From Minisyncoccia bacterium (lineage in GTDB: Bacteria > Patescibacteriota > Minisyncoccia > Phycocordibacterales > UBA9973), in NCBI GenBank assembly GCA_039809245.1, contig JBDHUP010000001.1, positions 30,934 through 94,933 on the forward strand: DNA of 64,000 nucleotides, given 5' to 3'. Each line of letters begins with the position of its first letter. The first letter of the stretch is position 1. Below, piece by piece: positions 1 to 64,000 of the stretch. The notes under the pieces are model-generated. The model saw only the letters and a list, made by a program, of their open reading frames with translations, ran no database searches and was not told the origin of the DNA. Made by a program: the position numbers and the translations under genes.

Positions 1-313
1 GTGGAATTGATCCTGGACCTGGATCCTTTGGAGCTTCAACGACTGGATATATAGAAACCATAGCATCCCCTTCCCCAAAGACTATAGGAGAATCTTTGCT
101 ATTATTTTCACTACTGTCTACTGTTTTTGGAGCTTCAACTGTTGTAACCTTCTCTATCGTTCGTTGTATAACATTATTGATAGTCTGAGGAACACTCTTT
201 GGAGCCTGTTGCATAAGCGATACAGTAATTATTCCTGTAGCTATTGAAACAACAAATGTAATCAGTAAAGTAAGTAGTATTAGTTGTGGTTTATTTAGTT
301 CCTTTAAATCCAT
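1..313 (-). CDS. Hypothetical membrane-anchored protein, partial; C-terminus lies beyond the left window edge
   Basis: My own reverse-complement translation of 1..313 gives an ATG at 311-313, then MDLKELNKPQLILLTLLITFVVSIATGIITVSLMQQ..., one N-terminal TM helix and a Gly/Pro-rich tail. It reads through to position 1. It is not in the supplied ORF track because no stop falls inside the window. Confidence 0.35.
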   Translation of the reverse strand, partial: MDLKELNKPQLILLTLLITFVVSIATGIITVSLMQQAPKSVPQTINNVIQRTIEKVTTVEAPKTVDSSENNSKDSPIVFGEGDAMVSIYPVVEAPKDPGPGSIP

Positions 314-341
314 ATCACTCAGTATACCACAGCTGTCAAAC

Positions 342-1565
342 CTATTTCCACTGTCTGTATTTAATTAAAATATCTTTAAGATTTTTAACAAAAATATCTA
401 TATCACCTTTTTTTGTTTGTCTACCAAGAGAAATTCTAAGTGATCCGTCTACCGAGCTACTAATTTTATTTCCTTCTTTACGAATGGCAGTTATCACATG
501 AGACTCATCTAATTCATCGCTTTTACAAGCACTCTTTGATGAGACTTCTATCCCTTTTGCATTCAATTCTATTACCAATAATTCACTTGATATATTTGAT
601 ACAGAAATATTAATATTGTTTGGAAGACGATTCACCTCATCACCATTCAAAATTATTTGATAACCTGAAGATTTATTTAATTCTAATATTTTTTTTATTC
701 CATAATCTCGAATTTTTACTAAACGAGCAGATTCTTTTTCTTTTATTTTGTTTGTTAAAGATAAAGCATAAGATATACCAGCAATCGCCATAGTATTTTC
801 AGTTCCAGAGCGTATTCCGAATTCTTGACCTCCACCTTTATATATTGGGTTAATCAAAATGCCTCTTTTCTTATAGAGAACGCCTATTCCTTGTGGACCA
901 TATATCTTAGAGCTATTAAAAGTCAGGAGATCAACCCCCAATTTCTCTATATTTTCTGTATATAAATAATTCATCGCCTGACAAGAATCACTATGGAATA
1001 GGGGTAATTTTGTATTATTTTCTTTTCTATAATGTCTAATAATTTTGGCTATCTGTGTTAGTGGTTGAATCGTTCCAATTTCATTATTGGCATACATTAT
1101 TGATACTAAAACTGTATTCTTCTTAATTGAATTTTTAATCTCTTTTATATCCACAAATCCTTTTTCGTCTACATCTATGTATGTCACTTCAGCTTGTTTG
1201 CTTTCTTCAAGCATTTTACAGTTCTCTAAAACAGCAGCGTGCTCAATCTTTGATGTTATGATATGTGGTTTAACGTTGTCTTTATAAGCACTTACAATAC
1301 CTAAAATAGCGATAGCGTCACTTTCAGTACCACTACCAGTAAAAATAATCTCATCTTCATGTGCAAACAATTCACTAGCTATCCTTTTACGAGCTTCTTT
1401 AATAAGATTAGATGCTTCAATCCCATTTTTATGTATAGCACTAGGATTCCCCAAAAAAGCTCTTTTTTTCAGGTCTAGTTGTTTTACAACTTTTGTATCG
1501 ACTGGGGCAAGAGAAGCATAGTCAAGATAGACAATTTTTTTAATTTTATTGGAAATTTTTATCAT
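342..1565 (-). CDS. Cysteine desulfurase (class V aminotransferase, NifS/IscS-like)
   Basis: 407 aa. VYLDYASLAPVD start; FHSDSCQA; PLP-lysine context SSKIYGPQGIGVLY; C-terminal active-cysteine loop region SKSACKSDE. Typical NifS/IscS fold-type I signature. Confidence 0.8.
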   Translation of the reverse strand: MIKISNKIKKIVYLDYASLAPVDTKVVKQLDLKKRAFLGNPSAIHKNGIEASNLIKEARKRIASELFAHEDEIIFTGSGTESDAIAILGIVSAYKDNVKPHIITSKIEHAAVLENCKMLEESKQAEVTYIDVDEKGFVDIKEIKNSIKKNTVLVSIMYANNEIGTIQPLTQIAKIIRHYRKENNTKLPLFHSDSCQAMNYLYTENIEKLGVDLLTFNSSKIYGPQGIGVLYKKRGILINPIYKGGGQEFGIRSGTENTMAIAGISYALSLTNKIKEKESARLVKIRDYGIKKILELNKSSGYQIILNGDEVNRLPNNINISVSNISSELLVIELNAKGIEVSSKSACKSDELDESHVITAIRKEGNKISSSVDGSLRISLGRQTKKGDIDIFVKNLKDILIKYRQWK

Positions 1566-1635
1566 AAATATTTATATTAAGACACTATATCATATATTGT
1601 AAAAAAGGCTTTATTAGTATATACTCTTTGGAGTT

Positions 1636-2079
1636 ATGACTATATCTATCCTTATATACATACTCTCTGGAGTTATAATTATACTTCTTGTATGGATCGG
1701 TTTACTTGAACACCGCTTGAAAAAGTTTTTTGCTGGCACAAAAGCAAAAAATCTTGAGGAAGTTATGCTCACATTAGGTAAACAAGTAGGAGAACTTCAT
1801 AACACTCAAAAAGTAATTAACGAGCATTTGGTTACTGTCGACAATAGGCTTAATAAATCAATCCGTAATATCGAAACAATCCGCTTCAACCCATTCTTAG
1901 ATGCAGGTAGTAATCAGAGCTTCGCAATTTCATTATTAAATGATGAAGGTGATGGTGTAATATTGTCTAGCTTATATGCTAGAGACAGAATGAGTATATT
2001 TGCAAAACCAATAAAAAAGGGTAAATCTGAATTTGAATTATCTATAGAAGAGAAAGAGGTATTAAAAAAATCAATCTAA
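1636..2079 (+). CDS. Membrane-anchored hypothetical protein (DUF4446-like)
   Basis: 147 aa with an N-terminal TM helix. The RFNPFLDAGSNQSFAISLLNDEGDGVILSSLYARDR block resembles the DUF4446 family. Sits immediately upstream of infB. Confidence 0.4.
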   Translation: MTISILIYILSGVIIILLVWIGLLEHRLKKFFAGTKAKNLEEVMLTLGKQVGELHNTQKVINEHLVTVDNRLNKSIRNIETIRFNPFLDAGSNQSFAISLLNDEGDGVILSSLYARDRMSIFAKPIKKGKSEFELSIEEKEVLKKSI

Positions 2080-2088
2080 ATAAATTAT

Positions 2089-3600
2089 ATGGATAAGAAA
2101 AACACACAATCAAATATTGTGACTCGCCCACCCGTAGTTGTTGTTATGGGGCATGTTGATCATGGAAAATCCACTCTTCTTGATTTTATAAGAAAATCAA
2201 ATACTGTTGCCGATGAGTCAGGTGGTATAACACAACACATAAGTGCTTATGAAGTTACACATAAAGACGAGAAAGGTGAAGATCGACTTATTACTTTCCT
2301 TGATACTCCTGGGCATGAAGCATTTGAGAAAATGCGCGAGCGTGGAGCTATGACTGCTGATATCGCAATATTAGTAGTTTCAGCTGAAGACAGTGTGAAA
2401 GCCCAAACTGTAGAAGCATACAATACTATAATAGAAAGTAAGACTCCTTATATAGTTGCAATAAATAAGATTGATAAATCTAACGCAAATATAGAGAAAG
2501 TAAAGATGGATTTAGTAGAGAAAGGAATATATCTTGAAGGTATGGGCGGTGATATACCTTTTGTGCCAATATCATCTAAAGAAGGTACTGGTATTAATGA
2601 ACTTCTTGATATGGTTCTTCTAGTAGCTGATATTCAAGACCTTACTGGAGATAAATCACTTACAGCAAGTGGAGTAGTCATCGAAGCTAATCGTGAACCA
2701 AAGCGTGGAATTTCTGCAACATGCATCATAAAAAATGGGACATTGCGATCTGGAATGTTTGTTGCATGCGGACAAGCCATAGTTCCAACTAGAATAATGG
2801 AAAACTTTCTGGGTAAACCTGTAAAAGAAGCTACTTTTTCCTCTCCTATACGTCTAGTAGGTTTTGAATCTTTACCTGAAGTTGGAAGTGTATTTGAATC
2901 ATTTAAATCTAAGAAGGAAGCAGAGGCTTACGTCCGTATTGTGAAAGAAGAAAATCTTAGTGATAAAAAGAGTGATATTAATAATGTGTTGTCTGGAAAA
3001 CTCATACCTTTGGTTATAAAAACAGATGTAGCTGGTACAATAGAAGCTCTTGAAAAAGAGATTACTAAGCTAAACTCTGAAGAAATATCATTTAAGATAG
3101 TTAGTAAGGGTGTGGGTGCTATTAACGAGTCAGACTTAATGATGGCACGTGATAATAAAGAGAGTATTATTGTTGGTTTTAATACTAAGATAGACAATGC
3201 TGCTCGAGACTTAAACGAGCAGTTAAAAGTAACCATTGAAACATTTGATATTATCTATAAGCTAACCGACTGGCTAAAAATAATTCTAGAAGAAAGACGT
3301 CCTCGTCAAGAAGTTATTGAAGTCACAGGAACTATAAAGATTTTGAAAACATTTGGGGCAACAAAAGATAAGCAAGTTATAGGTGGAAAGGTTATATCTG
3401 GTCGTATAACTGATGGTGGTATGGTTAGAATAATAAGACGTGATTTTGAAATAGGTAAAGGTAAGATTGTAGGATTACAACTAAACAAAATAAAAACAAA
3501 AGAAGTACTTGAAGGAACAGATTGCGGTATGCTTGTTGATTCTAAGATAGAAATTGCCCCAGGAGATGTATTAGAAGCTTTTATCGTATCTATAAAATAA
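2089..3600 (+). CDS. infB: Translation initiation factor IF-2, short form that starts at the G domain
   Basis: 503 aa. G1 [18 protein letters not shown]3 [13 protein letters not shown]-terminal beta-barrel domains are present. No long N-terminal region. Confidence 0.9.
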
Positions 3601-3601
3601 A

Positions 3602-3928
3602 ATGTCAAATTTTCGATCAGAAAAAATAACAAATCATATAAAAGAGCTTGCGGCAATGTTTATCGAAAAAGAAGCAGGCCCAACATCACTCATAACCGTG
3701 ACTCGAGTTCTTCTCTCTCCTGATAATAAAAAAGCGAGTATCATGATAAGTGTGCTACCAAGAGACAAAGAAGATGCTGCTTTTGGATTTGTAAGACGTA
3801 ATCTAGGAGAATTACGTAAATATATATCGAAGGGTTTGAAAGTTAATCCTGTCCCATTCCTAGATGTTAAGATAGATGAGGGTGAGAAGAATCGCCAAAA
3901 AATTGACGAATTGCTCACGAAAAGTTAG
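3602..3928 (+). CDS. rbfA: Ribosome-binding factor A
   Basis: 108 aa. ITNHIKELAAMFIEKEAGPTSLITVTRVLLSPDNKKASIMISVLP is a typical RbfA KH fold. Canonical infB-rbfA adjacency, 1-nt spacing. Confidence 0.8.
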   Translation: MSNFRSEKITNHIKELAAMFIEKEAGPTSLITVTRVLLSPDNKKASIMISVLPRDKEDAAFGFVRRNLGELRKYISKGLKVNPVPFLDVKIDEGEKNRQKIDELLTKS

Positions 3929-3939
3929 GATAGTCTTAC

Positions 3940-4014
3940 GGCGTGGTGGCGAAGTGGTAACGCTGCGGTCTGCAAAACCGCCATTCGCGGGTTCGATTCC
4001 CGCCCACGCCTCCA
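3940..4014 (+). tRNA. tRNA-Cys (anticodon GCA)
   Basis: GGCGTGG acceptor stem pairs with CCACGCC. Anticodon stem GCGGT/ACCGC with loop CTGCAAA gives anticodon GCA. T-arm GGTTCGATTCC. Encoded CCA at the 3' end. Confidence 0.8.
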
Positions 4015-4048
4015 CGCGAGAAATCGCGAAGTGTTCACAAGTAAATAT

Positions 4049-4133
4049 GCCCAGGTGGCGGAATTGGTATACGCGCTAGTCTTAGGAACTAGTGGAGCAA
4101 TCCTTGGAGGTTCAAGTCCTCTCCTGGGCACCA
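4049..4133 (+). tRNA. tRNA-Leu (anticodon TAG), class II with long variable arm
   Basis: GCCCAGG acceptor pairs with CCTGGGC. Anticodon stem CTAGT/ACTAG with loop CTTAGGA gives anticodon TAG. Long variable arm TGGAGCAATCCTTGGAGG. T-arm GGTTCAAGTCC. Encoded CCA. Confidence 0.8.
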
Positions 4134-4964
4134 GAATGGAACAAGTCGCTGTTCTAAAGCTTCAAATCCATTTTTACATTTATACTGCAAGCTATTTTCA
4201 GAAAAATAAAGTTCAGAAAAGATATATCGGGTAAACTTATCTTTTTCAGCAGGGTTAGCAATAAAATCATATAGCATAAGGTTTTTCAAGAGTTCAGAAA
4301 GTTCAATTACTTTTTGAGCAACTTCCAAAATACTTGCAGTAGTAGTCTGCTCCTGTTGCGTTAACTGAACATATTGATTATTCAATTGCATCTCAGATTC
4401 CAGGTAACTTTCCGGAGTATATACGCCTGTTCTGAGTAAATTCAATTTGTTTTGCTGCAAGTAGTTGATATCCTCTTGCGTCTTTCTTTTTTGCCTATCT
4501 ATACTTGCCAAATGCTCTATTCTCTTTTGTTCTACTTCCGGTAATTCTATTTTTGTACTCTTCTCAATTTGAAGAAGCTCATCTTCGGTCAGAATCAATT
4601 TTTCAATAGTTTTTGAGATAACGCTATCGATAATCCCGTTATTAAAATTCTTGGTTTTATTCTCACAAAGAGGTTTACAATTTACACAGTAATACTGTAT
4701 ACCCTTTTTTATATATGGGGTGTAAACCCTTTGACAATTACCACATCGTATTAAACCTCTGTATGGATAAAATAGTTCACTGGAATATTTCACACTTACA
4801 TTTTTCTTATTCAACATCTGTTGCACCTTCATAAAGACTTCTTCGGATATTAATGGTTCATGGCTATTACTTTTTATGAATGTATCATTATTACCCACTA
4901 CACTTGAAAAAGTTGCAAAAGCATCAGGCGTTAAACTGGTTGATTTTTTTGAAGCTGACGACAA
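4089..4964 (-). pseudogene. Truncated large serine recombinase: C-terminal recombinase tail, zinc-ribbon and coiled-coil only; N-terminal resolvase catalytic domain absent
   Basis: 291-aa ORF. EPLISEEVFMKVQQML is the typical end of the recombinase domain. RCGNCQRVYTP...YYCVNCK is the Zn-ribbon. A long coiled-coil follows. There is no resolvase/invertase N-terminal domain and no upstream ORF that could supply it. The ORF's last 15 codons are encoded by the 3' half of tRNA-Leu (4089..4133). Confidence 0.6.
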
Positions 4965-5088
4965 TAATTTGGAAGATATAAATTCCTACGATGCTTCTTT
5001 GATGAAAAAGATGGTCTTTGCTTTTGTGGATGCTCTCGTAGGTAAGAAAAATTAAAGGATGCAATTAGTGGCGTTCTATCTGATATAA

Positions 5089-5120
5089 AGTAAGAAAGCT
5101 CCGAAAGGAGCTTTCTTACT
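5089..5120 (-). terminator. Rho-independent terminator downstream of the LRR gene
   Basis: Perfect palindrome AAGAAAGCTCC-GAAA-GGAGCTTTCTT, flanked by T-runs on the minus strand. Confidence 0.5.
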
Positions 5121-5125
5121 TATTT

Positions 5126-5980
5126 TTAAGCATATAGTTTACCAAAATCTTCTCTTCTGTGTGTGTAGTGTTTCCTGTTTTGATACGAGATTTTATTTAG
5201 ACTTTTTAGTTTTGTTATTGGTAATAAGTCACCGTCAATAATATTGGTTGATTCATAAAATAAAAAATCTTTTAGCTTTGTCAAATATTCTATCCCTTTG
5301 ATGCTTGCAATATCTCCTAAATCAATAAGTAAAAGGCGTTTAAGCTTCTTCAAGTGCAACACTTCGGATATGTTAGATATTCCTTTACAACTTTGAATTT
5401 CTAACTCTTCTAATTCGTGCAAATTTTGAAGCCCTTGAAGCGATGTTAATTTCTTTAAATTCCCTAATCGTAAAGTTTTTAAGTCTTTTAATGCTGATAG
5501 TCCTTGAATATTTTCAATGGGTGAATTTAATATTGACAACTCTTTAAGATTAAATAATTTTGAAAACATATCGCTACCTTTTTTATCATAGGTATTAATG
5601 AAAAGCTTTTGAATACTTGATGTTTCAAATAAAGAATCAGAACCTTTTATCCACTCAAAACTACATTCTACAAGGTTAGGAAAAGCATTGAAATTTATTG
5701 GTGTCTTACAGTACGTTGATATTTCAAATTTAAGTAATCCACTTAAACTATATATAGGTTTAATAGATTTTATACTAAAATCAATGATAGTTAGTGATTT
5801 CAGATTGGGAAGAAATTCAAGAAAATCTACATTATCCCCACGCCAACCCTTACTATCATTTAACTCTATTTCTTGTATATTTTTATCTAAAAGCAACTTT
5901 AAATACGAATCTTGCCACAACCCTTTTACAATTGCCTTTGTCCCTAATAATCCATTTTCAAATTCGATATTATTACTCAT
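5126..5980 (-). CDS. Leucine-rich repeat (LRR) protein
   Basis: 284 aa. About 22-residue periodic L..L..L.L..N.I repeats (LKELSILNSPIENIQGLSALKDLKTLRLGNLKKLTSLQGLQNLHELEELEIQSC...). No signal peptide. Confidence 0.6.
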   Translation of the reverse strand: MSNNIEFENGLLGTKAIVKGLWQDSYLKLLLDKNIQEIELNDSKGWRGDNVDFLEFLPNLKSLTIIDFSIKSIKPIYSLSGLLKFEISTYCKTPINFNAFPNLVECSFEWIKGSDSLFETSSIQKLFINTYDKKGSDMFSKLFNLKELSILNSPIENIQGLSALKDLKTLRLGNLKKLTSLQGLQNLHELEELEIQSCKGISNISEVLHLKKLKRLLLIDLGDIASIKGIEYLTKLKDFLFYESTNIIDGDLLPITKLKSLNKISYQNRKHYTHRREDFGKLYA

Positions 5981-5983
5981 AGT

Positions 5984-6457
5984 CTATGGGATTTTAGGTA
6001 ATAAATATTGTCTTGCTGGTCTAATTGGGTTACGGATGTTCTCAAGATACTTGATACCCCCAAAAGAATTTATACGTAACTGTTCTGCGATTTCTCGGGC
6101 AGTTTTACCACCTAAAACTTCTGTGGTTTTAACTACAGTTCCGGGCAATAATTTACCTGATGCAATGTGCTCTTCAAGTCTAGCTGCTATATTCCCTGAT
6201 TGCCCTATGTACGTTTTGCCTGATACTGCTGTAAACTGATAAATACCTTCAGTTGCTTGCACTCCCATTTTAGCTGCATTTAAGATATTTACAGTTTTAG
6301 CAACTACATTATAAGGCAAAGTAGTTACAAGTGCAAGTGCAGAAATTGTTGTAGCAGCATTTTTTGTTGTAAAAAAAGAGGTAGCTGCAACCTGATGCAA
6401 ATAAAAATAATTGGGGTGTCCTTCTACTACAGACTGAATATACTTTTGCTCCCACAT
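5984..6457 (-). CDS. GIY-YIG nuclease-domain protein
   Basis: 157 aa. GIYQFTAVSGKTYIGQSGNIAARLEEH matches the GIY...YIG...R...E core motif. Preceded by a 65-aa N-terminal region of unknown function. 4 nt downstream of the LRR gene stop. Confidence 0.5.
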   Translation of the reverse strand: MWEQKYIQSVVEGHPNYFYLHQVAATSFFTTKNAATTISALALVTTLPYNVVAKTVNILNAAKMGVQATEGIYQFTAVSGKTYIGQSGNIAARLEEHIASGKLLPGTVVKTTEVLGGKTAREIAEQLRINSFGGIKYLENIRNPIRPARQYLLPKIP

Positions 6458-6724
6458 CTTATTAGCTTCATCAAAAGGATTATGATAAATGAGTAAGCAA
6501 AATTAAAGAAACTCTATCTAGATACCCTAGCTCTTTGGTGGTCTTAATTGATTGCCACATATAAATGTAAAGTACCTATATTCCATAGGCTAAATAAATA
6601 AACTAGAATGGAACTTGTAGCAGTCTGCTTCTATTGCGCTATAGTGTTTTTTCAAAGGTTCTTGATTTATTCTAAATAAAATGTTATTTTTAATAAAAAT
6701 TGTAAACTACTAAAACTCCTAACT

Positions 6725-7153
6725 ATGCAAAAGACAACAACTGCGTTGCTTATTTTTTGGAAAGACGTAACGTTATTAGCACCGTCAAAATCAAAACACA
6801 GATTAATTGGACAAATTGATCCATTAGCCTGTTCCAACTTATTCTCATCAGAAAGAGAAAGGGTGAATTACATAAAGGATACCCTTGTTGGTAAAAAATT
6901 TGGTGGAAAGAATTTTCACACCAATTTTCATCTGATAAACAATCCTATCAAATTTAATCATGTGGATGAGCTTGGTCAAAAACTTTTTACAGCCTACATT
7001 GCCACTATCAAAAATGAAAAAATATTGAGAAATGGCTTCATTATTGATGAATCAGAAATGTGGGTAAACTTAGAGGAAATTAAAAAAAACAAAGGGTTTA
7101 TAATAAGCCCCATGTTTAAAAAAGCTCTCTGCTGTGTGTCTAAAATTCCCTAA
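6725..7153 (+). CDS. Hypothetical protein; weak call
   Basis: 142-aa ORF in an otherwise minus-strand region. No recognisable motifs. Confidence 0.2.
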   Translation: MQKTTTALLIFWKDVTLLAPSKSKHRLIGQIDPLACSNLFSSERERVNYIKDTLVGKKFGGKNFHTNFHLINNPIKFNHVDELGQKLFTAYIATIKNEKILRNGFIIDESEMWVNLEEIKKNKGFIISPMFKKALCCVSKIP

Positions 7154-7236
7154 ACCAGAGCAAACGTGTAATCCTCAATAAACAATAGTTTATTGAGGAT
7201 TTTATTTATATTGATGCTAAATTATTATAAGGATCA

Positions 7237-10200
7237 TCAATACAATCCAGAGTTGAACCCCGAAGGAACAGAGCACATGAACGGTCTAGCTCCAAAATTC
7301 GCTGTACCGTCTGAATCTTGATACTGAGAACCCCAAGCTGGGTAAATAGTTCCAGACAGACCAGTGAATGCTGTGCCTAGCGAGCTACAATTCTTATAAA
7401 AACTTATTGTCTTTGAATCCATATCAAGAGCAACACCTATCACATCTCCATTATGCCCTTCGGTTCCATAATACCCTTGGTTACCAACATGGAATTTAAC
7501 ACCGTCATCCATAACCATAGACCACCCTGAAGAATCTTCTCCAAGAATCCTATTGAGATTTGCTGAACTAGTTGCAACTCCGACAAACTGGTCACCTGAT
7601 TTATCTAATTTAACTTCCCAATACCATTTACCACTTGATTTACCGATTTTTGATCTAACAACTCCGATTCCTCTATTCCAAGAAGCGGTAAGGTTTCCAT
7701 TAGAAAGTGAAACCTTTGATCCTTTATCTGAAGGGTTCCATGTAGTATAAGTCACTTTAGATGGTAAAACAACACCGTTATGAACAGTCGCAGAAACAGC
7801 AGAGGCATTCCCAATATTACCAGCCGCATCGTATGCTTTAGCGGTGAGAGAGTACGCACCGTTAGAAACGGTTGTAGTATTCCAAGTTATAGCCCAAGGT
7901 GCTGTAGTATCTGTATCTATCAAAGTATTATTTTTATAAAAATTAACTTTTGTGACTCCAATATTATCTGTAGCACTAGCTGCTAAAGTGACTACACTTG
8001 ATAAGGTTTGACCACTAGAAGGACTTGTGATTGCAACTACTGGAGGTATTGTATCTGGACCAGGAGAAACAGTATTACTCACAATAACAGACACAGGAGT
8101 CGATATAGTACTGTTACCTGCCGCATCGTATGCTTTAGCGGTTAATAAATGTATCCCATTAGAAACGGTTGTAGTATTCCAAGAATAACTATAATTTGAA
8201 GCAGGGTTCCCCGAACCTAATAACACAGGATTGCCAGTAGTAGGATTTCTATAAAAGTCGACATGATCTACCCCTATATTATCACTTACATTAACTATGA
8301 TTACTTTATTCTGTGATATCGTTTGTCCATTAGTAGGGTTTGTGATTAAAACTAATGGAGATGTTGTATCTGGACCATTATTAACAGTAATGGTAACTGT
8401 ATCAGTAGCAAATAAACCTCCATTATCAGTGACTTTTAATTGGAATGTATAAGACCCTTGTGAAAGACCTGTGACACCTGTTCCGACATTATTGGGGGTT
8501 GTCATAGAACCAGAACCTCCAGAGATTTTTGTCCACAGGTATGTTAAAGGACCATTCTCTGGATCACTACTTAGACTTCCAGAAAGAGAAGCTGAATTTG
8601 TAGGAAGAGTTATTGTTTGATCGGCTCCAGCATTTGCAACTGGAGGAAGATTCGAAGATATTAGTGTAGTAAAGTTGTATGTATAATTCGAAGCTAAATG
8701 ATTACCAGCAATATCAGTAATGGCAGTTGTTAAAGTCACTGAATAAGTTACACCCGCTGAAAGTGAAGATAAAGGAGTAATAGTAATCTTATTATTACTA
8801 TATGTTGAAGTAGAAGAAATTATATTAGATCCTTGCTTAATTTGTACACTTGAAGTTGTAACCGTACTTGAATTTAAAGGTTCACTAAATGTCACGACAG
8901 GTTTAATCGTAACAGGTACTCCTGTAGAGTTATTAGTTGGGGTTACACTTACAACTGTAGGAGGAGTAGTATCCGATGGAGGTGGAGTTGAACCTGTTTC
9001 TAGATAACCTATATCAGGAGCAGATCCACTAAATGGAAGACCGACGTTAATCCCAGAGTCGATGAGAGGAGAACTCGCAGATAAAGAATATGTTGAGGTG
9101 TTTGCAAAGGCAGGGTTGATATTAATTAGATTGTTAGCATAGGTATAGTTAACAGGTGCTGGTGCATTTGCAAGTAGCGGAGCATTATCATTCCCATTAC
9201 CATACATATCATTATTACTAATATTAAGATTTGTAATACCAACAGAACTATACTGAGTAATAGGAGCACCCATAGCACCATTAATAATATTATTCTTTAT
9301 ATTAACATTACTTATCGAACCGGAATCTATACTAGGTAATTGAATTCCCCACCAAGTCTGATTTGATGGAGACATAATCATAGTATTATTATAAACACTA
9401 AGACCATTATAAGTTACATTGGTATGACCATCACCTCCAAAATTTATAAAAAATCCTGTACCCTCTCCCATTCCTATATTTTTAATAAGATTTCGACGAA
9501 TAATATTGTTTTTAATAACTGAATTATCTCTTGGAGTATATAGAACGCCAGTTGTAATTTTATCAAAAACATTATCTTCTACTATAGCTGTATCTGTCTG
9601 AAATTCTAACGTAACAGCTGTTTGAATATAATTATTTATATAAGGCATTTGTATCAGATTGTGATGAATCCAAGTTGAAAAAGCATATGAGCCTTTATCT
9701 TGGTAATTTAGATCAATTCCACCACCATTCATTGTATTGTTATAAATCTCCAATCCTTGAACATTGAATAATTCAATGGCAAAATCCCAGTTATTATTAC
9801 CTTCTGGAGCACCGTTCATAATCTTATTGAGAGTATTATTATAGATTTTAACTCCTTTCAAATATCCATCATTCCAATATTTTATAGGCCAACCATTTTG
9901 TCCTTGAGGTCTACTGTCCTGAGTAATAGTATTATTATAAATCAACATGCCATCTTGTCCTCCAATATTTAAAGCTCCTGCTCCATATTGATTATTTACA
10001 TATCTAGCACTATTAGTCATTATATTATCATGAAAAGAATTACCAGTAGCATAAATATTAGGAGCACCATCTCCAGTATCTATTCTACCTCCAAACAAAA
10101 CTCCTCTATCTTTAAAATCTTGTATAGTTGTATTGTAAATACTAACATTACTTCTTCCAGCAACTTGAATTCCCCAGAATGTATGCAAATTCTGACCATC

Positions 10201-10659
10201 AATTTTAAGATTTGAAATATGCTGATTACCATTAGTTCCTTCAGCGTTTGAAGTAAGCTCTATCATGGCTGTCCAATCACTACTAAGATTACTTTTCAAT
10301 ATAGAATTATTCCCATTTCCTTCAATGCTGACACCTGTATGCAATAGACAAGCTTCAGATTCTATATATGTACCAGCATTAACATGTATAATATCTCCTG
10401 AACCAGAGACTGAATTACAAGCTTTTGCAAGAGTCTTCCATGGAGAAGATTGAGCCCCAGAGTTAGAATCATTACCAGCAGTATCTACATAATATGTATT
10501 TCCGGCAGCAAAAGTGTGACTTGAAGATATCACAATTCCAACACTAAATATGAATGCTACTATTAATACAATATAGTGTACTGTATTCTTATTGGCTGTC
10601 TGGTGCCATTTATAATACCATGCTAAGTTGCTCTCTAATCTTTTATGTAGCTTTTCCAT
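7237..10659 (-). CDS. Giant cell-surface protein: N-terminal TM/signal anchor, right-handed parallel beta-helix region, Ig-like and PKD domains, C-terminal SPRY/B30.2-like domain
   Basis: 1140 aa. N-terminal hydrophobic anchor VHYIVLIVAFIFSVGIVISS. Asn-rich NN[IL] beta-helix repeats. PKD motif LTYLWTKISGGSGS. Two about 98-aa Ig-like repeats (DNIGVDHVDFYRN... and DNIGVTKVNFYKN...). C-terminal WNPSD...GKWYWEVKLD...GDVIGVALDMDSKTISFYKN...PAWG matches the SPRY pattern. Confidence 0.75.
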   Translation of the reverse strand: MEKLHKRLESNLAWYYKWHQTANKNTVHYIVLIVAFIFSVGIVISSSHTFAAGNTYYVDTAGNDSNSGAQSSPWKTLAKACNSVSGSGDIIHVNAGTYIESEACLLHTGVSIEGNGNNSILKSNLSSDWTAMIELTSNAEGTNGNQHISNLKIDGQNLHTFWGIQVAGRSNVSIYNTTIQDFKDRGVLFGGRIDTGDGAPNIYATGNSFHDNIMTNSARYVNNQYGAGALNIGGQDGMLIYNNTITQDSRPQGQNGWPIKYWNDGYLKGVKIYNNTLNKIMNGAPEGNNNWDFAIELFNVQGLEIYNNTMNGGGIDLNYQDKGSYAFSTWIHHNLIQMPYINNYIQTAVTLEFQTDTAIVEDNVFDKITTGVLYTPRDNSVIKNNIIRRNLIKNIGMGEGTGFFINFGGDGHTNVTYNGLSVYNNTMIMSPSNQTWWGIQLPSIDSGSISNVNIKNNIINGAMGAPITQYSSVGITNLNISNNDMYGNGNDNAPLLANAPAPVNYTYANNLININPAFANTSTYSLSASSPLIDSGINVGLPFSGSAPDIGYLETGSTPPPSDTTPPTVVSVTPTNNSTGVPVTIKPVVTFSEPLNSSTVTTSSVQIKQGSNIISSTSTYSNNKITITPLSSLSAGVTYSVTLTTAITDIAGNHLASNYTYNFTTLISSNLPPVANAGADQTITLPTNSASLSGSLSSDPENGPLTYLWTKISGGSGSMTTPNNVGTGVTGLSQGSYTFQLKVTDNGGLFATDTVTITVNNGPDTTSPLVLITNPTNGQTISQNKVIIVNVSDNIGVDHVDFYRNPTTGNPVLLGSGNPASNYSYSWNTTTVSNGIHLLTAKAYDAAGNSTISTPVSVIVSNTVSPGPDTIPPVVAITSPSSGQTLSSVVTLAASATDNIGVTKVNFYKNNTLIDTDTTAPWAITWNTTTVSNGAYSLTAKAYDAAGNIGNASAVSATVHNGVVLPSKVTYTTWNPSDKGSKVSLSNGNLTASWNRGIGVVRSKIGKSSGKWYWEVKLDKSGDQFVGVATSSANLNRILGEDSSGWSMVMDDGVKFHVGNQGYYGTEGHNGDVIGVALDMDSKTISFYKNCSSLGTAFTGLSGTIYPAWGSQYQDSDGTANFGARPFMCSVPSGFNSGLY
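7790..8400. repeat. Two tandem, roughly 296-bp direct repeats inside the surface-protein gene that encode the Ig-like domains
   Basis: Near-identical 60-nt blocks gccgcatcgtatgctttagcggt...gaaacggttgtagtattccaag occur at about 7829 and about 8125. Confidence 0.5.
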
Positions 10660-10757
10660 ATGTTTATATAAATCTATATTTATTATTATAAGCTAATTAT
10701 ACCAATATAGAGTGGTATGTCTATAAGAATTGTGTATAACTAATAAGCTGATAAAAT

Positions 10758-10786
10758 TTGCATTATTTAAAATAATATAGTAATAT
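10758..10786 (+). promoter_or_regulatory. Candidate sigma-70-type promoter for secG: TTGCAT-N17-TAATAT
   Basis: TTGCAT at 10758-10763, a 17-nt spacer, then TAATAT at 10781-10786. The predicted TSS would fall at or next to the ATG at 10793, implying a leaderless mRNA. The background is AT-rich, so chance occurrence is possible. Confidence 0.25.
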
Positions 10787-10792
10787 TGCCTA

Positions 10793-11026
10793 ATGACGAT
10801 TATTGCTACTATATTACCGTATATACAGATTATACTGTCTATTATTTTGATTGTTGCTATCCTATTACAGCAATCAGATACAGGCGCAGGAGGTGTTTTT
10901 GGGGGTGGAGATGGAGGTGGCTTATACCACACACGTCGAGGCTTCGAAAAGTTCCTATTTATTACAACAATTGTTGTTGGAATACTTTTTGCTGTATCAG
11001 CCTTTATTGCAATACTCGTTAAGTAA
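10793..11026 (+). CDS. secG: Preprotein translocase subunit SecG
   Basis: 77 aa, two TM helices flanking a Gly-rich loop. ILLQQSDTGAGGVFGGGDGGGLYHTRRGFEKFL fits the SecG pattern LLQ..G.G..FGGG....RRG.E..L. Confidence 0.6.
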   Translation: MTIIATILPYIQIILSIILIVAILLQQSDTGAGGVFGGGDGGGLYHTRRGFEKFLFITTIVVGILFAVSAFIAILVK

Positions 11027-11077
11027 GAGGTTTACTCCACTAAAATAACAACTAATAAAAGAGAATTTCTCTAAAAA

Positions 11078-12886
11078 GTGCATTGTATGCATAATTTCCT
11101 TAAATTTATAAAAGAATTTCGTATCCCTAAAAAAGATGAGCTTCGTGTTGCAATAGCATCATATGATAAAAAGAAGTTTTTAATTTTAGTTACAATTATT
11201 ATTGTAGCTTTTATTGCTGTGCTATCTATTTTAGATAAAATAAACTCCCAATTTGTAGTTACAGTCCCAGAAGATGGTGGCTCTATAACAGAAGGAATCA
11301 TTGGTGTTCCAACATTAATAAACCCAGTACTTGCAATATCAGATGCCGATAAAGATATATCTGCTCTTATATACTCAGGCTTAATGCGAAAAGATTCAAA
11401 TGGAGAACTTATTCCAGATTTAGCTGAATCATACACAGTATCACCAGACGGAATGACTTATACTTTTACATTGAAAAACAATCTAAAATTTCACGATGGA
11501 GAACCTCTAAATGCAGATGATGTTGTTTTCACAATTGAGAAAATAAAAGATCCATTAATAAAGAGTCCTCGTAAAGTGGGATGGGACGGGGTAGAAATAG
11601 AAAAGAAAAGTAGTAACACTGTCGTATTTACTCTTAAACAACCTTACATATCATTCTTAGATAATACCACTATCGGTATACTTCCAATGCATGTTTGGAA
11701 AAATGTAACTGAAGCTGAGTTTAGTCTATCCCCTTTAAATATTAAAGCTGTCGGTGAAGGACCATATATGATTAATTCAGTTGTAAAAGACAAAGATAGT
11801 ATTCCAGAAAGGTATAATCTCAGAAGATTTAAAGATTACAAACTCGGAACGCCTCATATAAAAAATATAACGTTTATTTCTTTCGCTAATGAAAAAGATT
11901 TAATGAAAGATCTGGTTAGTCACTCAATAGATCAAGCAAGTGGTCTGTCCCCTGAAAATTCTGAAAATATAATAAAAGCTGGATACATTATAAAAACTGC
12001 AATATTACCAAGAATATTTGGGATTTTCTGGAATAGTGAACATAACAAAATATTTACAGATAAAGCAGTCGTAAATGCATTTGATAAAGCTATTGATAGA
12101 CAAGAAATAGTTGATGAGGTTTTAAATGGATATGGGGCTCCAATTCACAGTCCAATACCAGAAACAATACTTCCAAATGAATCTGATCCATCATTTAGTA
12201 AGTCTCGCATAGAAGAATCAAAAGATATATTAGAGAAAGCTGGTTGGACTATAGGCCCAGATGGTATAAGAGTAAAAGGTGGAACAAAAGTCGTAACTCA
12301 AACAAAAAAAGTAGGTAAGAAAACAATTACTCAAAATGTAACAGTTAGTACTGGTCAGACAACAAAACTAGTCCTATCTATAACAACAGGAAATACTCCT
12401 GAGCTAAAAAAAGCTGCTATGTTGATAAAAGAACAATTAGAGAGTATAGGAGCTTCAGTTGATATAAAATCATACGAAACAGGTCCACTCAATCAGTTAA
12501 TTAGAAGTCGCGATTATGAAGCATTGTTCTTCGGCCAGATAATTAATCATGAGTCAGATTTATTCTCCTTCTGGCATTCATCACAGAAAAATGATCCTGG
12601 GTTAAACATTGCCTTATACAGTAATAAAAATGTAGATTCAATACTAGAAAGTGTTCAAAAAATTAATGACGTTGAGACTCGCTACAAAAAATACAGCGAC
12701 TTATCATTAGAATTCAACAAAGATCTTCCAGCTATATTAATCTACTCACCTAAATACCTATACGCAATTTCATCAAAGATACATAATCTTTCATTTGAAG
12801 CAATAACCGTGCCTTCAGACCGTTTTGTGTCAGCCTATAAATGGTATACCAACGAAGATAAGGTATGGAAAATCTTTACTAAATAA
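11078..12886 (+). CDS. ABC transporter substrate-binding protein, family 5 (peptide/nickel/oligopeptide type), membrane-anchored
   Basis: 602 aa. N-terminal TM anchor. PDLAESYTVSPDGMTYTFTLKNNLKFHDGEPLNADDVVFT is the hallmark of the SBP_bac_5 N-lobe. Confidence 0.7.
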   Translation: MHCMHNFLKFIKEFRIPKKDELRVAIASYDKKKFLILVTIIIVAFIAVLSILDKINSQFVVTVPEDGGSITEGIIGVPTLINPVLAISDADKDISALIYSGLMRKDSNGELIPDLAESYTVSPDGMTYTFTLKNNLKFHDGEPLNADDVVFTIEKIKDPLIKSPRKVGWDGVEIEKKSSNTVVFTLKQPYISFLDNTTIGILPMHVWKNVTEAEFSLSPLNIKAVGEGPYMINSVVKDKDSIPERYNLRRFKDYKLGTPHIKNITFISFANEKDLMKDLVSHSIDQASGLSPENSENIIKAGYIIKTAILPRIFGIFWNSEHNKIFTDKAVVNAFDKAIDRQEIVDEVLNGYGAPIHSPIPETILPNESDPSFSKSRIEESKDILEKAGWTIGPDGIRVKGGTKVVTQTKKVGKKTITQNVTVSTGQTTKLVLSITTGNTPELKKAAMLIKEQLESIGASVDIKSYETGPLNQLIRSRDYEALFFGQIINHESDLFSFWHSSQKNDPGLNIALYSNKNVDSILESVQKINDVETRYKKYSDLSLEFNKDLPAILIYSPKYLYAISSKIHNLSFEAITVPSDRFVSAYKWYTNEDKVWKIFTK

Positions 12887-12903
12887 ATATAAATTAAATA
12901 ATT

Positions 12904-14871
12904 ATGAACGAAACACCTAACGCACCACATAACCCACAAAACAGAAACCCTAAGAGTACTCATCATTTCAAAACACATAAAACAAATGTGCGAACTTTGC
13001 ATAAGAATACAAACACTACACACAAGAGTCCACATCCAACCCATAAACAAACGGGTCATGGTAAACCAGTAAGTAGAAGTAGTTACCAATATGGTAATAC
13101 AAAAGGAGGTAGACGCCCTCGTGCTATGGCACAAGATGCGAATGAAAAACCAGCGCCATTAAAAAAGAAGACCACTTCTATCCCTCCTGTAGCTCCTGGA
13201 GTTATCCGTATAATACCTCTAGGTGGTGTTGAAGAAATTGGAAAGAACATGACAGCTATAGAGATTGGTAATGACATTATAGTTATAGATGCTGGTATGC
13301 AATTTAAGACAGAAGATACACCAGGAATTGATTACATAATTCCTAACACAACTTATCTAGAAGAGAGAAAAGAAAAGATTAGAGGTATGTTTGTAACTCA
13401 TGGACACTTAGATCACATAGGTGGTATTCCACTTGTTATGAGTCGTATAGGGAACCCTCCACTTTACTCTAGAAACCTTTCTATTCTTCTTATGAAAAAA
13501 CGCCAAGAAGAGTTCTCTCACCTGCCGGCACTAAACTGTCAGATAGTTGAGAAGGATTCAGTGATAACAGTTGGAGATATGCGCATAAGATTCTTCGGAG
13601 TAACTCATACAGTCCCAGATTCAATGGGTATAATAGTAGAAACTCCATACGGACTAATCGTTACTCCAGGTGACTATAAACTTGATCAAATTGATGGAGT
13701 CGTATCAGATGAAGAAGAGAAGGAATACGCCTTCTTTGACAAAGAAAAAGTATTACTACTTCTGACTGATTCAACAAACATAGAAAATGAAGGCTTCTCT
13801 CTTCCTGAATCAAAAGTAAATGAAGGACTGGGTAAGCTTATACGTACCTGCAGTGGCCGTATCATTATCGCTGCGTTTGCTTCACACATAACCCGCCTAG
13901 TTAAGATCGTTGAAACTGCTGAAGCATTAGGCAAAAAAGTAGTGCTTGATGGTAGATCACTAAAAACAAACATGGAAGTCTGTGAGCAAGCCGGCTTATT
14001 TAAACCCAAGAAAGGAACTATCATTCCAGTAGAAGAAGCTGATAGTTATCCTCCAAATAAAGTTATAGTCCTTATGACTGGTGCTCAAGGAGAAGAGTTT
14101 GCTTCACTTAACCGCGCCGCAAACAAAACTCATAAGAAGTTTACTATCCGGGCCGGAGACACAATTATACTTTCAGCCTCTATTGTCCCTGGCAATGAAA
14201 TATCAGTTCAACATTTAAAAGACAATCTAGCTCGCCATGGAGTAAAGATTATAAGTTATAGAACCTCTGAAGAAACCATTCATGCTACAGGTCACGGAAA
14301 CCAAGAAGATGTGAAGTGGCTTCATAGGAAGACTCACCCAAAATTCTTTATACCTATACACGGATGGCACTCAATGCTCGTAAAGCATAAAGAGGTAGCT
14401 ATGTCACTCGGGATGTCTGAAGAGAATATCGTTGTGCCAGATAATGGATCTATAATTGAAATCACAGATGAAGGGACAAAAATAGGAGTAAGGAAAGAAA
14501 AAGCTCCATCAAATCCTATGATGGTAGATGGATTCTCAATTGGCGATGAACAAGAAGTTGTCATTAGAGACCGTCAGATGCTTGCCCAAGATGGTATGTT
14601 CGTCCTTATTGCAACCATCGACTCTACAACGGGTAAACTACGTAAGTCCCCTGATATAATTTCACGTGGTTTTATCTATCTAAAAGAAAATCAGGAATTA
14701 CTACATCAAGTCAGATTGATTATAAAGAAGAGTATAGAAGACGGAACTAGAGGAATGAACCCTATTAATTTTGATTTAATTAAAACTTCGCTTGGAGATA
14801 ATATTTCTAAATTCCTTTTCCAGAAGACTGCTAAGCGTCCACTTGTAATACCTGTACTACTAAGTGTCTAA
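12904..14871 (+). CDS. rnj: Ribonuclease J (MBL + beta-CASP); annotated start is probably too far upstream, with the true start likely the ATG at 13126
   Basis: RIIPLGGVEEIGKNMTAIE is the RNase J N-terminus. MBL motif VTHGHLDHIGGIP. beta-CASP and C-terminal domain present. A strong SD AAAAGGAGGT at 13101-13110 lies 15 nt before the in-frame ATG at 13126. Confidence 0.85.
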   Translation: MNETPNAPHNPQNRNPKSTHHFKTHKTNVRTLHKNTNTTHKSPHPTHKQTGHGKPVSRSSYQYGNTKGGRRPRAMAQDANEKPAPLKKKTTSIPPVAPGVIRIIPLGGVEEIGKNMTAIEIGNDIIVIDAGMQFKTEDTPGIDYIIPNTTYLEERKEKIRGMFVTHGHLDHIGGIPLVMSRIGNPPLYSRNLSILLMKKRQEEFSHLPALNCQIVEKDSVITVGDMRIRFFGVTHTVPDSMGIIVETPYGLIVTPGDYKLDQIDGVVSDEEEKEYAFFDKEKVLLLLTDSTNIENEGFSLPESKVNEGLGKLIRTCSGRIIIAAFASHITRLVKIVETAEALGKKVVLDGRSLKTNMEVCEQAGLFKPKKGTIIPVEEADSYPPNKVIVLMTGAQGEEFASLNRAANKTHKKFTIRAGDTIILSASIVPGNEISVQHLKDNLARHGVKIISYRTSEETIHATGHGNQEDVKWLHRKTHPKFFIPIHGWHSMLVKHKEVAMSLGMSEENIVVPDNGSIIEITDEGTKIGVRKEKAPSNPMMVDGFSIGDEQEVVIRDRQMLAQDGMFVLIATIDSTTGKLRKSPDIISRGFIYLKENQELLHQVRLIIKKSIEDGTRGMNPINFDLIKTSLGDNISKFLFQKTAKRPLVIPVLLSV

Positions 14872-14877
14872 AACTAT

Positions 14878-16062
14878 ATGAAATTAAGTAAAATTAACAG
14901 AATGTACTTATTGTCATTTATATTTACTTTGCACATATCATTATCTGCATATGTTAATTCTACTTTTCTAATAAAATTCTTCTCAGAAAAATATGTAGGA
15001 GTTTTCTATACTGTAGCATCTGTAATAACTCTTATCCTACTATCAAATAGTTCAACTATACTTAAAAACCTAGGTAATCGTAGATTTGTTCTATGGTTAC
15101 TTATTATAAATGCATTTTCTCTGATGGGTATAATAACTATTACAAACCCTTACATAGTTGGACTCTCATTTATAGCTTTATTCTCAACAAACACTCTCGT
15201 ATTCTTCTGTATAGACATATTCATCGAACATTTCGGCAATCCTACAACTATAGGTAGAAATCGTAGCTTATATCTAACAGTTATAAATATAGCTTGGCTC
15301 ATTTCCCCTCTTATAACAGCTGTATTAGTTAGTAATAAAGAAGGTTACTTAACTATATATATCATAGCTTTGATTGCCTGCCTTATAACAATAGTTGGAC
15401 TTGCTTCTTCTGTAAGAGAGTTTGAGGATAAAAAATATGTAAAAACCCCTTTCCTAAAAGCTTATCGTTATCTAAAAACCAACAGACACATGCTATCAAT
15501 TACAATTATTGATTTCTTATTACAGTTCTTCTATGTATGGATGGTCATTTACGTACCTATATATTTACATTCGCATATTGGATTTGGGTGGGATAAACTC
15601 GGAGTCATATTTACTATAATGCTTCTACCTTTTGTGCTTTTCGAATTCCCTGTTGGTGTTCTTATAGATAAATATCATATAAGCAAAAGATCTCTCCTAT
15701 ATTTAGGATTTACAACAATTGCACTTGCAATACTAGCTATAGCATTCATAACTACAAAAAATATAGCTGTGTGGGCATTGATACTATTTATGACTCGTAC
15801 AGGAGCAAGTATCGTTGAATCAACAGCAGAAATTTACTTCTTTACACATGTCACAGAAGAAGATGCTTATCTACTCGGGATATTTAGAGATATGTCACCA
15901 GTAGCCTACATAGTAGCTCCACTTGTAGCTACAGCGGTATTTGCTTTCCTTCCTTTTAATTATTTATTTATTGTACTTGCAATAATCCTACTAACTGCCT
16001 TTTATTATATTCGTCTTTTAAAACACAATCATGGACCTACAGTACCCTATCAGAATCAATAG
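14878..16062 (+). CDS. MFS-type transporter, about 12 TM helices
   Basis: 394 aa, strongly hydrophobic with 12 predicted helices in two halves. Confidence 0.55.
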   Translation: MKLSKINRMYLLSFIFTLHISLSAYVNSTFLIKFFSEKYVGVFYTVASVITLILLSNSSTILKNLGNRRFVLWLLIINAFSLMGIITITNPYIVGLSFIALFSTNTLVFFCIDIFIEHFGNPTTIGRNRSLYLTVINIAWLISPLITAVLVSNKEGYLTIYIIALIACLITIVGLASSVREFEDKKYVKTPFLKAYRYLKTNRHMLSITIIDFLLQFFYVWMVIYVPIYLHSHIGFGWDKLGVIFTIMLLPFVLFEFPVGVLIDKYHISKRSLLYLGFTTIALAILAIAFITTKNIAVWALILFMTRTGASIVESTAEIYFFTHVTEEDAYLLGIFRDMSPVAYIVAPLVATAVFAFLPFNYLFIVLAIILLTAFYYIRLLKHNHGPTVPYQNQ

Positions 16063-16735
16063 ATATCTTGCTCTGCACAACTTCGCCACTCGAACTGGCG
16101 CGGATGAACTTATCAAAAAAGGATATGTTCTTATAAATGGACGCAAGGCAGTACTTGGCGACCAAGTTAATAAAGGTGACAAAGTAGAGGTTAGTAATAA
16201 AAAACCTAAAGATAACTATGTATACTATGCATACAATAAAGCCATGGGTATTTCAACAAACCCAGATGAAGGTAGTAAAGATATATTGAAAGTTACAAAG
16301 TTCCCAGTGAAAGTCTTCCCTGTTGGTAGACTAGATAAAGACTCACATGGATTAATAATAATGACTAATGATGGCCGTGTGACAGATAGACTCCTATCCC
16401 CTAAATATGTCCATGAAAAAGAGTATGTTGTGAAAGTTGAACCAGCTTTTTCTGACAAGTTTTTAGAGCTTATGGGTAATGGTGTAAAATTTGATGGGTT
16501 TGTCAGTAAGAAATGTAAAGTGTGGAGAAAGAGTAAAAATGTTTTCCATATAATCCTCACTGAGGGTAAGAAGCGTCAGATCCGCCGTATGTGCGAAGCT
16601 CTACACCATAAGGTTATAGACTTAAGACGTATCCGCATAATGAATATAGAACTAGATAAGATCCCTTTCGGTGGATTCGTAGAAATCAGAGGCAAGGAAT
16701 TAGATGAACTACTTAAATCTCTTAAATTAAGATAG
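16031..16735 (+). CDS. rRNA pseudouridine synthase, RsuA/RluB family, with S4 domain
   Basis: S4 domain RINRYLALHNFATRTGADELIKKGYVLINGRKA. Catalytic PVGRLDKDSHGLIIMTNDG. 32-nt overlap with the upstream MFS gene. Confidence 0.75.
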   Translation: MDLQYPIRINRYLALHNFATRTGADELIKKGYVLINGRKAVLGDQVNKGDKVEVSNKKPKDNYVYYAYNKAMGISTNPDEGSKDILKVTKFPVKVFPVGRLDKDSHGLIIMTNDGRVTDRLLSPKYVHEKEYVVKVEPAFSDKFLELMGNGVKFDGFVSKKCKVWRKSKNVFHIILTEGKKRQIRRMCEALHHKVIDLRRIRIMNIELDKIPFGGFVEIRGKELDELLKSLKLR

Positions 16736-16747
16736 AATAAACTTGTA

Positions 16748-17338
16748 ATGAAAATTAAAACAATTATTAGTACATTCTCGATTTTATTAATATTCATTGG
16801 TTATGCTCCTTATGTGTTTAATATTTTAAAAGGTAGAACAAGACCTCATGTATTCTCTTGGTTTATATGGGGTTTAACTACTGGAATTGTCTATGCTTTA
16901 CAAGTAAGCGCTGGTGCTGGAGTAGGTGCTTGGGTAACTTTATGTATAACACTCGTACTTATTTCTGTATTTTTCTTAAGTCTAAAAAATGGAAATAAAG
17001 ATATTAGGAAAATAGATATTGTGTTCTTTGTATCTGCGCTAATAGCTATACCAGTATGGCTTGTAGTTAAACAGCCAGTCATTTCAATAATATTACTTGC
17101 AACTATAGATATGATAGGATTTGCTCCTACAATTAGAAAATCTTGGAACGATCCATATTCTGAAACTTTATCACTCTATACTATTACGACTTTTAGGCAT
17201 GGTTTAACAATTTTTGCATTAGAAAAATTAAATTTTATAACTTTGTTATATCCGGTAATATGGGTTATCGCGAATGCAGCCTTTGCAATTATATTAATAA
17301 TTAGACGTAATAAGATATCAAAAAACCCTCTCAGTTGA
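16748..17338 (+). CDS. Hypothetical polytopic membrane protein
   Basis: 196 aa, about 6 TM helices, no recognisable motif. Confidence 0.4.
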   Translation: MKIKTIISTFSILLIFIGYAPYVFNILKGRTRPHVFSWFIWGLTTGIVYALQVSAGAGVGAWVTLCITLVLISVFFLSLKNGNKDIRKIDIVFFVSALIAIPVWLVVKQPVISIILLATIDMIGFAPTIRKSWNDPYSETLSLYTITTFRHGLTIFALEKLNFITLLYPVIWVIANAAFAIILIIRRNKISKNPLS

Positions 17339-17350
17339 GAGGGTTTTTTC
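17321..17350. terminator. Bidirectional rho-independent terminator between convergent genes
   Basis: AAAAACCCTCTC-AGTT-GAGAGGGTTTTTT, with A-run and T-run flanks that serve both strands. The stop codon of 16748..17338 lies within the stem. Confidence 0.6.
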
Positions 17351-17550
17351 TATTTTGCGATATAAGGTAGTAAGCCCATAAATCGAGCGCGTTTGATAGC
17401 AACAGCAAGCTTTCTTTGGTTCTTAGCAGTTACATCTGTACGCTTACGAGACTGCATACGAGCAGAAGGAGTAAGGAATCGCTTCAGCAACTCTGTATCC
17501 TTGTAGTCAATATGCTTTATATTGTTTGATGAGAAATAATCTTGTTTCAT
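17350..17550 (-). CDS. rpsR: 30S ribosomal protein S18
   Basis: 66 aa. RKRTDVTAKNQRKLAVAIKRARFMGLLPY. Confidence 0.85.
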   Translation of the reverse strand: MKQDYFSSNNIKHIDYKDTELLKRFLTPSARMQSRKRTDVTAKNQRKLAVAIKRARFMGLLPYIAK

Positions 17551-17573
17551 AATCTTTAGTTTAATTAATAATT

Positions 17574-18026
17574 TTAAAAAGGAATATCTTCAGCATTAAT
17601 CTGTTCATCTGGATACTCTATAGTATCTAGAGAATCATCTTCTTCAGAAGAAGCCGGACTTGAAGATTGAGCTTTTGGCGCACCTCCACCACTTCCTCCC
17701 CCAGTTCCAAACTGGACACGGTCTGCGATAACCTCTGTACGGTACTTCTTTGTGCCTGTACCTGCATCATCCCAGCTTCGTGTCTGCATTCGGCCTTCAA
17801 CCATAACCTGGCTACCCTTCTTCATATACTGAGCGACAGTTTCAGCTTGGCGACCAAAAACAACGATGTTATGATAATCAGCAGATTCTTGTTTTGCTCC
17901 ATTTTTGTCTTTCCAGACTCTATTAGTTGCAATTGAGAAACTACAAACTTTAATCCCTGATGGAAGAGCTTTTAGCTCTGGATCACGAGTTAAGTTACCT
18001 ATAAGTAATGCTTTGTTTAAATACAT
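17574..18026 (-). CDS. ssb: Single-stranded DNA-binding protein
   Basis: 150 aa. OB fold LNKALLIGNLTRDPEL. Gly-rich linker. Acidic tail ending DIPF. Confidence 0.85.
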   Translation of the reverse strand: MYLNKALLIGNLTRDPELKALPSGIKVCSFSIATNRVWKDKNGAKQESADYHNIVVFGRQAETVAQYMKKGSQVMVEGRMQTRSWDDAGTGTKKYRTEVIADRVQFGTGGGSGGGAPKAQSSSPASSEEDDSLDTIEYPDEQINAEDIPF

Positions 18027-18055
18027 AATGTTTAATAGTTAGATTAGTAATAACT

Positions 18056-18559
18056 CTATTCTACTATAAGTGCATCAATTTCCTTGTCTATAACTTCTTC
18101 ATCGATAGGACCACTTTCTTCTTCACTCTTAGATGAGTGACGCTTAGCTGCATCATTCTTATAAGGACGCTTAACTGACATTGTATTCTCGCGAACAGTT
18201 TTGATCATAAGGTATCTGACTAGCTTTTCATTCTTGTCGAGTAAATCTTTGATAGACTTTGCTTGATCTGTTGTACACTCAAACTTTATCCATCCAAAGT
18301 AACCATATGAGAACTTCTGCTTTTTGTTTGCAATAGAACGAGACATTTCATATGCCAGTTCCATCATCTTTGGGTATTCATCAGAAATGAAAGCTACCCC
18401 TTGACCTGCAAACATGTCTTTAAATTCAGAAACCTCACCACCAAGATTCTCCTCAGCGATAGTTGGAACCATAATGTACCCAACTTCGTAAACATTCACC
18501 TTACCTTCTTTTTCTTCTACCTCTACTTCTTTTTTAGCCATTTTAAATGCGTAAAACAC
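18056..18559 (-). CDS. rpsF: 30S ribosomal protein S6, with N- and C-terminal extensions
   Basis: 167 aa. Core YEVGYIMVPTIAEE...GYFGWIKFE...VRYLMIKT. Classic rpsF-ssb-rpsR order. The start may instead be the Met at 18541. Confidence 0.7.
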   Translation of the reverse strand: MFYAFKMAKKEVEVEEKEGKVNVYEVGYIMVPTIAEENLGGEVSEFKDMFAGQGVAFISDEYPKMMELAYEMSRSIANKKQKFSYGYFGWIKFECTTDQAKSIKDLLDKNEKLVRYLMIKTVRENTMSVKRPYKNDAAKRHSSKSEEESGPIDEEVIDKEIDALIVE

Positions 18560-18660
18560 GCTTTGATTACTATTTATAATACTGTCTCACTATGGACCTG
18601 TGTGTACCAGTTATAAGACTGGGACAAGCGAGACGTGGAAATATACTAACAAATATAAGC

Positions 18661-19500
18661 CTAAATGTCAAAAACGCGTTTAGCGTTCGCGATTATAGCT
18701 TCAGCCACTTCAGCCTCTGATAAACCCTTAATTTGAGCTATTTTTTTGACTACTTCGGATACATATATAGGTTCGTTACGCTTGCCTCTGTGAGGTGCTG
18801 GGGTCACGTACGGTGCATCTGTCTCGGACATTATCATGTCTAGTGGTGTCATCTTTATAACCTCATCATAGCTACTAGCAAATGTTATTACTCCGGTGAA
18901 AGAAAGAGTGAACCCGAAATCCAAGAAGCCTTGAGCATCATCTACGCTACCGGCAAAGAAGTGAACATCACCTTTTACTTTTGAATACTGCTTCAATATT
19001 TCAAGTGCGTCAGAATAAGCATTGCGACTTTTATCTTCTGGATTATTACGAATATGGAGCATCAAAGGCTTTCCTACTTCATTTGCTACTTCTATCTGCT
19101 CTATGAAAGCTTTCTTTTGTTTTTCTATTGATTCTTCTTCTAAGCGAAAGTAATCCAAGCCGCACTCACCAATACCGATAACTTTCTCATCTCTACAGAG
19201 TTCTATATATTTTTCTTTATCAAAAACTTCTCCTCGTGAAGTGAACTCTTTACCACCTTCCCCTAGCTCTTTCTCGTCGTGGTATGACGCTCCTGTGTGA
19301 ATCGGATGGAGACCTATGATTGCATATACTCCCTCTTCATACTGATGTGCTATCTCTACTGCTTTCCTAGAAGTATCTATCTGTGTACCCACATTTATAA
19401 CCCAAGTATCATTTTTAAGCGCACGCCCAATAACTTCATCTCGATCCTCGTCGAACGCCTTAAAATTCACATGCGAATGTATGTCTATGTATTTCGGCAT
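18661..19500 (-). CDS. TatD-family metal-dependent hydrolase
   Basis: 279 aa. IDIHSHVNF near the N-terminus, GECGLDY, EIGLD-type motifs. Confidence 0.8.
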   Translation of the reverse strand: MPKYIDIHSHVNFKAFDEDRDEVIGRALKNDTWVINVGTQIDTSRKAVEIAHQYEEGVYAIIGLHPIHTGASYHDEKELGEGGKEFTSRGEVFDKEKYIELCRDEKVIGIGECGLDYFRLEEESIEKQKKAFIEQIEVANEVGKPLMLHIRNNPEDKSRNAYSDALEILKQYSKVKGDVHFFAGSVDDAQGFLDFGFTLSFTGVITFASSYDEVIKMTPLDMIMSETDAPYVTPAPHRGKRNEPIYVSEVVKKIAQIKGLSEAEVAEAIIANAKRVFDI

Positions 19501-19501
19501 A

Positions 19502-20944
19502 CTAATCTTTTCTTGCGAATAATGGTTGCTCAGGTTTTTTGTTTGCTTTAATTAATGCTTTCAGTTTTATGTTCGTCTCTGGGAGTATTGGGTTGAGCAT
19601 TCGAGCGACTTGGTACAAACGAAGAACTAAGTCAGTCATTAGTTTCTTTCCTTTCTCTTCATCTACTTTTACAACTTTGAATGGTTCAGTTTCTTGAATA
19701 GTTTTATCTAACTCTTGTATTTCATTCCAGATATAATCTGTGACTTTTTTCAAATCAAAAGTCTCATACATTTTAAAGTATTCAGTAAAGTCTGATCTCT
19801 CTGGTATTTCTGGGCAAGCATCTAAATATTTCTCTGACAAAGTTAAAATGCGAGAAGAAAGGTTCCCTATACCATTTGCAAGACCAGAATTGTAGGATTC
19901 CTTAAATCGCTCCATAGTAAAAGGGCTGTCTTCAAATGCTGAGAGCTCGCGTAATACGAAGTAGCGCAGAGCTTCTGTCCCATACTCTTCTACTACATCA
20001 TATGGGTTAATAACATTACCTATGGACTTGGACATTTTTATACCACCTTCACCAGTAATAAAGCCATTTATGACTATTTGCTTCGAGTTTGGCAGACCTG
20101 CAGCCATAAGCATCGCTTGCCACATAGCTGACTGTTGACGAAGATTATCCTTACCACAGTATTGAGTCGGCGTGCCATCTATCCAGTATTTCTTGAACTG
20201 TTCTTCATTCTCAGGCCAACCAATAGTCGAGATATAATTCACAAGTGCATCGAACCATACATACATAACATGCTCACTATCCCCTGGAACAGGCACTCCC
20301 CAAGACATTTTCGAAGCAAGGCGAGAGATAGAGAAATCCTCAAGGCCTGAAGCAACGAATGCCTTTATTTCATTGAAACGAAAATCTGGAATAACAAAAG
20401 TTGGATTCTTCTCATAGAATTCTAAAAGTGGTTTTTGGAAGGCTGAGAATTTAAAAAAGTAATTCTCTTCGTCAATAAGTTCAACTGGTTTACCAGGGTG
20501 AATTGGGCACTCACCTTTATCATTTAACTCTGAATCTGTTTTCTCAAGTTCACAGCCTACGCAATACTTAGTCTGGTATGCTTTCTTATATATATAACCA
20601 TTATCATTACATCGCTTCCAGAATTCCTGAGCCGCTGTTATATGGTGAGCGTCTGTTGTACGAATAAAGTGCACATCGTCTGATATACCAAGTAAGCTTT
20701 TCAAACCTCGGAATCTCTCAGCAAACCCATCGACATATTCTTGTACATCTTTCCCTTCTGTACGAGCCGCAGTTAAAAGCTTCTGACCATGCTCATCTGT
20801 CCCGGTATTGAAAAATACATCAAAGCCATCAAGCTTCTTTGCTCGAGCTATAACATCGGCTCTTATTATTTCCATAGCAAAACCGACATGTGGATCAGCA
20901 TTCACATATGGAAGTGTTGTAGTAATATAGAAACTTTTTGACAT
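19502..20944 (-). CDS. metG: Methionyl-tRNA synthetase, minimal form without the C-terminal tRNA-binding domain
   Basis: 480 aa. PYVNADPHVGFA is a HIGH-type motif. KMSKSIGN. One CxxC...C...H knuckle. Confidence 0.9.
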   Translation of the reverse strand: MSKSFYITTTLPYVNADPHVGFAMEIIRADVIARAKKLDGFDVFFNTGTDEHGQKLLTAARTEGKDVQEYVDGFAERFRGLKSLLGISDDVHFIRTTDAHHITAAQEFWKRCNDNGYIYKKAYQTKYCVGCELEKTDSELNDKGECPIHPGKPVELIDEENYFFKFSAFQKPLLEFYEKNPTFVIPDFRFNEIKAFVASGLEDFSISRLASKMSWGVPVPGDSEHVMYVWFDALVNYISTIGWPENEEQFKKYWIDGTPTQYCGKDNLRQQSAMWQAMLMAAGLPNSKQIVINGFITGEGGIKMSKSIGNVINPYDVVEEYGTEALRYFVLRELSAFEDSPFTMERFKESYNSGLANGIGNLSSRILTLSEKYLDACPEIPERSDFTEYFKMYETFDLKKVTDYIWNEIQELDKTIQETEPFKVVKVDEEKGKKLMTDLVLRLYQVARMLNPILPETNIKLKALIKANKKPEQPLFARKD

Positions 20945-20945
20945 A

Positions 20946-22013
20946 TTAACTTAATTTCGCTTGAACTTTCTTTTTCTCTAGATCGTCGGTAAACTCAAGG
21001 ATAGCTACAGCACATGGGATAGCAAGTATCACCCCCCAGAACCCAGCAAGAGTTCCTCCTACTAGAAGAGAAATAATGACTACAAGAGGAGAGATCCCAG
21101 TTGCCCTTCTGACTATCAACGGATAAATGAGGTAAGTTTCAAACTGTCCAAGTACTAGATACATCAATGCTGTAATAGCTGCGATAGTTACTCCTCCATC
21201 AAGATAGGCAAATATAATTCCTGGAATTGTAGCGAGTATCAGTCCAAACGGCACAAGCTCAGCAACTATAACTAGTAGAGCAAGAACTAAAGAATATTTA
21301 ACGCCAATTATAGTTAATCCTAAATATGTAAGCATTCCGACTATTACCCCCATCAGCATCTGACCTTGAATCCATAAACCAATCTTGTGCTCAGTCCTTA
21401 ACCATAACCCTATAATGTACTCTTCGTGGGTTGCTGGAGTAATAATACGCAAGAAGCTTTCTACCCCACGCTCTGTAACAGATAAATAGAATGACACAAC
21501 CATAATCAATAGCAGGTTAACAACTCCACCGAAAGCAGCTCCAAAAATATTAAAGAATCCACCAGAAAGACTTGAGACTAAACCTTTAGTGCTATTTATC
21601 ACATCTCCAAGTGAAGCATTGTGAGATATAGTAGTAACAATTCCTTGAGCTCCTGAAATTGCTCCTGGTTGAAATGTATTTAATATACTACTCTCAGGAA
21701 TGTACTGACCAAGCTGGGTTACCAGAGTCGACATTTCTGAAACAAAAACTGGAACAAAGACAGAAAGCAGTCCAATAATAACAGCAAATGAACAGAAATA
21801 AATTAAAAATACTGCTAAAGTTCTGTTCTTTATATACTTCTTCATTTTTTTAACAGCGAACCCAATAAAGGATGCTATTACAATAGAAGTCAGAATTATA
21901 AGAATAATGTTTGTAAGCTTAAATAATGCTAGTACAAATATACCAAAGAGAATAACTCTAATAATAGAGCCATTTGATATAGAGATTATGGAGCTTTGAG
22001 CACTTTTATCCAT
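20946..22013 (-). CDS. AI-2E (PerM/UPF0118) family membrane transporter
   Basis: 355 aa, about 8 TM helices, family-typical hydropathy and conserved Gly-rich helices. Confidence 0.55.
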   Translation of the reverse strand: MDKSAQSSIISISNGSIIRVILFGIFVLALFKLTNIILIILTSIVIASFIGFAVKKMKKYIKNRTLAVFLIYFCSFAVIIGLLSVFVPVFVSEMSTLVTQLGQYIPESSILNTFQPGAISGAQGIVTTISHNASLGDVINSTKGLVSSLSGGFFNIFGAAFGGVVNLLLIMVVSFYLSVTERGVESFLRIITPATHEEYIIGLWLRTEHKIGLWIQGQMLMGVIVGMLTYLGLTIIGVKYSLVLALLVIVAELVPFGLILATIPGIIFAYLDGGVTIAAITALMYLVLGQFETYLIYPLIVRRATGISPLVVIISLLVGGTLAGFWGVILAIPCAVAILEFTDDLEKKKVQAKLS

Positions 22014-22046
22014 AAAGCCATTTTAGCATATTATGCCAATTTATAG

Positions 22047-23318
22047 CTAGAATTTAAGGTGCTTTGCAAAATATGACTTATCTTTAAATGGTCCTATAAG
22101 AGCCAGGTTTAAGTTCTTAGTTTGGAAGACCTCTTTTGCAACTTTCATTATAGCTTCTGGAGTCACATTGTTTATATCTTTTATCTTCTCATTTAAAGTT
22201 TTAATATTTTTACGCATTAACTCTTGTGAACCATAAAAGTTTGCTATATCATCAGTGGCTTCAAGGGAGAGCTTTGTGTTGCCAATCATGAATGACTTAA
22301 CTTTTGAAAGTTCTTTCCCGCTTACCTTCTCCTTAGTTAATCTTGAACATTCTTTCAATATCTCTTTTATGACTTCTAGCGTTCTATTATTACTAACTCC
22401 AGCTGATACTTGGAAAGAACCATGGTCGAGCGATGGCTCATTATAGGCACGGACATAGTATGCAACTCCAAGCTCTTCACGAAGCTTTATAAAAAGTCGT
22501 GAGCTCATACCTGCTCCGAGTAGAGCAGACATAACTGACAAAGTAACATTTCTTTTATCATTAATTGGAAAAGTCCTAACTCCAAGTACGAAGTGCGTCT
22601 GATCTGTAACTTTATTCTTAATTAAAATATTTGGCTTTGTTTGTATATCTTTTGTTTTTACTTTTCCAACCTTCTTACCTGTATGAACATCACCGAAATG
22701 TTTAGTTACTTCTTTACTGACTTCAGTACTACTTATATTACCCGCTACAACTATAACAGTTGCACCTGCAACATAATGCTCAGATTTATATTTAACGAAT
22801 TGCTCACGAGTCATAGCTTTTACATTCTCTCTAGTTCCTGCGATATTCCATCCTGCTGGTTGATCACCGTATAGAACTTCTTGGAATAAATCTTGGACAT
22901 GACTCTGTGGCATATCTTCGTACATATTTATCTCTTCGACTATTACCCCCTTCTCTTTCTGCATCTCTTTCTCTGGGAAAGTAGAGTTTAAATAAATATC
23001 CGAAATGACATCAAAGATTTTCTTGAAGTTCTTTGCATCACTCTTAGCATAATACCCTGTCATCTCATGAGAAGTGAAAGCATTATACTGACAACCTAAA
23101 GCATCTAGCTCGTGTGATATAGCTTGAGCTGATGGTCTCCTGGTAGTACCTTTAAAGCACATATGCTCAAGAAAGTGCGATATACCATTATTCTTTTTTG
23201 TCTCATAGTTGCTCCCTGTACCAACTAGGACAAGGACGGTCACTGTCGGATTATCTTTCATAGGCACAGTCACTATTCGTAGACCATTCTTTAATGTTTT
23301 CTTTTTCGGATTTTGCAT
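22047..23318 (-). CDS. M16-family (insulinase/pitrilysin-like) zinc peptidase
   Basis: 423 aa. Inverted zinc motif HFLEHMCFKGT (HxxEH). Confidence 0.75.
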   Translation of the reverse strand: MQNPKKKTLKNGLRIVTVPMKDNPTVTVLVLVGTGSNYETKKNNGISHFLEHMCFKGTTRRPSAQAISHELDALGCQYNAFTSHEMTGYYAKSDAKNFKKIFDVISDIYLNSTFPEKEMQKEKGVIVEEINMYEDMPQSHVQDLFQEVLYGDQPAGWNIAGTRENVKAMTREQFVKYKSEHYVAGATVIVVAGNISSTEVSKEVTKHFGDVHTGKKVGKVKTKDIQTKPNILIKNKVTDQTHFVLGVRTFPINDKRNVTLSVMSALLGAGMSSRLFIKLREELGVAYYVRAYNEPSLDHGSFQVSAGVSNNRTLEVIKEILKECSRLTKEKVSGKELSKVKSFMIGNTKLSLEATDDIANFYGSQELMRKNIKTLNEKIKDINNVTPEAIMKVAKEVFQTKNLNLALIGPFKDKSYFAKHLKF

Positions 23319-24616
23319 TAATTCAATCTATCTTTTATATAATCAATTATCTCACCTTTTTTTACTCTCTCTTGCATACCTGTATCGCGATCTCGGATAG
23401 TCACTGAATCATCTGTAAGAGTATCGAAGTCTATTACTATACACCAAGGTGTACCTATCTCATCTTGTCTTCTATATCGCTTACCAATATTACCATTATC
23501 ATCCCACATGACTCGGCCAAACTCAGTTTTAAGCATCCCATATACTACATGAGCTTCATTTACAAGCTCAGGTTTATTCTTCAGTAATGGCGATACAGCG
23601 CAGATAACCGGAGCCATACTAGGCTTGAAAGATAAGTAGCTTCGAGTTTCTTCATTCTGTGTATCTTCTTTATAAGCTGATATGAGTAGAGCAAGTAACA
23701 TTCTATCTACGCCCATAGAAGGTTCTATAACATGGGGAACAATCTTTTCTTTTGCTTCCTCGTCTATATAATCAAGCTTATGGTTATCTAAATCGAAACT
23801 TCCTCGATAAGCAAGTCCTAGAAGTTCTTTCTGACCAAATGGGAAGTCAAACTCGAAATCAATCGTACGTTTAGAGTAATGAGCGCGGTCATTGTCCCCT
23901 ACTTCAATCTCATGAAGCATGCTCATATCGAGTCCAAGTTCTTCGACAAACTCATTCACAACATCTCTCCAATACACGAAATACTTTTCCCAATCTTCTG
24001 GGCGAATAAAGTATTCGACTTCCATCTGCTCCATTTCACGAACTCGGAAGACAAAGTCTCGAGGAGTTATCTCGTTTCGAAATGCTTTACCAATCTGAGC
24101 GATTCCAAAAGGTAGCTTTGGATGGAAAGAATCGACGATATTTTTAAAATTAACGAACACTCCTTGAGCAGTCTCTGGACGTAGGTATACCGTCGCCGAT
24201 GAATCTTCTACAGCACCTATCTTAGTAGAGAACATCATATTGAATTGACGTGACTCACCTAGTGCTCCTTTGCAATCAGGGCATACTCTAGGATCATCAA
24301 GCTGGTCAGCACGAAAACGGTGGTGGCACTTACTACACTCCACAAGTGGATCGGAAAATCCAGCGACGTGGCCAGACGCCTCCCAGACTTTTGAGCTCAT
24401 AAGGATGCTCGCATCAACTTCATACATATCTGTACGTGATGATACGAACTTTTTGCGCCAAGCATCTTTAATATTATTCTTAAGAGCTACTCCGAGTGGT
24501 CCGTAATCCCAAGTCCCCGCAAGTCCTCCGTATATTTCAGAACCTTGATAGACGAAACCTCTGCGCTTAGCAAGCGAGATTATTTTTTCCATTAAATTAT
24601 TTTCTTCTTTTGACAT
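23318..24616 (-). CDS. glyQS: Glycyl-tRNA synthetase, alpha2 dimeric (class IIa) type
   Basis: 432 aa. FRNEITPRDFVFRVREMEQMEVEYF is motif 2. GRYRRQDEIGTPWCIVIDFDTL is the anticodon-binding region. Contains a CxxC...CxxC knuckle near the N-terminus. Confidence 0.85.
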   Translation of the reverse strand: MSKEENNLMEKIISLAKRRGFVYQGSEIYGGLAGTWDYGPLGVALKNNIKDAWRKKFVSSRTDMYEVDASILMSSKVWEASGHVAGFSDPLVECSKCHHRFRADQLDDPRVCPDCKGALGESRQFNMMFSTKIGAVEDSSATVYLRPETAQGVFVNFKNIVDSFHPKLPFGIAQIGKAFRNEITPRDFVFRVREMEQMEVEYFIRPEDWEKYFVYWRDVVNEFVEELGLDMSMLHEIEVGDNDRAHYSKRTIDFEFDFPFGQKELLGLAYRGSFDLDNHKLDYIDEEAKEKIVPHVIEPSMGVDRMLLALLISAYKEDTQNEETRSYLSFKPSMAPVICAVSPLLKNKPELVNEAHVVYGMLKTEFGRVMWDDNGNIGKRYRRQDEIGTPWCIVIDFDTLTDDSVTIRDRDTGMQERVKKGEIIDYIKDRLN

Positions 24617-24621
24617 AAATA

Positions 24622-26523
24622 TTATTCAACAACTCTCTCGTTCCCGTATTGGAAATTCTGATCACTTGTAATTAAAGTAGTAATAGGACCTCTTGAACTC
24701 TTTACAACTGTATTAGTAAATGAATCTGTTCCTGAAAGGAAAACATCTTTCATAAGTTGTGGCACACTTCCAACTTGAGCAAGTGATGGTTTAAGAGCAA
24801 CCATAAATGAAACTTCTCGACTAGTCTCGAGTCCTGTATATGAGCGAACCGTTCCTATGTCCCACACTACTTCCCGAGTAGTGGCATTATATGCTACTTT
24901 CTCTATAGATCCAGGCTTAGGTCCTACCCAAGTCACATATATAGGAAGTATTGAACGAGCCTGAGCTTGGTTAACTGTATTAGCAGAATTTGAAAGTGTC
25001 CATGTTATTGTATACGTTGTTTCCGATTCAGCTTTTGGAGGCAAAGGACCAGAAGTAAAGCTAGCAGAAGAAGCGATCTGGAAATCTGAAACTATCTTCA
25101 CTATCTTTTTAGCAAAGTTATTTACATCACTAAATGTTGAACCAACAGAAGGCTGATTGCCTTTTATACTTACATCTAGTTCCACTTGTGGATCCTTTAT
25201 AGTATTTGAAGCTCCTATGAGTGACTTCGGTTTGAAATTAAATGAGACAACTCCACTAGCCCCAGGCTCGATACTTCCAAGTTCAGGAATAGTATTCTTG
25301 TCCCAAATTATTCTATTGTTTGATGAATCATAAAATCCTTCACGTGGATTGACTGTACTCTTATCAAATGCATTTCCAGACATATTCACGATAATTTGCG
25401 CATCGGTAATACGAGTTGAAAGATTATTAACCCAAGAAATCTCAGAACTTACAGATTCTCCTCCTGAAGCTGTGTATGTAGGTAGGTTCTGTCCGTTTAC
25501 TAATATGCGTGCTTCTAAGAACGGCTTAGTTATAGTCACAGTTTGAAGGAGTGAAGTATAGACAACATTCACCACAGATAAATCTGTTGGACTGGTAGTC
25601 CCAGCGTAGACGTGGAATACCTGCTGGTCTCCATCCTGGCCTATAAGGCGACCTTTAACTGTAATCTGCACAGGGTTAGCTTGAGTCAGAGAAGCCAAAC
25701 TCCAAACACTCTGACCGATAGTTGGCTGGGGTGTAGCACTGTCGAAAACGAAGTTAGGAGGATAAGTAACTTGTAGCATTGTTGTCTCCTGAGGAAGGCT
25801 TGTGTTTAGAGTTGCATTAATAGTGAATGAGACAAGCTGGTTAGATGTAGCTTGATCTGGAGCATCAATACGAAGAGAAAGTGGAGCAGAACTTATCGTG
25901 ACTTGGTATTCTTTATCTTTAGTAAAGATGGCATTTGATCCCTCTGGGTGATATTGCAGACTAATCTTTACATTGCGGACCGACTTCTCATCCCCAAAGA
26001 GGCTAACTTTTACATTACGAGTGATGCTCTGACCTTTCTTTATAGTTCCTATAGTCTCACGAGGTAGCCTAATTACGTCACTAGCATTATCACTAGCGCC
26101 ACGTGGGTACTCGATTAATAAGTCAGCAAGTTCGAGGTCAGCATTATTACGATTTGTTATCTCAATTTGTAGTGGTAGTTCATCGCCTCCTTTTGTAAAC
26201 GCATTCCCGAGCACAGTAATGTCGATATTATCACTCGATACTGATATACCTCCAGTGGTATACATATAGAAAGCAAACCCAATGGCTCCGATGAAAAAGA
26301 TAACTGATATTACAAAGAATTTCTTGAAGAATGATGTTTTCGGCTTTTTGATTGTGGTATTCATTGACGAGTTTTCTGACTTAACATCTTCTTTCCATTC
26401 ATTGGCGACTTTGAAGTTTTGTGGATGGAGGACTCCCTCGTGTCGACGATCGACACCTGTATCTTTCGGATCATAGAGACGACGCTTAATGTCCTCAATT
26501 TTATTGTGATCTTCTTCTAACAT
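24622..26523 (-). CDS. Hypothetical membrane-anchored, beta-rich surface protein
   Basis: 633 aa. A TM helix (FFKKFFVISVIFFIGAIGFAFYMY) lies after a charged N-terminus. The long Ser/Thr/Asn-rich ectodomain is predicted all-beta. Confidence 0.45.
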   Translation of the reverse strand: MLEEDHNKIEDIKRRLYDPKDTGVDRRHEGVLHPQNFKVANEWKEDVKSENSSMNTTIKKPKTSFFKKFFVISVIFFIGAIGFAFYMYTTGGISVSSDNIDITVLGNAFTKGGDELPLQIEITNRNNADLELADLLIEYPRGASDNASDVIRLPRETIGTIKKGQSITRNVKVSLFGDEKSVRNVKISLQYHPEGSNAIFTKDKEYQVTISSAPLSLRIDAPDQATSNQLVSFTINATLNTSLPQETTMLQVTYPPNFVFDSATPQPTIGQSVWSLASLTQANPVQITVKGRLIGQDGDQQVFHVYAGTTSPTDLSVVNVVYTSLLQTVTITKPFLEARILVNGQNLPTYTASGGESVSSEISWVNNLSTRITDAQIIVNMSGNAFDKSTVNPREGFYDSSNNRIIWDKNTIPELGSIEPGASGVVSFNFKPKSLIGASNTIKDPQVELDVSIKGNQPSVGSTFSDVNNFAKKIVKIVSDFQIASSASFTSGPLPPKAESETTYTITWTLSNSANTVNQAQARSILPIYVTWVGPKPGSIEKVAYNATTREVVWDIGTVRSYTGLETSREVSFMVALKPSLAQVGSVPQLMKDVFLSGTDSFTNTVVKSSRGPITTLITSDQNFQYGNERVVE

Positions 26524-26549
26524 ATAGGTTTTATTATAGCATAAGAATG

Positions 26550-27134
26550 CTAAAGGTGGCTCTCGTTTAAGGCTTTATTTATATGGGCTATTATTGACTG
26601 TCGCTCTTTTAAAAGGTTATCTGTTTCGATTGTAGAAAATTCAGCTTCTAAGTATCGTGCAAGTGCTCCTGACTCACCTATGTAACCGAGGGTATTCATA
26701 ATGCGTAGGACTAGGTGAAGCTCTAGCGCTGTGCGAGTCTCGTTTGATGTATTCGGATCATCAAGTAAATATAGCGCTTGGATAAAGTCGTTGAAAATCT
26801 TCTCGTGGGCTTCTTCCCCATCGCATAACCTTTCAATAAGTTTACTTATGCGAGCAATTAACAAAAGAGATTGTCTATCAGAACGTGCGTAAGGAAATGA
26901 ATTGGCAGTTGTCGCCGATGTTACCCTCCATATATCCCTACCGCGGACTAGGTCAACTTGTGCATAAGCAAAATCTTGTAAAGCAAAACGAAGTTTAGAT
27001 TTATTCAGTCGTACTCCTTGAGCAACTGCTCGCACCAAACCCATCTCTTTCGTATAAATTAGAAAAAGTTTATTCGCCTCGCCCATATTACGCGAACTCG
27101 TTATAAATCCATTTGTGTGATAAATGTGGTGCAT
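26550..27134 (-). CDS. recO: DNA repair protein RecO (probable)
   Basis: 194 aa. The N-terminal OB-fold pattern GFITSSRNMGEANKLFLIYTKEMGLVRAVAQGVRLNKSKL matches the RecO N-terminus. Helical C-terminal half. No zinc finger. Confidence 0.45.
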   Translation of the reverse strand: MHHIYHTNGFITSSRNMGEANKLFLIYTKEMGLVRAVAQGVRLNKSKLRFALQDFAYAQVDLVRGRDIWRVTSATTANSFPYARSDRQSLLLIARISKLIERLCDGEEAHEKIFNDFIQALYLLDDPNTSNETRTALELHLVLRIMNTLGYIGESGALARYLEAEFSTIETDNLLKERQSIIAHINKALNESHL

Positions 27135-27775
27135 TAAATTTCTTCTTCTTTTCCTATTTCTAAAACTTTAAATTCAATTCCGTTTTTGGGCAACACAATT
27201 GAAGGTACTCGGTGTGCGGTGCCAAAGTTTGGTGCAAGCATCCCATCATGGACTGGGAAACATAAACGTGGTTTTAACTCTAATGCATATTTGATAGGTG
27301 TTTTAATATTTGTCCAAGGACCTGCTACTGGCAGAGCAAGAATATCCACCTTCTTACCAGGATTTGTAAAAGCATCACCTGGGTAAAATAAATCTTTCCC
27401 AATAAAGTATCCAGTATTTTGCACTTGCCCTATTTCTTCATAAATCTCTTCATGTTTATCTCCATGGGCTTCAAAGTACACAGATTCGAGCTCTGTAGAC
27501 TGCCCATCCTCTAGTAACTTGAAAGGTATGCCATGCTCTCCAAGTAACTTACCTACTGCAGAATTTGTAATAATGTCTAGATTAGAATTATTAGAAATAA
27601 TTTTTTTAAGTGAATCAATATGGAAATGATCAGGATGCTCGTGTGTAATCACTACTATATCTATGCCAGTGTATACACTTTGCTCATCGATAGTATAACT
27701 ACCTGGATCAGTCATTATCCTTTTTCCATCTATTTCTATTACTAAACAACAGTGCCCAAGTTTCTTTATTTTCAT
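27134..27775 (-). CDS. MBL-fold metallo-hydrolase
   Basis: 213 aa. VVITHEHPDHF (HxHxDH). Confidence 0.6.
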   Translation of the reverse strand: MKIKKLGHCCLVIEIDGKRIMTDPGSYTIDEQSVYTGIDIVVITHEHPDHFHIDSLKKIISNNSNLDIITNSAVGKLLGEHGIPFKLLEDGQSTELESVYFEAHGDKHEEIYEEIGQVQNTGYFIGKDLFYPGDAFTNPGKKVDILALPVAGPWTNIKTPIKYALELKPRLCFPVHDGMLAPNFGTAHRVPSIVLPKNGIEFKVLEIGKEEEI

Positions 27776-27782
27776 AAAATTC

Positions 27783-28505
27783 TTAATTTAAGTTATTTTT
27801 CTCAGAATTGAAATCAGAGAAAGCTTTCTCCATTATTTCTCTAGTATTAAAGTCAAAAGCGTCAACTATCTCGAATATCTTGGCATTATAATTCGCAACT
27901 ATATCATCTTGAATTTTCATGTTTGTGTTTATATTTACACTTTTATCGTTTGCCGTTACTGAAAATTGATTTTTCTGACTTAAGCTAAATAATTCTTGCA
28001 AATCATGAAGTTGCTTATCTTTTGAAATGAATAATTCTTCCAGTGAATCATCAAATAGTTTCTTTATTCCTTGTAATTTTTGCAATTCAACGATTGTTAA
28101 CGTGGTGTTTTTTTCTAATTCTTCAATTTGTTTATTGAATTCGTCATGCTTTTTCTGCCAAACATCATACGGCTTAGTATCAAGCATTATTTTTGCTGCT
28201 TCTAATTGTGTATCAAGGGTTTTTATTGGAGTATCAAATAATTCATCTATCGATACTTTTTGGCTTTTATCAGATTTAGATAACTCTCTTGTTGTTATAT
28301 CCATTAATTCCTTTATTTTTGTTGTACATAAAAAGGCCTCGGAATCAATCTGGTCTTGATATCCTTTGTACTTATCAACTATTGCAACTTCACTAAAAAA
28401 ACTGCTTATAATATTCTTATAAAGATAAGCTTTTTCATTAATTTTTTCCTTAAATTTATTAAAATTGTCTTCGTTATTTTCTTGAGATAAGTTTAATCCT
28501 TCCAT
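27783..28505 (-). CDS. Hypothetical coiled-coil protein
   Basis: 240 aa, Glu/Lys-rich, heptad-like periodicity, no enzymatic motif. Confidence 0.35.
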   Translation of the reverse strand: MEGLNLSQENNEDNFNKFKEKINEKAYLYKNIISSFFSEVAIVDKYKGYQDQIDSEAFLCTTKIKELMDITTRELSKSDKSQKVSIDELFDTPIKTLDTQLEAAKIMLDTKPYDVWQKKHDEFNKQIEELEKNTTLTIVELQKLQGIKKLFDDSLEELFISKDKQLHDLQELFSLSQKNQFSVTANDKSVNINTNMKIQDDIVANYNAKIFEIVDAFDFNTREIMEKAFSDFNSEKNNLN

Positions 28506-28509
28506 ATAT

Positions 28510-28971
28510 CTATTTTACCATATTTTTGGAATCAAATTCATCTAAGTGCTTCTGTGCCTGCTCTAGAGTTTTTATTCGACATTCTTTTTTAAATCCAAAT
28601 GTATTACGAGCTTCTTCAAAAGTGGCCCACTTATATTCAAGGATTTCACCCTCTTGAATTTTAACCGTCTTATCTTTTACAATTCCAATAAAGTATTTAC
28701 ATACCCTATCTATTATTTTTCCATCAAGATTAAACTCATAACGTTCATCAATAAGTGGAACGTCTAACAATTCTATATTAGTAATTCCAGTCTCTTCTTT
28801 TAATTCACGCATAGCGATTAAAAGAGGATCTGTTTCACCTTCTTCTCGTTTTCCTTTAGGGTAACTCCAATTATTGAATTCCTTATTTTGAAAAAGTATA
28901 AGGAATTTATATTCACTTTCTTCCTTGAAAACTGTTACTACTCCATAAGCTATTTGTTCAATACGAGACAT
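28510..28971 (-). CDS. NUDIX hydrolase
   Basis: 153 aa. Nudix box GKREEGETDPLLIAMRELKEETGI (GX5EX7REUXEEXGU). The start lies 2 nt after the ileS stop. Confidence 0.75.
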   Translation of the reverse strand: MSRIEQIAYGVVTVFKEESEYKFLILFQNKEFNNWSYPKGKREEGETDPLLIAMRELKEETGITNIELLDVPLIDERYEFNLDGKIIDRVCKYFIGIVKDKTVKIQEGEILEYKWATFEEARNTFGFKKECRIKTLEQAQKHLDEFDSKNMVK

Positions 28972-28973
28972 AT

Positions 28974-31900
28974 TTATAGAATATTTATTCTGAATACTAA
29001 TTCATCGATTTTTACTTCAGTGCCTTTATTCTCTGAGAAGTTTAAATCTTTAGCTCCGACGACTTTCAATAAGTCAGGTTTGTATTTATTTATCAGATCC
29101 TCTCCTTCTTTGCTTGTCTCTATCTTAAGTTCAATTACATCACTAGGTGTAAGCTTAGCCTCTTTGCGCATATCTTGAATAGCGCGAACCAGTTCACGAT
29201 AATTACCTTCTTCTTTTAATTCTGGAGTTATAACTGTATCAAATACTATGTTTTCATCTTTACCTTTCTCTATACTCTTTACATTAAGCTCATCTTTTAT
29301 AAGTGCTTGATATTCAGCACTTGGAACTTCTGGGACATATAGAGTTGAGAGTGGTTGTCGGACAGGAATAACATTCTTCTTGCGAAGCATATTCCCTGCG
29401 CTACAATAGTCACGAACAATTTGCATCTCTTTAAATACTTCTTCTTTTACTTTTCCCGCTTCTGGCCATTCTGCTAAATGCACACTCTCTTTATCAGAAT
29501 CATTTTTAAGTTTCTGCCAGATATCCTCTGAGGCAAATGGCGCAAAAGGAGCCATAACTTTCACTAAAGTTTTCAACACATAGTAGAGGGTACGCTTTGC
29601 ATCTTCATCACCATCTTTGAGTCTATCTCTTGAGCGACGAACATACCAAGTCGAAAGCTCGTCGATGAACTCGCGCATCTCGCGAACTGGTTCTAAAAGT
29701 TTATAGCTATCCAAGTTCTTAGTTGTGTTTGCTAAGAGCTTGCTTAGTCGAGCGACAATCCACTGATCGAGAATATTGTCTGAGGTTTTATATTTCTCAC
29801 TTTCTAGATTCTTGTCTCTATATAGTTCGTAGAACGCGAGGACATTGTAAAGCAAGTTAAAGACTTGCTGTTGAAGTAGAACTACAGTCTTCTCGTCGAA
29901 GTTCTTGGATTCACCTGGCTGATTCACTGAGTACATCCATAAGCGTAGAGTATCCACTCCATACTTCTCTATCATAAGCCATGGATCGACAATATTACCC
30001 AAAGATTTAGACATCTTCTTCCCTTTCTCATCTAAGATATGACCTAGGCAAATAACGTTCTTATAGGCTTTACCGCGCCCTGTGAGCACACCTACAGCAT
30101 GAAGTGTATAGAACCAACCTCGAGTCTGATCTATCGCTTCTGATATATAGTCTGCTGGGAATCCTTTGCCATCTACCCATTTCTTATTCTCAAATGGATA
30201 GTGATCTTGCGCGAATGGCATCGCACCTGAGTCGAACCATACATCCATAACTTCTTTGACTCTTGTCATCTCCCCACCATCTTTATCTATCAACTTCACT
30301 TGGTCGATGAATGGCTTATGGAAGTCGAGTTCATAATCATCATTATGAGGAACTGGCACGAAAGGTAACTCTCGAACTTCTGCATTATCGAAACGTTTGA
30401 AGTCTGGGACGAACACATGAGTATTCGCAACTTGATAATTCTTATTCTCTGGGGTAAACAATCCTGAGTTCACAAAGCATAGCCAAGCAGGACCACCATG
30501 AGTAATGATTAATATATTCTTGTCTTTATATTTTTCTTCTAGTTCATATAGTGCTTCGGCGGTACGTCTTTGCACTTCTTTCAGTGATTCACCGCCACCG
30601 ATCTTCTGGTTGAACCAATCAGAACCTACATTTGTATACACATACTCATGATAAGCAGTCCAATTCTTACCATCGAAATCTCCAGGGTCTACTTCTTGGA
30701 ATCTTTTATCATAGATAATACTTTCTTTAGACAAGCCTAAAGTTTCCGCCACGATCTCGGCTGTCTCTTTCGTGCGAGTAAATGGTGAAGATACGATCAT
30801 ATCTATCTTTTTCTTTTTTAGTTCTTTCTCTGTTTTTTTCTTGACTTCGCTCTCACCTTCTTTAGTAAGGTTATCTGTTGCTTGATTCTTATAGCTAACA
30901 AGCTCTTTCAAGTTGCCTTCTGTTCCACCATGACGCATTACAAAATATTTGTTGCCAGAATTCTTAGTCTTTTCTTTCAGTTCATCGAGACTTCCTATCA
31001 CTTCGAATTCCCCGTCGGCTTTCTGCCAGATAGGAAGTGGGGTCCCCCAGTAACGTTCACGAGATATCGCCCAGTCTTTAATATCTTTAAGCCATTCACC
31101 AAAGCGCCCTTCACGTATATGTGATGGTTCCCAGTTTATAGTTTTATTCTCATTTATGAGTTGCTTCTTTATCTTCTCATCTGACATTCTAATATACCAA
31201 GAATCGCGCGCGTAGTAGATAAGTGGAGTCTTACATCGCCAACAGTGTGGGTATGAGTGTTCGTATTTCTCTTTCTTGAAAAGCAATCCTCTGTGTGCAA
31301 GGTCTTTAATAATATCTATAGCGACTTCTTCATCTTTTACAAATCGTCCTTCTAGAAAACCTGTACCTTTCACAAAGTGACCTGAATCATCAACAGTGTG
31401 CATTTTTGGCAATCCTAGCTTTGTTCCAAGCTCGAAGTCATCCTGACCGTACATGACAGCAGTATGTACAACACCAGTACCATCAGTCGTAGTCACGAAA
31501 TCTGCTGGGTAAACTTTGAATGCTTTACTTACATCCTCACCTTTTTTCTCTAGTGAATCTTTCAGGTATGGGTAAAGTGGTTCGTATTCTAAGCCAACTA
31601 ATCCACTACCTTTAACATCTTCAATATATTCTTGAACCCCTCCAAATGAGCTTTCCATTCTTTCCCTAGCACAAATCAAGTATTCTTTACCAACTTTAAC
31701 TTTTACATAATCAATATCTTTCCCCACAGCAAGAGCAACGTTTCCAGGTAATGTCCATGGAGTTGTCGTCCAAGCTAGGATGTAAGTGTTATCTTGTCCT
31801 ACAACTTTAAACTTTCCAGTTACCGATAAATCTTTATCATCTTGATATCCTTGTGCAAGTTCGTGCGATGAAAGAGCCGTACCACAGCGAGGACACCAAG

Positions 31901-32441
31901 GCACAACTTTGTAATCTTTATACAAAAGCTTCTTCTCTTCGACTTTCTTTAAGACGTTCCAGACAGATTCTATATAGTCATTATGATAAGTGACATATGG
32001 ATTCTCTTGATCAACCCAGTAGCCAATTCGCTTTGTAAACTTATTCCAGATATCTAGATACTCCCAGACACTTTCTTTACACTCTTTATTAAACTTCGCG
32101 ACACCGTACTCCTCAATCGCTTTCTTGGAATCGAGTCCGAGCTTCTTCTCGACTTGGAGTTCAACTGGAAGTCCATGAGTATCCCAGCCACCCTTGCGAC
32201 GTACATGGTATCCACGCATAGTCTTGTACCTTGGTATCGCATCTTTAAAAGCGCGAGCCTCTAAGTGATGAATACCTGGCTTACCATTAGCAGTCGGAGG
32301 GCCTTCGTAGAATACGAATTCACCCTCTGTCGATTTCTTCTCTAGTGATTTATTAAAAATACCCTGCTCTCGCCAAAATTCAAGTACAGCCTCTTCGCGA
32401 AGAGCTGCTACAGATTTATTATTTTTTTCAGTGTTATCCAT
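28974..32441 (-). CDS. ileS: Isoleucyl-tRNA synthetase (type 2) with an internal histidine-phosphatase (PGM/PhoE/CobC-like) domain insertion
   Basis: 1155 aa. PPTANGKPGIHH is the HIGH motif. CP1 editing motif TTTPWTLPGN. WAISRERYWGTPLP. DVWFDSG. KMSKS. A module spanning aa about 497-700 sits between WGTPLP and WFDSG. It carries FVMRHGGTEGN (the RHG catalytic His motif), SSPFTRTKETAEIVAETLGL, and IITHGGPAW (second His). Confidence 0.9.
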   Translation of the reverse strand: MDNTEKNNKSVAALREEAVLEFWREQGIFNKSLEKKSTEGEFVFYEGPPTANGKPGIHHLEARAFKDAIPRYKTMRGYHVRRKGGWDTHGLPVELQVEKKLGLDSKKAIEEYGVAKFNKECKESVWEYLDIWNKFTKRIGYWVDQENPYVTYHNDYIESVWNVLKKVEEKKLLYKDYKVVPWCPRCGTALSSHELAQGYQDDKDLSVTGKFKVVGQDNTYILAWTTTPWTLPGNVALAVGKDIDYVKVKVGKEYLICARERMESSFGGVQEYIEDVKGSGLVGLEYEPLYPYLKDSLEKKGEDVSKAFKVYPADFVTTTDGTGVVHTAVMYGQDDFELGTKLGLPKMHTVDDSGHFVKGTGFLEGRFVKDEEVAIDIIKDLAHRGLLFKKEKYEHSYPHCWRCKTPLIYYARDSWYIRMSDEKIKKQLINENKTINWEPSHIREGRFGEWLKDIKDWAISRERYWGTPLPIWQKADGEFEVIGSLDELKEKTKNSGNKYFVMRHGGTEGNLKELVSYKNQATDNLTKEGESEVKKKTEKELKKKKIDMIVSSPFTRTKETAEIVAETLGLSKESIIYDKRFQEVDPGDFDGKNWTAYHEYVYTNVGSDWFNQKIGGGESLKEVQRRTAEALYELEEKYKDKNILIITHGGPAWLCFVNSGLFTPENKNYQVANTHVFVPDFKRFDNAEVRELPFVPVPHNDDYELDFHKPFIDQVKLIDKDGGEMTRVKEVMDVWFDSGAMPFAQDHYPFENKKWVDGKGFPADYISEAIDQTRGWFYTLHAVGVLTGRGKAYKNVICLGHILDEKGKKMSKSLGNIVDPWLMIEKYGVDTLRLWMYSVNQPGESKNFDEKTVVLLQQQVFNLLYNVLAFYELYRDKNLESEKYKTSDNILDQWIVARLSKLLANTTKNLDSYKLLEPVREMREFIDELSTWYVRRSRDRLKDGDEDAKRTLYYVLKTLVKVMAPFAPFASEDIWQKLKNDSDKESVHLAEWPEAGKVKEEVFKEMQIVRDYCSAGNMLRKKNVIPVRQPLSTLYVPEVPSAEYQALIKDELNVKSIEKGKDENIVFDTVITPELKEEGNYRELVRAIQDMRKEAKLTPSDVIELKIETSKEGEDLINKYKPDLLKVVGAKDLNFSENKGTEVKIDELVFRINIL

Positions 32442-32550
32442 TTTGTTTTAATGAAGCAAATTATTTTATGAAAAAATGTCTGGCCGAACAGAGTGAGGAG
32501 ATCCGAGGACTTTTTTCAGAATATAATTTGCGAAATGACTAATAAAAAAC

Positions 32551-32600
32551 TCGTCCACGTACAACAATAAAATTGTTATACAAGGACGAGTTTCTCGTGG
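32551..32600 (-). terminator. Rho-independent terminator (minus strand) between argS and ileS
   Basis: Minus-strand reading CTCGTCCTTGTATAACAATTTTATTGTTGTACGTGGACGAG followed by TTTTTTATT. 7-bp GC-rich stem base. Confidence 0.45.
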
Positions 32601-32729
32601 TACCACCTTGCTTACTTCTCATTTAATAGGGCTCTACTCTCCCGAAGGATTTCTTCCCCAAGCTCTGGGGTGATAGCCCCTTCAACGCTTATATATTAAG
32701 AATACAAGCAAAATGCTAATTTTGCAACC

Positions 32730-34424
32730 TTACATTTTCCCTGGAGTCTTAATTCCCAAAAGATAGAGACCATTTTTCATAGTCTGGTGGAATGCTTCCA
32801 CAAGTGCGATACGATAATTCGCATATGGATCACTCTTATTTATTATCTGTGTATTACCATAGAAAGTATTGAACGCACTCGCGAGCTCAGTAAGATATGT
32901 AGCGATATGATGTGGCTCAAGTTGTGTATATGATCGCTCTACCACTTCTCCGAATTGATATAACACTTTCTCTAGGTTTGTAACTTCATTCGGTATATCT
33001 TTATAAGCTGCGCAGATACCTTCTGCTTCGACCTTTTTCAAAATAGAATTGGCACGCACTGCAGTATACTGAAGATACGGACCAGAGTCCCCTTCAAATG
33101 AAATAGATTTCTCAAAATCATAAACAATATCTGATCCGAGTGAAGAGCGAAGTATAGAGTACTTCAATGCTGACACTCCGACAACTTTTGCTATCTCATC
33201 TTTCTCTTCTATTGATAACTCTCTATCAGACACCTTTTCATAGACTACATCCATAGAATCTTTCAAGAGTGACTCTCCTGTAACCACATTACCTTTTCTT
33301 GATGACATCTTACCAGAAGCTAGGCGCATCATGCCGTGAGTAATGTGCTTCATACGTGATTCGTAATCTGGATGGATAAGAGAGACAGCTTTCTGAACTA
33401 CTTTCATATATTCGCCTTGTTCTATAGCTGTAGTAATGATAGATATATCTGGATTCTCTTTCTCAAACTTTGTCACAGTGAGACCTACCTCTTTCGTCTC
33501 ATAAAGTGGAATACCTAGTGATGTGATAAAAACTCGAGTATGGAGCTTCGGGTCATAATTCTCAGCATGGAAGACTATCGCACCTTCTGACTCCTCAAAA
33601 ACTTTCCCAATATTCTCTCTGACAATTTTCTCTCCAATTGGCGCCATTTCACTCTCGAAGAAATAGTAGTCGAACTTTGTTCCGAGTGTTTTATATATTT
33701 CTTCAAATGCATCTAGAGTGACTTTCCTTCCCCAATCATATATCTTATTTATCTTTTCATCACTTCTGTCATAGACTTTCTTATTTATTTCATTTATTTC
33801 TTCTTTCCACTTTGGATCATTATCATACGCATCGGAACCTCGCGCATATTGCTCGCCAATCCAAAGCGCACTTTTGTTCTCATATGGTTCCACTGAATCC
33901 AGAATCCCCCAGATAGCTTTCGCCACATGTGGACCCACATCACCTTGATAGTTTGCTCTTACTGTCTTTGCACCTGAGAACTCTACAATGCGAGAAATAG
34001 ATTCACCAATAGCATTACTCATAAGGTGACCAATGTGAAAAGGCTTGAAAGGGTTCGGCTGAGTGTACTCCACCATTACCTTTTTATCTTTTAATATTTC
34101 ATTCTTCCCCCAATTATCTTTCTGTTTTAAAATATCTTTCACGCTATCTACAAAGAAATCATGATGTAGATAGAAGTTTATAAACCCAGCACCTGCAACT
34201 TCTACTTTCTGCATGCCTTTTATATTCTCTTTTTCAATTTCAGATTTTATCTTCTCTGCAAGTTCTTTAGGGTTTGTACTTAATTGCTTCGCATAAGCCA
34301 TGGCAACATTTGTAGAATAATCACCCATTTTCAAATCTGCTGGATGCTCAAGAATAACACTACCTGCTTCTATGCCGAGATTCTTCAGTGCACTTTTTAT
34401 GTGTTGTATAAGTTTTTCTTTCAT
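32730..34424 (-). CDS. argS: Arginyl-tRNA synthetase
   Basis: 564 aa. PNPFKPFHIGHLMSNAIG is the HIGH motif. MSSRKG is the KMSK-like motif. DALR anticodon-binding C-terminus. Confidence 0.9.
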   Translation of the reverse strand: MKEKLIQHIKSALKNLGIEAGSVILEHPADLKMGDYSTNVAMAYAKQLSTNPKELAEKIKSEIEKENIKGMQKVEVAGAGFINFYLHHDFFVDSVKDILKQKDNWGKNEILKDKKVMVEYTQPNPFKPFHIGHLMSNAIGESISRIVEFSGAKTVRANYQGDVGPHVAKAIWGILDSVEPYENKSALWIGEQYARGSDAYDNDPKWKEEINEINKKVYDRSDEKINKIYDWGRKVTLDAFEEIYKTLGTKFDYYFFESEMAPIGEKIVRENIGKVFEESEGAIVFHAENYDPKLHTRVFITSLGIPLYETKEVGLTVTKFEKENPDISIITTAIEQGEYMKVVQKAVSLIHPDYESRMKHITHGMMRLASGKMSSRKGNVVTGESLLKDSMDVVYEKVSDRELSIEEKDEIAKVVGVSALKYSILRSSLGSDIVYDFEKSISFEGDSGPYLQYTAVRANSILKKVEAEGICAAYKDIPNEVTNLEKVLYQFGEVVERSYTQLEPHHIATYLTELASAFNTFYGNTQIINKSDPYANYRIALVEAFHQTMKNGLYLLGIKTPGKM

Positions 34425-34846
34425 TACTTTTTCCCTGTGCTACCAAACATACCCTCACCACGAGCTGATTCACTTAATGTATCAGTTTCTTCTAGCTCAC
34501 ATATCTCAATAGGCATTATAACAAGTTGAGAGACTTTGTCTCCTTTCTCAAACACATAAGATTTATCTGACAAATTCACTAGGTGTGTATTGTATTCACC
34601 TCTGTACCCTGCATCAAATACTCCGCCCATCGTATGGAGGCCGGCTTTAGAAATACTAGATTTATCTTTCACTATAGCCGCATATCCATCCTCAAATTCA
34701 AAGGCAAACCCATGCCAGAACCTATAATGCTCACCTGGAGCAATCGTCACAGTCTCCATCGAATACAAATCCATCCCCACATCCCCTGGATGGGCGTATG
34801 TCGGCAATTTGGCATTATCTTTTAACCGTTTGACTTTGATTTTCAT
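34424..34846 (-). CDS. dut: dUTP diphosphatase (homotrimeric dUTPase)
   Basis: 140 aa. Motif I GDVGMDLYS. Motif III GVFDAGYRGE. Motif V RGEGMFGSTG. Confidence 0.85.
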   Translation of the reverse strand: MKIKVKRLKDNAKLPTYAHPGDVGMDLYSMETVTIAPGEHYRFWHGFAFEFEDGYAAIVKDKSSISKAGLHTMGGVFDAGYRGEYNTHLVNLSDKSYVFEKGDKVSQLVIMPIEICELEETDTLSESARGEGMFGSTGKK

Positions 34847-34881
34847 AATTTGTATTATAGCGTAAACTAAAACAATTTAAC

Positions 34882-35406
34882 ATGAAATCTATAATAGACA
34901 ATTACGATATAATCGTAATTAAAGCCGAAGAAATTTTTACAAAAGAATGTTTTGCACAAGGTACTGACGCTTGGAGAATTCTAAGACCAAAGTCTATATT
35001 AGACAGAATCTTTGAAATCGCCAGTGAGGTTAAATTTAATATCGAAAATAGTAATAAATTAAACAACAGAGAACTTGAAGCAAAACTTATCTCATTATTA
35101 AATACCTCCATAATAGCCCGTGTACAATTAACTCGCGGACTTACCACAACAGCTCCAATCGTACCAGAACGAGCTATCGTACTCTACAAACAGTCAGCTA
35201 ATCTTGCCCGCAAACAGGTGAAAATGCTGATAAGATCTTTGGATTCTATGAATCAGGTAAGCTTAACTTCATTTATGGAAGCCATCATTGAAAGAACAAA
35301 GGAAATGAAAGAACTGCTTGATAAAGGGATCACTGGAGTTCACTATTCCATAAGAAAATTAATGGATATTATAAACTTCTCCATCTTTGCTCTAATCTTA
35401 GAGTAG
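34882..35406 (+). CDS. Hypothetical protein
   Basis: 174 aa, helical, no motif recognised. Confidence 0.3.
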   Translation: MKSIIDNYDIIVIKAEEIFTKECFAQGTDAWRILRPKSILDRIFEIASEVKFNIENSNKLNNRELEAKLISLLNTSIIARVQLTRGLTTTAPIVPERAIVLYKQSANLARKQVKMLIRSLDSMNQVSLTSFMEAIIERTKEMKELLDKGITGVHYSIRKLMDIINFSIFALILE

Positions 35407-35458
35407 AGCAAGAAATAAAATATATGTTGCTGTATTACAAACAGCAACTTTTTTTATT

Positions 35459-36037
35459 TTAGATTTTTATTAATTCTCTTACTTTCTTTACTACTTGCTT
35501 AGGAGAAAGATTTGTATTGTCTATTTCAATATTATTCTTAACTGGTGCTGGTGTAGACCAGTCTTTCTTTTCTTTTAGAATTCTTTTCATTTCATTTGGA
35601 TCTGAAAGTTTTCTGAATTTTTTTCGTGACTTTCCTGATACACGTTTAATAAGCTCTGTATCACCAGCCTTCAAGTGAACAAAGTAAGCTCTACCTCCTT
35701 CTTTCTCCACATATGATTCTACTTTTTTCACAAACTTAGGATCAGTTAACCCTGTCATAGATACATATTCTGCAGAATAAGCATGGGTAGCAACTGTATT
35801 TAAATGACCTTTTGCAATTTCTTCAAATACATCCAATCTTAAACGCTCGACAAGGCGATTTAATTCAAGTGTTCCCCTTTTGAATAACTCTACCCCTAAA
35901 TCATAAGTATGGTGATTATGGAATAGTTTATATCCAGTCTGTTTCTGAAATTCTTTCGCTACAGTGTACTTACCCACAGCAAATGGTCCGTAAAATATAA
36001 CGACATTAAATTTTGGTTTTTTAATTACTTTTTTCAT
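35459..36037 (-). CDS. P-loop NTPase/kinase-like protein, possibly a nucleoside or nucleotide kinase
   Basis: 192 aa. Walker A GPFAVGKYT about 10 residues from the N-terminus, as in small kinases. The basic C-terminus and the substrate are unknown. Overlaps the upstream Nudix gene by 17 nt. Confidence 0.45.
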   Translation of the reverse strand: MKKVIKKPKFNVVIFYGPFAVGKYTVAKEFQKQTGYKLFHNHHTYDLGVELFKRGTLELNRLVERLRLDVFEEIAKGHLNTVATHAYSAEYVSMTGLTDPKFVKKVESYVEKEGGRAYFVHLKAGDTELIKRVSGKSRKKFRKLSDPNEMKRILKEKKDWSTPAPVKNNIEIDNTNLSPKQVVKKVRELIKI

Positions 36038-36575
36038 TTACTTTTAAAATAGCTTTTTTATATAAGTCTATAAACTCACTTGAAATAGTTTTTCTTATAA
36101 AATTTCTCTTTTCATCTTCAGATAAATTTTCTAACTGTTTTATTGAGTAACTTTCAAAACCAAGAGCATTTTCATCTTCAAGTTTTAAATCTTTTAAATC
36201 GCCAGAAAATAAGTAAGCAAATATTGTAGTGAATCTATTATTAATAAGTTTCGTAACTTCATCAAAAGATTTAGACCTTATCTTTTCGATAGGAATTAAT
36301 TTGCCAGATACATCAATACCAGTTTCTTCTAAAGATTCACGCTCTGCGGTTTTTTCATAAGTATCATTAGCAGAATCAACATGCCCTCCAACAGTTAGAT
36401 CTAGGAGGCCTGGATATGTTTCTTTATCTAAGCCACGTTTTTGAAAAATAATTTCATTATTTTTACTCACAAAAATCACATGTGCTTCCCTATGTAACAA
36501 GCCATCTTTGTGTATTATAGATCTTTCTTCTTCCCCTATTACCTCATCTTCCTCATTTACTATTGGAATCTTCAT
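36021..36575 (-). CDS. NUDIX hydrolase
   Basis: 184 aa. Nudix box GGHVDSANDTYEKTAERESLEETGI. Confidence 0.7.
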   Translation of the reverse strand: MKIPIVNEEDEVIGEEERSIIHKDGLLHREAHVIFVSKNNEIIFQKRGLDKETYPGLLDLTVGGHVDSANDTYEKTAERESLEETGIDVSGKLIPIEKIRSKSFDEVTKLINNRFTTIFAYLFSGDLKDLKLEDENALGFESYSIKQLENLSEDEKRNFIRKTISSEFIDLYKKAILKVNEKSN

Positions 36576-36713
36576 ATTATAAATATATCACGAATTCATT
36601 TTATTATTTATTTGACAAAAAGTTATATTTATGATAATGTATAGTAAATTATTTATTTGTGATTAGAGCAGACACATAAACAAGTCTTTTCTAATCACTA
36701 ATAAATAATACAT

Positions 36714-36929
36714 ATGGCACATTCAAGATCAAGGGACTATGAATTAGACCCAGGAATGAGAAGGCAATTCCCGCATGTTGAATTTAATTCAGCTCAAAAA
36801 ATAGTTACGACTCAATCTGTAGTTGTAAAAACTTCAAACGGTACAACCGCAGAAGAAAGAAAAGAAATACAGAAAAAAATCCTTGCTCTACCGGTAAACG
36901 AGCTTGAAAACCTTGTAGAGAAGATTTAA
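36714..36929 (+). CDS. Small hypothetical protein
   Basis: 71-aa ORF that stands alone on the plus strand. Weak call. Confidence 0.2.
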   Translation: MAHSRSRDYELDPGMRRQFPHVEFNSAQKIVTTQSVVVKTSNGTTAEERKEIQKKILALPVNELENLVEKI

Positions 36930-36980
36930 AAAATACAAAAAGTATTACGAGATGACCAATTATTCACTAGTTGGTCATTT

Positions 36981-37676
36981 TTATTTTTTAAGTATTCCTT
37001 TTACTTTTTTATAAACTATCTCGTGAATATCTTCGCGAGGGAGGACTTTGTTGTTTGTAGCACAATCAACTTTTAAGAAGTTCTTCTGAGTTTTCGAAAG
37101 CCAGAGAGCGCTCTTCCTAGAGTTCTCTAGGAATTCTACATCTTTCTCGTGGACGTCTTTCTTATTCCCTAGATACGTACGGACTGCATTTTTATTCCTT
37201 TCCTTCATAAGAGCTTTCGAAAGCTTGATCGGTAAGTCTAAGTAGAAAACTACATCTGGTTTCGGAATCTTGAAAACTTTATACTCCATTTCATCTAGCC
37301 ATTCTATGAATGCTTGGCGCTTCTTGGCGCTCTTGATCTTACCCCCTTGATGTATTTGGTTAGCACTGACGTAGCGGTTTGCAATAACTATATATCCTTT
37401 CTTAATCCAGCTTTCCATCTCCCTTTTTGATTCAGAGCGATCAGCTGCATAAAGCACAGAGGCAATCTTCGGGTGCACTTTCACGAAGTTGTAATACTGC
37501 TCGGAAAGACAGTGACCGATAAACTTCCCAAAGAAATTCTTATAGTATTCTGGGAAATCGACAGTCTTTATTGTGTATCCATCTTTCTTTAGACGTTTAA
37601 CTAAGAGAGCGACTTGCGTCGCCTTCCCACTTCCATCAGTGCCATCTATGACTATGAGTTTACCTTTTTTATTCAT
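36981..37676 (-). CDS. tmk: Thymidylate (dTMP) kinase
   Basis: 231 aa. P-loop IVIDGTDGSGKATQ. YAADRSES matches the Tmk LFAADR motif. ANRYVSANQIHQGG is a DRY-like motif. PDVVFYLDLP is the lid. Confidence 0.8.
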   Translation of the reverse strand: MNKKGKLIVIDGTDGSGKATQVALLVKRLKKDGYTIKTVDFPEYYKNFFGKFIGHCLSEQYYNFVKVHPKIASVLYAADRSESKREMESWIKKGYIVIANRYVSANQIHQGGKIKSAKKRQAFIEWLDEMEYKVFKIPKPDVVFYLDLPIKLSKALMKERNKNAVRTYLGNKKDVHEKDVEFLENSRKSALWLSKTQKNFLKVDCATNNKVLPREDIHEIVYKKVKGILKK

Positions 37677-38034
37677 ATCTTTGTTTTAAAAATTCATTTA
37701 CTTCTTCTAATATCTGTTTAAGCTCTAAAATTGTTTTAAACTTTTTAACTCTTTCAATTAAATCGTCATGAATAAAAACAAGTTGTTTGCAATCTTCTTT
37801 ATTTTTAATTAATGAAGATAACTCATATCCTTGTTGTTTTAAGTAATCTGCAAAAGGTAGATAAGTATAATGCTTATTTTTCTCTACAAGCTCTTCAATT
37901 GGTAAATCTTTATTTAAATCCCATCCAATTGTTAGAAATTGATTTTGTGTGTCATCAATTATCTCTAAAAATTGTTTCTGCGTTTCAACTATTTTGAGTG
38001 GATTCTGTTCGTTTTTATTTATTCCTTCATTCAT
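37669..38034 (-). CDS. Hypothetical protein
   Basis: 121 aa, acidic, no motif. Overlaps tmk by 8 nt. Confidence 0.3.
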   Translation of the reverse strand: MNEGINKNEQNPLKIVETQKQFLEIIDDTQNQFLTIGWDLNKDLPIEELVEKNKHYTYLPFADYLKQQGYELSSLIKNKEDCKQLVFIHDDLIERVKKFKTILELKQILEEVNEFLKQRYE

Positions 38035-38035
38035 A

Positions 38036-38461
38036 TTACTTTATACTATCATAATAATTGTTACCAGTTTTATAAGATTTAATTGCAAGCCCTGTCTGGA
38101 TAAACACAGGGTCAGGTAGGTCATCAAGATTGTACCACTGCCAGCTTTCTAATTTCTCAGGTTCAAGGACTTGTGGTTCACCACTCTCCCATTCTGCAAG
38201 TAGAACTATATTCACATAGTGCTTTGGAGCATAGTGAAAAATATTTCCCACATGCAAGAATTTAATATTCTTTATTTTTATTCCCGCCTCTTCCATCACT
38301 TCTCTTTTAGCACAATCTTCAAATGATTCCATATACTCCAAATGCCCTCCAGGGAATGCATATTCTCCTATTCCATGTGAGACTTTCCTTTGACCCATTA
38401 AGACTTTTCCATCTTTTAGAATCATTACCCCCATTCCAACTTTTGGTCTTTTGTCTTCCAT
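38036..38461 (-). CDS. NUDIX hydrolase
   Basis: 141 aa. Nudix box GGHLEYMESFEDCAKREVMEEAGI. Confidence 0.7.
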   Translation of the reverse strand: MEDKRPKVGMGVMILKDGKVLMGQRKVSHGIGEYAFPGGHLEYMESFEDCAKREVMEEAGIKIKNIKFLHVGNIFHYAPKHYVNIVLLAEWESGEPQVLEPEKLESWQWYNLDDLPDPVFIQTGLAIKSYKTGNNYYDSIK

Positions 38462-38462
38462 A

Positions 38463-38927
38463 TTATGAGCTTAATTCTTTTAAGGCTTCTTCGGCATAGA
38501 ATTTAATATTTGGAACTAAATCCATAGTTTCTAAATCTTCCTTAGTGCACCATTTCAGTTCGACGCCTTTTTCATGATCTAGGACTGAATCTGAGACTTC
38601 ATCTGTATCACAAGTAGCAAAGTAAACAAACACTACATGCTCATGAGTTGGTCCAGTTCTGTGACGACCTAAATACTGAGGAGGCATAAGTATTTGAAAA
38701 TCTTTTTCGCCAAAATTAGGAATTTCTTTCCCGACAAGCTTTACATCAAGGCCTACTTCTTCTTTCACTTCTCGATAAGCAGCTTCTATTGGATCTTCAT
38801 CGAGTTCTATATGTCCACCAACCGAACACCAAATATTGTATTTATCATGCATACGAAGAAGGACTTTATTCTTATGAACAATAAAGACTTCTACTGTAAA
38901 ATCGATTTTCTCGTGTATATGTGGCAT
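38463..38927 (-). CDS. NUDIX hydrolase
   Basis: 154 aa. Nudix box GGHIELDEDPIEAAYREVKEEVGL. Confidence 0.7.
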   Translation of the reverse strand: MPHIHEKIDFTVEVFIVHKNKVLLRMHDKYNIWCSVGGHIELDEDPIEAAYREVKEEVGLDVKLVGKEIPNFGEKDFQILMPPQYLGRHRTGPTHEHVVFVYFATCDTDEVSDSVLDHEKGVELKWCTKEDLETMDLVPNIKFYAEEALKELSS

Positions 38928-38928
38928 A

Positions 38929-39261
38929 TTATAATTCTAAAATTTTTATTCCTCTTTTCATAGCAACAAAGCAGTAGCCCCATAGGAATGGAAACCACAG
39001 TGGCATTATACCTAAAAGAGAATTCCTAATAAAAGTCTCCACCCCAGTACTTACAAATATAAATTCAGCGATAATCATCACAAAGAATCCAAAGAAGAAT
39101 ACCATTACCTCCTTCTTCTCTCTTTTAATTATGAAAGAAATTATAATCATCACAGCATATACAGCAGTCAGGATATAGTCATCATTAATCCTAGTAATAA
39201 GCCACATCATTACTAATATAGGAATTGCATTTATTAATATTTGTATGGCTTTACTTTTCAT
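38929..39261 (-). CDS. Small membrane protein, 3 TM helices
   Basis: 110 aa, hydrophobic. Start codon abuts the Nudix stop. Confidence 0.35.
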   Translation of the reverse strand: MKSKAIQILINAIPILVMMWLITRINDDYILTAVYAVMIIISFIIKREKKEVMVFFFGFFVMIIAEFIFVSTGVETFIRNSLLGIMPLWFPFLWGYCFVAMKRGIKILEL

Positions 39262-40521
39262 TTATACAAAACTCTTAGGGATAGGGTGCTTATGAGCGAG
39301 AGCTTTGACTTTCGCGCGGATTTCGACTTTCTTCTCGGCATTATCTTTATTCTTTAGTGTCTCTATTAATAGCTTTGCGACTTCGGCGCAATCTTCTTCT
39401 TTAAATCCTCTTGTTGTTATCGCTGGTGTACCAAAGCGAATTCCAGATGGATCAAGTGGCTTGCGAGTGTCTCCAGCTATTGAGTTCATATTGAGCGTTA
39501 TACCTACTTCATCAAGCACTGTCTGTGCCTCTTTACCGGTGACTCCAAGTGAACCGAAAACATCAGCAAGGATGAGGTGGTTATCTGTTCCCCCACCGAT
39601 CATTCGAACTCCTTCATCTTTGAGAACTTTCTCCATTGCTTTCGCATTCTTCAAGACTTGTTCAGCATAAACTTTGAACTCTGGACGGAGAGCTTCACCG
39701 AAGGCAATCGCTTTGGCAGCTATCGTATGCATATGTGGGCCTCCTTGAATTCCAGGAAAAATAGATTTATCAATCTTCTTCGCGATCTCTTCACTCTCAC
39801 GAGTTAGTATCATACCACCGCGTGGACCACGAAGAGTCTTGTGGGTTGTGGTTGTAATAATATCAAATCCGAAATCAAATGGGTTCGGAAGTGCTTTTGC
39901 AGCGATAAGTCCTGCGATGTGCGCCATGTCAGCCATTGTTATCGCTCCGACTTCTTTCGCAATATCTACAAACTTCTTATAATCGAGACTTCTCGGATAC
40001 GCAGAGAATCCTGCAAGAATAATCTTCGGCTTCTTCTCGATAGCTACTTGGCGAAGGGCATCGTAATCTATCTCGCCAGTTTCTGGGTCTTTCATTTTGT
40101 AAGTGACAAAGTTATAAATCTTCGCTGGGAGAGTCATCGGGTGCCCGTGAGTAAGATGCCCGCCATGAGAGAGGTCCATCCCGAGGACTGTATCACCTGG
40201 TTCAAGTAAAGCTGCATAGACAGCCAAGTTTGCAGGTGCACCAGAGTGAGGCTGAACATTAGCAAATTTACAATTGAAAAGTTCGCAAGCCCGTGCAATA
40301 GCTAAGCGCTCCACTTGGTCGGTAAAATCTTGCCCACCATAGTAACGGCGACCAGGGTAACCTTCAGAATACTTATTTGTAAAAACTGAGCCATTGGCTT
40401 CACGAACCGCCATAGACACGTAATTCTCAGATGGTATAAGTTCAAGGCCATCTTCCTCTCTTAATGTTTCCCCTTCTATTGCTTGCTGTATTTCTTTGTC
40501 TTGTTTTTCAATGTAATTCAT
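39262..40521 (-). CDS. glyA: Serine hydroxymethyltransferase
   Basis: 419 aa. SENYVSMAVREANGSVFTNKYSEGYPGRRYYGG. PLP-lysine region TTTTHKTLRGPRGG. Confidence 0.9.
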   Translation of the reverse strand: MNYIEKQDKEIQQAIEGETLREEDGLELIPSENYVSMAVREANGSVFTNKYSEGYPGRRYYGGQDFTDQVERLAIARACELFNCKFANVQPHSGAPANLAVYAALLEPGDTVLGMDLSHGGHLTHGHPMTLPAKIYNFVTYKMKDPETGEIDYDALRQVAIEKKPKIILAGFSAYPRSLDYKKFVDIAKEVGAITMADMAHIAGLIAAKALPNPFDFGFDIITTTTHKTLRGPRGGMILTRESEEIAKKIDKSIFPGIQGGPHMHTIAAKAIAFGEALRPEFKVYAEQVLKNAKAMEKVLKDEGVRMIGGGTDNHLILADVFGSLGVTGKEAQTVLDEVGITLNMNSIAGDTRKPLDPSGIRFGTPAITTRGFKEEDCAEVAKLLIETLKNKDNAEKKVEIRAKVKALAHKHPIPKSFV

Positions 40522-40572
40522 ATCCTGATTTTAGCATGTTGAAGAAGAAAAGAAAAAAGGTATAATGAGCCT

Positions 40573-41514
40573 ATGAAAGAAGAGCATGTAGACCTAATAT
40601 ATCTAGACCTTTTAGAGCGAATAAAGCGCGAAGGAGTAAAGAAGACAGATAGAACTGGTACTGGCACATTATCGCTTCTAGGTCATCAGATGCGTTTTGA
40701 TTTATCAAAAGGATTCCCTCTCTTAACTACTAAAAAAGTTCCTATAAAAGCTATTATCCATGAACTACTGTGGTTCATGCGCGGAGATACAAATCTTAAA
40801 TATTTAGCCGAGAATAATGTTCACATTTGGGACGAATGGCCATATAAAGCATATTTAATAAAAAATAAAATAGAAGTTCCTAAAACTGGAAGCGATGAAT
40901 GGAATACTGGTATAAAAGAATTTGTAGAAAAAATAAAGACTGATGAATCTTTTGCAAAAGAGTACGGAAATCTTGGACCTATCTATGGATACCAGTGGCG
41001 TAATTGGCCAACTCCAAACGGAGAGCACATTGATCAATTAAAAAATGTTATTGAACAAATAAAGAAATCTCCCGATTCAAGAAGGTTAATAGTATCTGCA
41101 TGGAATGTAGCTGATATAGACGAAATGGCAAAGGCTGGACTTCCCCCATGTCACTGCCTTTTTCAATTCTATGTTGCAAATGGAAAACTTTCATGCCAGC
41201 TTTATCAGCGCAGTTGTGACACATTCCTAGGAGTACCATTCAACATTGCATCGTACGCACTTCTTACTATGATTATCGCTCAAGTTACCGGACTTGAAGC
41301 CGGAGAGTTCGTCTGGACTGGTGGTGACACTCACTTATATTTAAACCATTTAGAGCAAGCTGATCTCCAGCTCTCAAGAAAGAATGATATCCGCCCGATG
41401 CCAACTATAAAAATAAACCCTGATAAAAAAAATGTGGAAGATTTCACTATCGATGATTTCGAATTAGTCGACTATAACCCTCACGATGCTATTAAAGCAC
41501 CTATAGCTGTATAA
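40573..41514 (+). CDS. thyA: Thymidylate synthase (ThyA type) with lineage-specific insertions
   Basis: 313 aa. RTGTGTLS. Active site [19 protein letters not shown]. Confidence 0.9.
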
Positions 41515-41516
41515 AT

Positions 41517-42026
41517 ATGATAATCTCTCTCATCGCTGCGGTTGCCAAAAATGGAGTCATAGGTGGAGGTAATACTCTGCTTTGGGACATACCAGAAGAT
41601 ATGAAGCACTTCCGTGATAAGACCCGAGGGCATACAGTTATAATGGGGCGTAAAACATATGAGAGTATTGGTAACCCATTACCAAATAGGAAGAACATAA
41701 TTATCACTCGTGACCTAAACTATATACAGCCTGGGATAGAGATTGTTAATTCATTCAATGAAGCTCTACGTCTAGCAAGCCTTGAACAAGGAAAAGGGTT
41801 CGAGGAGAATCAGGATGAAGTAGAGATATTTGTTATTGGTGGTGGAGAAATATACAAACAAGCAATAGAGAAAGCAAATAAATTATACATCACAGAAATA
41901 CATAAAGATTTCGAAGGCGACACACTATTCCCTACTATAGATAAAGAAATCTGGAAAGAAACTGATCGAGAAGATTACACCAATGAACCTATCCCATTTT
42001 CTTTTGTAGAATATAGAAAGAAATAA
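41517..42026 (+). CDS. folA: Dihydrofolate reductase
   Basis: 169 aa. MIISLIAAVAKNGVIGGGNTLLWDIPEDMKHFRDKTRGHTVIMGRKTYESIG. VIGGGEIY. Confidence 0.85.
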   Translation: MIISLIAAVAKNGVIGGGNTLLWDIPEDMKHFRDKTRGHTVIMGRKTYESIGNPLPNRKNIIITRDLNYIQPGIEIVNSFNEALRLASLEQGKGFEENQDEVEIFVIGGGEIYKQAIEKANKLYITEIHKDFEGDTLFPTIDKEIWKETDREDYTNEPIPFSFVEYRKK

Positions 42027-42092
42027 AAAAAACCCATAGCGATCAAATCGCTACAGATTTTAAAGGGTTGAGTATTTTGATTAGTTTCCCCA

Positions 42093-42377
42093 TTAGTTTT
42101 CCCAGAGGATATCACCGTTTATTCCTTTGATAATATCTATATGCTCGGGGTTAATCCTAAACACTTCTTCTTTGTTTATTAAAATAACTACCCCGCCAGA
42201 TACATGGGCATACTCCAGTTTTACATCCTTATCCTCTGTAAAAATACGGAGTATATTGCCTTCTGTTTTTTGAATATACAAATTGCTGGGTAAATTAGCA
42301 AAAGCTTTTAGCGCTTCTGAATTTTCAAAGAAGATAACAAAGAAGTTGCCTTCAAAGTGCATTGATGTCTTTTTCAT
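42093..42377 (-). CDS. Hypothetical protein
   Basis: 94 aa, no motif. Confidence 0.3.
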   Translation of the reverse strand: MKKTSMHFEGNFFVIFFENSEALKAFANLPSNLYIQKTEGNILRIFTEDKDVKLEYAHVSGGVVILINKEEVFRINPEHIDIIKGINGDILWEN

Positions 42378-42469
42378 GACTGACTTTTTAATTTTTAGAT
42401 AATATTGTTTCTATAACACTCTACATCTTTCTAAAAATAAGTCAATAAAATTGATTATCGTAGTTTTTA

Positions 42470-42796
42470 CTATGGATCAATATCTGTTTTAACTCTAATG
42501 AAAACATCGGTGCCATCTGGGGCTTTAGTCTTTGTGTATTTTCTATTTTTATTAATTTCAATTTTTCGAACTAATTCACTTTCTAAATCATAGCCAAGTT
42601 GCTCAGACATCCCAAGCAAAAAGATAGCGACATCAGCAAACTCTTCAGCAACACCATCTTGTTTTTTATTCCACTTGGAAAATGCCTCTGAAAGTTCTTC
42701 ATGGGCTCGACAAAACTCATTAGCCATTTCCATACTAAATCCTTTCTCTATCTTATTTCGCATCACCTCTTTTTGTAATTCTTTTAGGTCTACCAT
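42470..42796 (-). CDS. MazG-like nucleotide pyrophosphohydrolase (small all-alpha NTP-PPase)
   Basis: 108 aa. EELSEAFSKW...AEEFADVAIFLLGMSEQLGYDLESELVRKIEINKNR fits the MazG EExxE/D...EE.aDv consensus. Confidence 0.6.
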   Translation of the reverse strand: MVDLKELQKEVMRNKIEKGFSMEMANEFCRAHEELSEAFSKWNKKQDGVAEEFADVAIFLLGMSEQLGYDLESELVRKIEINKNRKYTKTKAPDGTDVFIRVKTDIDP

Positions 42797-42799
42797 ATA

Positions 42800-43300
42800 T
42801 TATTGGTCTTTATAAGATTCAACTTCATTATTAATAATAACTAGTTCAATACCAGCTTCTTTAAAAATTTCTTTTGATCTTTTTGTTGCATGATAATCTT
42901 TCAATGCAACAATCCTAATAATCCCTGCATTAATTACCATCTTAGCGCATATGTAACAAGGAACCATCTTACAGTAGAGAGTCGCTCCTTCTGTGGCAAC
43001 TCCGACTCTTGCAGCATTAGCTATCGCATTCTGCTCAGCATGAGCAGTACGAATACAATGCCTTGAAACTGTGCCATCTTCCTGTGTAACAGTATGCATT
43101 TCATGACCAACATCGTCACAATGTGGAAGCCCTACAGGTGAACCAGCGTGACCAGTAGAAATTATTCTTTTGTTTTTAGTGATAACTGCTCCTGCATAAC
43201 CCCTGTCGCAAGTACCACGAGTTCCAACCATATCAGCCATTTGGATAAAGTATTCATCCCATGATGGCCTCTTGTGTGAAGTTGTCTCTTTGTCTGACAT
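42800..43300 (-). CDS. dCMP deaminase (cytidine/deoxycytidylate deaminase zinc-binding family)
   Basis: 166 aa. HAEQNAIANAAR (H-A-E) and PCYICAKMV (PCxxC) are the zinc ligands. 1-nt to 3-nt spacing to the MazG gene. Confidence 0.8.
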   Translation of the reverse strand: MSDKETTSHKRPSWDEYFIQMADMVGTRGTCDRGYAGAVITKNKRIISTGHAGSPVGLPHCDDVGHEMHTVTQEDGTVSRHCIRTAHAEQNAIANAARVGVATEGATLYCKMVPCYICAKMVINAGIIRIVALKDYHATKRSKEIFKEAGIELVIINNEVESYKDQ

Positions 43301-43335
43301 AAAGCCATTATATGCCCTCTGATTAAATTAGCAAA

Positions 43336-44652
43336 CTATAACCCTTCTGGAGCTGCCTCTAGTCTTAGAGTCACAAACTTCTCTACTCCTTTAGATAAGA
43401 CTTTCATAGTTATATAGTCGCCTACTTTTTTATATCGAATTAATGAAGTAAAGTCTTGATCAGAATCAATCTTTGTACCATCTATGGTTAGAATAATATC
43501 ATTTTCAACAATTCCAGCTTTATCTGCTGGTGACCCTGGCATAACTGCAATCTCTGAAGAATTCTGTCCACGTTGAACTAATATTCCATAATCAACAGAA
43601 AGATTATTCTTCTCTTTTAAGTCTGCTGTTACAGGAATGTAACGTATACCTATATATGGGCGAACGATCTTACCAGTTTTCTTTACTGAATCAATAGCAC
43701 TCTTAACGCTGTTTATAGGTAGAGCAAATCCAACATTTGAAGAACCTTGAACTACTGCCACATTTATACCAACAACCTCACCTTTTAAGTTTAGTAGCGG
43801 TCCACCTGAGTTACCTGGATTAATAGCTGCATCGGTTTGAATAACTTTATCCAAACGCTCTGAGGAACCGAAGTTATCCCCCGCCACAATCGAACGAGAG
43901 AGTCCTGATACAACTCCAACTGAAACGGTATTCTTGAATTCTCCAAGCGCATTACCTATAGCAATAACACTCTGTCCGACATCAAGCGCATCAGAATCAG
44001 CAAGAGAAAGATAAGGTAAACCAGAACCACTAATCTTAACTAGAGCAACATCGAGCACTGCATCACGAGCAAGGACTGTGGCGTTATATTTTTTACCACT
44101 ATTAAGCTGGACCTCGTATATCGCATCTTTGTCAGAAACTACGTGTCTATTTGTAACTATCAATCCGTCTGAAGATATTAAGAAGCCAGAACCACTTCCA
44201 ATCTCTTTCTTTTCTGTACCATTTTGTTTATAGATTGGTGTCTGGAAAAATCCTGGGAACATTCCACCAAATGGATCACTATTCTGATCGTAAGATACAT
44301 CGTACTTAGGAACTTCTTTACTTACAATAATAGATACTACAGCAGGCTTAGCTGTCTTCACTGCATCGACAACTGTGTATTGTTTTTCAGCTATAGGTGT
44401 CTGTGTTGCATCCCCAGATTTACCTAGAGAATCTGAAGGTAGAGAGAAGATTGAAGAACCCGCGATATTTTCTTGTGATTTAGAATAATTACTTGCAAGA
44501 ACTTTAAAAATTGCTAAGCGATAGTGCCATAGAGCAAATGTTATAACCCCCAGAGTTATAACAACGGTAGCGAGACTAATTAGAATAGTTCGCACTACAG
44601 AATCTTTAAACATTGCTTTTATTTTTTTTATATTTAAGTTTGAATTTTCCAT
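43336..44652 (-). CDS. HtrA/DegP-family serine protease with C-terminal PDZ domain, membrane-anchored
   Basis: 438 aa. N-terminal TM. Catalytic triad context TNRHVV (His), D..LD, GNSGGPLLN (Ser). PDZ at the C-terminus. Confidence 0.8.
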   Translation of the reverse strand: MENSNLNIKKIKAMFKDSVVRTILISLATVVITLGVITFALWHYRLAIFKVLASNYSKSQENIAGSSIFSLPSDSLGKSGDATQTPIAEKQYTVVDAVKTAKPAVVSIIVSKEVPKYDVSYDQNSDPFGGMFPGFFQTPIYKQNGTEKKEIGSGSGFLISSDGLIVTNRHVVSDKDAIYEVQLNSGKKYNATVLARDAVLDVALVKISGSGLPYLSLADSDALDVGQSVIAIGNALGEFKNTVSVGVVSGLSRSIVAGDNFGSSERLDKVIQTDAAINPGNSGGPLLNLKGEVVGINVAVVQGSSNVGFALPINSVKSAIDSVKKTGKIVRPYIGIRYIPVTADLKEKNNLSVDYGILVQRGQNSSEIAVMPGSPADKAGIVENDIILTIDGTKIDSDQDFTSLIRYKKVGDYITMKVLSKGVEKFVTLRLEAAPEGL

Positions 44653-44721
44653 AAAATCTAAATAAAAACTACTTATAACATTAATAATTTTAGACCAATA
44701 AATAATGATGTCAATAACATA

Positions 44722-45348
44722 TTATCTAAGGACAAAGAAACCAAGAATCATAGCTGTAAAATTAAGGACTGTGTGCGCCAATGATATCATTATCAGATTT
44801 GGATATTTATAATATATCCATGCAAAGCCAACACCAGCCACAAAAGTCAGAGGCATAACCACGAAAGCATTTAGATATATGATATGTATAAGAGCGAAAA
44901 CCGAAGCATTTAAGATAATAATGAATGGTACACTTTTGAAAGCTCTCCGAAGCATATGCATAAGAACTCCACGGAAAATAATCTCTTGTAAAACACTTAT
45001 CGGGATAAATAACAACAGGAACCGTGCATTTTCCCACCACTCATAATATCTCTTCTCTTCAATAGCCGGAATTTTTTCTGACATAAATATGAGCACACCT
45101 ACCCCAACTACTGTGAATAAAAGGTAAGGAACTAAGTCTTTAAGGAAATTCTTCTTTATAGCTAAATCTTCATATGTCCAATGTGCTCGCTTTACTATAC
45201 CGTAAAGTAATAATGCTACACCAAAAAGTAAAACTATTCTAAACTGTCCTGGAACAACATTATAGTATATAAGTAATGTAGGCATTACATATAGATACAG
45301 TATTTGAGCTAAAACTAATTCCTTTTCTTTTATATTAGATTTCTCCAT
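44722..45348 (-). CDS. CPBP-family (CAAX/Abi) intramembrane metalloprotease
   Basis: 208 aa. EEIIFRG (EExxxR motif 1). FALIHIIY (motif 3). Polytopic. Confidence 0.65.
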   Translation of the reverse strand: MEKSNIKEKELVLAQILYLYVMPTLLIYYNVVPGQFRIVLLFGVALLLYGIVKRAHWTYEDLAIKKNFLKDLVPYLLFTVVGVGVLIFMSEKIPAIEEKRYYEWWENARFLLLFIPISVLQEIIFRGVLMHMLRRAFKSVPFIIILNASVFALIHIIYLNAFVVMPLTFVAGVGFAWIYYKYPNLIMISLAHTVLNFTAMILGFFVLR

Positions 45349-45363
45349 ACAAAACCCATTGTA

Positions 45364-45867
45364 CTACAAGGCATCATCTGAAAATAGGTCTGGGGGTGGC
45401 AGGGGTAGTATCCTTATGAGTTTTGCTTCTATTTGCCCTTGATCGTTTGGTGAACCAATGACAACTACAGATGAGTCAACTTTCAGATCGTCCTTCGTAC
45501 CTTCCTCTCGCATCTGACGAACTTGAGTATCATCTGTAACTAGAATAACTTTTTCTATATTATTTCTATCTTCAACAATTAAAGTTGGGAATTCAACTTT
45601 AATAATCTTACCGATTGAACCATGTGAGTTTGGTGAATTCTCAGGAAAGTTATCCATCATCCGCATACCCCCATTATAAACTGGGCCGAAATTGCGAGAA
45701 AAGTTATCATCCCAATCATTCCTAAATGAACCCTTGTGGAAACCTACAAACATTCCAGCTTGGAAAATTGAAAAGGCAATAAATAAAACTCCAAGCGTAT
45801 ATATAATACTCTTGAACATTTTAGGTTCTGATAATTTTTCTATTTGTTTTTTTATTTTATTAATCAT
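45364..45867 (-). CDS. Hypothetical membrane-anchored protein
   Basis: 167 aa. One N-terminal TM. Periplasm-side domain without a motif. Confidence 0.35.
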   Translation of the reverse strand: MINKIKKQIEKLSEPKMFKSIIYTLGVLFIAFSIFQAGMFVGFHKGSFRNDWDDNFSRNFGPVYNGGMRMMDNFPENSPNSHGSIGKIIKVEFPTLIVEDRNNIEKVILVTDDTQVRQMREEGTKDDLKVDSSVVVIGSPNDQGQIEAKLIRILPLPPPDLFSDDAL

Positions 45868-45879
45868 ATTAATTTTAGA

Positions 45880-46284
45880 TTACGCTATTAAAAATGAACC
45901 CTTATACTTACGCAATATTATCTTCCTTATTGAGAAAAGTAACACAAACACTAGTAATAGTGAAAGGGTTATATTTGTTACAGGTAGAGACTCAGTTACA
46001 GAAAGCATAAATTCCTTCCAATAGGTACCTATATATTTTCCATCAGATGCTAGTAGCGACATATATTCATAAAATCCTGTTTGAGGAAGTTTAACTATCA
46101 AATCTCTCACTATAAAAATAAAACCAGTCAGAGAAAGAATACTTGAACTTAAATAGACCCAAGACATGATCTTGATCAACCTCTCATTCTTCTTAGAAAT
46201 AGTACGCCAAATATCCTCAGAGAGCTTCATCTCAGAGTGATAACTCGCTTCTTTAAATAGATCCTTAATACTACTACCTTTCAT
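45880..46284 (-). CDS. Putative anti-sigma factor: small single-pass membrane protein downstream of the ECF sigma
   Basis: 134 aa. Cytoplasmic N-terminus, central TM helix. Location is directly after the ECF sigma gene. No sequence motif, so the call is positional. Confidence 0.3.
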   Translation of the reverse strand: MKGSSIKDLFKEASYHSEMKLSEDIWRTISKKNERLIKIMSWVYLSSSILSLTGFIFIVRDLIVKLPQTGFYEYMSLLASDGKYIGTYWKEFMLSVTESLPVTNITLSLLLVFVLLFSIRKIILRKYKGSFLIA

Positions 46285-46320
46285 ATGATATATATACGTT
46301 AAATCAATAATATTGGTGCA

Positions 46321-46872
46321 CTACGACTCTATGAGAGTACGTAGCTTCTCTAGCGCTCGACGGTGTTGGCTTTTGACTGTATTTAGTGGTTTGCCCAGAA
46401 CCTCTCCTATTTCCTTGAATGTCATATCTTCTTGGTAGTACAAAACTAATACTGACTGATAAGGCATCGGTAACTTAGACAATAAATCATTTAAGTAATT
46501 TTTATCTTCAAGTTTTTCTAACTGTTCATCTGGTAAGCTAACTTCATCTTCAACTGTATCCTCAAAAATATCTTCCTCATTATCTAGATCAGAGAAGACA
46601 ATTGATTTCTTTTTCCTCAGATAGTCAGTAGTTGTATTGCGGGCAATCGTGAAAATCCAAGTCTTGAAGTGAGCTTTTGAAATATCAAACTTTTTTAGAT
46701 TCCTCCAGACTTTTATAAATACATCCTGAGTCACATCTGGAGCACTATTTGGCCCAACGAAGCGAACCACGAAATTATAAATCTGTGGGGTGTATCTATC
46801 GATTAGAGTCTTTAAATCTTCATGATTTCCGTTTAAATACCCTAAAATTAAGTCTTCATCGCGCTCATCCAT
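46321..46872 (-). CDS. ECF-subfamily RNA polymerase sigma-70 factor
   Basis: 183 aa. Region 2 DVTQDVFIKVWRNLKKFD. Region 4 LPMPYQSVLVLYYQEDMTFKEIGEVLGKPLNTVKSQHRRALEKLR. Confidence 0.8.
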   Translation of the reverse strand: MDERDEDLILGYLNGNHEDLKTLIDRYTPQIYNFVVRFVGPNSAPDVTQDVFIKVWRNLKKFDISKAHFKTWIFTIARNTTTDYLRKKKSIVFSDLDNEEDIFEDTVEDEVSLPDEQLEKLEDKNYLNDLLSKLPMPYQSVLVLYYQEDMTFKEIGEVLGKPLNTVKSQHRRALEKLRTLIES

Positions 46873-46912
46873 CTACCTACTATACTAGAAAATCAAAATT
46901 TTATGGAATATA

Positions 46913-48397
46913 TTACTTCTCTAAATCTAAAATGTCATCTATTCTTATCTGCTCTACGAATTCTGGAACGTGGGAAACTAGGATCATAGCACCTTGGTAT
47001 TCATCTAGAGCTTTAGCGATAACTGGTAAGTGTCTGAAGTTTATATGGTTAGTCGGTTCATCGAGTATTAGTAATCCGGGTTTAAGTAGCACTAAGCTTG
47101 CAAAAGCAACTAAGCCTTTCTGCCCTTCTGAGAGTGAACCGATCTTGGTATAAACCATATCTCCAACTATCAGGAACGATGCCGCTACTGCGCGGATATG
47201 CTGTTCATCTACTCGACCAGTAACTTCACGAGATATCTCGGATAGTGACTCAATAACTGTATGATCGAAGTTTAGAGTTGAAAAGTCTTGACGATAGTAT
47301 CCAACTCGTACACCTTTGGCAATAGTCGCTCCTTCAGCCGTACCTTTTGCAAGTGATTCAAGTAATGTGCTTTTACCTATTCCATTTGGACCAGATAGAA
47401 GTAAGTGTTTATTTTTCCTCAATGAAAGACTAACTTTCTTTTTAGATGGTTTACCTTTTTTAAGAATTGAAACTAATGAGAGGGTTAAGATGTCCCCTAT
47501 CAAGTCACCTTGGAATGGAATTGTGAATGGTCGGATTGTTTTATCTTCTTTACGAACATCTACTTTCTCATCTTCAAGTTCTGCGGCAAGATCACGCATA
47601 CGCTTGGCTACTGCACGTAAGTTACCCCCTTTCATAGCGAAAGCATTTGCTTGATCTTTCTTGGCTTGTATTTCTTTCGAAAGAAGTGCATTCTTTCTAT
47701 TCTCACGCTCCATACGAGCTACTATCTGATCACGAACATCTGTATAGTTACCTACATATTGTTCAATCTTCCTAGTGTATACATCTAAGTAAAGAACAGC
47801 GTCAGTAAAAGCATTTAGGAAGTGAGCATCATGGGAAATAACTATTACGGTCTTTTTATATTTAATAAGGAAATCTGTAAGGTGGGCAATCCCTGCTTTA
47901 TCTAAGTTATTCGTCGGCTCATCGAGTAGAAGAATATCTGGTTCCTGAATTAGAGCACTTGCAAGCAGGAGTCGCGCTTGTTGACCACCAGAGAAAGAGC
48001 GTACTGTCCTGTCATGAACTTTCTCGTGGCCTTTCAAGTTTACAACTTCAAGGACATCATCAATACGAGGATCAATATCGTATATTTTTTTATCGAAACA
48101 TTTCTCGAAGAATGCTCGCACTGAGAGGTCTAATTCATCACGAGGAATAACCTGTCGAGAAAGAGCAATAGTAGTACGCTGAGCTAGATTTATATTCCCA
48201 TTCTCTGGAGTATGAGCTCCTGTTATAAGACCGAAAAGTGTACTCTTACCAGCACCATTCTGACCCATAATAGTCACCTTCATTCCGCGACGAATAGAAA
48301 AATCGACCTCTTCTAGGATAGGTTTATTATGCCCGTATTCAAATGAAACTTTCTCGAATCGTATTACGACTTCTCCATGTGAGGTATTTTGCGCCAT
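46913..48397 (-). CDS. ABC-F family ATPase: two tandem ABC domains, no TMD
   Basis: 494 aa. Walker A GQNGAGKST and GPNGIGKSTL. Two LSGGQ-type signatures (FSGGQQARL, LSEGQKGLV). Confidence 0.8.
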   Translation of the reverse strand: MAQNTSHGEVVIRFEKVSFEYGHNKPILEEVDFSIRRGMKVTIMGQNGAGKSTLFGLITGAHTPENGNINLAQRTTIALSRQVIPRDELDLSVRAFFEKCFDKKIYDIDPRIDDVLEVVNLKGHEKVHDRTVRSFSGGQQARLLLASALIQEPDILLLDEPTNNLDKAGIAHLTDFLIKYKKTVIVISHDAHFLNAFTDAVLYLDVYTRKIEQYVGNYTDVRDQIVARMERENRKNALLSKEIQAKKDQANAFAMKGGNLRAVAKRMRDLAAELEDEKVDVRKEDKTIRPFTIPFQGDLIGDILTLSLVSILKKGKPSKKKVSLSLRKNKHLLLSGPNGIGKSTLLESLAKGTAEGATIAKGVRVGYYRQDFSTLNFDHTVIESLSEISREVTGRVDEQHIRAVAASFLIVGDMVYTKIGSLSEGQKGLVAFASLVLLKPGLLILDEPTNHINFRHLPVIAKALDEYQGAMILVSHVPEFVEQIRIDDILDLEK

Positions 48398-48447
48398 AAG
48401 TTTCTATACTACCGTATTTAATAGTAATCTGCTAGTTATTTTTAATT

Positions 48448-48819
48448 TTAATTTAAAATACTGTTTATTTTCTTAATATCACGATCAATAGCAACAGCAA
48501 GCTCGTCTGAGTCTGCAAACTTCCTAACTTCTCTTATACGCTCCACTATATCAACTTCTATATCTATATTTTCAGTTTTTGGAACAGTATTATCATTAAT
48601 ACCGATAAGGTGGACTTCCATTGTTTTGTCACTCAAATCAAAAGTCGGGATTGATCCATAATGAAGAGCCCCTTTGTAAGTTTTCCCGTTTATTACTACC
48701 CAAGCAGCGTAAATACCCTCATCTAATACTAGATCTTTAGATACTACGAGGTTTATAGTCGGAAACCCCACAGAGTGACCTCTACCCTCTCCTCTAATTT
48801 GTTTGGTTACTATTAACAT
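48448..48819 (-). CDS. Riboflavin kinase (monofunctional RibF C-terminal-domain type)
   Basis: 123 aa. GRGHSVGFPTINL matches the flavokinase GRG..lGfPTaNl motif. Beta-barrel-sized protein. Confidence 0.55.
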   Translation of the reverse strand: MLIVTKQIRGEGRGHSVGFPTINLVVSKDLVLDEGIYAAWVVINGKTYKGALHYGSIPTFDLSDKTMEVHLIGINDNTVPKTENIDIEVDIVERIREVRKFADSDELAVAIDRDIKKINSILN

Positions 48820-49723
48820 CTGATTGTAATCGAGCTATTTTATAAATAGCAAAACAAAGAATAATTCCAGCGATCCATTGAGATAAAGCTAGTACATCAT
48901 TATAAAGGAATATACCGATAATAACTGCCACTAATGGATAGAAAAGTTCTAAAATCGTTGATACGTGGACCGGAGTGTCTTTCAAGCCTTTGTAATAAAT
49001 ATATAAACCAACCATACCTGAAGTAAGTGCAATAATTATAAAAGCTCCGTAGTTTATCGTGGTTGGCATAGATAGACTTGAACCATAACCAAGTATAATT
49101 ATTAATATTAAGGAAATGATAGCAGTAAAGAAAAATCTATACAGTGTTGTCGTTTGATGAGAAACACGAGAGAGAATCATTTTAGAGAAAGTCGTTGATG
49201 TCCCCCACGCGAATGCTGCTCCGACTGCATAGAGCGCTGCTTTTATAGTATCGCCCCCTGTAGCGAAATTAATATGGCCATTTTTAAACGTCACAAAGTA
49301 AGCAGCGACAAATGCAAGAATAGCCCACTTGATATACCTCTTATCAAATCTTTCTTTCAAGAAAATAGACGCTGTGGTAATGGCAAAGATTGGTTGGAGC
49401 TTCTGAAGTAAGAAAACAACAGAGAATGAGATAAACATTGTCTTTAGAAGTGCTGTTGTAAACCAAAGAGTCCCTAAAAGTCCACTTAGGATTGAGACAA
49501 GTATCAATAGCCAGAAATCTTTTCTACCTATCCTCTCAACTTTTACAACTTTCCATACAAATGGGAAAAGAATCACAAGACCTATTAGATGCTCGAAAAA
49601 TATGATAGTAATCGGTGGAATGCCACCCAATGTCCTTCTAAGAATACCATCTAGCCCCCACAGTAGTGCTGCAATAATAATAAGGATTGGGCCATTAAAA
49701 CCCATACTTTTCGATATTTTCAT
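48794..49723 (-). CDS. EamA/DMT-superfamily transporter, 10 TM helices
   Basis: 309 aa. Two 5-TM halves. W/G-rich EamA-like helices. Confidence 0.6.
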   Translation of the reverse strand: MKISKSMGFNGPILIIIAALLWGLDGILRRTLGGIPPITIIFFEHLIGLVILFPFVWKVVKVERIGRKDFWLLILVSILSGLLGTLWFTTALLKTMFISFSVVFLLQKLQPIFAITTASIFLKERFDKRYIKWAILAFVAAYFVTFKNGHINFATGGDTIKAALYAVGAAFAWGTSTTFSKMILSRVSHQTTTLYRFFFTAIISLILIIILGYGSSLSMPTTINYGAFIIIALTSGMVGLYIYYKGLKDTPVHVSTILELFYPLVAVIIGIFLYNDVLALSQWIAGIILCFAIYKIARLQSDVNSNQTN

Positions 49724-49811
49724 ATTGGCTTAGTATAACATAGAGCGTTACCTTAATAGCAAGAAATCTGATATAATATACTTACTATCAATTATATTTA
49801 TATTATTTATC

Positions 49812-51011
49812 ATGAAAGAAGCTAAAAAAATTAATATGGAACTCGGAGGCAAAGAAGGCGGAAAGAATATCGGCCCTAAAATAAACAGAGAAGCAGTTGA
49901 TGCTTGGCTTTCAAAGTTTCCTAAAAATGAAGGGGGCGATTTATCATTAAAAGTAAATAGATTAAAAAACGAAGCACCCGCTTCTGTAAAAGAAGCTAAA
50001 GTAGCAGAAGCTCTTAAGATGGCAGAAGATTCATACCCCCCACAACCTGAAAAAGTCGCACCTGAGCCAGTAATAACTATTGAAAATACAAAAACTGAAG
50101 ATAAAAAAGAGAATAAGTTTTTAGCTGGAATTAAAAAACTTTTTGGTGGAAGAAATACAAAAAAGGCAGTTATAAGTGGATTAGCCTTAGGATCTGCTCT
50201 ATCTGCTCAAGGACAAAATATAAACCAACAAGCTGATCAAGCATTTGTAAAAAATAGTAATGCAAAAGAATACAAAATTGGAGGAAATGAAACAAAACCT
50301 GAAGCAAGAAAAGTTTCTAAGGTTCCAGAAGGATATACACCAGATGGAAAAGAAGGCACGAGAGAATATTATAAAAAAGTAACTTCAAATCAAAATGGCG
50401 TGGAAATGGCGGTTTCAGGTGGCCCACAAGGTGATAATTCAAAGTTCTTAATTGAAAAACTTGGACAAGGAGTAACTCCAGACGAATTAGTTGCAAAAGG
50501 TCACGCCACAAAAGAAGGTATTAAAAAATTCGAAAAGTATTACAAACCATCTTCTTCAGTAGATAGAGTATATATAGAACCATCAAAAGAAATTAAAAAA
50601 GCTGATCCATATGCAGCTTTTGCAATATCAGGAGAAGGTGTATACCTACCTGGAGTAAGTGGACCTAATGCTGGTCAGATGTACTACTTATCTATGGGAT
50701 CAAAGAATGCTTGGGAATCTGGAATGACTAACACATCCCTTGAACCATGTGTGGTTCGTCTTGAGAATCCTAATGGGAAATATATAGATACTACTGTTAA
50801 ACTTTATTCAATTGAAGATAGAAATAAATACTTCGATATAAGTGGTAGACATTTACTTCCAGGAGCATTTGAAGCTTTGAAAAAAGTGGCAGAAGAGCAA
50901 ATGAAGGAAGTGAATAATAGTAGTGAAGAAAAAATACAGCAGTTAGGAGCAGACTACACAACTAAAGCAGATACAGTTAAATTACCAGGATCAAACATTG
51001 AAGGAAAATAA
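49812..51011 (+). CDS. Hypothetical Lys-rich protein with an internal hydrophobic segment
   Basis: 399 aa. Hydrophobic stretch AVISGLALGSALSA at about aa 120. No motif. Confidence 0.35.
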   Translation: MKEAKKINMELGGKEGGKNIGPKINREAVDAWLSKFPKNEGGDLSLKVNRLKNEAPASVKEAKVAEALKMAEDSYPPQPEKVAPEPVITIENTKTEDKKENKFLAGIKKLFGGRNTKKAVISGLALGSALSAQGQNINQQADQAFVKNSNAKEYKIGGNETKPEARKVSKVPEGYTPDGKEGTREYYKKVTSNQNGVEMAVSGGPQGDNSKFLIEKLGQGVTPDELVAKGHATKEGIKKFEKYYKPSSSVDRVYIEPSKEIKKADPYAAFAISGEGVYLPGVSGPNAGQMYYLSMGSKNAWESGMTNTSLEPCVVRLENPNGKYIDTTVKLYSIEDRNKYFDISGRHLLPGAFEALKKVAEEQMKEVNNSSEEKIQQLGADYTTKADTVKLPGSNIEGK

Positions 51012-51020
51012 TAATATTCA

Positions 51021-51052
51021 TAAAACACCTCGATCTATCGAGGTGTTTTATG
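51021..51052 (+). terminator. Rho-independent terminator
   Basis: AAACACCTCGA-TCTA-TCGAGGTGTTT followed by a T-rich tail. Confidence 0.6.
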
Positions 51053-51162
51053 TTGACTAGGTTGTAAAAAATGTTCTGCTTCTAAAAATGCACCTACTGT
51101 ATTTTGACGCGCGTATATATTAGTAGGTTCGAAATTATTAGTTAATTAAGAAATTTAAATTT

Positions 51163-51849
51163 ATGACAAAAAAAGGAACAGTTATCGCGCTTGCAGCAGT
51201 TATGTTCACTGCTTCAGCACTTGGATTCAGTGGAGTAGCGCTTGCTGATAATACTGATACATCATGGAAAGAAAGCCAAAATGCTATTAAGAATTATATC
51301 AAGCATGCCCCTGGAGTTATGGGTAAAGTAACAGCTATAAATGGATCAACAATCACAGTAGAAGGTAAGAATAATACTGTTTATACAGTAGATGCCTCTA
51401 CAGCCAAGATTCTAAAGAATAGGAATACTGTTATCACTATCGCTGATATAAAAGTCGGTGACACTATAATGGCTCAAGGAACTGTTACGGGCACCAATGT
51501 GGTGGCTACAACAGTCTTTGATGGTAAACCTCTAATGGGTAAGAAGCATAATGGCAACTTCCCTGGAGTTATGGGAATAGTTAGTAATGTAAACGGGTCA
51601 ACATTCCAAGTTACAGACAAGAATAACACAATCTACACTGTAACGACGACAACTGACACCAAGATAAAGAAAGGTAATCCCCCAGTAGCAGCTACAATCA
51701 CTGATATCCTAAATGGAGACGCTGTCATGGTTCGTGGAGCTGTAAATGGCAGTACTGTCAGTGCTGAGAGTATATTTGATGGTAAACTTGGAACGCACAG
51801 AGGAAAAGGCTTCCTACGTGGCAACCACAAAGGTAAAATAACTCAATAA
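51163..51849 (+). CDS. Secreted protein with two DUF5666-like repeats
   Basis: 228 aa. Signal peptide MTKKGTVIALAAVMFTASALGFSGVALA. Two about 85-aa repeats, each PGVMG.V...NGST..V..KNNT.YTV...T..TKI. Confidence 0.5.
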   Translation: MTKKGTVIALAAVMFTASALGFSGVALADNTDTSWKESQNAIKNYIKHAPGVMGKVTAINGSTITVEGKNNTVYTVDASTAKILKNRNTVITIADIKVGDTIMAQGTVTGTNVVATTVFDGKPLMGKKHNGNFPGVMGIVSNVNGSTFQVTDKNNTIYTVTTTTDTKIKKGNPPVAATITDILNGDAVMVRGAVNGSTVSAESIFDGKLGTHRGKGFLRGNHKGKITQ

Positions 51850-51871
51850 AATAATAAGAAGTCTCTATCTT

Positions 51872-51903
51872 TAAAACACCCCTTATATAGGGGTGTTTTA
51901 ATA
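51872..51903 (+). terminator. Rho-independent terminator
   Basis: AAAACACCCC-TTATATA-GGGGTGTTTT. Confidence 0.5.
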
Positions 51904-51980
51904 TATTAGGCCATAAAATCTCTACATTGACAATGCACTAATTTAGGTGTATAATACAAGCTCACCAAAAAGTTCTTTTT

Positions 51981-52241
51981 ATGAATAAAAAAATAGTTCT
52001 AAATCCTGTGAAAACAAAAGGAGTATGGTTCCTTAGTATACGATCAATTATGGCAGGAGTATGGATATCTGAATTAGAATCCATAGAGAAAAGTGGTTTT
52101 TTTATAACAAGCGAACTTATAGATTTAGGTTCACTTGAATATGGATTTTTTATTATAGTGATAAATTCCGAAAATGCTTTAGTTAGCATAAAGAATTTTT
52201 CAAAATTAAAAAGTTGTACTTTCGAAAACAAAATTACTTAA
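51981..52241 (+). CDS. Small hypothetical protein
   Basis: 86-aa ORF between two terminators. Weak call. Confidence 0.2.
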   Translation: MNKKIVLNPVKTKGVWFLSIRSIMAGVWISELESIEKSGFFITSELIDLGSLEYGFFIIVINSENALVSIKNFSKLKSCTFENKIT

Positions 52242-52264
52242 AACAAGTAAAAACAACATCCTAT

Positions 52265-52300
52265 GAAACCCTCGGTATTCCGCGGGTTTCTTTTTTATTT
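52265..52300. terminator. Rho-independent, likely bidirectional terminator
   Basis: GAAACCCTCGG-TATT-CCGCGGGTTTC followed by TTTTTTAT. The 52295..53056 minus-strand gene ends here. Confidence 0.45.
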
Positions 52301-53056
52301 AATTAAGAAATCTTTAATCTCTGATAACTTTACTTTAAACGGTATCGCCCCAAGCGCCCCCGGACCGATCTCATATTTATCAAAATAGATTACTAAATTA
52401 CCTTTATCGTCATATGCCCAATTTGAAAGATCTGAAAAATTCAATTTATTAACTTCATCTTTGAAAACTACAGTTCCCTCTACCCCTTCTGGTCTCCAGT
52501 TAATTAATTTCTTTTTTAAGAAATCCATAAAAGATTGCTGATGACTAGAATCTATAACATCCGACAAAGCAAGTATGTGACCATTAGTTAAAGATGCAGT
52601 GAAGACCTTATATATATTATTACCATTTGCTCCTCCTGTATAAACATACTCATCTATAATTATAGATTCAGTTTTTTCATTTTTTATATGATTTGCTTGG
52701 ATATCTAACTCATAATTTGCTGTTGGACTATCGCTGCCAAACTTAGCACGCATATCTGGAACATCAACATCAGCAGATTGCTTGAAAGTCAGTATTTCAT
52801 CTTCAATATACTTCTCTGCTGTCTGTGCAAGAACTGATGAACCTTCGATAACAGACTTGGTCCCTGTAAAATTATTTTCCAAAATATCCTCATCTTTAAT
52901 AGTAATCGGCGATGGAACATAAGGCTCCTCTTGTTTATCTACGATATTTTCTGATGTGGGATTAATATTGATTGTTTTTTTCTTAAATATAACTATACAG
53001 AGAGCTATTATAATAACTATCAATATGGTTATGATTATTTTTGCTTCTTTTTTCAT
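52295..53056 (-). CDS. Hypothetical membrane-anchored/secreted protein
   Basis: 253 aa. N-terminal TM KIIITILIVIIIALCIVIF. Confidence 0.4.
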   Translation of the reverse strand: MKKEAKIIITILIVIIIALCIVIFKKKTININPTSENIVDKQEEPYVPSPITIKDEDILENNFTGTKSVIEGSSVLAQTAEKYIEDEILTFKQSADVDVPDMRAKFGSDSPTANYELDIQANHIKNEKTESIIIDEYVYTGGANGNNIYKVFTASLTNGHILALSDVIDSSHQQSFMDFLKKKLINWRPEGVEGTVVFKDEVNKLNFSDLSNWAYDDKGNLVIYFDKYEIGPGALGAIPFKVKLSEIKDFLIK

Positions 53057-53080
53057 ATGTTTTAATTATAACATTTAATC

Positions 53081-53113
53081 AAAAAACCGCCCTTAATGGA
53101 CGGTTTTTTGATT
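53081..53113 (-). terminator. Rho-independent terminator
   Basis: Palindrome AAAAAACCGCCC-TTAA-TGGACGGTTTTTT, flanked by A-run and T-run on both strands. Confidence 0.55.
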
Positions 53114-53117
53114 TTTA

Positions 53118-54056
53118 TTATTGACCTACTTGTATTCCACCTTTTAAATCTATGTTTATAGCCTTATTATTATCCTCATTCTCTTTTTCATTTTCGTTTT
53201 CAATATCACCATCATCATCTTTTTCCATAGAATCATCAGATTGGAGCTTTATATCAGTCTTTATAGAACTATCATCTCTTTGAGATTTATCATCTATGTC
53301 AGTATCTTTTTCTTCATACATTTCACCACCTAAGTAGAATCTAGGTTTCCCTTCATCAGAAGATTCAATTTTAAGAGAACTGCCTGTCTTTAATTTAAAG
53401 TCTTCTCTTGAATTACCCGAAAGGTCTACTCCTACTGAGACACTTGAATCTATTTCTCCACCAGTTGCTTTTACAGAATTGTCTTTATCTAAAGCAACAT
53501 CTGCATTACTTCTAGACTCAGCTTTGATAACTGAAGCAAAAACATACTCTCCTGCTAAAGTTGTATGTAGAGACTGGTCTGCTAGGACATCAAGTTTGAT
53601 ATTTGTATTGGCACCTTTTTTAACTACAACTTTTCCACCAACAACAACCTTTGATGAAGGAAGAACTGCTTTTACATCACCTTTTGATTTCGTATTTACG
53701 ACTACATCACCTAGAGTGACTCTGACCTTATCGTAAGTTCCTGCTGAAACATCAGCTTTTGCATATAATTCAGTTTTACCACTTTCATTTAGAGAAAGAA
53801 GTTTATAAGACTTACTATTTGAAGCCACATTAACCCAACCTTTCGTTGCGCTGTATAATTCTACCTTGTTAACTGACATATTTACTTCATTTACATCAGA
53901 TATATCAGCTGTAGCATCTGTAATGCCAATGTATAAACTACCTGCATTATCTGGTTTTTGACTCCTTTGATACTGTAAAAAACCAGCAATAACACCTATA
54001 ACTATTATTACCCCTATAATAACCCCTGTTCCTGTATTGTTTTTCATATAATTCAC
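53118..54056 (-). CDS. Hypothetical membrane-anchored protein with acidic C-terminal tail
   Basis: 312 aa. N-terminal TM. C-terminal Asp/Glu-rich low-complexity tail (DDGDIENENEKENEDNN). Confidence 0.4.
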   Translation of the reverse strand: MNYMKNNTGTGVIIGVIIVIGVIAGFLQYQRSQKPDNAGSLYIGITDATADISDVNEVNMSVNKVELYSATKGWVNVASNSKSYKLLSLNESGKTELYAKADVSAGTYDKVRVTLGDVVVNTKSKGDVKAVLPSSKVVVGGKVVVKKGANTNIKLDVLADQSLHTTLAGEYVFASVIKAESRSNADVALDKDNSVKATGGEIDSSVSVGVDLSGNSREDFKLKTGSSLKIESSDEGKPRFYLGGEMYEEKDTDIDDKSQRDDSSIKTDIKLQSDDSMEKDDDGDIENENEKENEDNNKAINIDLKGGIQVGQ

Positions 54057-54145
54057 TAATTTTATGTCTAATAATGGATAGGTAAAAACCTAGCATTATT
54101 ATACCCTTATAACTAAGTAGAATCAATTTTATAGAAAATAGCCTT

Positions 54146-55153
54146 TTAATTGCTATTTATAAGGAATTTAAAGCTTTTTATCACCTTTTCTAAATCATTT
54201 TTTATAACAGATTTATCAAACTCCTTTATCCCCTGCTCAGGTGAGTAATTACCAATATTTGTAGAGTGTATGGTGTACTCAATAGCATAACAATCACCAT
54301 CAACTATTCCTCTATAACCAGTAGTGTCATAGTAGTTACCAGCTCCAGCATCACTAGTCGTAAATTTAACAAAATCATATCCACCCAATTTAACCTTTTC
54401 TGTAATGCTATCTTTATTCTCTTGATTTATTATTCCGGTTGTATCATCACAACTTCTAATAACCTTTTCATCGCTTGATCTTCCTACAGTCAGTTTCACT
54501 CCTGAGAAATTTGTTTTTGGTATATATACCTTCGGAACAAACATCTGGGCAAGCAGTGTCCCTTTATCAGTATTACTAATTCTCCAGTCTGTAGTAGGAG
54601 TTGAATCACCCTCTACAACATAGAAAAAAGAATTATGATCAAATGAAAAAACGTCGTTTGAATCTTTAAAATTATCTACGCAGTTTTCTGATTTTGTAAA
54701 TGTAGATTTAGGATCATAGGTAACATTATTTATATCCTTAAATAATTCTTTGCCATTTTCCATCTTTACATCACCAAAGCCCTGTATCAGCTTGTCTCCA
54801 TCTTTTTTAAAAATAACTTGCCTATCGGAATGCATCCCCTCAGAATCAAAAGAATAGTTACCTATTAGTAATCCATCAGAAAATGTCCCGCTAAATGTTC
54901 CAGAGGAACTATCTTTCTCAAAATTATTATAAGATAGTATACCTTTTAAAGTTCCATTATCTTCGGAGGATATCATCAATGTATAAATATCTTTACCTGT
55001 ATGGTTAACATAACATCCTATTAATGATTTAGAATCTGAGACAATGTTACTATTATCTTCTATTTTTTGAGTTTTTATAAAGTGGTACAATCCTATTCCC
55101 AACAAAATAACAATAATAATTAGGAGTAGTATATTTTTTGCAAATCTAGTCAT
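54146..55153 (-). CDS. Hypothetical membrane-anchored/secreted protein
   Basis: 335 aa. N-terminal TM ILLLIIIVILLGIGLYHFI. Confidence 0.4.
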   Translation of the reverse strand: MTRFAKNILLLIIIVILLGIGLYHFIKTQKIEDNSNIVSDSKSLIGCYVNHTGKDIYTLMISSEDNGTLKGILSYNNFEKDSSSGTFSGTFSDGLLIGNYSFDSEGMHSDRQVIFKKDGDKLIQGFGDVKMENGKELFKDINNVTYDPKSTFTKSENCVDNFKDSNDVFSFDHNSFFYVVEGDSTPTTDWRISNTDKGTLLAQMFVPKVYIPKTNFSGVKLTVGRSSDEKVIRSCDDTTGIINQENKDSITEKVKLGGYDFVKFTTSDAGAGNYYDTTGYRGIVDGDCYAIEYTIHSTNIGNYSPEQGIKEFDKSVIKNDLEKVIKSFKFLINSN

Positions 55154-55177
55154 GTATTTATTATAGCATTAATAAAT

Positions 55178-56182
55178 TTAGTTTATTTCTATGTCTACAT
55201 AAGCTATCTGTGGGAATTTTTCTATTATATTCTTTTCTACTAGATCTATATGATTACCCACGAGTCGAGGGATACGATCAGTGGTCTTAAACATTAACTT
55301 TGCAAACTCCTTAAAGTCATTTTTAACACCTTCAAATTCTTCTTTAAGATCTCCGGCTTCATAAATCTCTTCATAGAGCGGTGAGCCATTCCATTCTACA
55401 GTGGCAAAGATTCTATATCTACCTATATCAACAGCGACTGACTTGAATTCGACTATATGCTCTATGCACGGATCTTTTTGAAGTTCTTCTATTATTTCTT
55501 CTGTAATCTTTTCATTTAAAGGTTTTCCTATTATATATTGGTGGTTCTTTCTAATTAAGATAATCGCTAAGAAACCTAGTATTAAACCTACAATTATTCC
55601 ACCGATGGCGTCGTAAGTTATATCACCCGTTATATAAGTTATCCATTGAGCAATAAGAGCAATAATAACGCCAAGAACCGCTGCTCCATCTTCATATATT
55701 ATTGCAAGTAATACAGGATCAGCTTCTTTAAAAATATCTTTTGAAAATTTTTGTCCTTTTATAAGCTCTTTAAGGGCAAGGCAGAGTGTAATACTCTCAA
55801 CCACGAGAGCAATTAATAATATAACTATGCTAACAGAACTAAATACATAGATCTCACTTCCCTTATGAAGTAGAGAATCAATAGAGTGGTAAACTGTAAT
55901 ACCAGAACCAATAAAAAGTATCCCGCAAGCAGATATTAGAGACCAGAAAAATCTTTCAATACCATATCCATATCCATGAATATTATCAGCAGGTTTCTTG
56001 GAACGTTTAAGTCCTATTAATAGTAAAGACTGGTTAAGAGTGTCAGCAAGACTATGTATACTTTCGGCAAACATACTAGCCGAACCAGTAATAAAAAATA
56101 TTACTGCTTTAATAATAGTCACAAATACATTGCCGAAAAGTGCAGCTGTTACTGACCTTTTACCGTGAGTCTGATTTATCAT
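55178..56182 (-). CDS. Cation diffusion facilitator (CDF) family metal efflux transporter
   Basis: 334 aa. HSLADTLNQ in TM2. About 5-6 TM. C-terminal cytoplasmic domain. Confidence 0.7.
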   Translation of the reverse strand: MINQTHGKRSVTAALFGNVFVTIIKAVIFFITGSASMFAESIHSLADTLNQSLLLIGLKRSKKPADNIHGYGYGIERFFWSLISACGILFIGSGITVYHSIDSLLHKGSEIYVFSSVSIVILLIALVVESITLCLALKELIKGQKFSKDIFKEADPVLLAIIYEDGAAVLGVIIALIAQWITYITGDITYDAIGGIIVGLILGFLAIILIRKNHQYIIGKPLNEKITEEIIEELQKDPCIEHIVEFKSVAVDIGRYRIFATVEWNGSPLYEEIYEAGDLKEEFEGVKNDFKEFAKLMFKTTDRIPRLVGNHIDLVEKNIIEKFPQIAYVDIEIN

Positions 56183-56197
56183 ATTTTAATTAAAACT

Positions 56198-56638
56198 CTA
56201 ACTTCTAAAACCCAACTCACCTCTTCTGCTTTTGACTGCAAGTAATGCTAAAACTAATGCATAAACGACATGGTCATCTATTATTGGATTATTCTCTGGG
56301 AACAATAAGGCAAGCCACATTAAGACCATCATTATAATTCCAGCGACAGCAGCCAGTTCAACAAACTTATTAAATAAGAGAGCCAAACCAATAAAAAGTA
56401 ACCCGGCCATAAATATCCAATCTATAGCAGCAACCCCAGCAAGACTATTAAAAAAATTAGCAAGTGGCCCCTTTACCCCAAATTTAAGAAATCCAAATGT
56501 TGGAGACCCTCCATTTATCCAAGCTTTATCCGGTGTGGTCGCAAAACCTAATCCAAATAATTTATCAAAAAACGCCCAGAGAAAGATGAAAGACATAACA
56601 AAACGTAACTTTAGATAGATAATTTTTTGTATATTCAT
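56198..56638 (-). CDS. DoxX-family membrane protein
   Basis: 146 aa, about 4 TM, DoxX-like topology. Confidence 0.45.
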   Translation of the reverse strand: MNIQKIIYLKLRFVMSFIFLWAFFDKLFGLGFATTPDKAWINGGSPTFGFLKFGVKGPLANFFNSLAGVAAIDWIFMAGLLFIGLALLFNKFVELAAVAGIIMMVLMWLALLFPENNPIIDDHVVYALVLALLAVKSRRGELGFRS

Positions 56639-56682
56639 ATGATTATATTATATCAAGATATTAAAAAAATACATATATAGAT

Positions 56683-57309
56683 TTAAACAGTCGGATTTTG
56701 TTTTAAATCTTGGAATGCTTTATCAATTTCTTGAACAGTCCAACCCTTTAGAACAAGTGAGTTATATATAAGGTTGTTTTCAACTCCATTAGCTTTTTCT
56801 TTTTTAATATAATCGAGTATTGATTCTTTATTATTAGTACTTTGTGCAGATTTGTTTGCCTGTATAACAGGTTTTAGTATTGGACTAACAGGCATAGGAG
56901 AATGCTTCATTTTAAACAATCTTCGTACCTCTCCACCTCCTAAAGAAACTACATCATAACCATTAAACGCAACTATAAGCGTAGCTACTAATACTAAAAT
57001 TACCTGTGGGTTTAGGTTATTAAATCCAGAAATTACAATTGAAGCTCCTGTGAAAATAGTTAAGATAACAGCACTAGCTCTTGAATATACACCTAAGAGT
57101 AAAGCAAGCCCAAAAACAATCTCAATAGCTCCACTAAAATGCACGAGTGTTTCAGAATCTAGTGGTGAATTAGCAATAATAAAATTTGGCATAGATTCTA
57201 TCCATTGGTGAGTATACACAAAATGTTGAAACCCGAAGAAAAGATAGGATAATGAGACTCCGATACGGATTATGGCACAAGTTATAGATGAAAAAAATTT
57301 TATCTTCAT
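56683..57309 (-). CDS. DoxX-family membrane protein with soluble C-terminal extension
   Basis: 208 aa. N-terminal 4-TM DoxX-like segment plus an about 70-aa hydrophilic tail. Confidence 0.5.
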   Translation of the reverse strand: MKIKFFSSITCAIIRIGVSLSYLFFGFQHFVYTHQWIESMPNFIIANSPLDSETLVHFSGAIEIVFGLALLLGVYSRASAVILTIFTGASIVISGFNNLNPQVILVLVATLIVAFNGYDVVSLGGGEVRRLFKMKHSPMPVSPILKPVIQANKSAQSTNNKESILDYIKKEKANGVENNLIYNSLVLKGWTVQEIDKAFQDLKQNPTV

Positions 57310-57423
57310 AAAATATTATTTTAATTACCTACTAGTAACAACGACAATAATACATACAATTATTAATGCTATACATATGAAATTTAAATTTTTATTATTC
57401 ATATAAATACCTTAAAAAAAATA

Positions 57424-58818
57424 TTAATTCACAGTTATTGTTACATCATCAGAGTTTGTATCACCATAATCATCTGTGACAGTTAATCTAAAGACGTAAG
57501 TTCCTGGAGTAATATCATCTACATCCGTTATATCCGATGTTGGATCGACGATTGTCGCTGGTCCACCTGATACCTTAGTCCATAAAAAAGAATCAATATA
57601 CCCATCACTATCGGTTCCGTTACCATTTAAAGTCAAATATCCTTCTGGTAAAGTAATAGTTTGATCTGGGCCTGCATCCGCTACTGGAGGGTTATTTGTA
57701 GTTACATTTTCTACTGTGACCGTAATCGTATCAGTCCCAGTTGCTCCTTGATTATCGGTTACTGTAAATTTGAATACATAAGTCCCTGCGGACAAATTAT
57801 CCACATCTGTAGTATCAGAAGATGGGTTGGATATTGTAGCAGATCCACCTGAGATTTTTGTCCAATTATAAGAAACTATACTTCCGTCTGAATCATTTCC
57901 ATAACCACTCAGAGTAACAAAATTATCAGGCATAGTTATCGTTTCATCTGGACCTGCGTCTGCATAAGGAGGATTGTTAGATTGAGGTGATGATTCATCG
58001 TTTACAATTACACTAACATCATCATAAGATGTATCGTTTTTATTATCAACAACTGTCAGTCTAAATACATATGAACCTAATACTAAATTATTTATTTCTG
58101 TACTAGAAGAATTAGGTGAAACTATATTTGCAGATCCACCTGAAATTTTTGTCCAATTATAAGAAACTATACTTCCATCAGAGTCGCTTCCTGAACCAAG
58201 TAGAGTAACTGATGACGTCGGAAGGGTTACATATTTATCAGGCCCGGCACTTGCAAAAGGTGGGATATTATTTATTCCTTGTTGTGAAGTACTTGTTGTA
58301 GTTTTTAGGGTAGAAGCAGAAGTAGATTTATTTGAAGCTATTTTGGTTTTTGTAGTTTTAGTTGTAGCTGGGAAACCGCTTGCTGTTACATATAATTCAT
58401 CGGCCGATTTATATCCTTCTGAATCTGTTACGACCAGACGAAATATATATATTCCATTTTGAAGGTTTTTAACAACAGTAGTACTTGAATCTGGCGAAAC
58501 AATGGTGGCCTTACCACCAGAGAGTTTGAACCACATATAATTAACCCACCCTCCATCCTTTGTCGTAGCCGACCCTTTTAGAGTAAAAGAGTTGGTCGGA
58601 TATTTAACCACAATATCAGGACCAGCATCTACTTTAATATTACTTAATGAATCGTTGATAACTAGACTGTCTTCGATATCAGAAGTTTGTTTATCTAAAA
58701 AAGGTATCTTTCCTAGACCTGGATGTGTTTCTCTGAGGTAAAAGATACTACCAACAAATATAATTGCTGTAAAAAATACAAGGATGAAAGTTGATATAGA
58801 TCCTTTATTTAATTTCAT
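57424..58818 (-). CDS. Membrane-anchored protein with four tandem PKD-like domains
   Basis: 464 aa. N-terminal TM. Four about 95-aa repeats, each DAGPD.T..LP...V.L.G.G.DSDGSIVSYNWTKISGG.A.I..P.S..T.V.NL..G.Y.F...VTD. Confidence 0.7.
   Translation of the reverse strand: MKLNKGSISTFILVFFTAIIFVGSIFYLRETHPGLGKIPFLDKQTSDIEDSLVINDSLSNIKVDAGPDIVVKYPTNSFTLKGSATTKDGGWVNYMWFKLSGGKATIVSPDSSTTVVKNLQNGIYIFRLVVTDSEGYKSADELYVTASGFPATTKTTKTKIASNKSTSASTLKTTTSTSQQGINNIPPFASAGPDKYVTLPTSSVTLLGSGSDSDGSIVSYNWTKISGGSANIVSPNSSSTEINNLVLGSYVFRLTVVDNKNDTSYDDVSVIVNDESSPQSNNPPYADAGPDETITMPDNFVTLSGYGNDSDGSIVSYNWTKISGGSATISNPSSDTTDVDNLSAGTYVFKFTVTDNQGATGTDTITVTVENVTTNNPPVADAGPDQTITLPEGYLTLNGNGTDSDGYIDSFLWTKVSGGPATIVDPTSDITDVDDITPGTYVFRLTVTDDYGDTNSDDVTITVN
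57430..58330. repeat. Tandem, roughly 290-bp DNA repeats encoding the PKD domains
   Basis: Near-identical blocks gatccacctgagatttttgtccaattataagaaactatacttcc recur at about 57845 and about 58134. Confidence 0.5.
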
Positions 58819-58843
58819 AAATTTAATATATTTATTATACCAT

Positions 58844-59278
58844 TTATATTTTACCTTGTTCAGTTAAAACTCTCTTTATATGAAAACGCATACTAAGGAT
58901 ACGCCCGAGCATAGCCCCTTCAACAAAACTAATAGTAAAAGCAGATAATACTGCTCCTTTAAGCCAGTGCTCAAATATAAAATGACGAGATACTGAAAAT
59001 GCTATATATAGGACAAGCACTACTATTCCGATCCGATCAAGGCGACCTATGACCTTTCGATCTTCTACATGCCATTCTATCGAAAACATCCTGCCTGCAA
59101 TAAAGCCTATAGCTAGCCCAAACAGCACTCCAAATATAAGTGTTAATACTTTTATATGACTTATATAGACTTCATAAATTAAAATTCCAGACATAACTAC
59201 TAAAATAATGACAAGGATTTTTAACCTCCTTATCAGCTTACTATCTATATGATCTTTTATGTTTAATTCTTCGCCCAT
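58844..59278 (-). CDS. Hypothetical membrane protein
   Basis: 144 aa, 3-4 TM. Confidence 0.35.
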   Translation of the reverse strand: MGEELNIKDHIDSKLIRRLKILVIILVVMSGILIYEVYISHIKVLTLIFGVLFGLAIGFIAGRMFSIEWHVEDRKVIGRLDRIGIVVLVLYIAFSVSRHFIFEHWLKGAVLSAFTISFVEGAMLGRILSMRFHIKRVLTEQGKI

Positions 59279-59281
59279 TTA

Positions 59282-59716
59282 TTATAAACTTTTATGATTG
59301 CTCTCTGCTTTTTTTTCTAATATTTCTAACTTTTTTGAGATTACAAATAATTCTTCTTTAATATCAGATATAGAATTAACTTCATTCTTCAGGTCAGCTT
59401 CCGTACGTTCATTAAGCTTCTTTTCACCACGAAGGCCAGAGAGTATTAACTCATTACCAATAAAGCTAGAAGTGAACGCTCCCGTTAGATAAAGCATTAG
59501 ACATCCGACAATAAACGACAGTGGTCCATCCCACCAAGGAGTATCCATGATACTCATAGAAGACCCTGCTGAGAAAAACTCTATAGTTGAGTGGATCTGG
59601 TCAGCACTATGCCAAACTCCACGCCAAAACAAAACAATCCCTATCCCTACTATCAAAGCATACAATAGCGGGTGATGGCTTAAGTAAATCTGAATTTTTC
59701 TTTGCAATTTTTTCAT
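59282..59716 (-). CDS. Hypothetical membrane protein with C-terminal coiled coil
   Basis: 144 aa, 2-3 TM plus a helical tail. Confidence 0.35.
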   Translation of the reverse strand: MKKLQRKIQIYLSHHPLLYALIVGIGIVLFWRGVWHSADQIHSTIEFFSAGSSMSIMDTPWWDGPLSFIVGCLMLYLTGAFTSSFIGNELILSGLRGEKKLNERTEADLKNEVNSISDIKEELFVISKKLEILEKKAESNHKSL

Positions 59717-59727
59717 ATGAAATTGAA

Positions 59728-60489
59728 TTATTGATTAGGATACCAATCAAGAAGTGTAACTAAGATATTGGGATCGCTAACATTAATTAAAATTTTAAAT
59801 TTCTCTATATCACTGAGTCCATCCTGTCCTTTGTAGTGATATGGAATAACTTCCTTTGGCTTGAATGCTAGAACTGCGTCGGCCGCTTCATCTACACCCA
59901 TAGTATAAGGAAGATTCATAGGTATAAGAGCTATATCTATGTTCTTCAGCGCTCTCATTTCTATTGTTCCTGATGTATCTCCTGCTACGTATACTCGGTG
60001 GCCATACTTCTCCACCACATAGCCATTCCCTCGCCCTTTTGGATGGAAAGCATCTTTCGACTCAGGAAGATTATACATTGGGATAGCTGTTATTGTGAAT
60101 CCTTTTTCTTCTACTACTTCATCATTCTTTAAAACTTTCGCCTTTGAGGCAAGCTCCTCCGGCAACTTATCCATAACAGCTTGTGGAACTATCAGAGTTG
60201 TATTTCTACTAGTAACTGTCGATAGAGTAGGTACATCGAAATGGTCCCCATGTATATCAGTAATGAGTATAATGTCTGCTTTTGGTTGACCTTCAAATGC
60301 TTTGACCTCGCCTACTGGATCAGTATATATAGCCATATCACCGAACTTTATAACTGCGGTGGCATGTGAAATAGGCACTACTTGTGGTGTATTTTTTAAT
60401 TCCATGGAAGTTTTATTATTTTTATTAAAAGCTAGATAAGTACCTAGCACTATTATAATAAGTAAGACGAACACAAATATGTTTCTCAT
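59728..60489 (-). CDS. MBL-fold metallo-hydrolase, membrane-anchored/secreted
   Basis: 253 aa. N-terminal TM. ILITDIHGDHFD (HxHxDH variant). Confidence 0.6.
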   Translation of the reverse strand: MRNIFVFVLLIIIVLGTYLAFNKNNKTSMELKNTPQVVPISHATAVIKFGDMAIYTDPVGEVKAFEGQPKADIILITDIHGDHFDVPTLSTVTSRNTTLIVPQAVMDKLPEELASKAKVLKNDEVVEEKGFTITAIPMYNLPESKDAFHPKGRGNGYVVEKYGHRVYVAGDTSGTIEMRALKNIDIALIPMNLPYTMGVDEAADAVLAFKPKEVIPYHYKGQDGLSDIEKFKILINVSDPNILVTLLDWYPNQ

Positions 60490-60524
60490 ACATTTATTAT
60501 AGCATTTTTATTATTTTATAAACT

Positions 60525-60905
60525 CTATTGAATTACTTGTTCAGTGGAATTTATTTTGTGGAATGAATAGTAAGAAATACCTAGTATAACAATAGCTATA
60601 ACTGGGAATAATAAGAATGATGAAAATCCAAACACTACCCACATACTTATAAGAGCGGCGATGAAATCAAATGTGAATCCTGCGTAGGCCCACTCTTTAA
60701 CTTTTGCAGGAATCTGCGGAAGAATTAGAGCGAGGGATCCGAGAACTTTAGCAACCACAATCATTGTCACGAAGTAATGCGGATAACCTAGAGGTATTAT
60801 TCCAGTCTCGGCTGTCCCATTAAAATAGGCAACCATCTCCATGATTCCCTGAGTTATAAATATTAAAGAAGTCGCAACCCAGAACATTATTTTGTATTTT
60901 TTCAT
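60525..60905 (-). CDS. DoxX-like family membrane protein
   Basis: 126 aa, 4 TM. KEWAYAGFTFDF is typical of DoxX-like proteins. Confidence 0.5.
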   Translation of the reverse strand: MKKYKIMFWVATSLIFITQGIMEMVAYFNGTAETGIIPLGYPHYFVTMIVVAKVLGSLALILPQIPAKVKEWAYAGFTFDFIAALISMWVVFGFSSFLLFPVIAIVILGISYYSFHKINSTEQVIQ

Positions 60906-60947
60906 ATTCGATATTATATCATTCAGTTTAATATCTTAAAAATGTAT

Positions 60948-61334
60948 CTATATAGCCACTTTTACTGTTTTATAATATTCTCGAAGTGAGCTGAATTTAT
61001 CACCCTCTACTGTAAAGATAATCGTACCGATTACGTTGTAATTCATATTATTCTTAACATTCACAAACTTCGCATCCCATTCAACTATAACTACACCTTC
61101 ATCAGTCCAGACATTTAGGACTTTAAAATGGATATCTTTCTGTTCCTCTACAACCTTACTCACCCAGTAAGAACGTATCGCTTCGCGACCGATATTCTTC
61201 TCCTCATGAGGATCATCGTAAGTAGCATCTTCAGTGAAGATAGTACAGATAAGATCAGGATCTTGCTTCTCCCATGCTTCACCATATATATCTATAAGTT
61301 TTAGTGCTTGTTCTTTGGTCATAAGGTTATTCAA
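60948..61334 (-). CDS. NTF2-like / SnoaL-like (ketosteroid-isomerase fold) protein
   Basis: 128 aa. TKEQALKLIDIYGEAWEKQDPDLICTIFTEDATYDDP is the typical SnoaL_2 N-terminus. Confidence 0.5.
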   Translation of the reverse strand: MNNLMTKEQALKLIDIYGEAWEKQDPDLICTIFTEDATYDDPHEEKNIGREAIRSYWVSKVVEEQKDIHFKVLNVWTDEGVVIVEWDAKFVNVKNNMNYNVIGTIIFTVEGDKFSSLREYYKTVKVAI

Positions 61335-61341
61335 TAAAACA

Positions 61342-61644
61342 TTAATTATCAGTGTCTTTATTTAATTTATCTTCAGTATTTGAAATGTTATGACTTTGGA
61401 TATGACTACCAAGATCGCCATTTATATTTAACTCTGAAGGAGCTTTTACTTCTCTAGGCCAGCTTTCTTTAACAGAAGTCCTATCTTGCTGACCCATCTC
61501 TTCAGCAAATTCTGCATCGCTCAATAACACATAATTCCCACTTCCAGGCATTTTCCTTAAAGTACGACGTGCCCCATTCTTATCGAAATGCTCAGGCTGC
61601 AATTCCCTTCTACTATTAAACCTTGCGTCAAATGATTCTTTCAT
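61342..61644 (-). CDS. Hypothetical protein
   Basis: 100 aa, hydrophilic, no motif. Confidence 0.3.
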   Translation of the reverse strand: MKESFDARFNSRRELQPEHFDKNGARRTLRKMPGSGNYVLLSDAEFAEEMGQQDRTSVKESWPREVKAPSELNINGDLGSHIQSHNISNTEDKLNKDTDN

Positions 61645-61737
61645 TAGTTTATTATAACATTTTTATTAATATTGACATTAGTTTGTTTTGTTATAGTATG
61701 AGCATGAAACATATACATAAACTTAAAACATAGACTC

Positions 61738-62169
61738 ATGAACAATCCACTCAGTTACACCTTACTGTGCGTTATAGTTTGGTGCCTTTGGCCATCTTTA
61801 GCAAAGATGTCTAAGTTACAACCAGCAACGATAACTTTCTTTATTTGTGTATTCACAGCTTTGACAGCCGTAATGTTCCTGCTTTTTAAAAACCAGATTA
61901 ATTTAACCGGAGAAGGAGTTACAACAAAGGGAGTAGTTATTATCATAATCGCCGCAGTTTTAAACGGCATTGGAATGATAACTTATAGTTCCCTGCTTTC
62001 ATCAGGTTCTGGTTTTGATATTTCAAAATACGTTGTAATGATTTCATGCCTCATGCCTGTTGGTACTATTATATTTGCCAGCATACTGCTCGGTGAACAT
62101 ATAAGTATCAAAAAGATTGTGAGTATTATGATAATCGTAGGAGGAGTATATATGCTCCAGAAAAGTTAG
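61738..62169 (+). CDS. Small 4-TM membrane protein (EamA-half/SMR-like)
   Basis: 143 aa, four helices. Confidence 0.4.
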   Translation: MNNPLSYTLLCVIVWCLWPSLAKMSKLQPATITFFICVFTALTAVMFLLFKNQINLTGEGVTTKGVVIIIIAAVLNGIGMITYSSLLSSGSGFDISKYVVMISCLMPVGTIIFASILLGEHISIKKIVSIMIIVGGVYMLQKS

Positions 62170-62191
62170 GTGAGCTGTAAATAGATATTTA

Positions 62192-62228
62192 AAAGGGTTG
62201 CTAATAAATTAGCAACCCTTTTTTTATT
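62192..62228. terminator. Bidirectional rho-independent terminator
   Basis: AAAAGGGTTGCTAA-TAAA-TTAGCAACCCTTTTTTT. Perfect 11-bp stem, A-run and T-run on both sides. Sits between convergent genes. Confidence 0.65.
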
Positions 62229-62232
62229 TGTC

Positions 62233-62934
62233 TTAAAGCTCCACGGCAATTTTTACCATATCTTTAAAACTTCTTTCTCTTTTAGATGCACTCAAGTGAT
62301 CACCTGTAACCAGGTTATCACTGATTGTTAGAATAGTTAGTGCATTGATTTCGTTTTTTGCTGCCAGTGTGTACAATTCGGCAGTTTCCATTTCAATAGC
62401 CAGTACACCGTATTCTTTAAAAACTTTCCAGGTATGAGGTTCAACATCTTCATAGAACTTATCTACGGAAATGATGTTGCCTACAGTTACATCTACTTTC
62501 ATTTTTGATGCAACCTTATCAGCTTTTTTCAAAAGACCCCAATTTGCTATCGGTGCAAAATTCATCCCATGGAACCGGCGATCATTCATCCCGGAATCTG
62601 TACAGGCCCCAGCTGCAATAATTATGCTATTACAAGGAAGCCTTTCAGAAAGTGACCCTGCACTTCCAACCCGGATAATATTTTTTACACCATAATCTTT
62701 AATAAGTTCATTGGTATATATACCTAGTGATGGCATACCCATACCTGAACCCTGTACGGAAATCCTTTTTCCATTTGGGGCTATACCAGTGAACCCCAGC
62801 ATATTCCTTACAGAGTTATACTGAACAACCTTTTTTAAAAATTTTTTAGCTATCCATTGTGCCCTTAGAGGGTCTCCTGGAAGTAATACTGTTTCGGCAA
62901 TTTGGCCAGGTGTGGCCTCAATGTGAATACTCAT
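62233..62934 (-). CDS. deoD: Purine nucleoside phosphorylase, DeoD type
   Basis: 233 aa. Near-collinear with E. coli DeoD: TVLLPGDPLRAQWIAKKFL, VRNMLGFTG, GSGMGMPS, IRVGSAGS, EMETAELY, TISDNL. Confidence 0.85.
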   Translation of the reverse strand: MSIHIEATPGQIAETVLLPGDPLRAQWIAKKFLKKVVQYNSVRNMLGFTGIAPNGKRISVQGSGMGMPSLGIYTNELIKDYGVKNIIRVGSAGSLSERLPCNSIIIAAGACTDSGMNDRRFHGMNFAPIANWGLLKKADKVASKMKVDVTVGNIISVDKFYEDVEPHTWKVFKEYGVLAIEMETAELYTLAAKNEINALTILTISDNLVTGDHLSASKRERSFKDMVKIAVEL

Positions 62935-63083
62935 AATGTTTGATTTTAATGGTTATGAAATTTAATCCACAATACTTTTTATTACACGCTCTGTCAATAG
63001 GTTATTTTTGGTAATTGACAAAATCTCAAAAAAGCGTAGATTAAACTTAAATTTCTATTACAATCACCTAAAAATAACTCAGT

Positions 63084-63536
63084 ATGGAAAGTATTAATTA
63101 TCATGACCTGAACCCAATTCAAAGGGGCTTACTTTTTGCCGCAGCCGAAGTTATGGAAAAAGCTTACAACCCTTATTCTAAATTTTCTGTCGGCGCAGCA
63201 ATAAGAACAAAAAGCGGTGACATCATTTTAGGGGCAAACGTTGAGAACGCTTCCTATGGATGCACTATCTGCGCAGAAAGAAGTGCTTTAGTTAGCGCCA
63301 ATGCTTTAGGGCATAAAGAATATGAAAGTATTGCTGTTATCGCCAAGCCAGAAAAAGGAGTAACAGAAGAAATCACCGGTCCTTGCGGAATTTGTCGCCA
63401 GATGATATTAGAAGCGGCTCATGTTTCTAATATTGATATTGAAATTATTATGTCGACAACCGACATGAAGAGAATTATCATCGCAAAAATAAGCGAGTTG
63501 CTTCCCTTTAGTTTTGGGCCAAATAATTTAAAGTAA
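63084..63536 (+). CDS. cdd: Cytidine deaminase (homotetrameric type)
   Basis: 150 aa. CAERSAL (C-A-E) and PCGICRQ (PCxxC) are the zinc ligands. Confidence 0.85.
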   Translation: MESINYHDLNPIQRGLLFAAAEVMEKAYNPYSKFSVGAAIRTKSGDIILGANVENASYGCTICAERSALVSANALGHKEYESIAVIAKPEKGVTEEITGPCGICRQMILEAAHVSNIDIEIIMSTTDMKRIIIAKISELLPFSFGPNNLK

Positions 63537-63565
63537 GGCGAATATCGCTTTTAAAATCCATTGAA

Positions 63566-64000
63566 CTATTTTTGCTCAATGGATTTTTTATTATGTTCAC
63601 TAAGTTTCTCTTCTACGAACCTTATTATTCTACCCGTACTTTCATCTACTATTTCTTCTTTATAATAATTATTTTCTCTATCAACTATACGTATTTTCAC
63701 AACTCCTCTAGGAGATAAGTCTTTCCTTTTGCTAGGGAACCATCCATTAATAGATTCAAAAATAAACCTTCTAACTCCTATTCTATTCTTTCTTATTTTA
63801 ATACTATCTTTAATCGACAATGTTTCGTGAATAGTAATCCCATTTGAACCATGACCACAAGAAAACTTATATTTATAACCATTTTCGCTTTCTTCAGCAA
63901 AAACTATTTCAAGATTACTTTTACAAGTTTTGCATTTACCAGATGCTGTGCTTTCCAAAAAATCTTTATAAGCATAATCTCTTATTTCTATATCTTGAAT
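63566..64000 (-). CDS. Hypothetical Cys-rich (zinc-ribbon-like) protein; reading frame stays open to the right window edge, so possibly N-terminally partial
   Basis: KCKTCKS...FSCGHG gives a CxxC...C.H arrangement. The track start is a TTG. My translation shows the same frame continues without a stop to position 64000. Confidence 0.35.
   Translation of the reverse strand: MQDIEIRDYAYKDFLESTASGKCKTCKSNLEIVFAEESENGYKYKFSCGHGSNGITIHETLSIKDSIKIRKNRIGVRRFIFESINGWFPSKRKDLSPRGVVKIRIVDRENNYYKEEIVDESTGRIIRFVEEKLSEHNKKSIEQK

Follow-up and report, generated by a model that had tools for sequence, protein, structure and literature searches.

A lineage-conserved neighborhood of thymidylate-synthesis genes with variable slots in a Nomurabacteria-type patescibacterium

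Gene content of the neighborhood

The window, i.e., the whole 64,000-nucleotide stretch of DNA that was analyzed, comes from a Nomurabacteria-type patescibacterium with a small genome, the relatives of which are Patescibacteria MAGs. At 34424-43300, nearly all the enzymes that make dTMP are encoded side by side with several nucleotide pyrophosphatases (Table 1). Pfam and NCBIfam profile searches found every gene named in the original prediction where it had been placed, and the gene content bears out the near-complete route it described from dC/dU through dUMP and dTMP to dTDP and, alongside this route, the folate cycle of SHMT, ThyA, and DHFR. Five ORFs (DUF1599, 71-aa, 121-aa, 110-aa membrane, and 94-aa) had been absent from its gene list.

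Table 1. Features of the thymidylate neighborhood and related genes in the window
Feature	Position	Strand	Evidence or remark
Nudix 4, Ap4A-hydrolase/RppH-like	28510-28971	-	PF00293; PDB matches CT771 1.5e-8, NUDT2 6e-8
dut, trimeric dUTPase (dUTP to dUMP + PPi)	34424-34846	-	TIGR00576 111.9 bits (cutoff 102.55), PF00692
DUF1599 ("nucleotide modification associated domain 1"), two-repeat helical protein	34882-35406	+	PF07659 E = 2.6e-10
Terminator-like hairpin + T-run	35426-35448	+	Between convergent DUF1599 and P-loop kinase genes
Small-molecule P-loop kinase, uncharacterized family	35459-36037	-	AAA_18 match under cutoff
Nudix 1, YfcD/DR0079/IDI-like	36021-36575	-	PF00293 E = 1.9e-11
Strain-specific spacer holding 71-aa ORF (36714-36929)	36576-36980	+	ORF list, strain comparison
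Terminator-like hairpin, 14-bp stem	36949-36981		After 71-aa ORF
tmk, dTMP kinase (dTMP to dTDP)	36981-37676	-	TIGR00041 84.7 bits (cutoff 83.25), PF02223
121-aa ORF	37669-38034	-	24.6% GC; one homolog, in L004
Nudix 2, AtNUDX1/NUDT15 family, canonical Nudix box	38036-38461	-	PDB phmmer AtNUDX1 7e-31, NUDT15 3e-25
Nudix 3, canonical box	38463-38927	-	Closest homolog uncharacterized 3f6a; weakly NudB-like
110-aa predicted membrane protein	38929-39261	-	Homologs in L001, L007
glyA, serine hydroxymethyltransferase (CH2-THF supply)	39262-40521	-	NF000586 576 bits
Divergent intergenic region, 51 bp	40522-40572		Between glyA and thyA
Promoter-like site facing thyA	40539-40566		Consensus match only
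thyA, canonical dUMP-methylating thymidylate synthase	40573-41514	+	TIGR03284 467 bits
folA, dihydrofolate reductase	41517-42026	+	PF00186 193 bits; starts 2 bp past thyA
Terminator-like hairpin, 15 pairs	42029-42061		Between convergent folA and 94-aa ORF
94-aa ORF	42093-42377	-	Seen in this species only
MazG-like all-alpha NTP pyrophosphohydrolase	42470-42796	-	PF12643 28.3 bits (cutoff 27)
dCMP deaminase (dCMP to dUMP)	42800-43300	-	PF00383 76 bits
Promoter-like site for dCMP deaminase gene	43334-43307		
deoD, nucleoside salvage	62233-62934	-	NF004489 324 bits
cdd, nucleoside salvage	63084-63536	+	TIGR01354 127.5 bits

The neighborhood is made up of ordinary enzyme families. As read from the translations, ThyA has its catalytic Cys in PCH and the dUMP-specifying Asn in FNIASY, and the dCMP deaminase has the HAE and PCxxC motifs. 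ThyA carries a long insert, as does that of Lactobacillus casei; the deaminase scores 119 bits against the ComEB model, under the cutoff of 219. In the MazG-like protein, the EExxE...EExxD motif is invariant across the alignment; the protein has 1,304 homologs, the best 120 of which share at least 75% identity, and is weakly linked, through PDB matches and fold, to SSO3215, MazZ, DR2231, and DCTPP1. The P-loop kinase has the Walker A motif GxxxVGK[YFHL]T and invariant R132, R138, and K143; its AF2 model (pLDDT 92.6) returned as Foldseek matches the putative kinase 2rhm, Giardia deoxyadenosine kinase, and adenylate, CMP, and gluconate kinases, and the predicted fold is nucleotide-monophosphate-kinase-like. 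Sequence and fold comparison places the MazG-like, Nudix, and P-loop kinase proteins only at superfamily or family level. The second repeat of the DUF1599 protein is degenerate, and a profile search found no family match for the 71-aa ORF.

Transcription units

Both strands carry genes of the neighborhood, which form about six tightly packed groups set apart by terminator-like hairpins and by junctions at which genes diverge or converge; this is not the single co-regulated unit originally proposed. Spacing within units consists of gaps of 0 to 3 bp or overlaps: the MazG-like gene starts 3 bp downstream of the dCMP deaminase gene, and the P-loop kinase gene overlaps Nudix 1 by 17 nt. The glyA unit runs from glyA (first) through the 110-aa membrane ORF (mem110), Nudix 3, Nudix 2, and the 121-aa ORF to tmk (last), with gaps of 0 to 1 bp, including those of mem110 to glyA and Nudix 3, or an 8-nt overlap.

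Four Nudix genes of four subfamilies

Four Nudix genes are indeed present, as had been reported, but they are not recent paralogs: their products share 23 to 37% pairwise identity over 50 to 100 residues around the Nudix box and fall into four different subfamilies (YfcD/DR0079/IDI, AtNUDX1/NUDT15, 3f6a-like, and Ap4A-hydrolase/RppH for Nudix 1 to 4, respectively). Nudix 4, downstream of ileS with a 2-bp gap, goes with that gene and is outside the island. Nudix 1 (PDB matches YfcD, 2e-9, and DR0079, 2e-6) has a box two residues longer than the canonical one, and its orthologs occupy the same slot in four relatives (L004, L016, L026, and L086). As to the idea that the Nudix enzymes are dNTP housecleaners, Nudix 2 alone among the four has characterized homologs with (d)NTPase activity.

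Some or all of the Nudix enzymes could instead serve the folate or isoprenoid side, e.g., as a dihydroneopterin-triphosphate (DHNTP) pyrophosphatase in the FolQ/NudB role. AtNUDX1, to which Nudix 2 is close (match over residues 5 to 121, about 47% identity by eye), is reported to have DHNTP and isoprenoid-diphosphate activities; the best named model for Nudix 3 is the NudB DHNTP diphosphatase; Nudix 1 resembles IDI/YfcD; and the spacing suggests that the genes for Nudix 2 and Nudix 3 share a transcript with glyA. Because the family of Nudix 2 also acts on such substrates and Nudix 1 is YfcD/IDI-like, a "nucleotide" reading of the slots in which these genes lie is insecure. The scores are nevertheless far under the equivalog cutoffs (42.6 bits versus 103 for Nudix 3 against NudB, 47.3 versus 97.9 for Nudix 2 against MutT), folE, folB, folK, and folP were not found within the window, and the enzymes in the corresponding slots of relatives clearly target nucleotides (NDT-like, DNMK-like, and Maf). 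A folate or isoprenoid role thus seems rather unlikely.

Conservation among relatives

In about 10 species, the genes follow one scaffold: argS, dut, variable genes, tmk, variable genes, glyA, thyA, folA, variable genes, mazG, and dcd (the MazG-like and dCMP deaminase genes). The same scaffold was recovered independently starting from the P-loop and MazG homologs. Its most stable kernel comprises thyA, folA, dcd, and mazG. Within this kernel, mazG adjoins dcd in 17 of the 18 relatives having either gene, with the order flipped in two of them, and the pair lies 6 to 5,516 bp from folA.

This clustering might be a by-product of a small, dense genome and shared ancestry in which selection plays no part. 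The genome is compact, with unrelated genes interleaved and the stop of dut overlapping the start of argS by 1 nt, and part of the cargo in relatives is of a non-nucleotide kind (DEAD helicase, SDR, Vut_1, regulators, and transporters). The informative relatives, moreover, all belong to one class-level lineage; as samples they are not independent of one another, and common ancestry therefore accounts for some of the conservation. Against this, pathway genes were found within 10 kb of thyA in 50 to 95% of species-level relatives (folA, 0.95; dut, 0.73; dcd, 0.71; mazG, 0.68; glyA, 0.68; tmk, 0.50) versus 8 to 21% for unrelated genes that are physically closer to it (htrA, 0.13; rce1, 0.21; orf167, 0.08). 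The kernel also stays together through three gene orders, being rearranged as mazG> <folA <thyA dcd> in L089 and L090. In other Patescibacteria lineages, analogous clusters are built from other parts, with an AAA_17/DNMK-like kinase adjoining tmk or with a dCTP-deaminase-like gene; in Saccharimonadia loci the latter sits between folA and tmk instead, a different dCTP-to-dUMP route in an equivalent position. Loci from outside Patescibacteria retrieved by the same query have, within 10 kb, no more than thyA alone or thyA plus folA. We therefore consider a mere by-product improbable and conclude that the clustering is kept by selection rather than chance. The search of related genomes suggested in the original prediction thus shows co-localization to be conserved, and the contrary outcome it had envisaged, clustering absent in every relative, does not apply.

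Variable slots and strain variation

Two slots, tmk to dut and glyA to tmk, vary in content across species and strains, holding several Nudix subfamilies, small P-loop kinases, nucleoside-2-deoxyribosyltransferase-like proteins, CYTH, and DUF1599 (Pfam families counted among this cargo: NUDIX, 13; AAA_18, 5; DNMK, 3; Nuc_deoxyrib_tr, 3; CYTH, 3; Maf, 2). Nudix genes are enriched inside the scaffold (12/97 ORFs versus 3/262 outside; odds ratio 12, P = 2e-5, for loci that are phylogenetically non-independent). In strain L001, 98 to 99% identical elsewhere including the tmk flanks (tmk itself, 94.5%), the P-loop kinase/Nudix 1/DUF1599 segment is replaced; the kinase, Nudix 1, and the 121-aa ORF are missing, and a 27%-identical DUF1599 allele stands at the same site. 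On these grounds, we call these four genes accessory; their GC content is lower (25 to 34%).

Such presence/absence and allele replacement between near-identical strains, the low GC of the slot genes, and the rapid divergence of DUF1599 (nearest matches in other relatives, at most 31% identity) would also suit a defense/counter-defense hotspot manipulating nucleotide pools against phages, for which nucleotide-depleting defense systems offer a precedent. PADLOC, however, gave no meaningful match, only generic Nudix and deaminase-domain ones, and the P-loop kinase orthologs, always positioned between tmk and dut and operonic with them in several species, fit metabolism, making a defense function quite improbable. 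We regard as very improbable a phage-derived or mobile modified-base module of the T4-like or Nmad type, to which the Pfam name of DUF1599, the match of the MazG-like protein to phage family phrog_3301, the strain-variable low-GC segment, and the likeness to the enzyme set of the T4 dNTP-precursor genes (gp56, cd, td, frd, and gp1) might point, given that ThyA matches the thymidylate synthase equivalog with the dUMP-specifying Asn kept and is not of the hydroxymethylase type, that integrase, phage structural, and glycosyl- or methyltransferase genes are all absent, that the core genes show vertical conservation in a setting of housekeeping genes (argS, ileS, htrA, and, in relatives, secE-nusG-rplK), and that there are no close phage matches.

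Proposed pathway

The reading we favor, with a probability of roughly 0.7, is a lineage-conserved neighborhood of adjacent small operons making dTMP/dTDP with folate cofactor cycling, plus variable nucleotide-enzyme slots. Homology shows that dUMP is supplied by Dut from dUTP and by the deaminase from dCMP and then methylated by ThyA with CH2-THF from SHMT; DHFR regenerates THF, and Tmk makes dTDP. Gene context suggests that the variable slots may provide interchangeable accessory enzymes salvaging or trimming (deoxy)nucleotides.

The same kind of evidence suggests that the MazG-like protein may be a hydrolase of dCTP (or a close analogue) whose product, dCMP, feeds the deaminase. Since it is the most faithful partner of the dCMP deaminase, thyA, and folA, we think a place in the pathway more probable for it than generic housecleaning; its substrate could equally be dUTP or non-canonical dNTPs. 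The proposed feeder role parallels that of DCTPP1 in human cells, which supplies dCMP for thymidylate synthesis (PMC7162842). The salvage genes deoD and cdd lie 19 kb away from the island.

Gene inventory and transcription units

The locus is a lineage-specific widening of the familiar thyA-folA pair to a multi-operon thymidylate-supply neighborhood with swappable accessory enzymes. ORF listing and profile searches confirmed every gene named in the original prediction at its coordinates (see table), with dut, tmk, glyA, thyA, folA, deoD, and cdd all passing curated cutoffs. The ThyA translation has the catalytic Cys in a PCH motif and the dUMP-specifying Asn in FNIASY. The dCMP deaminase (gene, dcd) carries its HAE and PCxxC motifs as HAEQNA and PCYICA and scored 119 bits against the ComEB equivalog TIGR02571 (cutoff, 219). 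Five ORFs had been missing from the prediction, i.e., a DUF1599 gene and ORFs of 71, 121, 110 (membrane protein), and 94 aa. The rest of the window encodes ordinary housekeeping genes and large surface proteins; neither nrd nor ndk nor any gene of de novo nucleotide synthesis was found within the window, whose GC is ~35%. The best ThyA relatives (74 to 93% identity) belong to MAGs labeled Nomurabacteria, Paceibacteria, or Patescibacteria.

Features of the window and of relatives' loci (L numbers)
Feature	Position	Strand	Evidence or remark
Surface protein	7237-10659	-	Predicted
Nudix 4	28510-28971	-	PF00293; after ileS
IleS	28974-32441	-	1155 aa
dut	34424-34846	-	TIGR00576, 111.9 vs cutoff 102.55
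DUF1599	34882-35406	+	PF07659, E = 2.6e-10
Segment replaced in L001	34887-36978		DUF1599, P-loop kinase, Nudix 1, 71-aa ORF
Terminator-like hairpin	35426-35448
P-loop protein	35459-36037	-	AAA_18, 22 bits, below 29.4 cutoff
Nudix 1	36021-36575	-	PF00293
Strain-specific spacer	36576-36980		405 bp
Terminator-like hairpin	36949-36981
tmk	36981-37676	-	TIGR00041, 84.7 vs cutoff 83.25, marginal pass
Segment missing from L001	37682-38025		121-aa ORF
Nudix 2	38036-38461	-	PF00293
Nudix 3	38463-38927	-	PF00293
glyA (SHMT)	39262-40521	-	NF000586, 576 vs cutoff 335
thyA	40573-41514	+	TIGR03284, 467 bits vs cutoff 108
folA (DHFR)	41517-42026	+	PF00186, 193 vs cutoff 25
Terminator-like hairpin	42029-42061
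MazG-like	42470-42796	-	PF12643, 28.3 bits vs cutoff 27
dCMP deaminase	42800-43300	-	PF00383, 76 bits
Surface protein	57424-58818	-	Predicted
deoD and cdd	62233-63536		Both above curated cutoffs; 19 kb from island
DUF1599 allele	L001:2399-2926
PaaX_M-domain protein	L086:1409-1888	-
PaaX_M-domain protein	L089:14930-15412	-
ORF of 121-127 aa, Saccharimonadia	L037:11421-11804		Also in L043, L046, L050, L051
DUF6875 protein, 227 aa	L007:11258-11941; L009:11675-12358
Treble-clef protein, 565-594 aa	L011:8401-10098; L022:11307-13085; L023:7281-9065
CofE-like homologs/short-chain dehydrogenases	L005:11976-12671, L006:2626-3321, L017:12294-13043; L009:7988-8713, L087:3434-4165

The suggestion that the island forms one co-regulated unit did not hold, as spacing, strand, and hairpin analysis revealed three strand switches, internal terminator-like hairpins, and about six units. 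These consist of dcd and mazG (the gene for the MazG-like protein) with a 3-bp gap, perhaps together with the 94-aa ORF; thyA and folA, 2 bp apart; glyA, the membrane protein ORF, Nudix 3, Nudix 2, the 121-aa ORF, and tmk, with gaps of 0 to 1 bp and one 8-nt overlap; Nudix 1 and the P-loop kinase gene, overlapping by 17 nt; the DUF1599 gene by itself on the plus strand; and dut and argS, with a 1-nt overlap. A 51-bp spacer marks the divergence point of glyA and thyA. Rfam searches of the island for riboswitches and other RNA elements (THF, ZTP, and others), at the gathering cutoff or E ≤ 1, returned nothing except a chance-level SraG match. The strain-specific spacer between Nudix 1 and tmk contains the 71-aa ORF on the plus strand, followed by a strong terminator-like hairpin with a 14-bp stem, and could encode a small gene or an sRNA.

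Nudix proteins

All four Nudix proteins (three in the island, Nudix 1 to 3, and Nudix 4 beside ileS) scored above 21.1 bits against PF00293. Nudix 2 and Nudix 3 match the Nudix box GX5EX7REUXEEXGU exactly; the box has two extra residues in Nudix 1 and one extra residue in Nudix 4. Their description as paralogs proved misleading, as they did not arise by recent duplication within the island: pairwise identity was 23 to 37% over the 50 to 100 residues around the Nudix box, and each had a different closest PDB family. Subfamily assignment, as had been advised, resolved four distinct types, no equivalog cutoff being reached.

Nudix 2 belongs to the AtNUDX1/NUDT15 (MTH2) family, aligning nearly full length (residues 5-121, E = 7e-31 and 3e-25) and sharing the canonical Nudix box. 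This family is promiscuous, accepting 8-oxo-dGTP, dGTP, thio-dGTP, DHNTP, and isoprenoid diphosphates. Nudix 3 has the uncharacterized Clostridium structure 3f6a as its nearest match and is weakly NudB-like, Nudix 1 is YfcD/DR0079/IDI-like, and Nudix 4, coupled to ileS, is Ap4A-hydrolase/RppH-like. Against the MutT 8-oxo-dGTPase equivalog (TIGR00586/NF008044), the best score was 47.3 for Nudix 2 versus a cutoff of 97.9, the others giving ≤24 bits; against the NudB/FolQ dihydroneopterin-triphosphate diphosphatase model (NF006961), Nudix 3 reached 42.6 versus 103. A pool-sanitizing role for the Nudix proteins is plausible; alternatively, some of the genes may serve folate or isoprenoid metabolism.

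Strain-variable slots

The clustering itself was borne out in related genomes. When the window proteins were mapped onto 80 thyA-centered loci, one per species, a scaffold running from argS to dcd was found to be common to about ten Nomurabacteria-type species, in the order argS, dut, variable slot, tmk, variable slot, glyA, thyA, folA, variable slot, mazG, dcd. The contents of the slots differ even between near-identical strains. The contig of one such strain from another sample (L001) matches the window at 98-99% identity across 14 kb with two exceptions: the segment from the DUF1599 gene to the 71-aa ORF is replaced by 822 bp holding only a 27%-identical DUF1599 allele, and the 121-aa ORF is missing. 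GC content across the region is lowest in the strain-variable genes (25-34%).

Among 114 ORFs from the relatives' corresponding slots, a Pfam census recovered NUDIX (13 ORFs), dCTP-deaminase-like (8), AAA_18 (5), DNMK (3), nucleoside 2-deoxyribosyltransferase (3), CYTH (3), Maf (2), and HAD (2) domains, along with some genes unrelated to the rest. Nudix genes were enriched in the relatives' scaffold, with 12/97 ORFs inside versus 3/262 outside, and one locus (L086) has five. A defense hotspot, the other reading of such slots, found no support in PADLOC, where the system-specific models went unmatched and the only matches were generic Nudix (PDC-S07) and one deaminase-domain match.

With its 55 homologs, the P-loop kinase forms a small family that has an adenylate-kinase-type Walker A, GxxxVGK[Y/F/H/L]T, and invariant lid arginines. 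No match was found among PDB sequences, and the confident structural model (pLDDT, 92.6) matched many small-molecule kinases (NMP, gluconate, shikimate) about equally (TM, 0.46-0.69). Every ortholog sits between tmk and dut, in some cases with a 32-nt overlap with tmk. Since the gene is missing in the near-identical strain, a salvage or accessory function seems more likely than an essential step.

The DUF1599 protein, whose second repeat is degenerate, is highly divergent. A word-index search recovered the query alone, while a full HMMER search of 1.8 billion representative proteins found 91 representative clusters, all ≤31% identical. The longer homologs carried no second Pfam domain, the profile had no matches in the PDB, and no literature account of a DUF1599/Nmad1 function was found. 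Comparison of the profiles by hhalign indicated no relationship to the MazG-like protein (probability, 0.1). In two relatives, the position matching that of the DUF1599 gene is occupied, on the opposite strand within the cluster, by small PaaX_M-domain proteins, possibly regulators.

Conservation of the neighborhood

A gene was counted as retained when it lay within 10 kb of thyA, and only loci of sufficient length were scored. Pathway genes were retained at 0.95 (folA), 0.73 (dut), 0.71 (dcd), 0.68 (mazG), 0.68 (glyA), and 0.50 (tmk), compared to 0.13, 0.21, and 0.08 for the unrelated but physically closer htrA, rce1, and orf167. The most stable kernel comprises thyA, folA, dcd, and mazG. The last two are adjacent in 17 of the 18 relatives with either gene, flipped in order in two of those, and lie 6 to 5516 bp from folA. 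In L089 and L090 the kernel is arranged as mazG> <folA <thyA dcd>; L089, found via a MazG-like homolog, still has every scaffold gene. Three more loci, found independently via P-loop kinase homologs, cover the glyA-to-ileS half of the scaffold, in the order glyA, variable slot, tmk, P-loop kinase, dut, argS, ileS. That the clustering reflects chance or descent alone is contradicted by the retention of pathway genes above closer unrelated ones and by the persistence of the kernel through rearrangements. The clustering is real, conserved, and selected; it connects the supply of dUMP to thymidylate synthesis and the folate cycle as well as to several nucleotide hydrolases, and the comparison distinguishes the core from the strain-variable parts of the neighborhood.

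As in the bacterial thyA-folA operon, a pair also present in many unrelated bacteria retrieved, folA closely follows thyA; unlike in the plain operon, the pair sits in a larger conserved set with glyA, tmk, dut, dcd, and mazG. In the non-Patescibacteria loci only thyA, with or without folA, was found, none of these five genes lying within 10 kb of thyA. Analogous clusters with other components occur elsewhere in the Patescibacteria. In eight Saccharimonadia loci, thyA and folA are joined by an unknown ORF, a dCTP-deaminase-like gene, and tmk; in Moraniibacteria, they are joined by an AAA_17/DNMK-like kinase gene and tmk.

Several further genes were observed in the relatives' loci. The Saccharimonadia ORF, of 121-127 aa and without annotation, is always located between folA and the dCTP-deaminase-like gene. 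The thyA-folA pair is interrupted in two loci by a DUF6875 protein and split in three by a protein that bears treble-clef zinc fingers at each end and may be a mobile element. Homologs of CofE-like F420-0:gamma-glutamyl ligase or short-chain dehydrogenases lie beside folA or glyA and may stand in for folate polyglutamylation or pteridine-reductase enzymes.

dUMP supply and the MazG-like enzyme

By homology, Dut and the dCMP deaminase would supply dUMP, ThyA with SHMT and DHFR would make dTMP and recycle folate, and Tmk would produce dTDP, with deoD and cdd potentially adding nucleoside salvage. Gene context suggests that the MazG-like protein may convert dCTP to dCMP. Such a role as dCMP supplier is consistent with the strict linkage that mazG maintains to dcd, thyA, and folA despite rearrangements and with the presence, in another lineage, of a dCTP deaminase-like gene in its stead. 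In the bifunctional or monofunctional dCTP deaminase route (Gram-negative type), to which the Saccharimonadia gene between folA and tmk may correspond, dUMP would also be made from dCTP; the window instead has a dCMP deaminase, a MazG-like protein, and Dut, with no DCD gene in the island.

The EExxE(12-28)EExxD metal-binding motif of the MazG-like protein (E33, E34, E37, E51, E52, and D55) is invariant in 20 homologs. Its monomer model (pTM, 0.50) gave weak fold matches, not substrate discriminating, to MazZ, DR2231, BcMazG, and DCTPP1, and sequence similarity to DCTPP1 was not significant (E = 0.19-0.27). The best fold match was cyanophage S-2L MazZ (PDB 7ody; probability, 0.91, but weak, with E = 0.09 and TM of 0.41-0.46), a MazG-like enzyme that serves as a pathway enzyme and yields a dNMP substrate. 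Unlike MazZ, which acts on dGTP/dATP in the PurZ pathway, the protein occurs in a window without PurZ.

Human DCTPP1 is a source of dCMP for thymidylate synthesis (PMC7162842). As in the human DCTPP1-DCTD route, the all-alpha NTP pyrophosphohydrolase and dCMP deaminase superfamilies are both present in the window and genetically linked, the link in the window being one of gene adjacency. Further precedents for a dNMP-producing pyrophosphatase come from phages (T4 gp56, cyanophage MazZ), gp56 dCTPase/dUTPase being encoded by phage T4 along with other dNTP-precursor genes (cd, td, frd, and gp1). The window shares the T4 logic of an NTP pyrophosphatase giving dNMP, a dCMP deaminase, thymidylate synthase, DHFR, and a dNMP kinase, but the locus is cellular, is inherited vertically, and lacks a hydroxymethylase. 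The canonical dUMP-type ThyA contradicts the idea of a phage-type base-modification island, as do the vertical conservation of the locus alongside housekeeping genes and its lack of phage genes. A phage origin was likewise rejected, as PHROGs matches were generic and a tblastn search of 50,697 phage records with the MazG-like protein gave only 7 weak matches (29-43% identity).

A more speculative reading, with a probability of about 30%, is that Nomurabacteria-type Patescibacteria obtain much of their dUMP via a dedicated pair of enzymes, a MazG-like dCTP pyrophosphatase and dCMP deaminase, and that the P-loop family is a new deoxynucleoside/deoxynucleotide kinase used with the swappable Nudix proteins on scavenged host deoxynucleosides. 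If true, the MazG-like/dCMP deaminase module would parallel, in bacteria, the human DCTPP1-DCTD axis and would explain the dCMP source of bacteria using dCMP deaminase. The searchable literature yielded no account of this cluster in CPR or Parcubacteria. Every component comes from known enzyme superfamilies, and thyA-folA operons, phage T4, and human DCTPP1 already offer examples of the logic; the result refines rather than overturns current knowledge. The nucleotide economy of Patescibacteria, which are ultra-small, depend on hosts, and are for the most part uncultured, is poorly understood. The neighborhood yields testable candidates, i.e., the MazG-like protein as possible dCMP supplier, the new family of small kinases linked with tmk and dut, and the four Nudix types.

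IleS and surface proteins

IleS contains a complete histidine-phosphatase domain (PGM-like PF00300, E = 1.2e-29) that interrupts the catalytic domain midway (residues 500-679) and has its RHG motif and second His motif intact. The insertion is kept in relatives L002, L086, and L087 and in one ERZ1426829 contig; no paper reporting it was found. The Nudix 4 gene lies 2 bp downstream of ileS. Because aminoacyl-tRNA synthetases produce Ap4A, Nudix 4 and this unusual IleS may be a functional pair. An exact-match search with the 1140-aa surface protein gave no hit. The two large predicted surface proteins have Ig-like, PKD, and SPRY domains and are typical of episymbiont adhesins.
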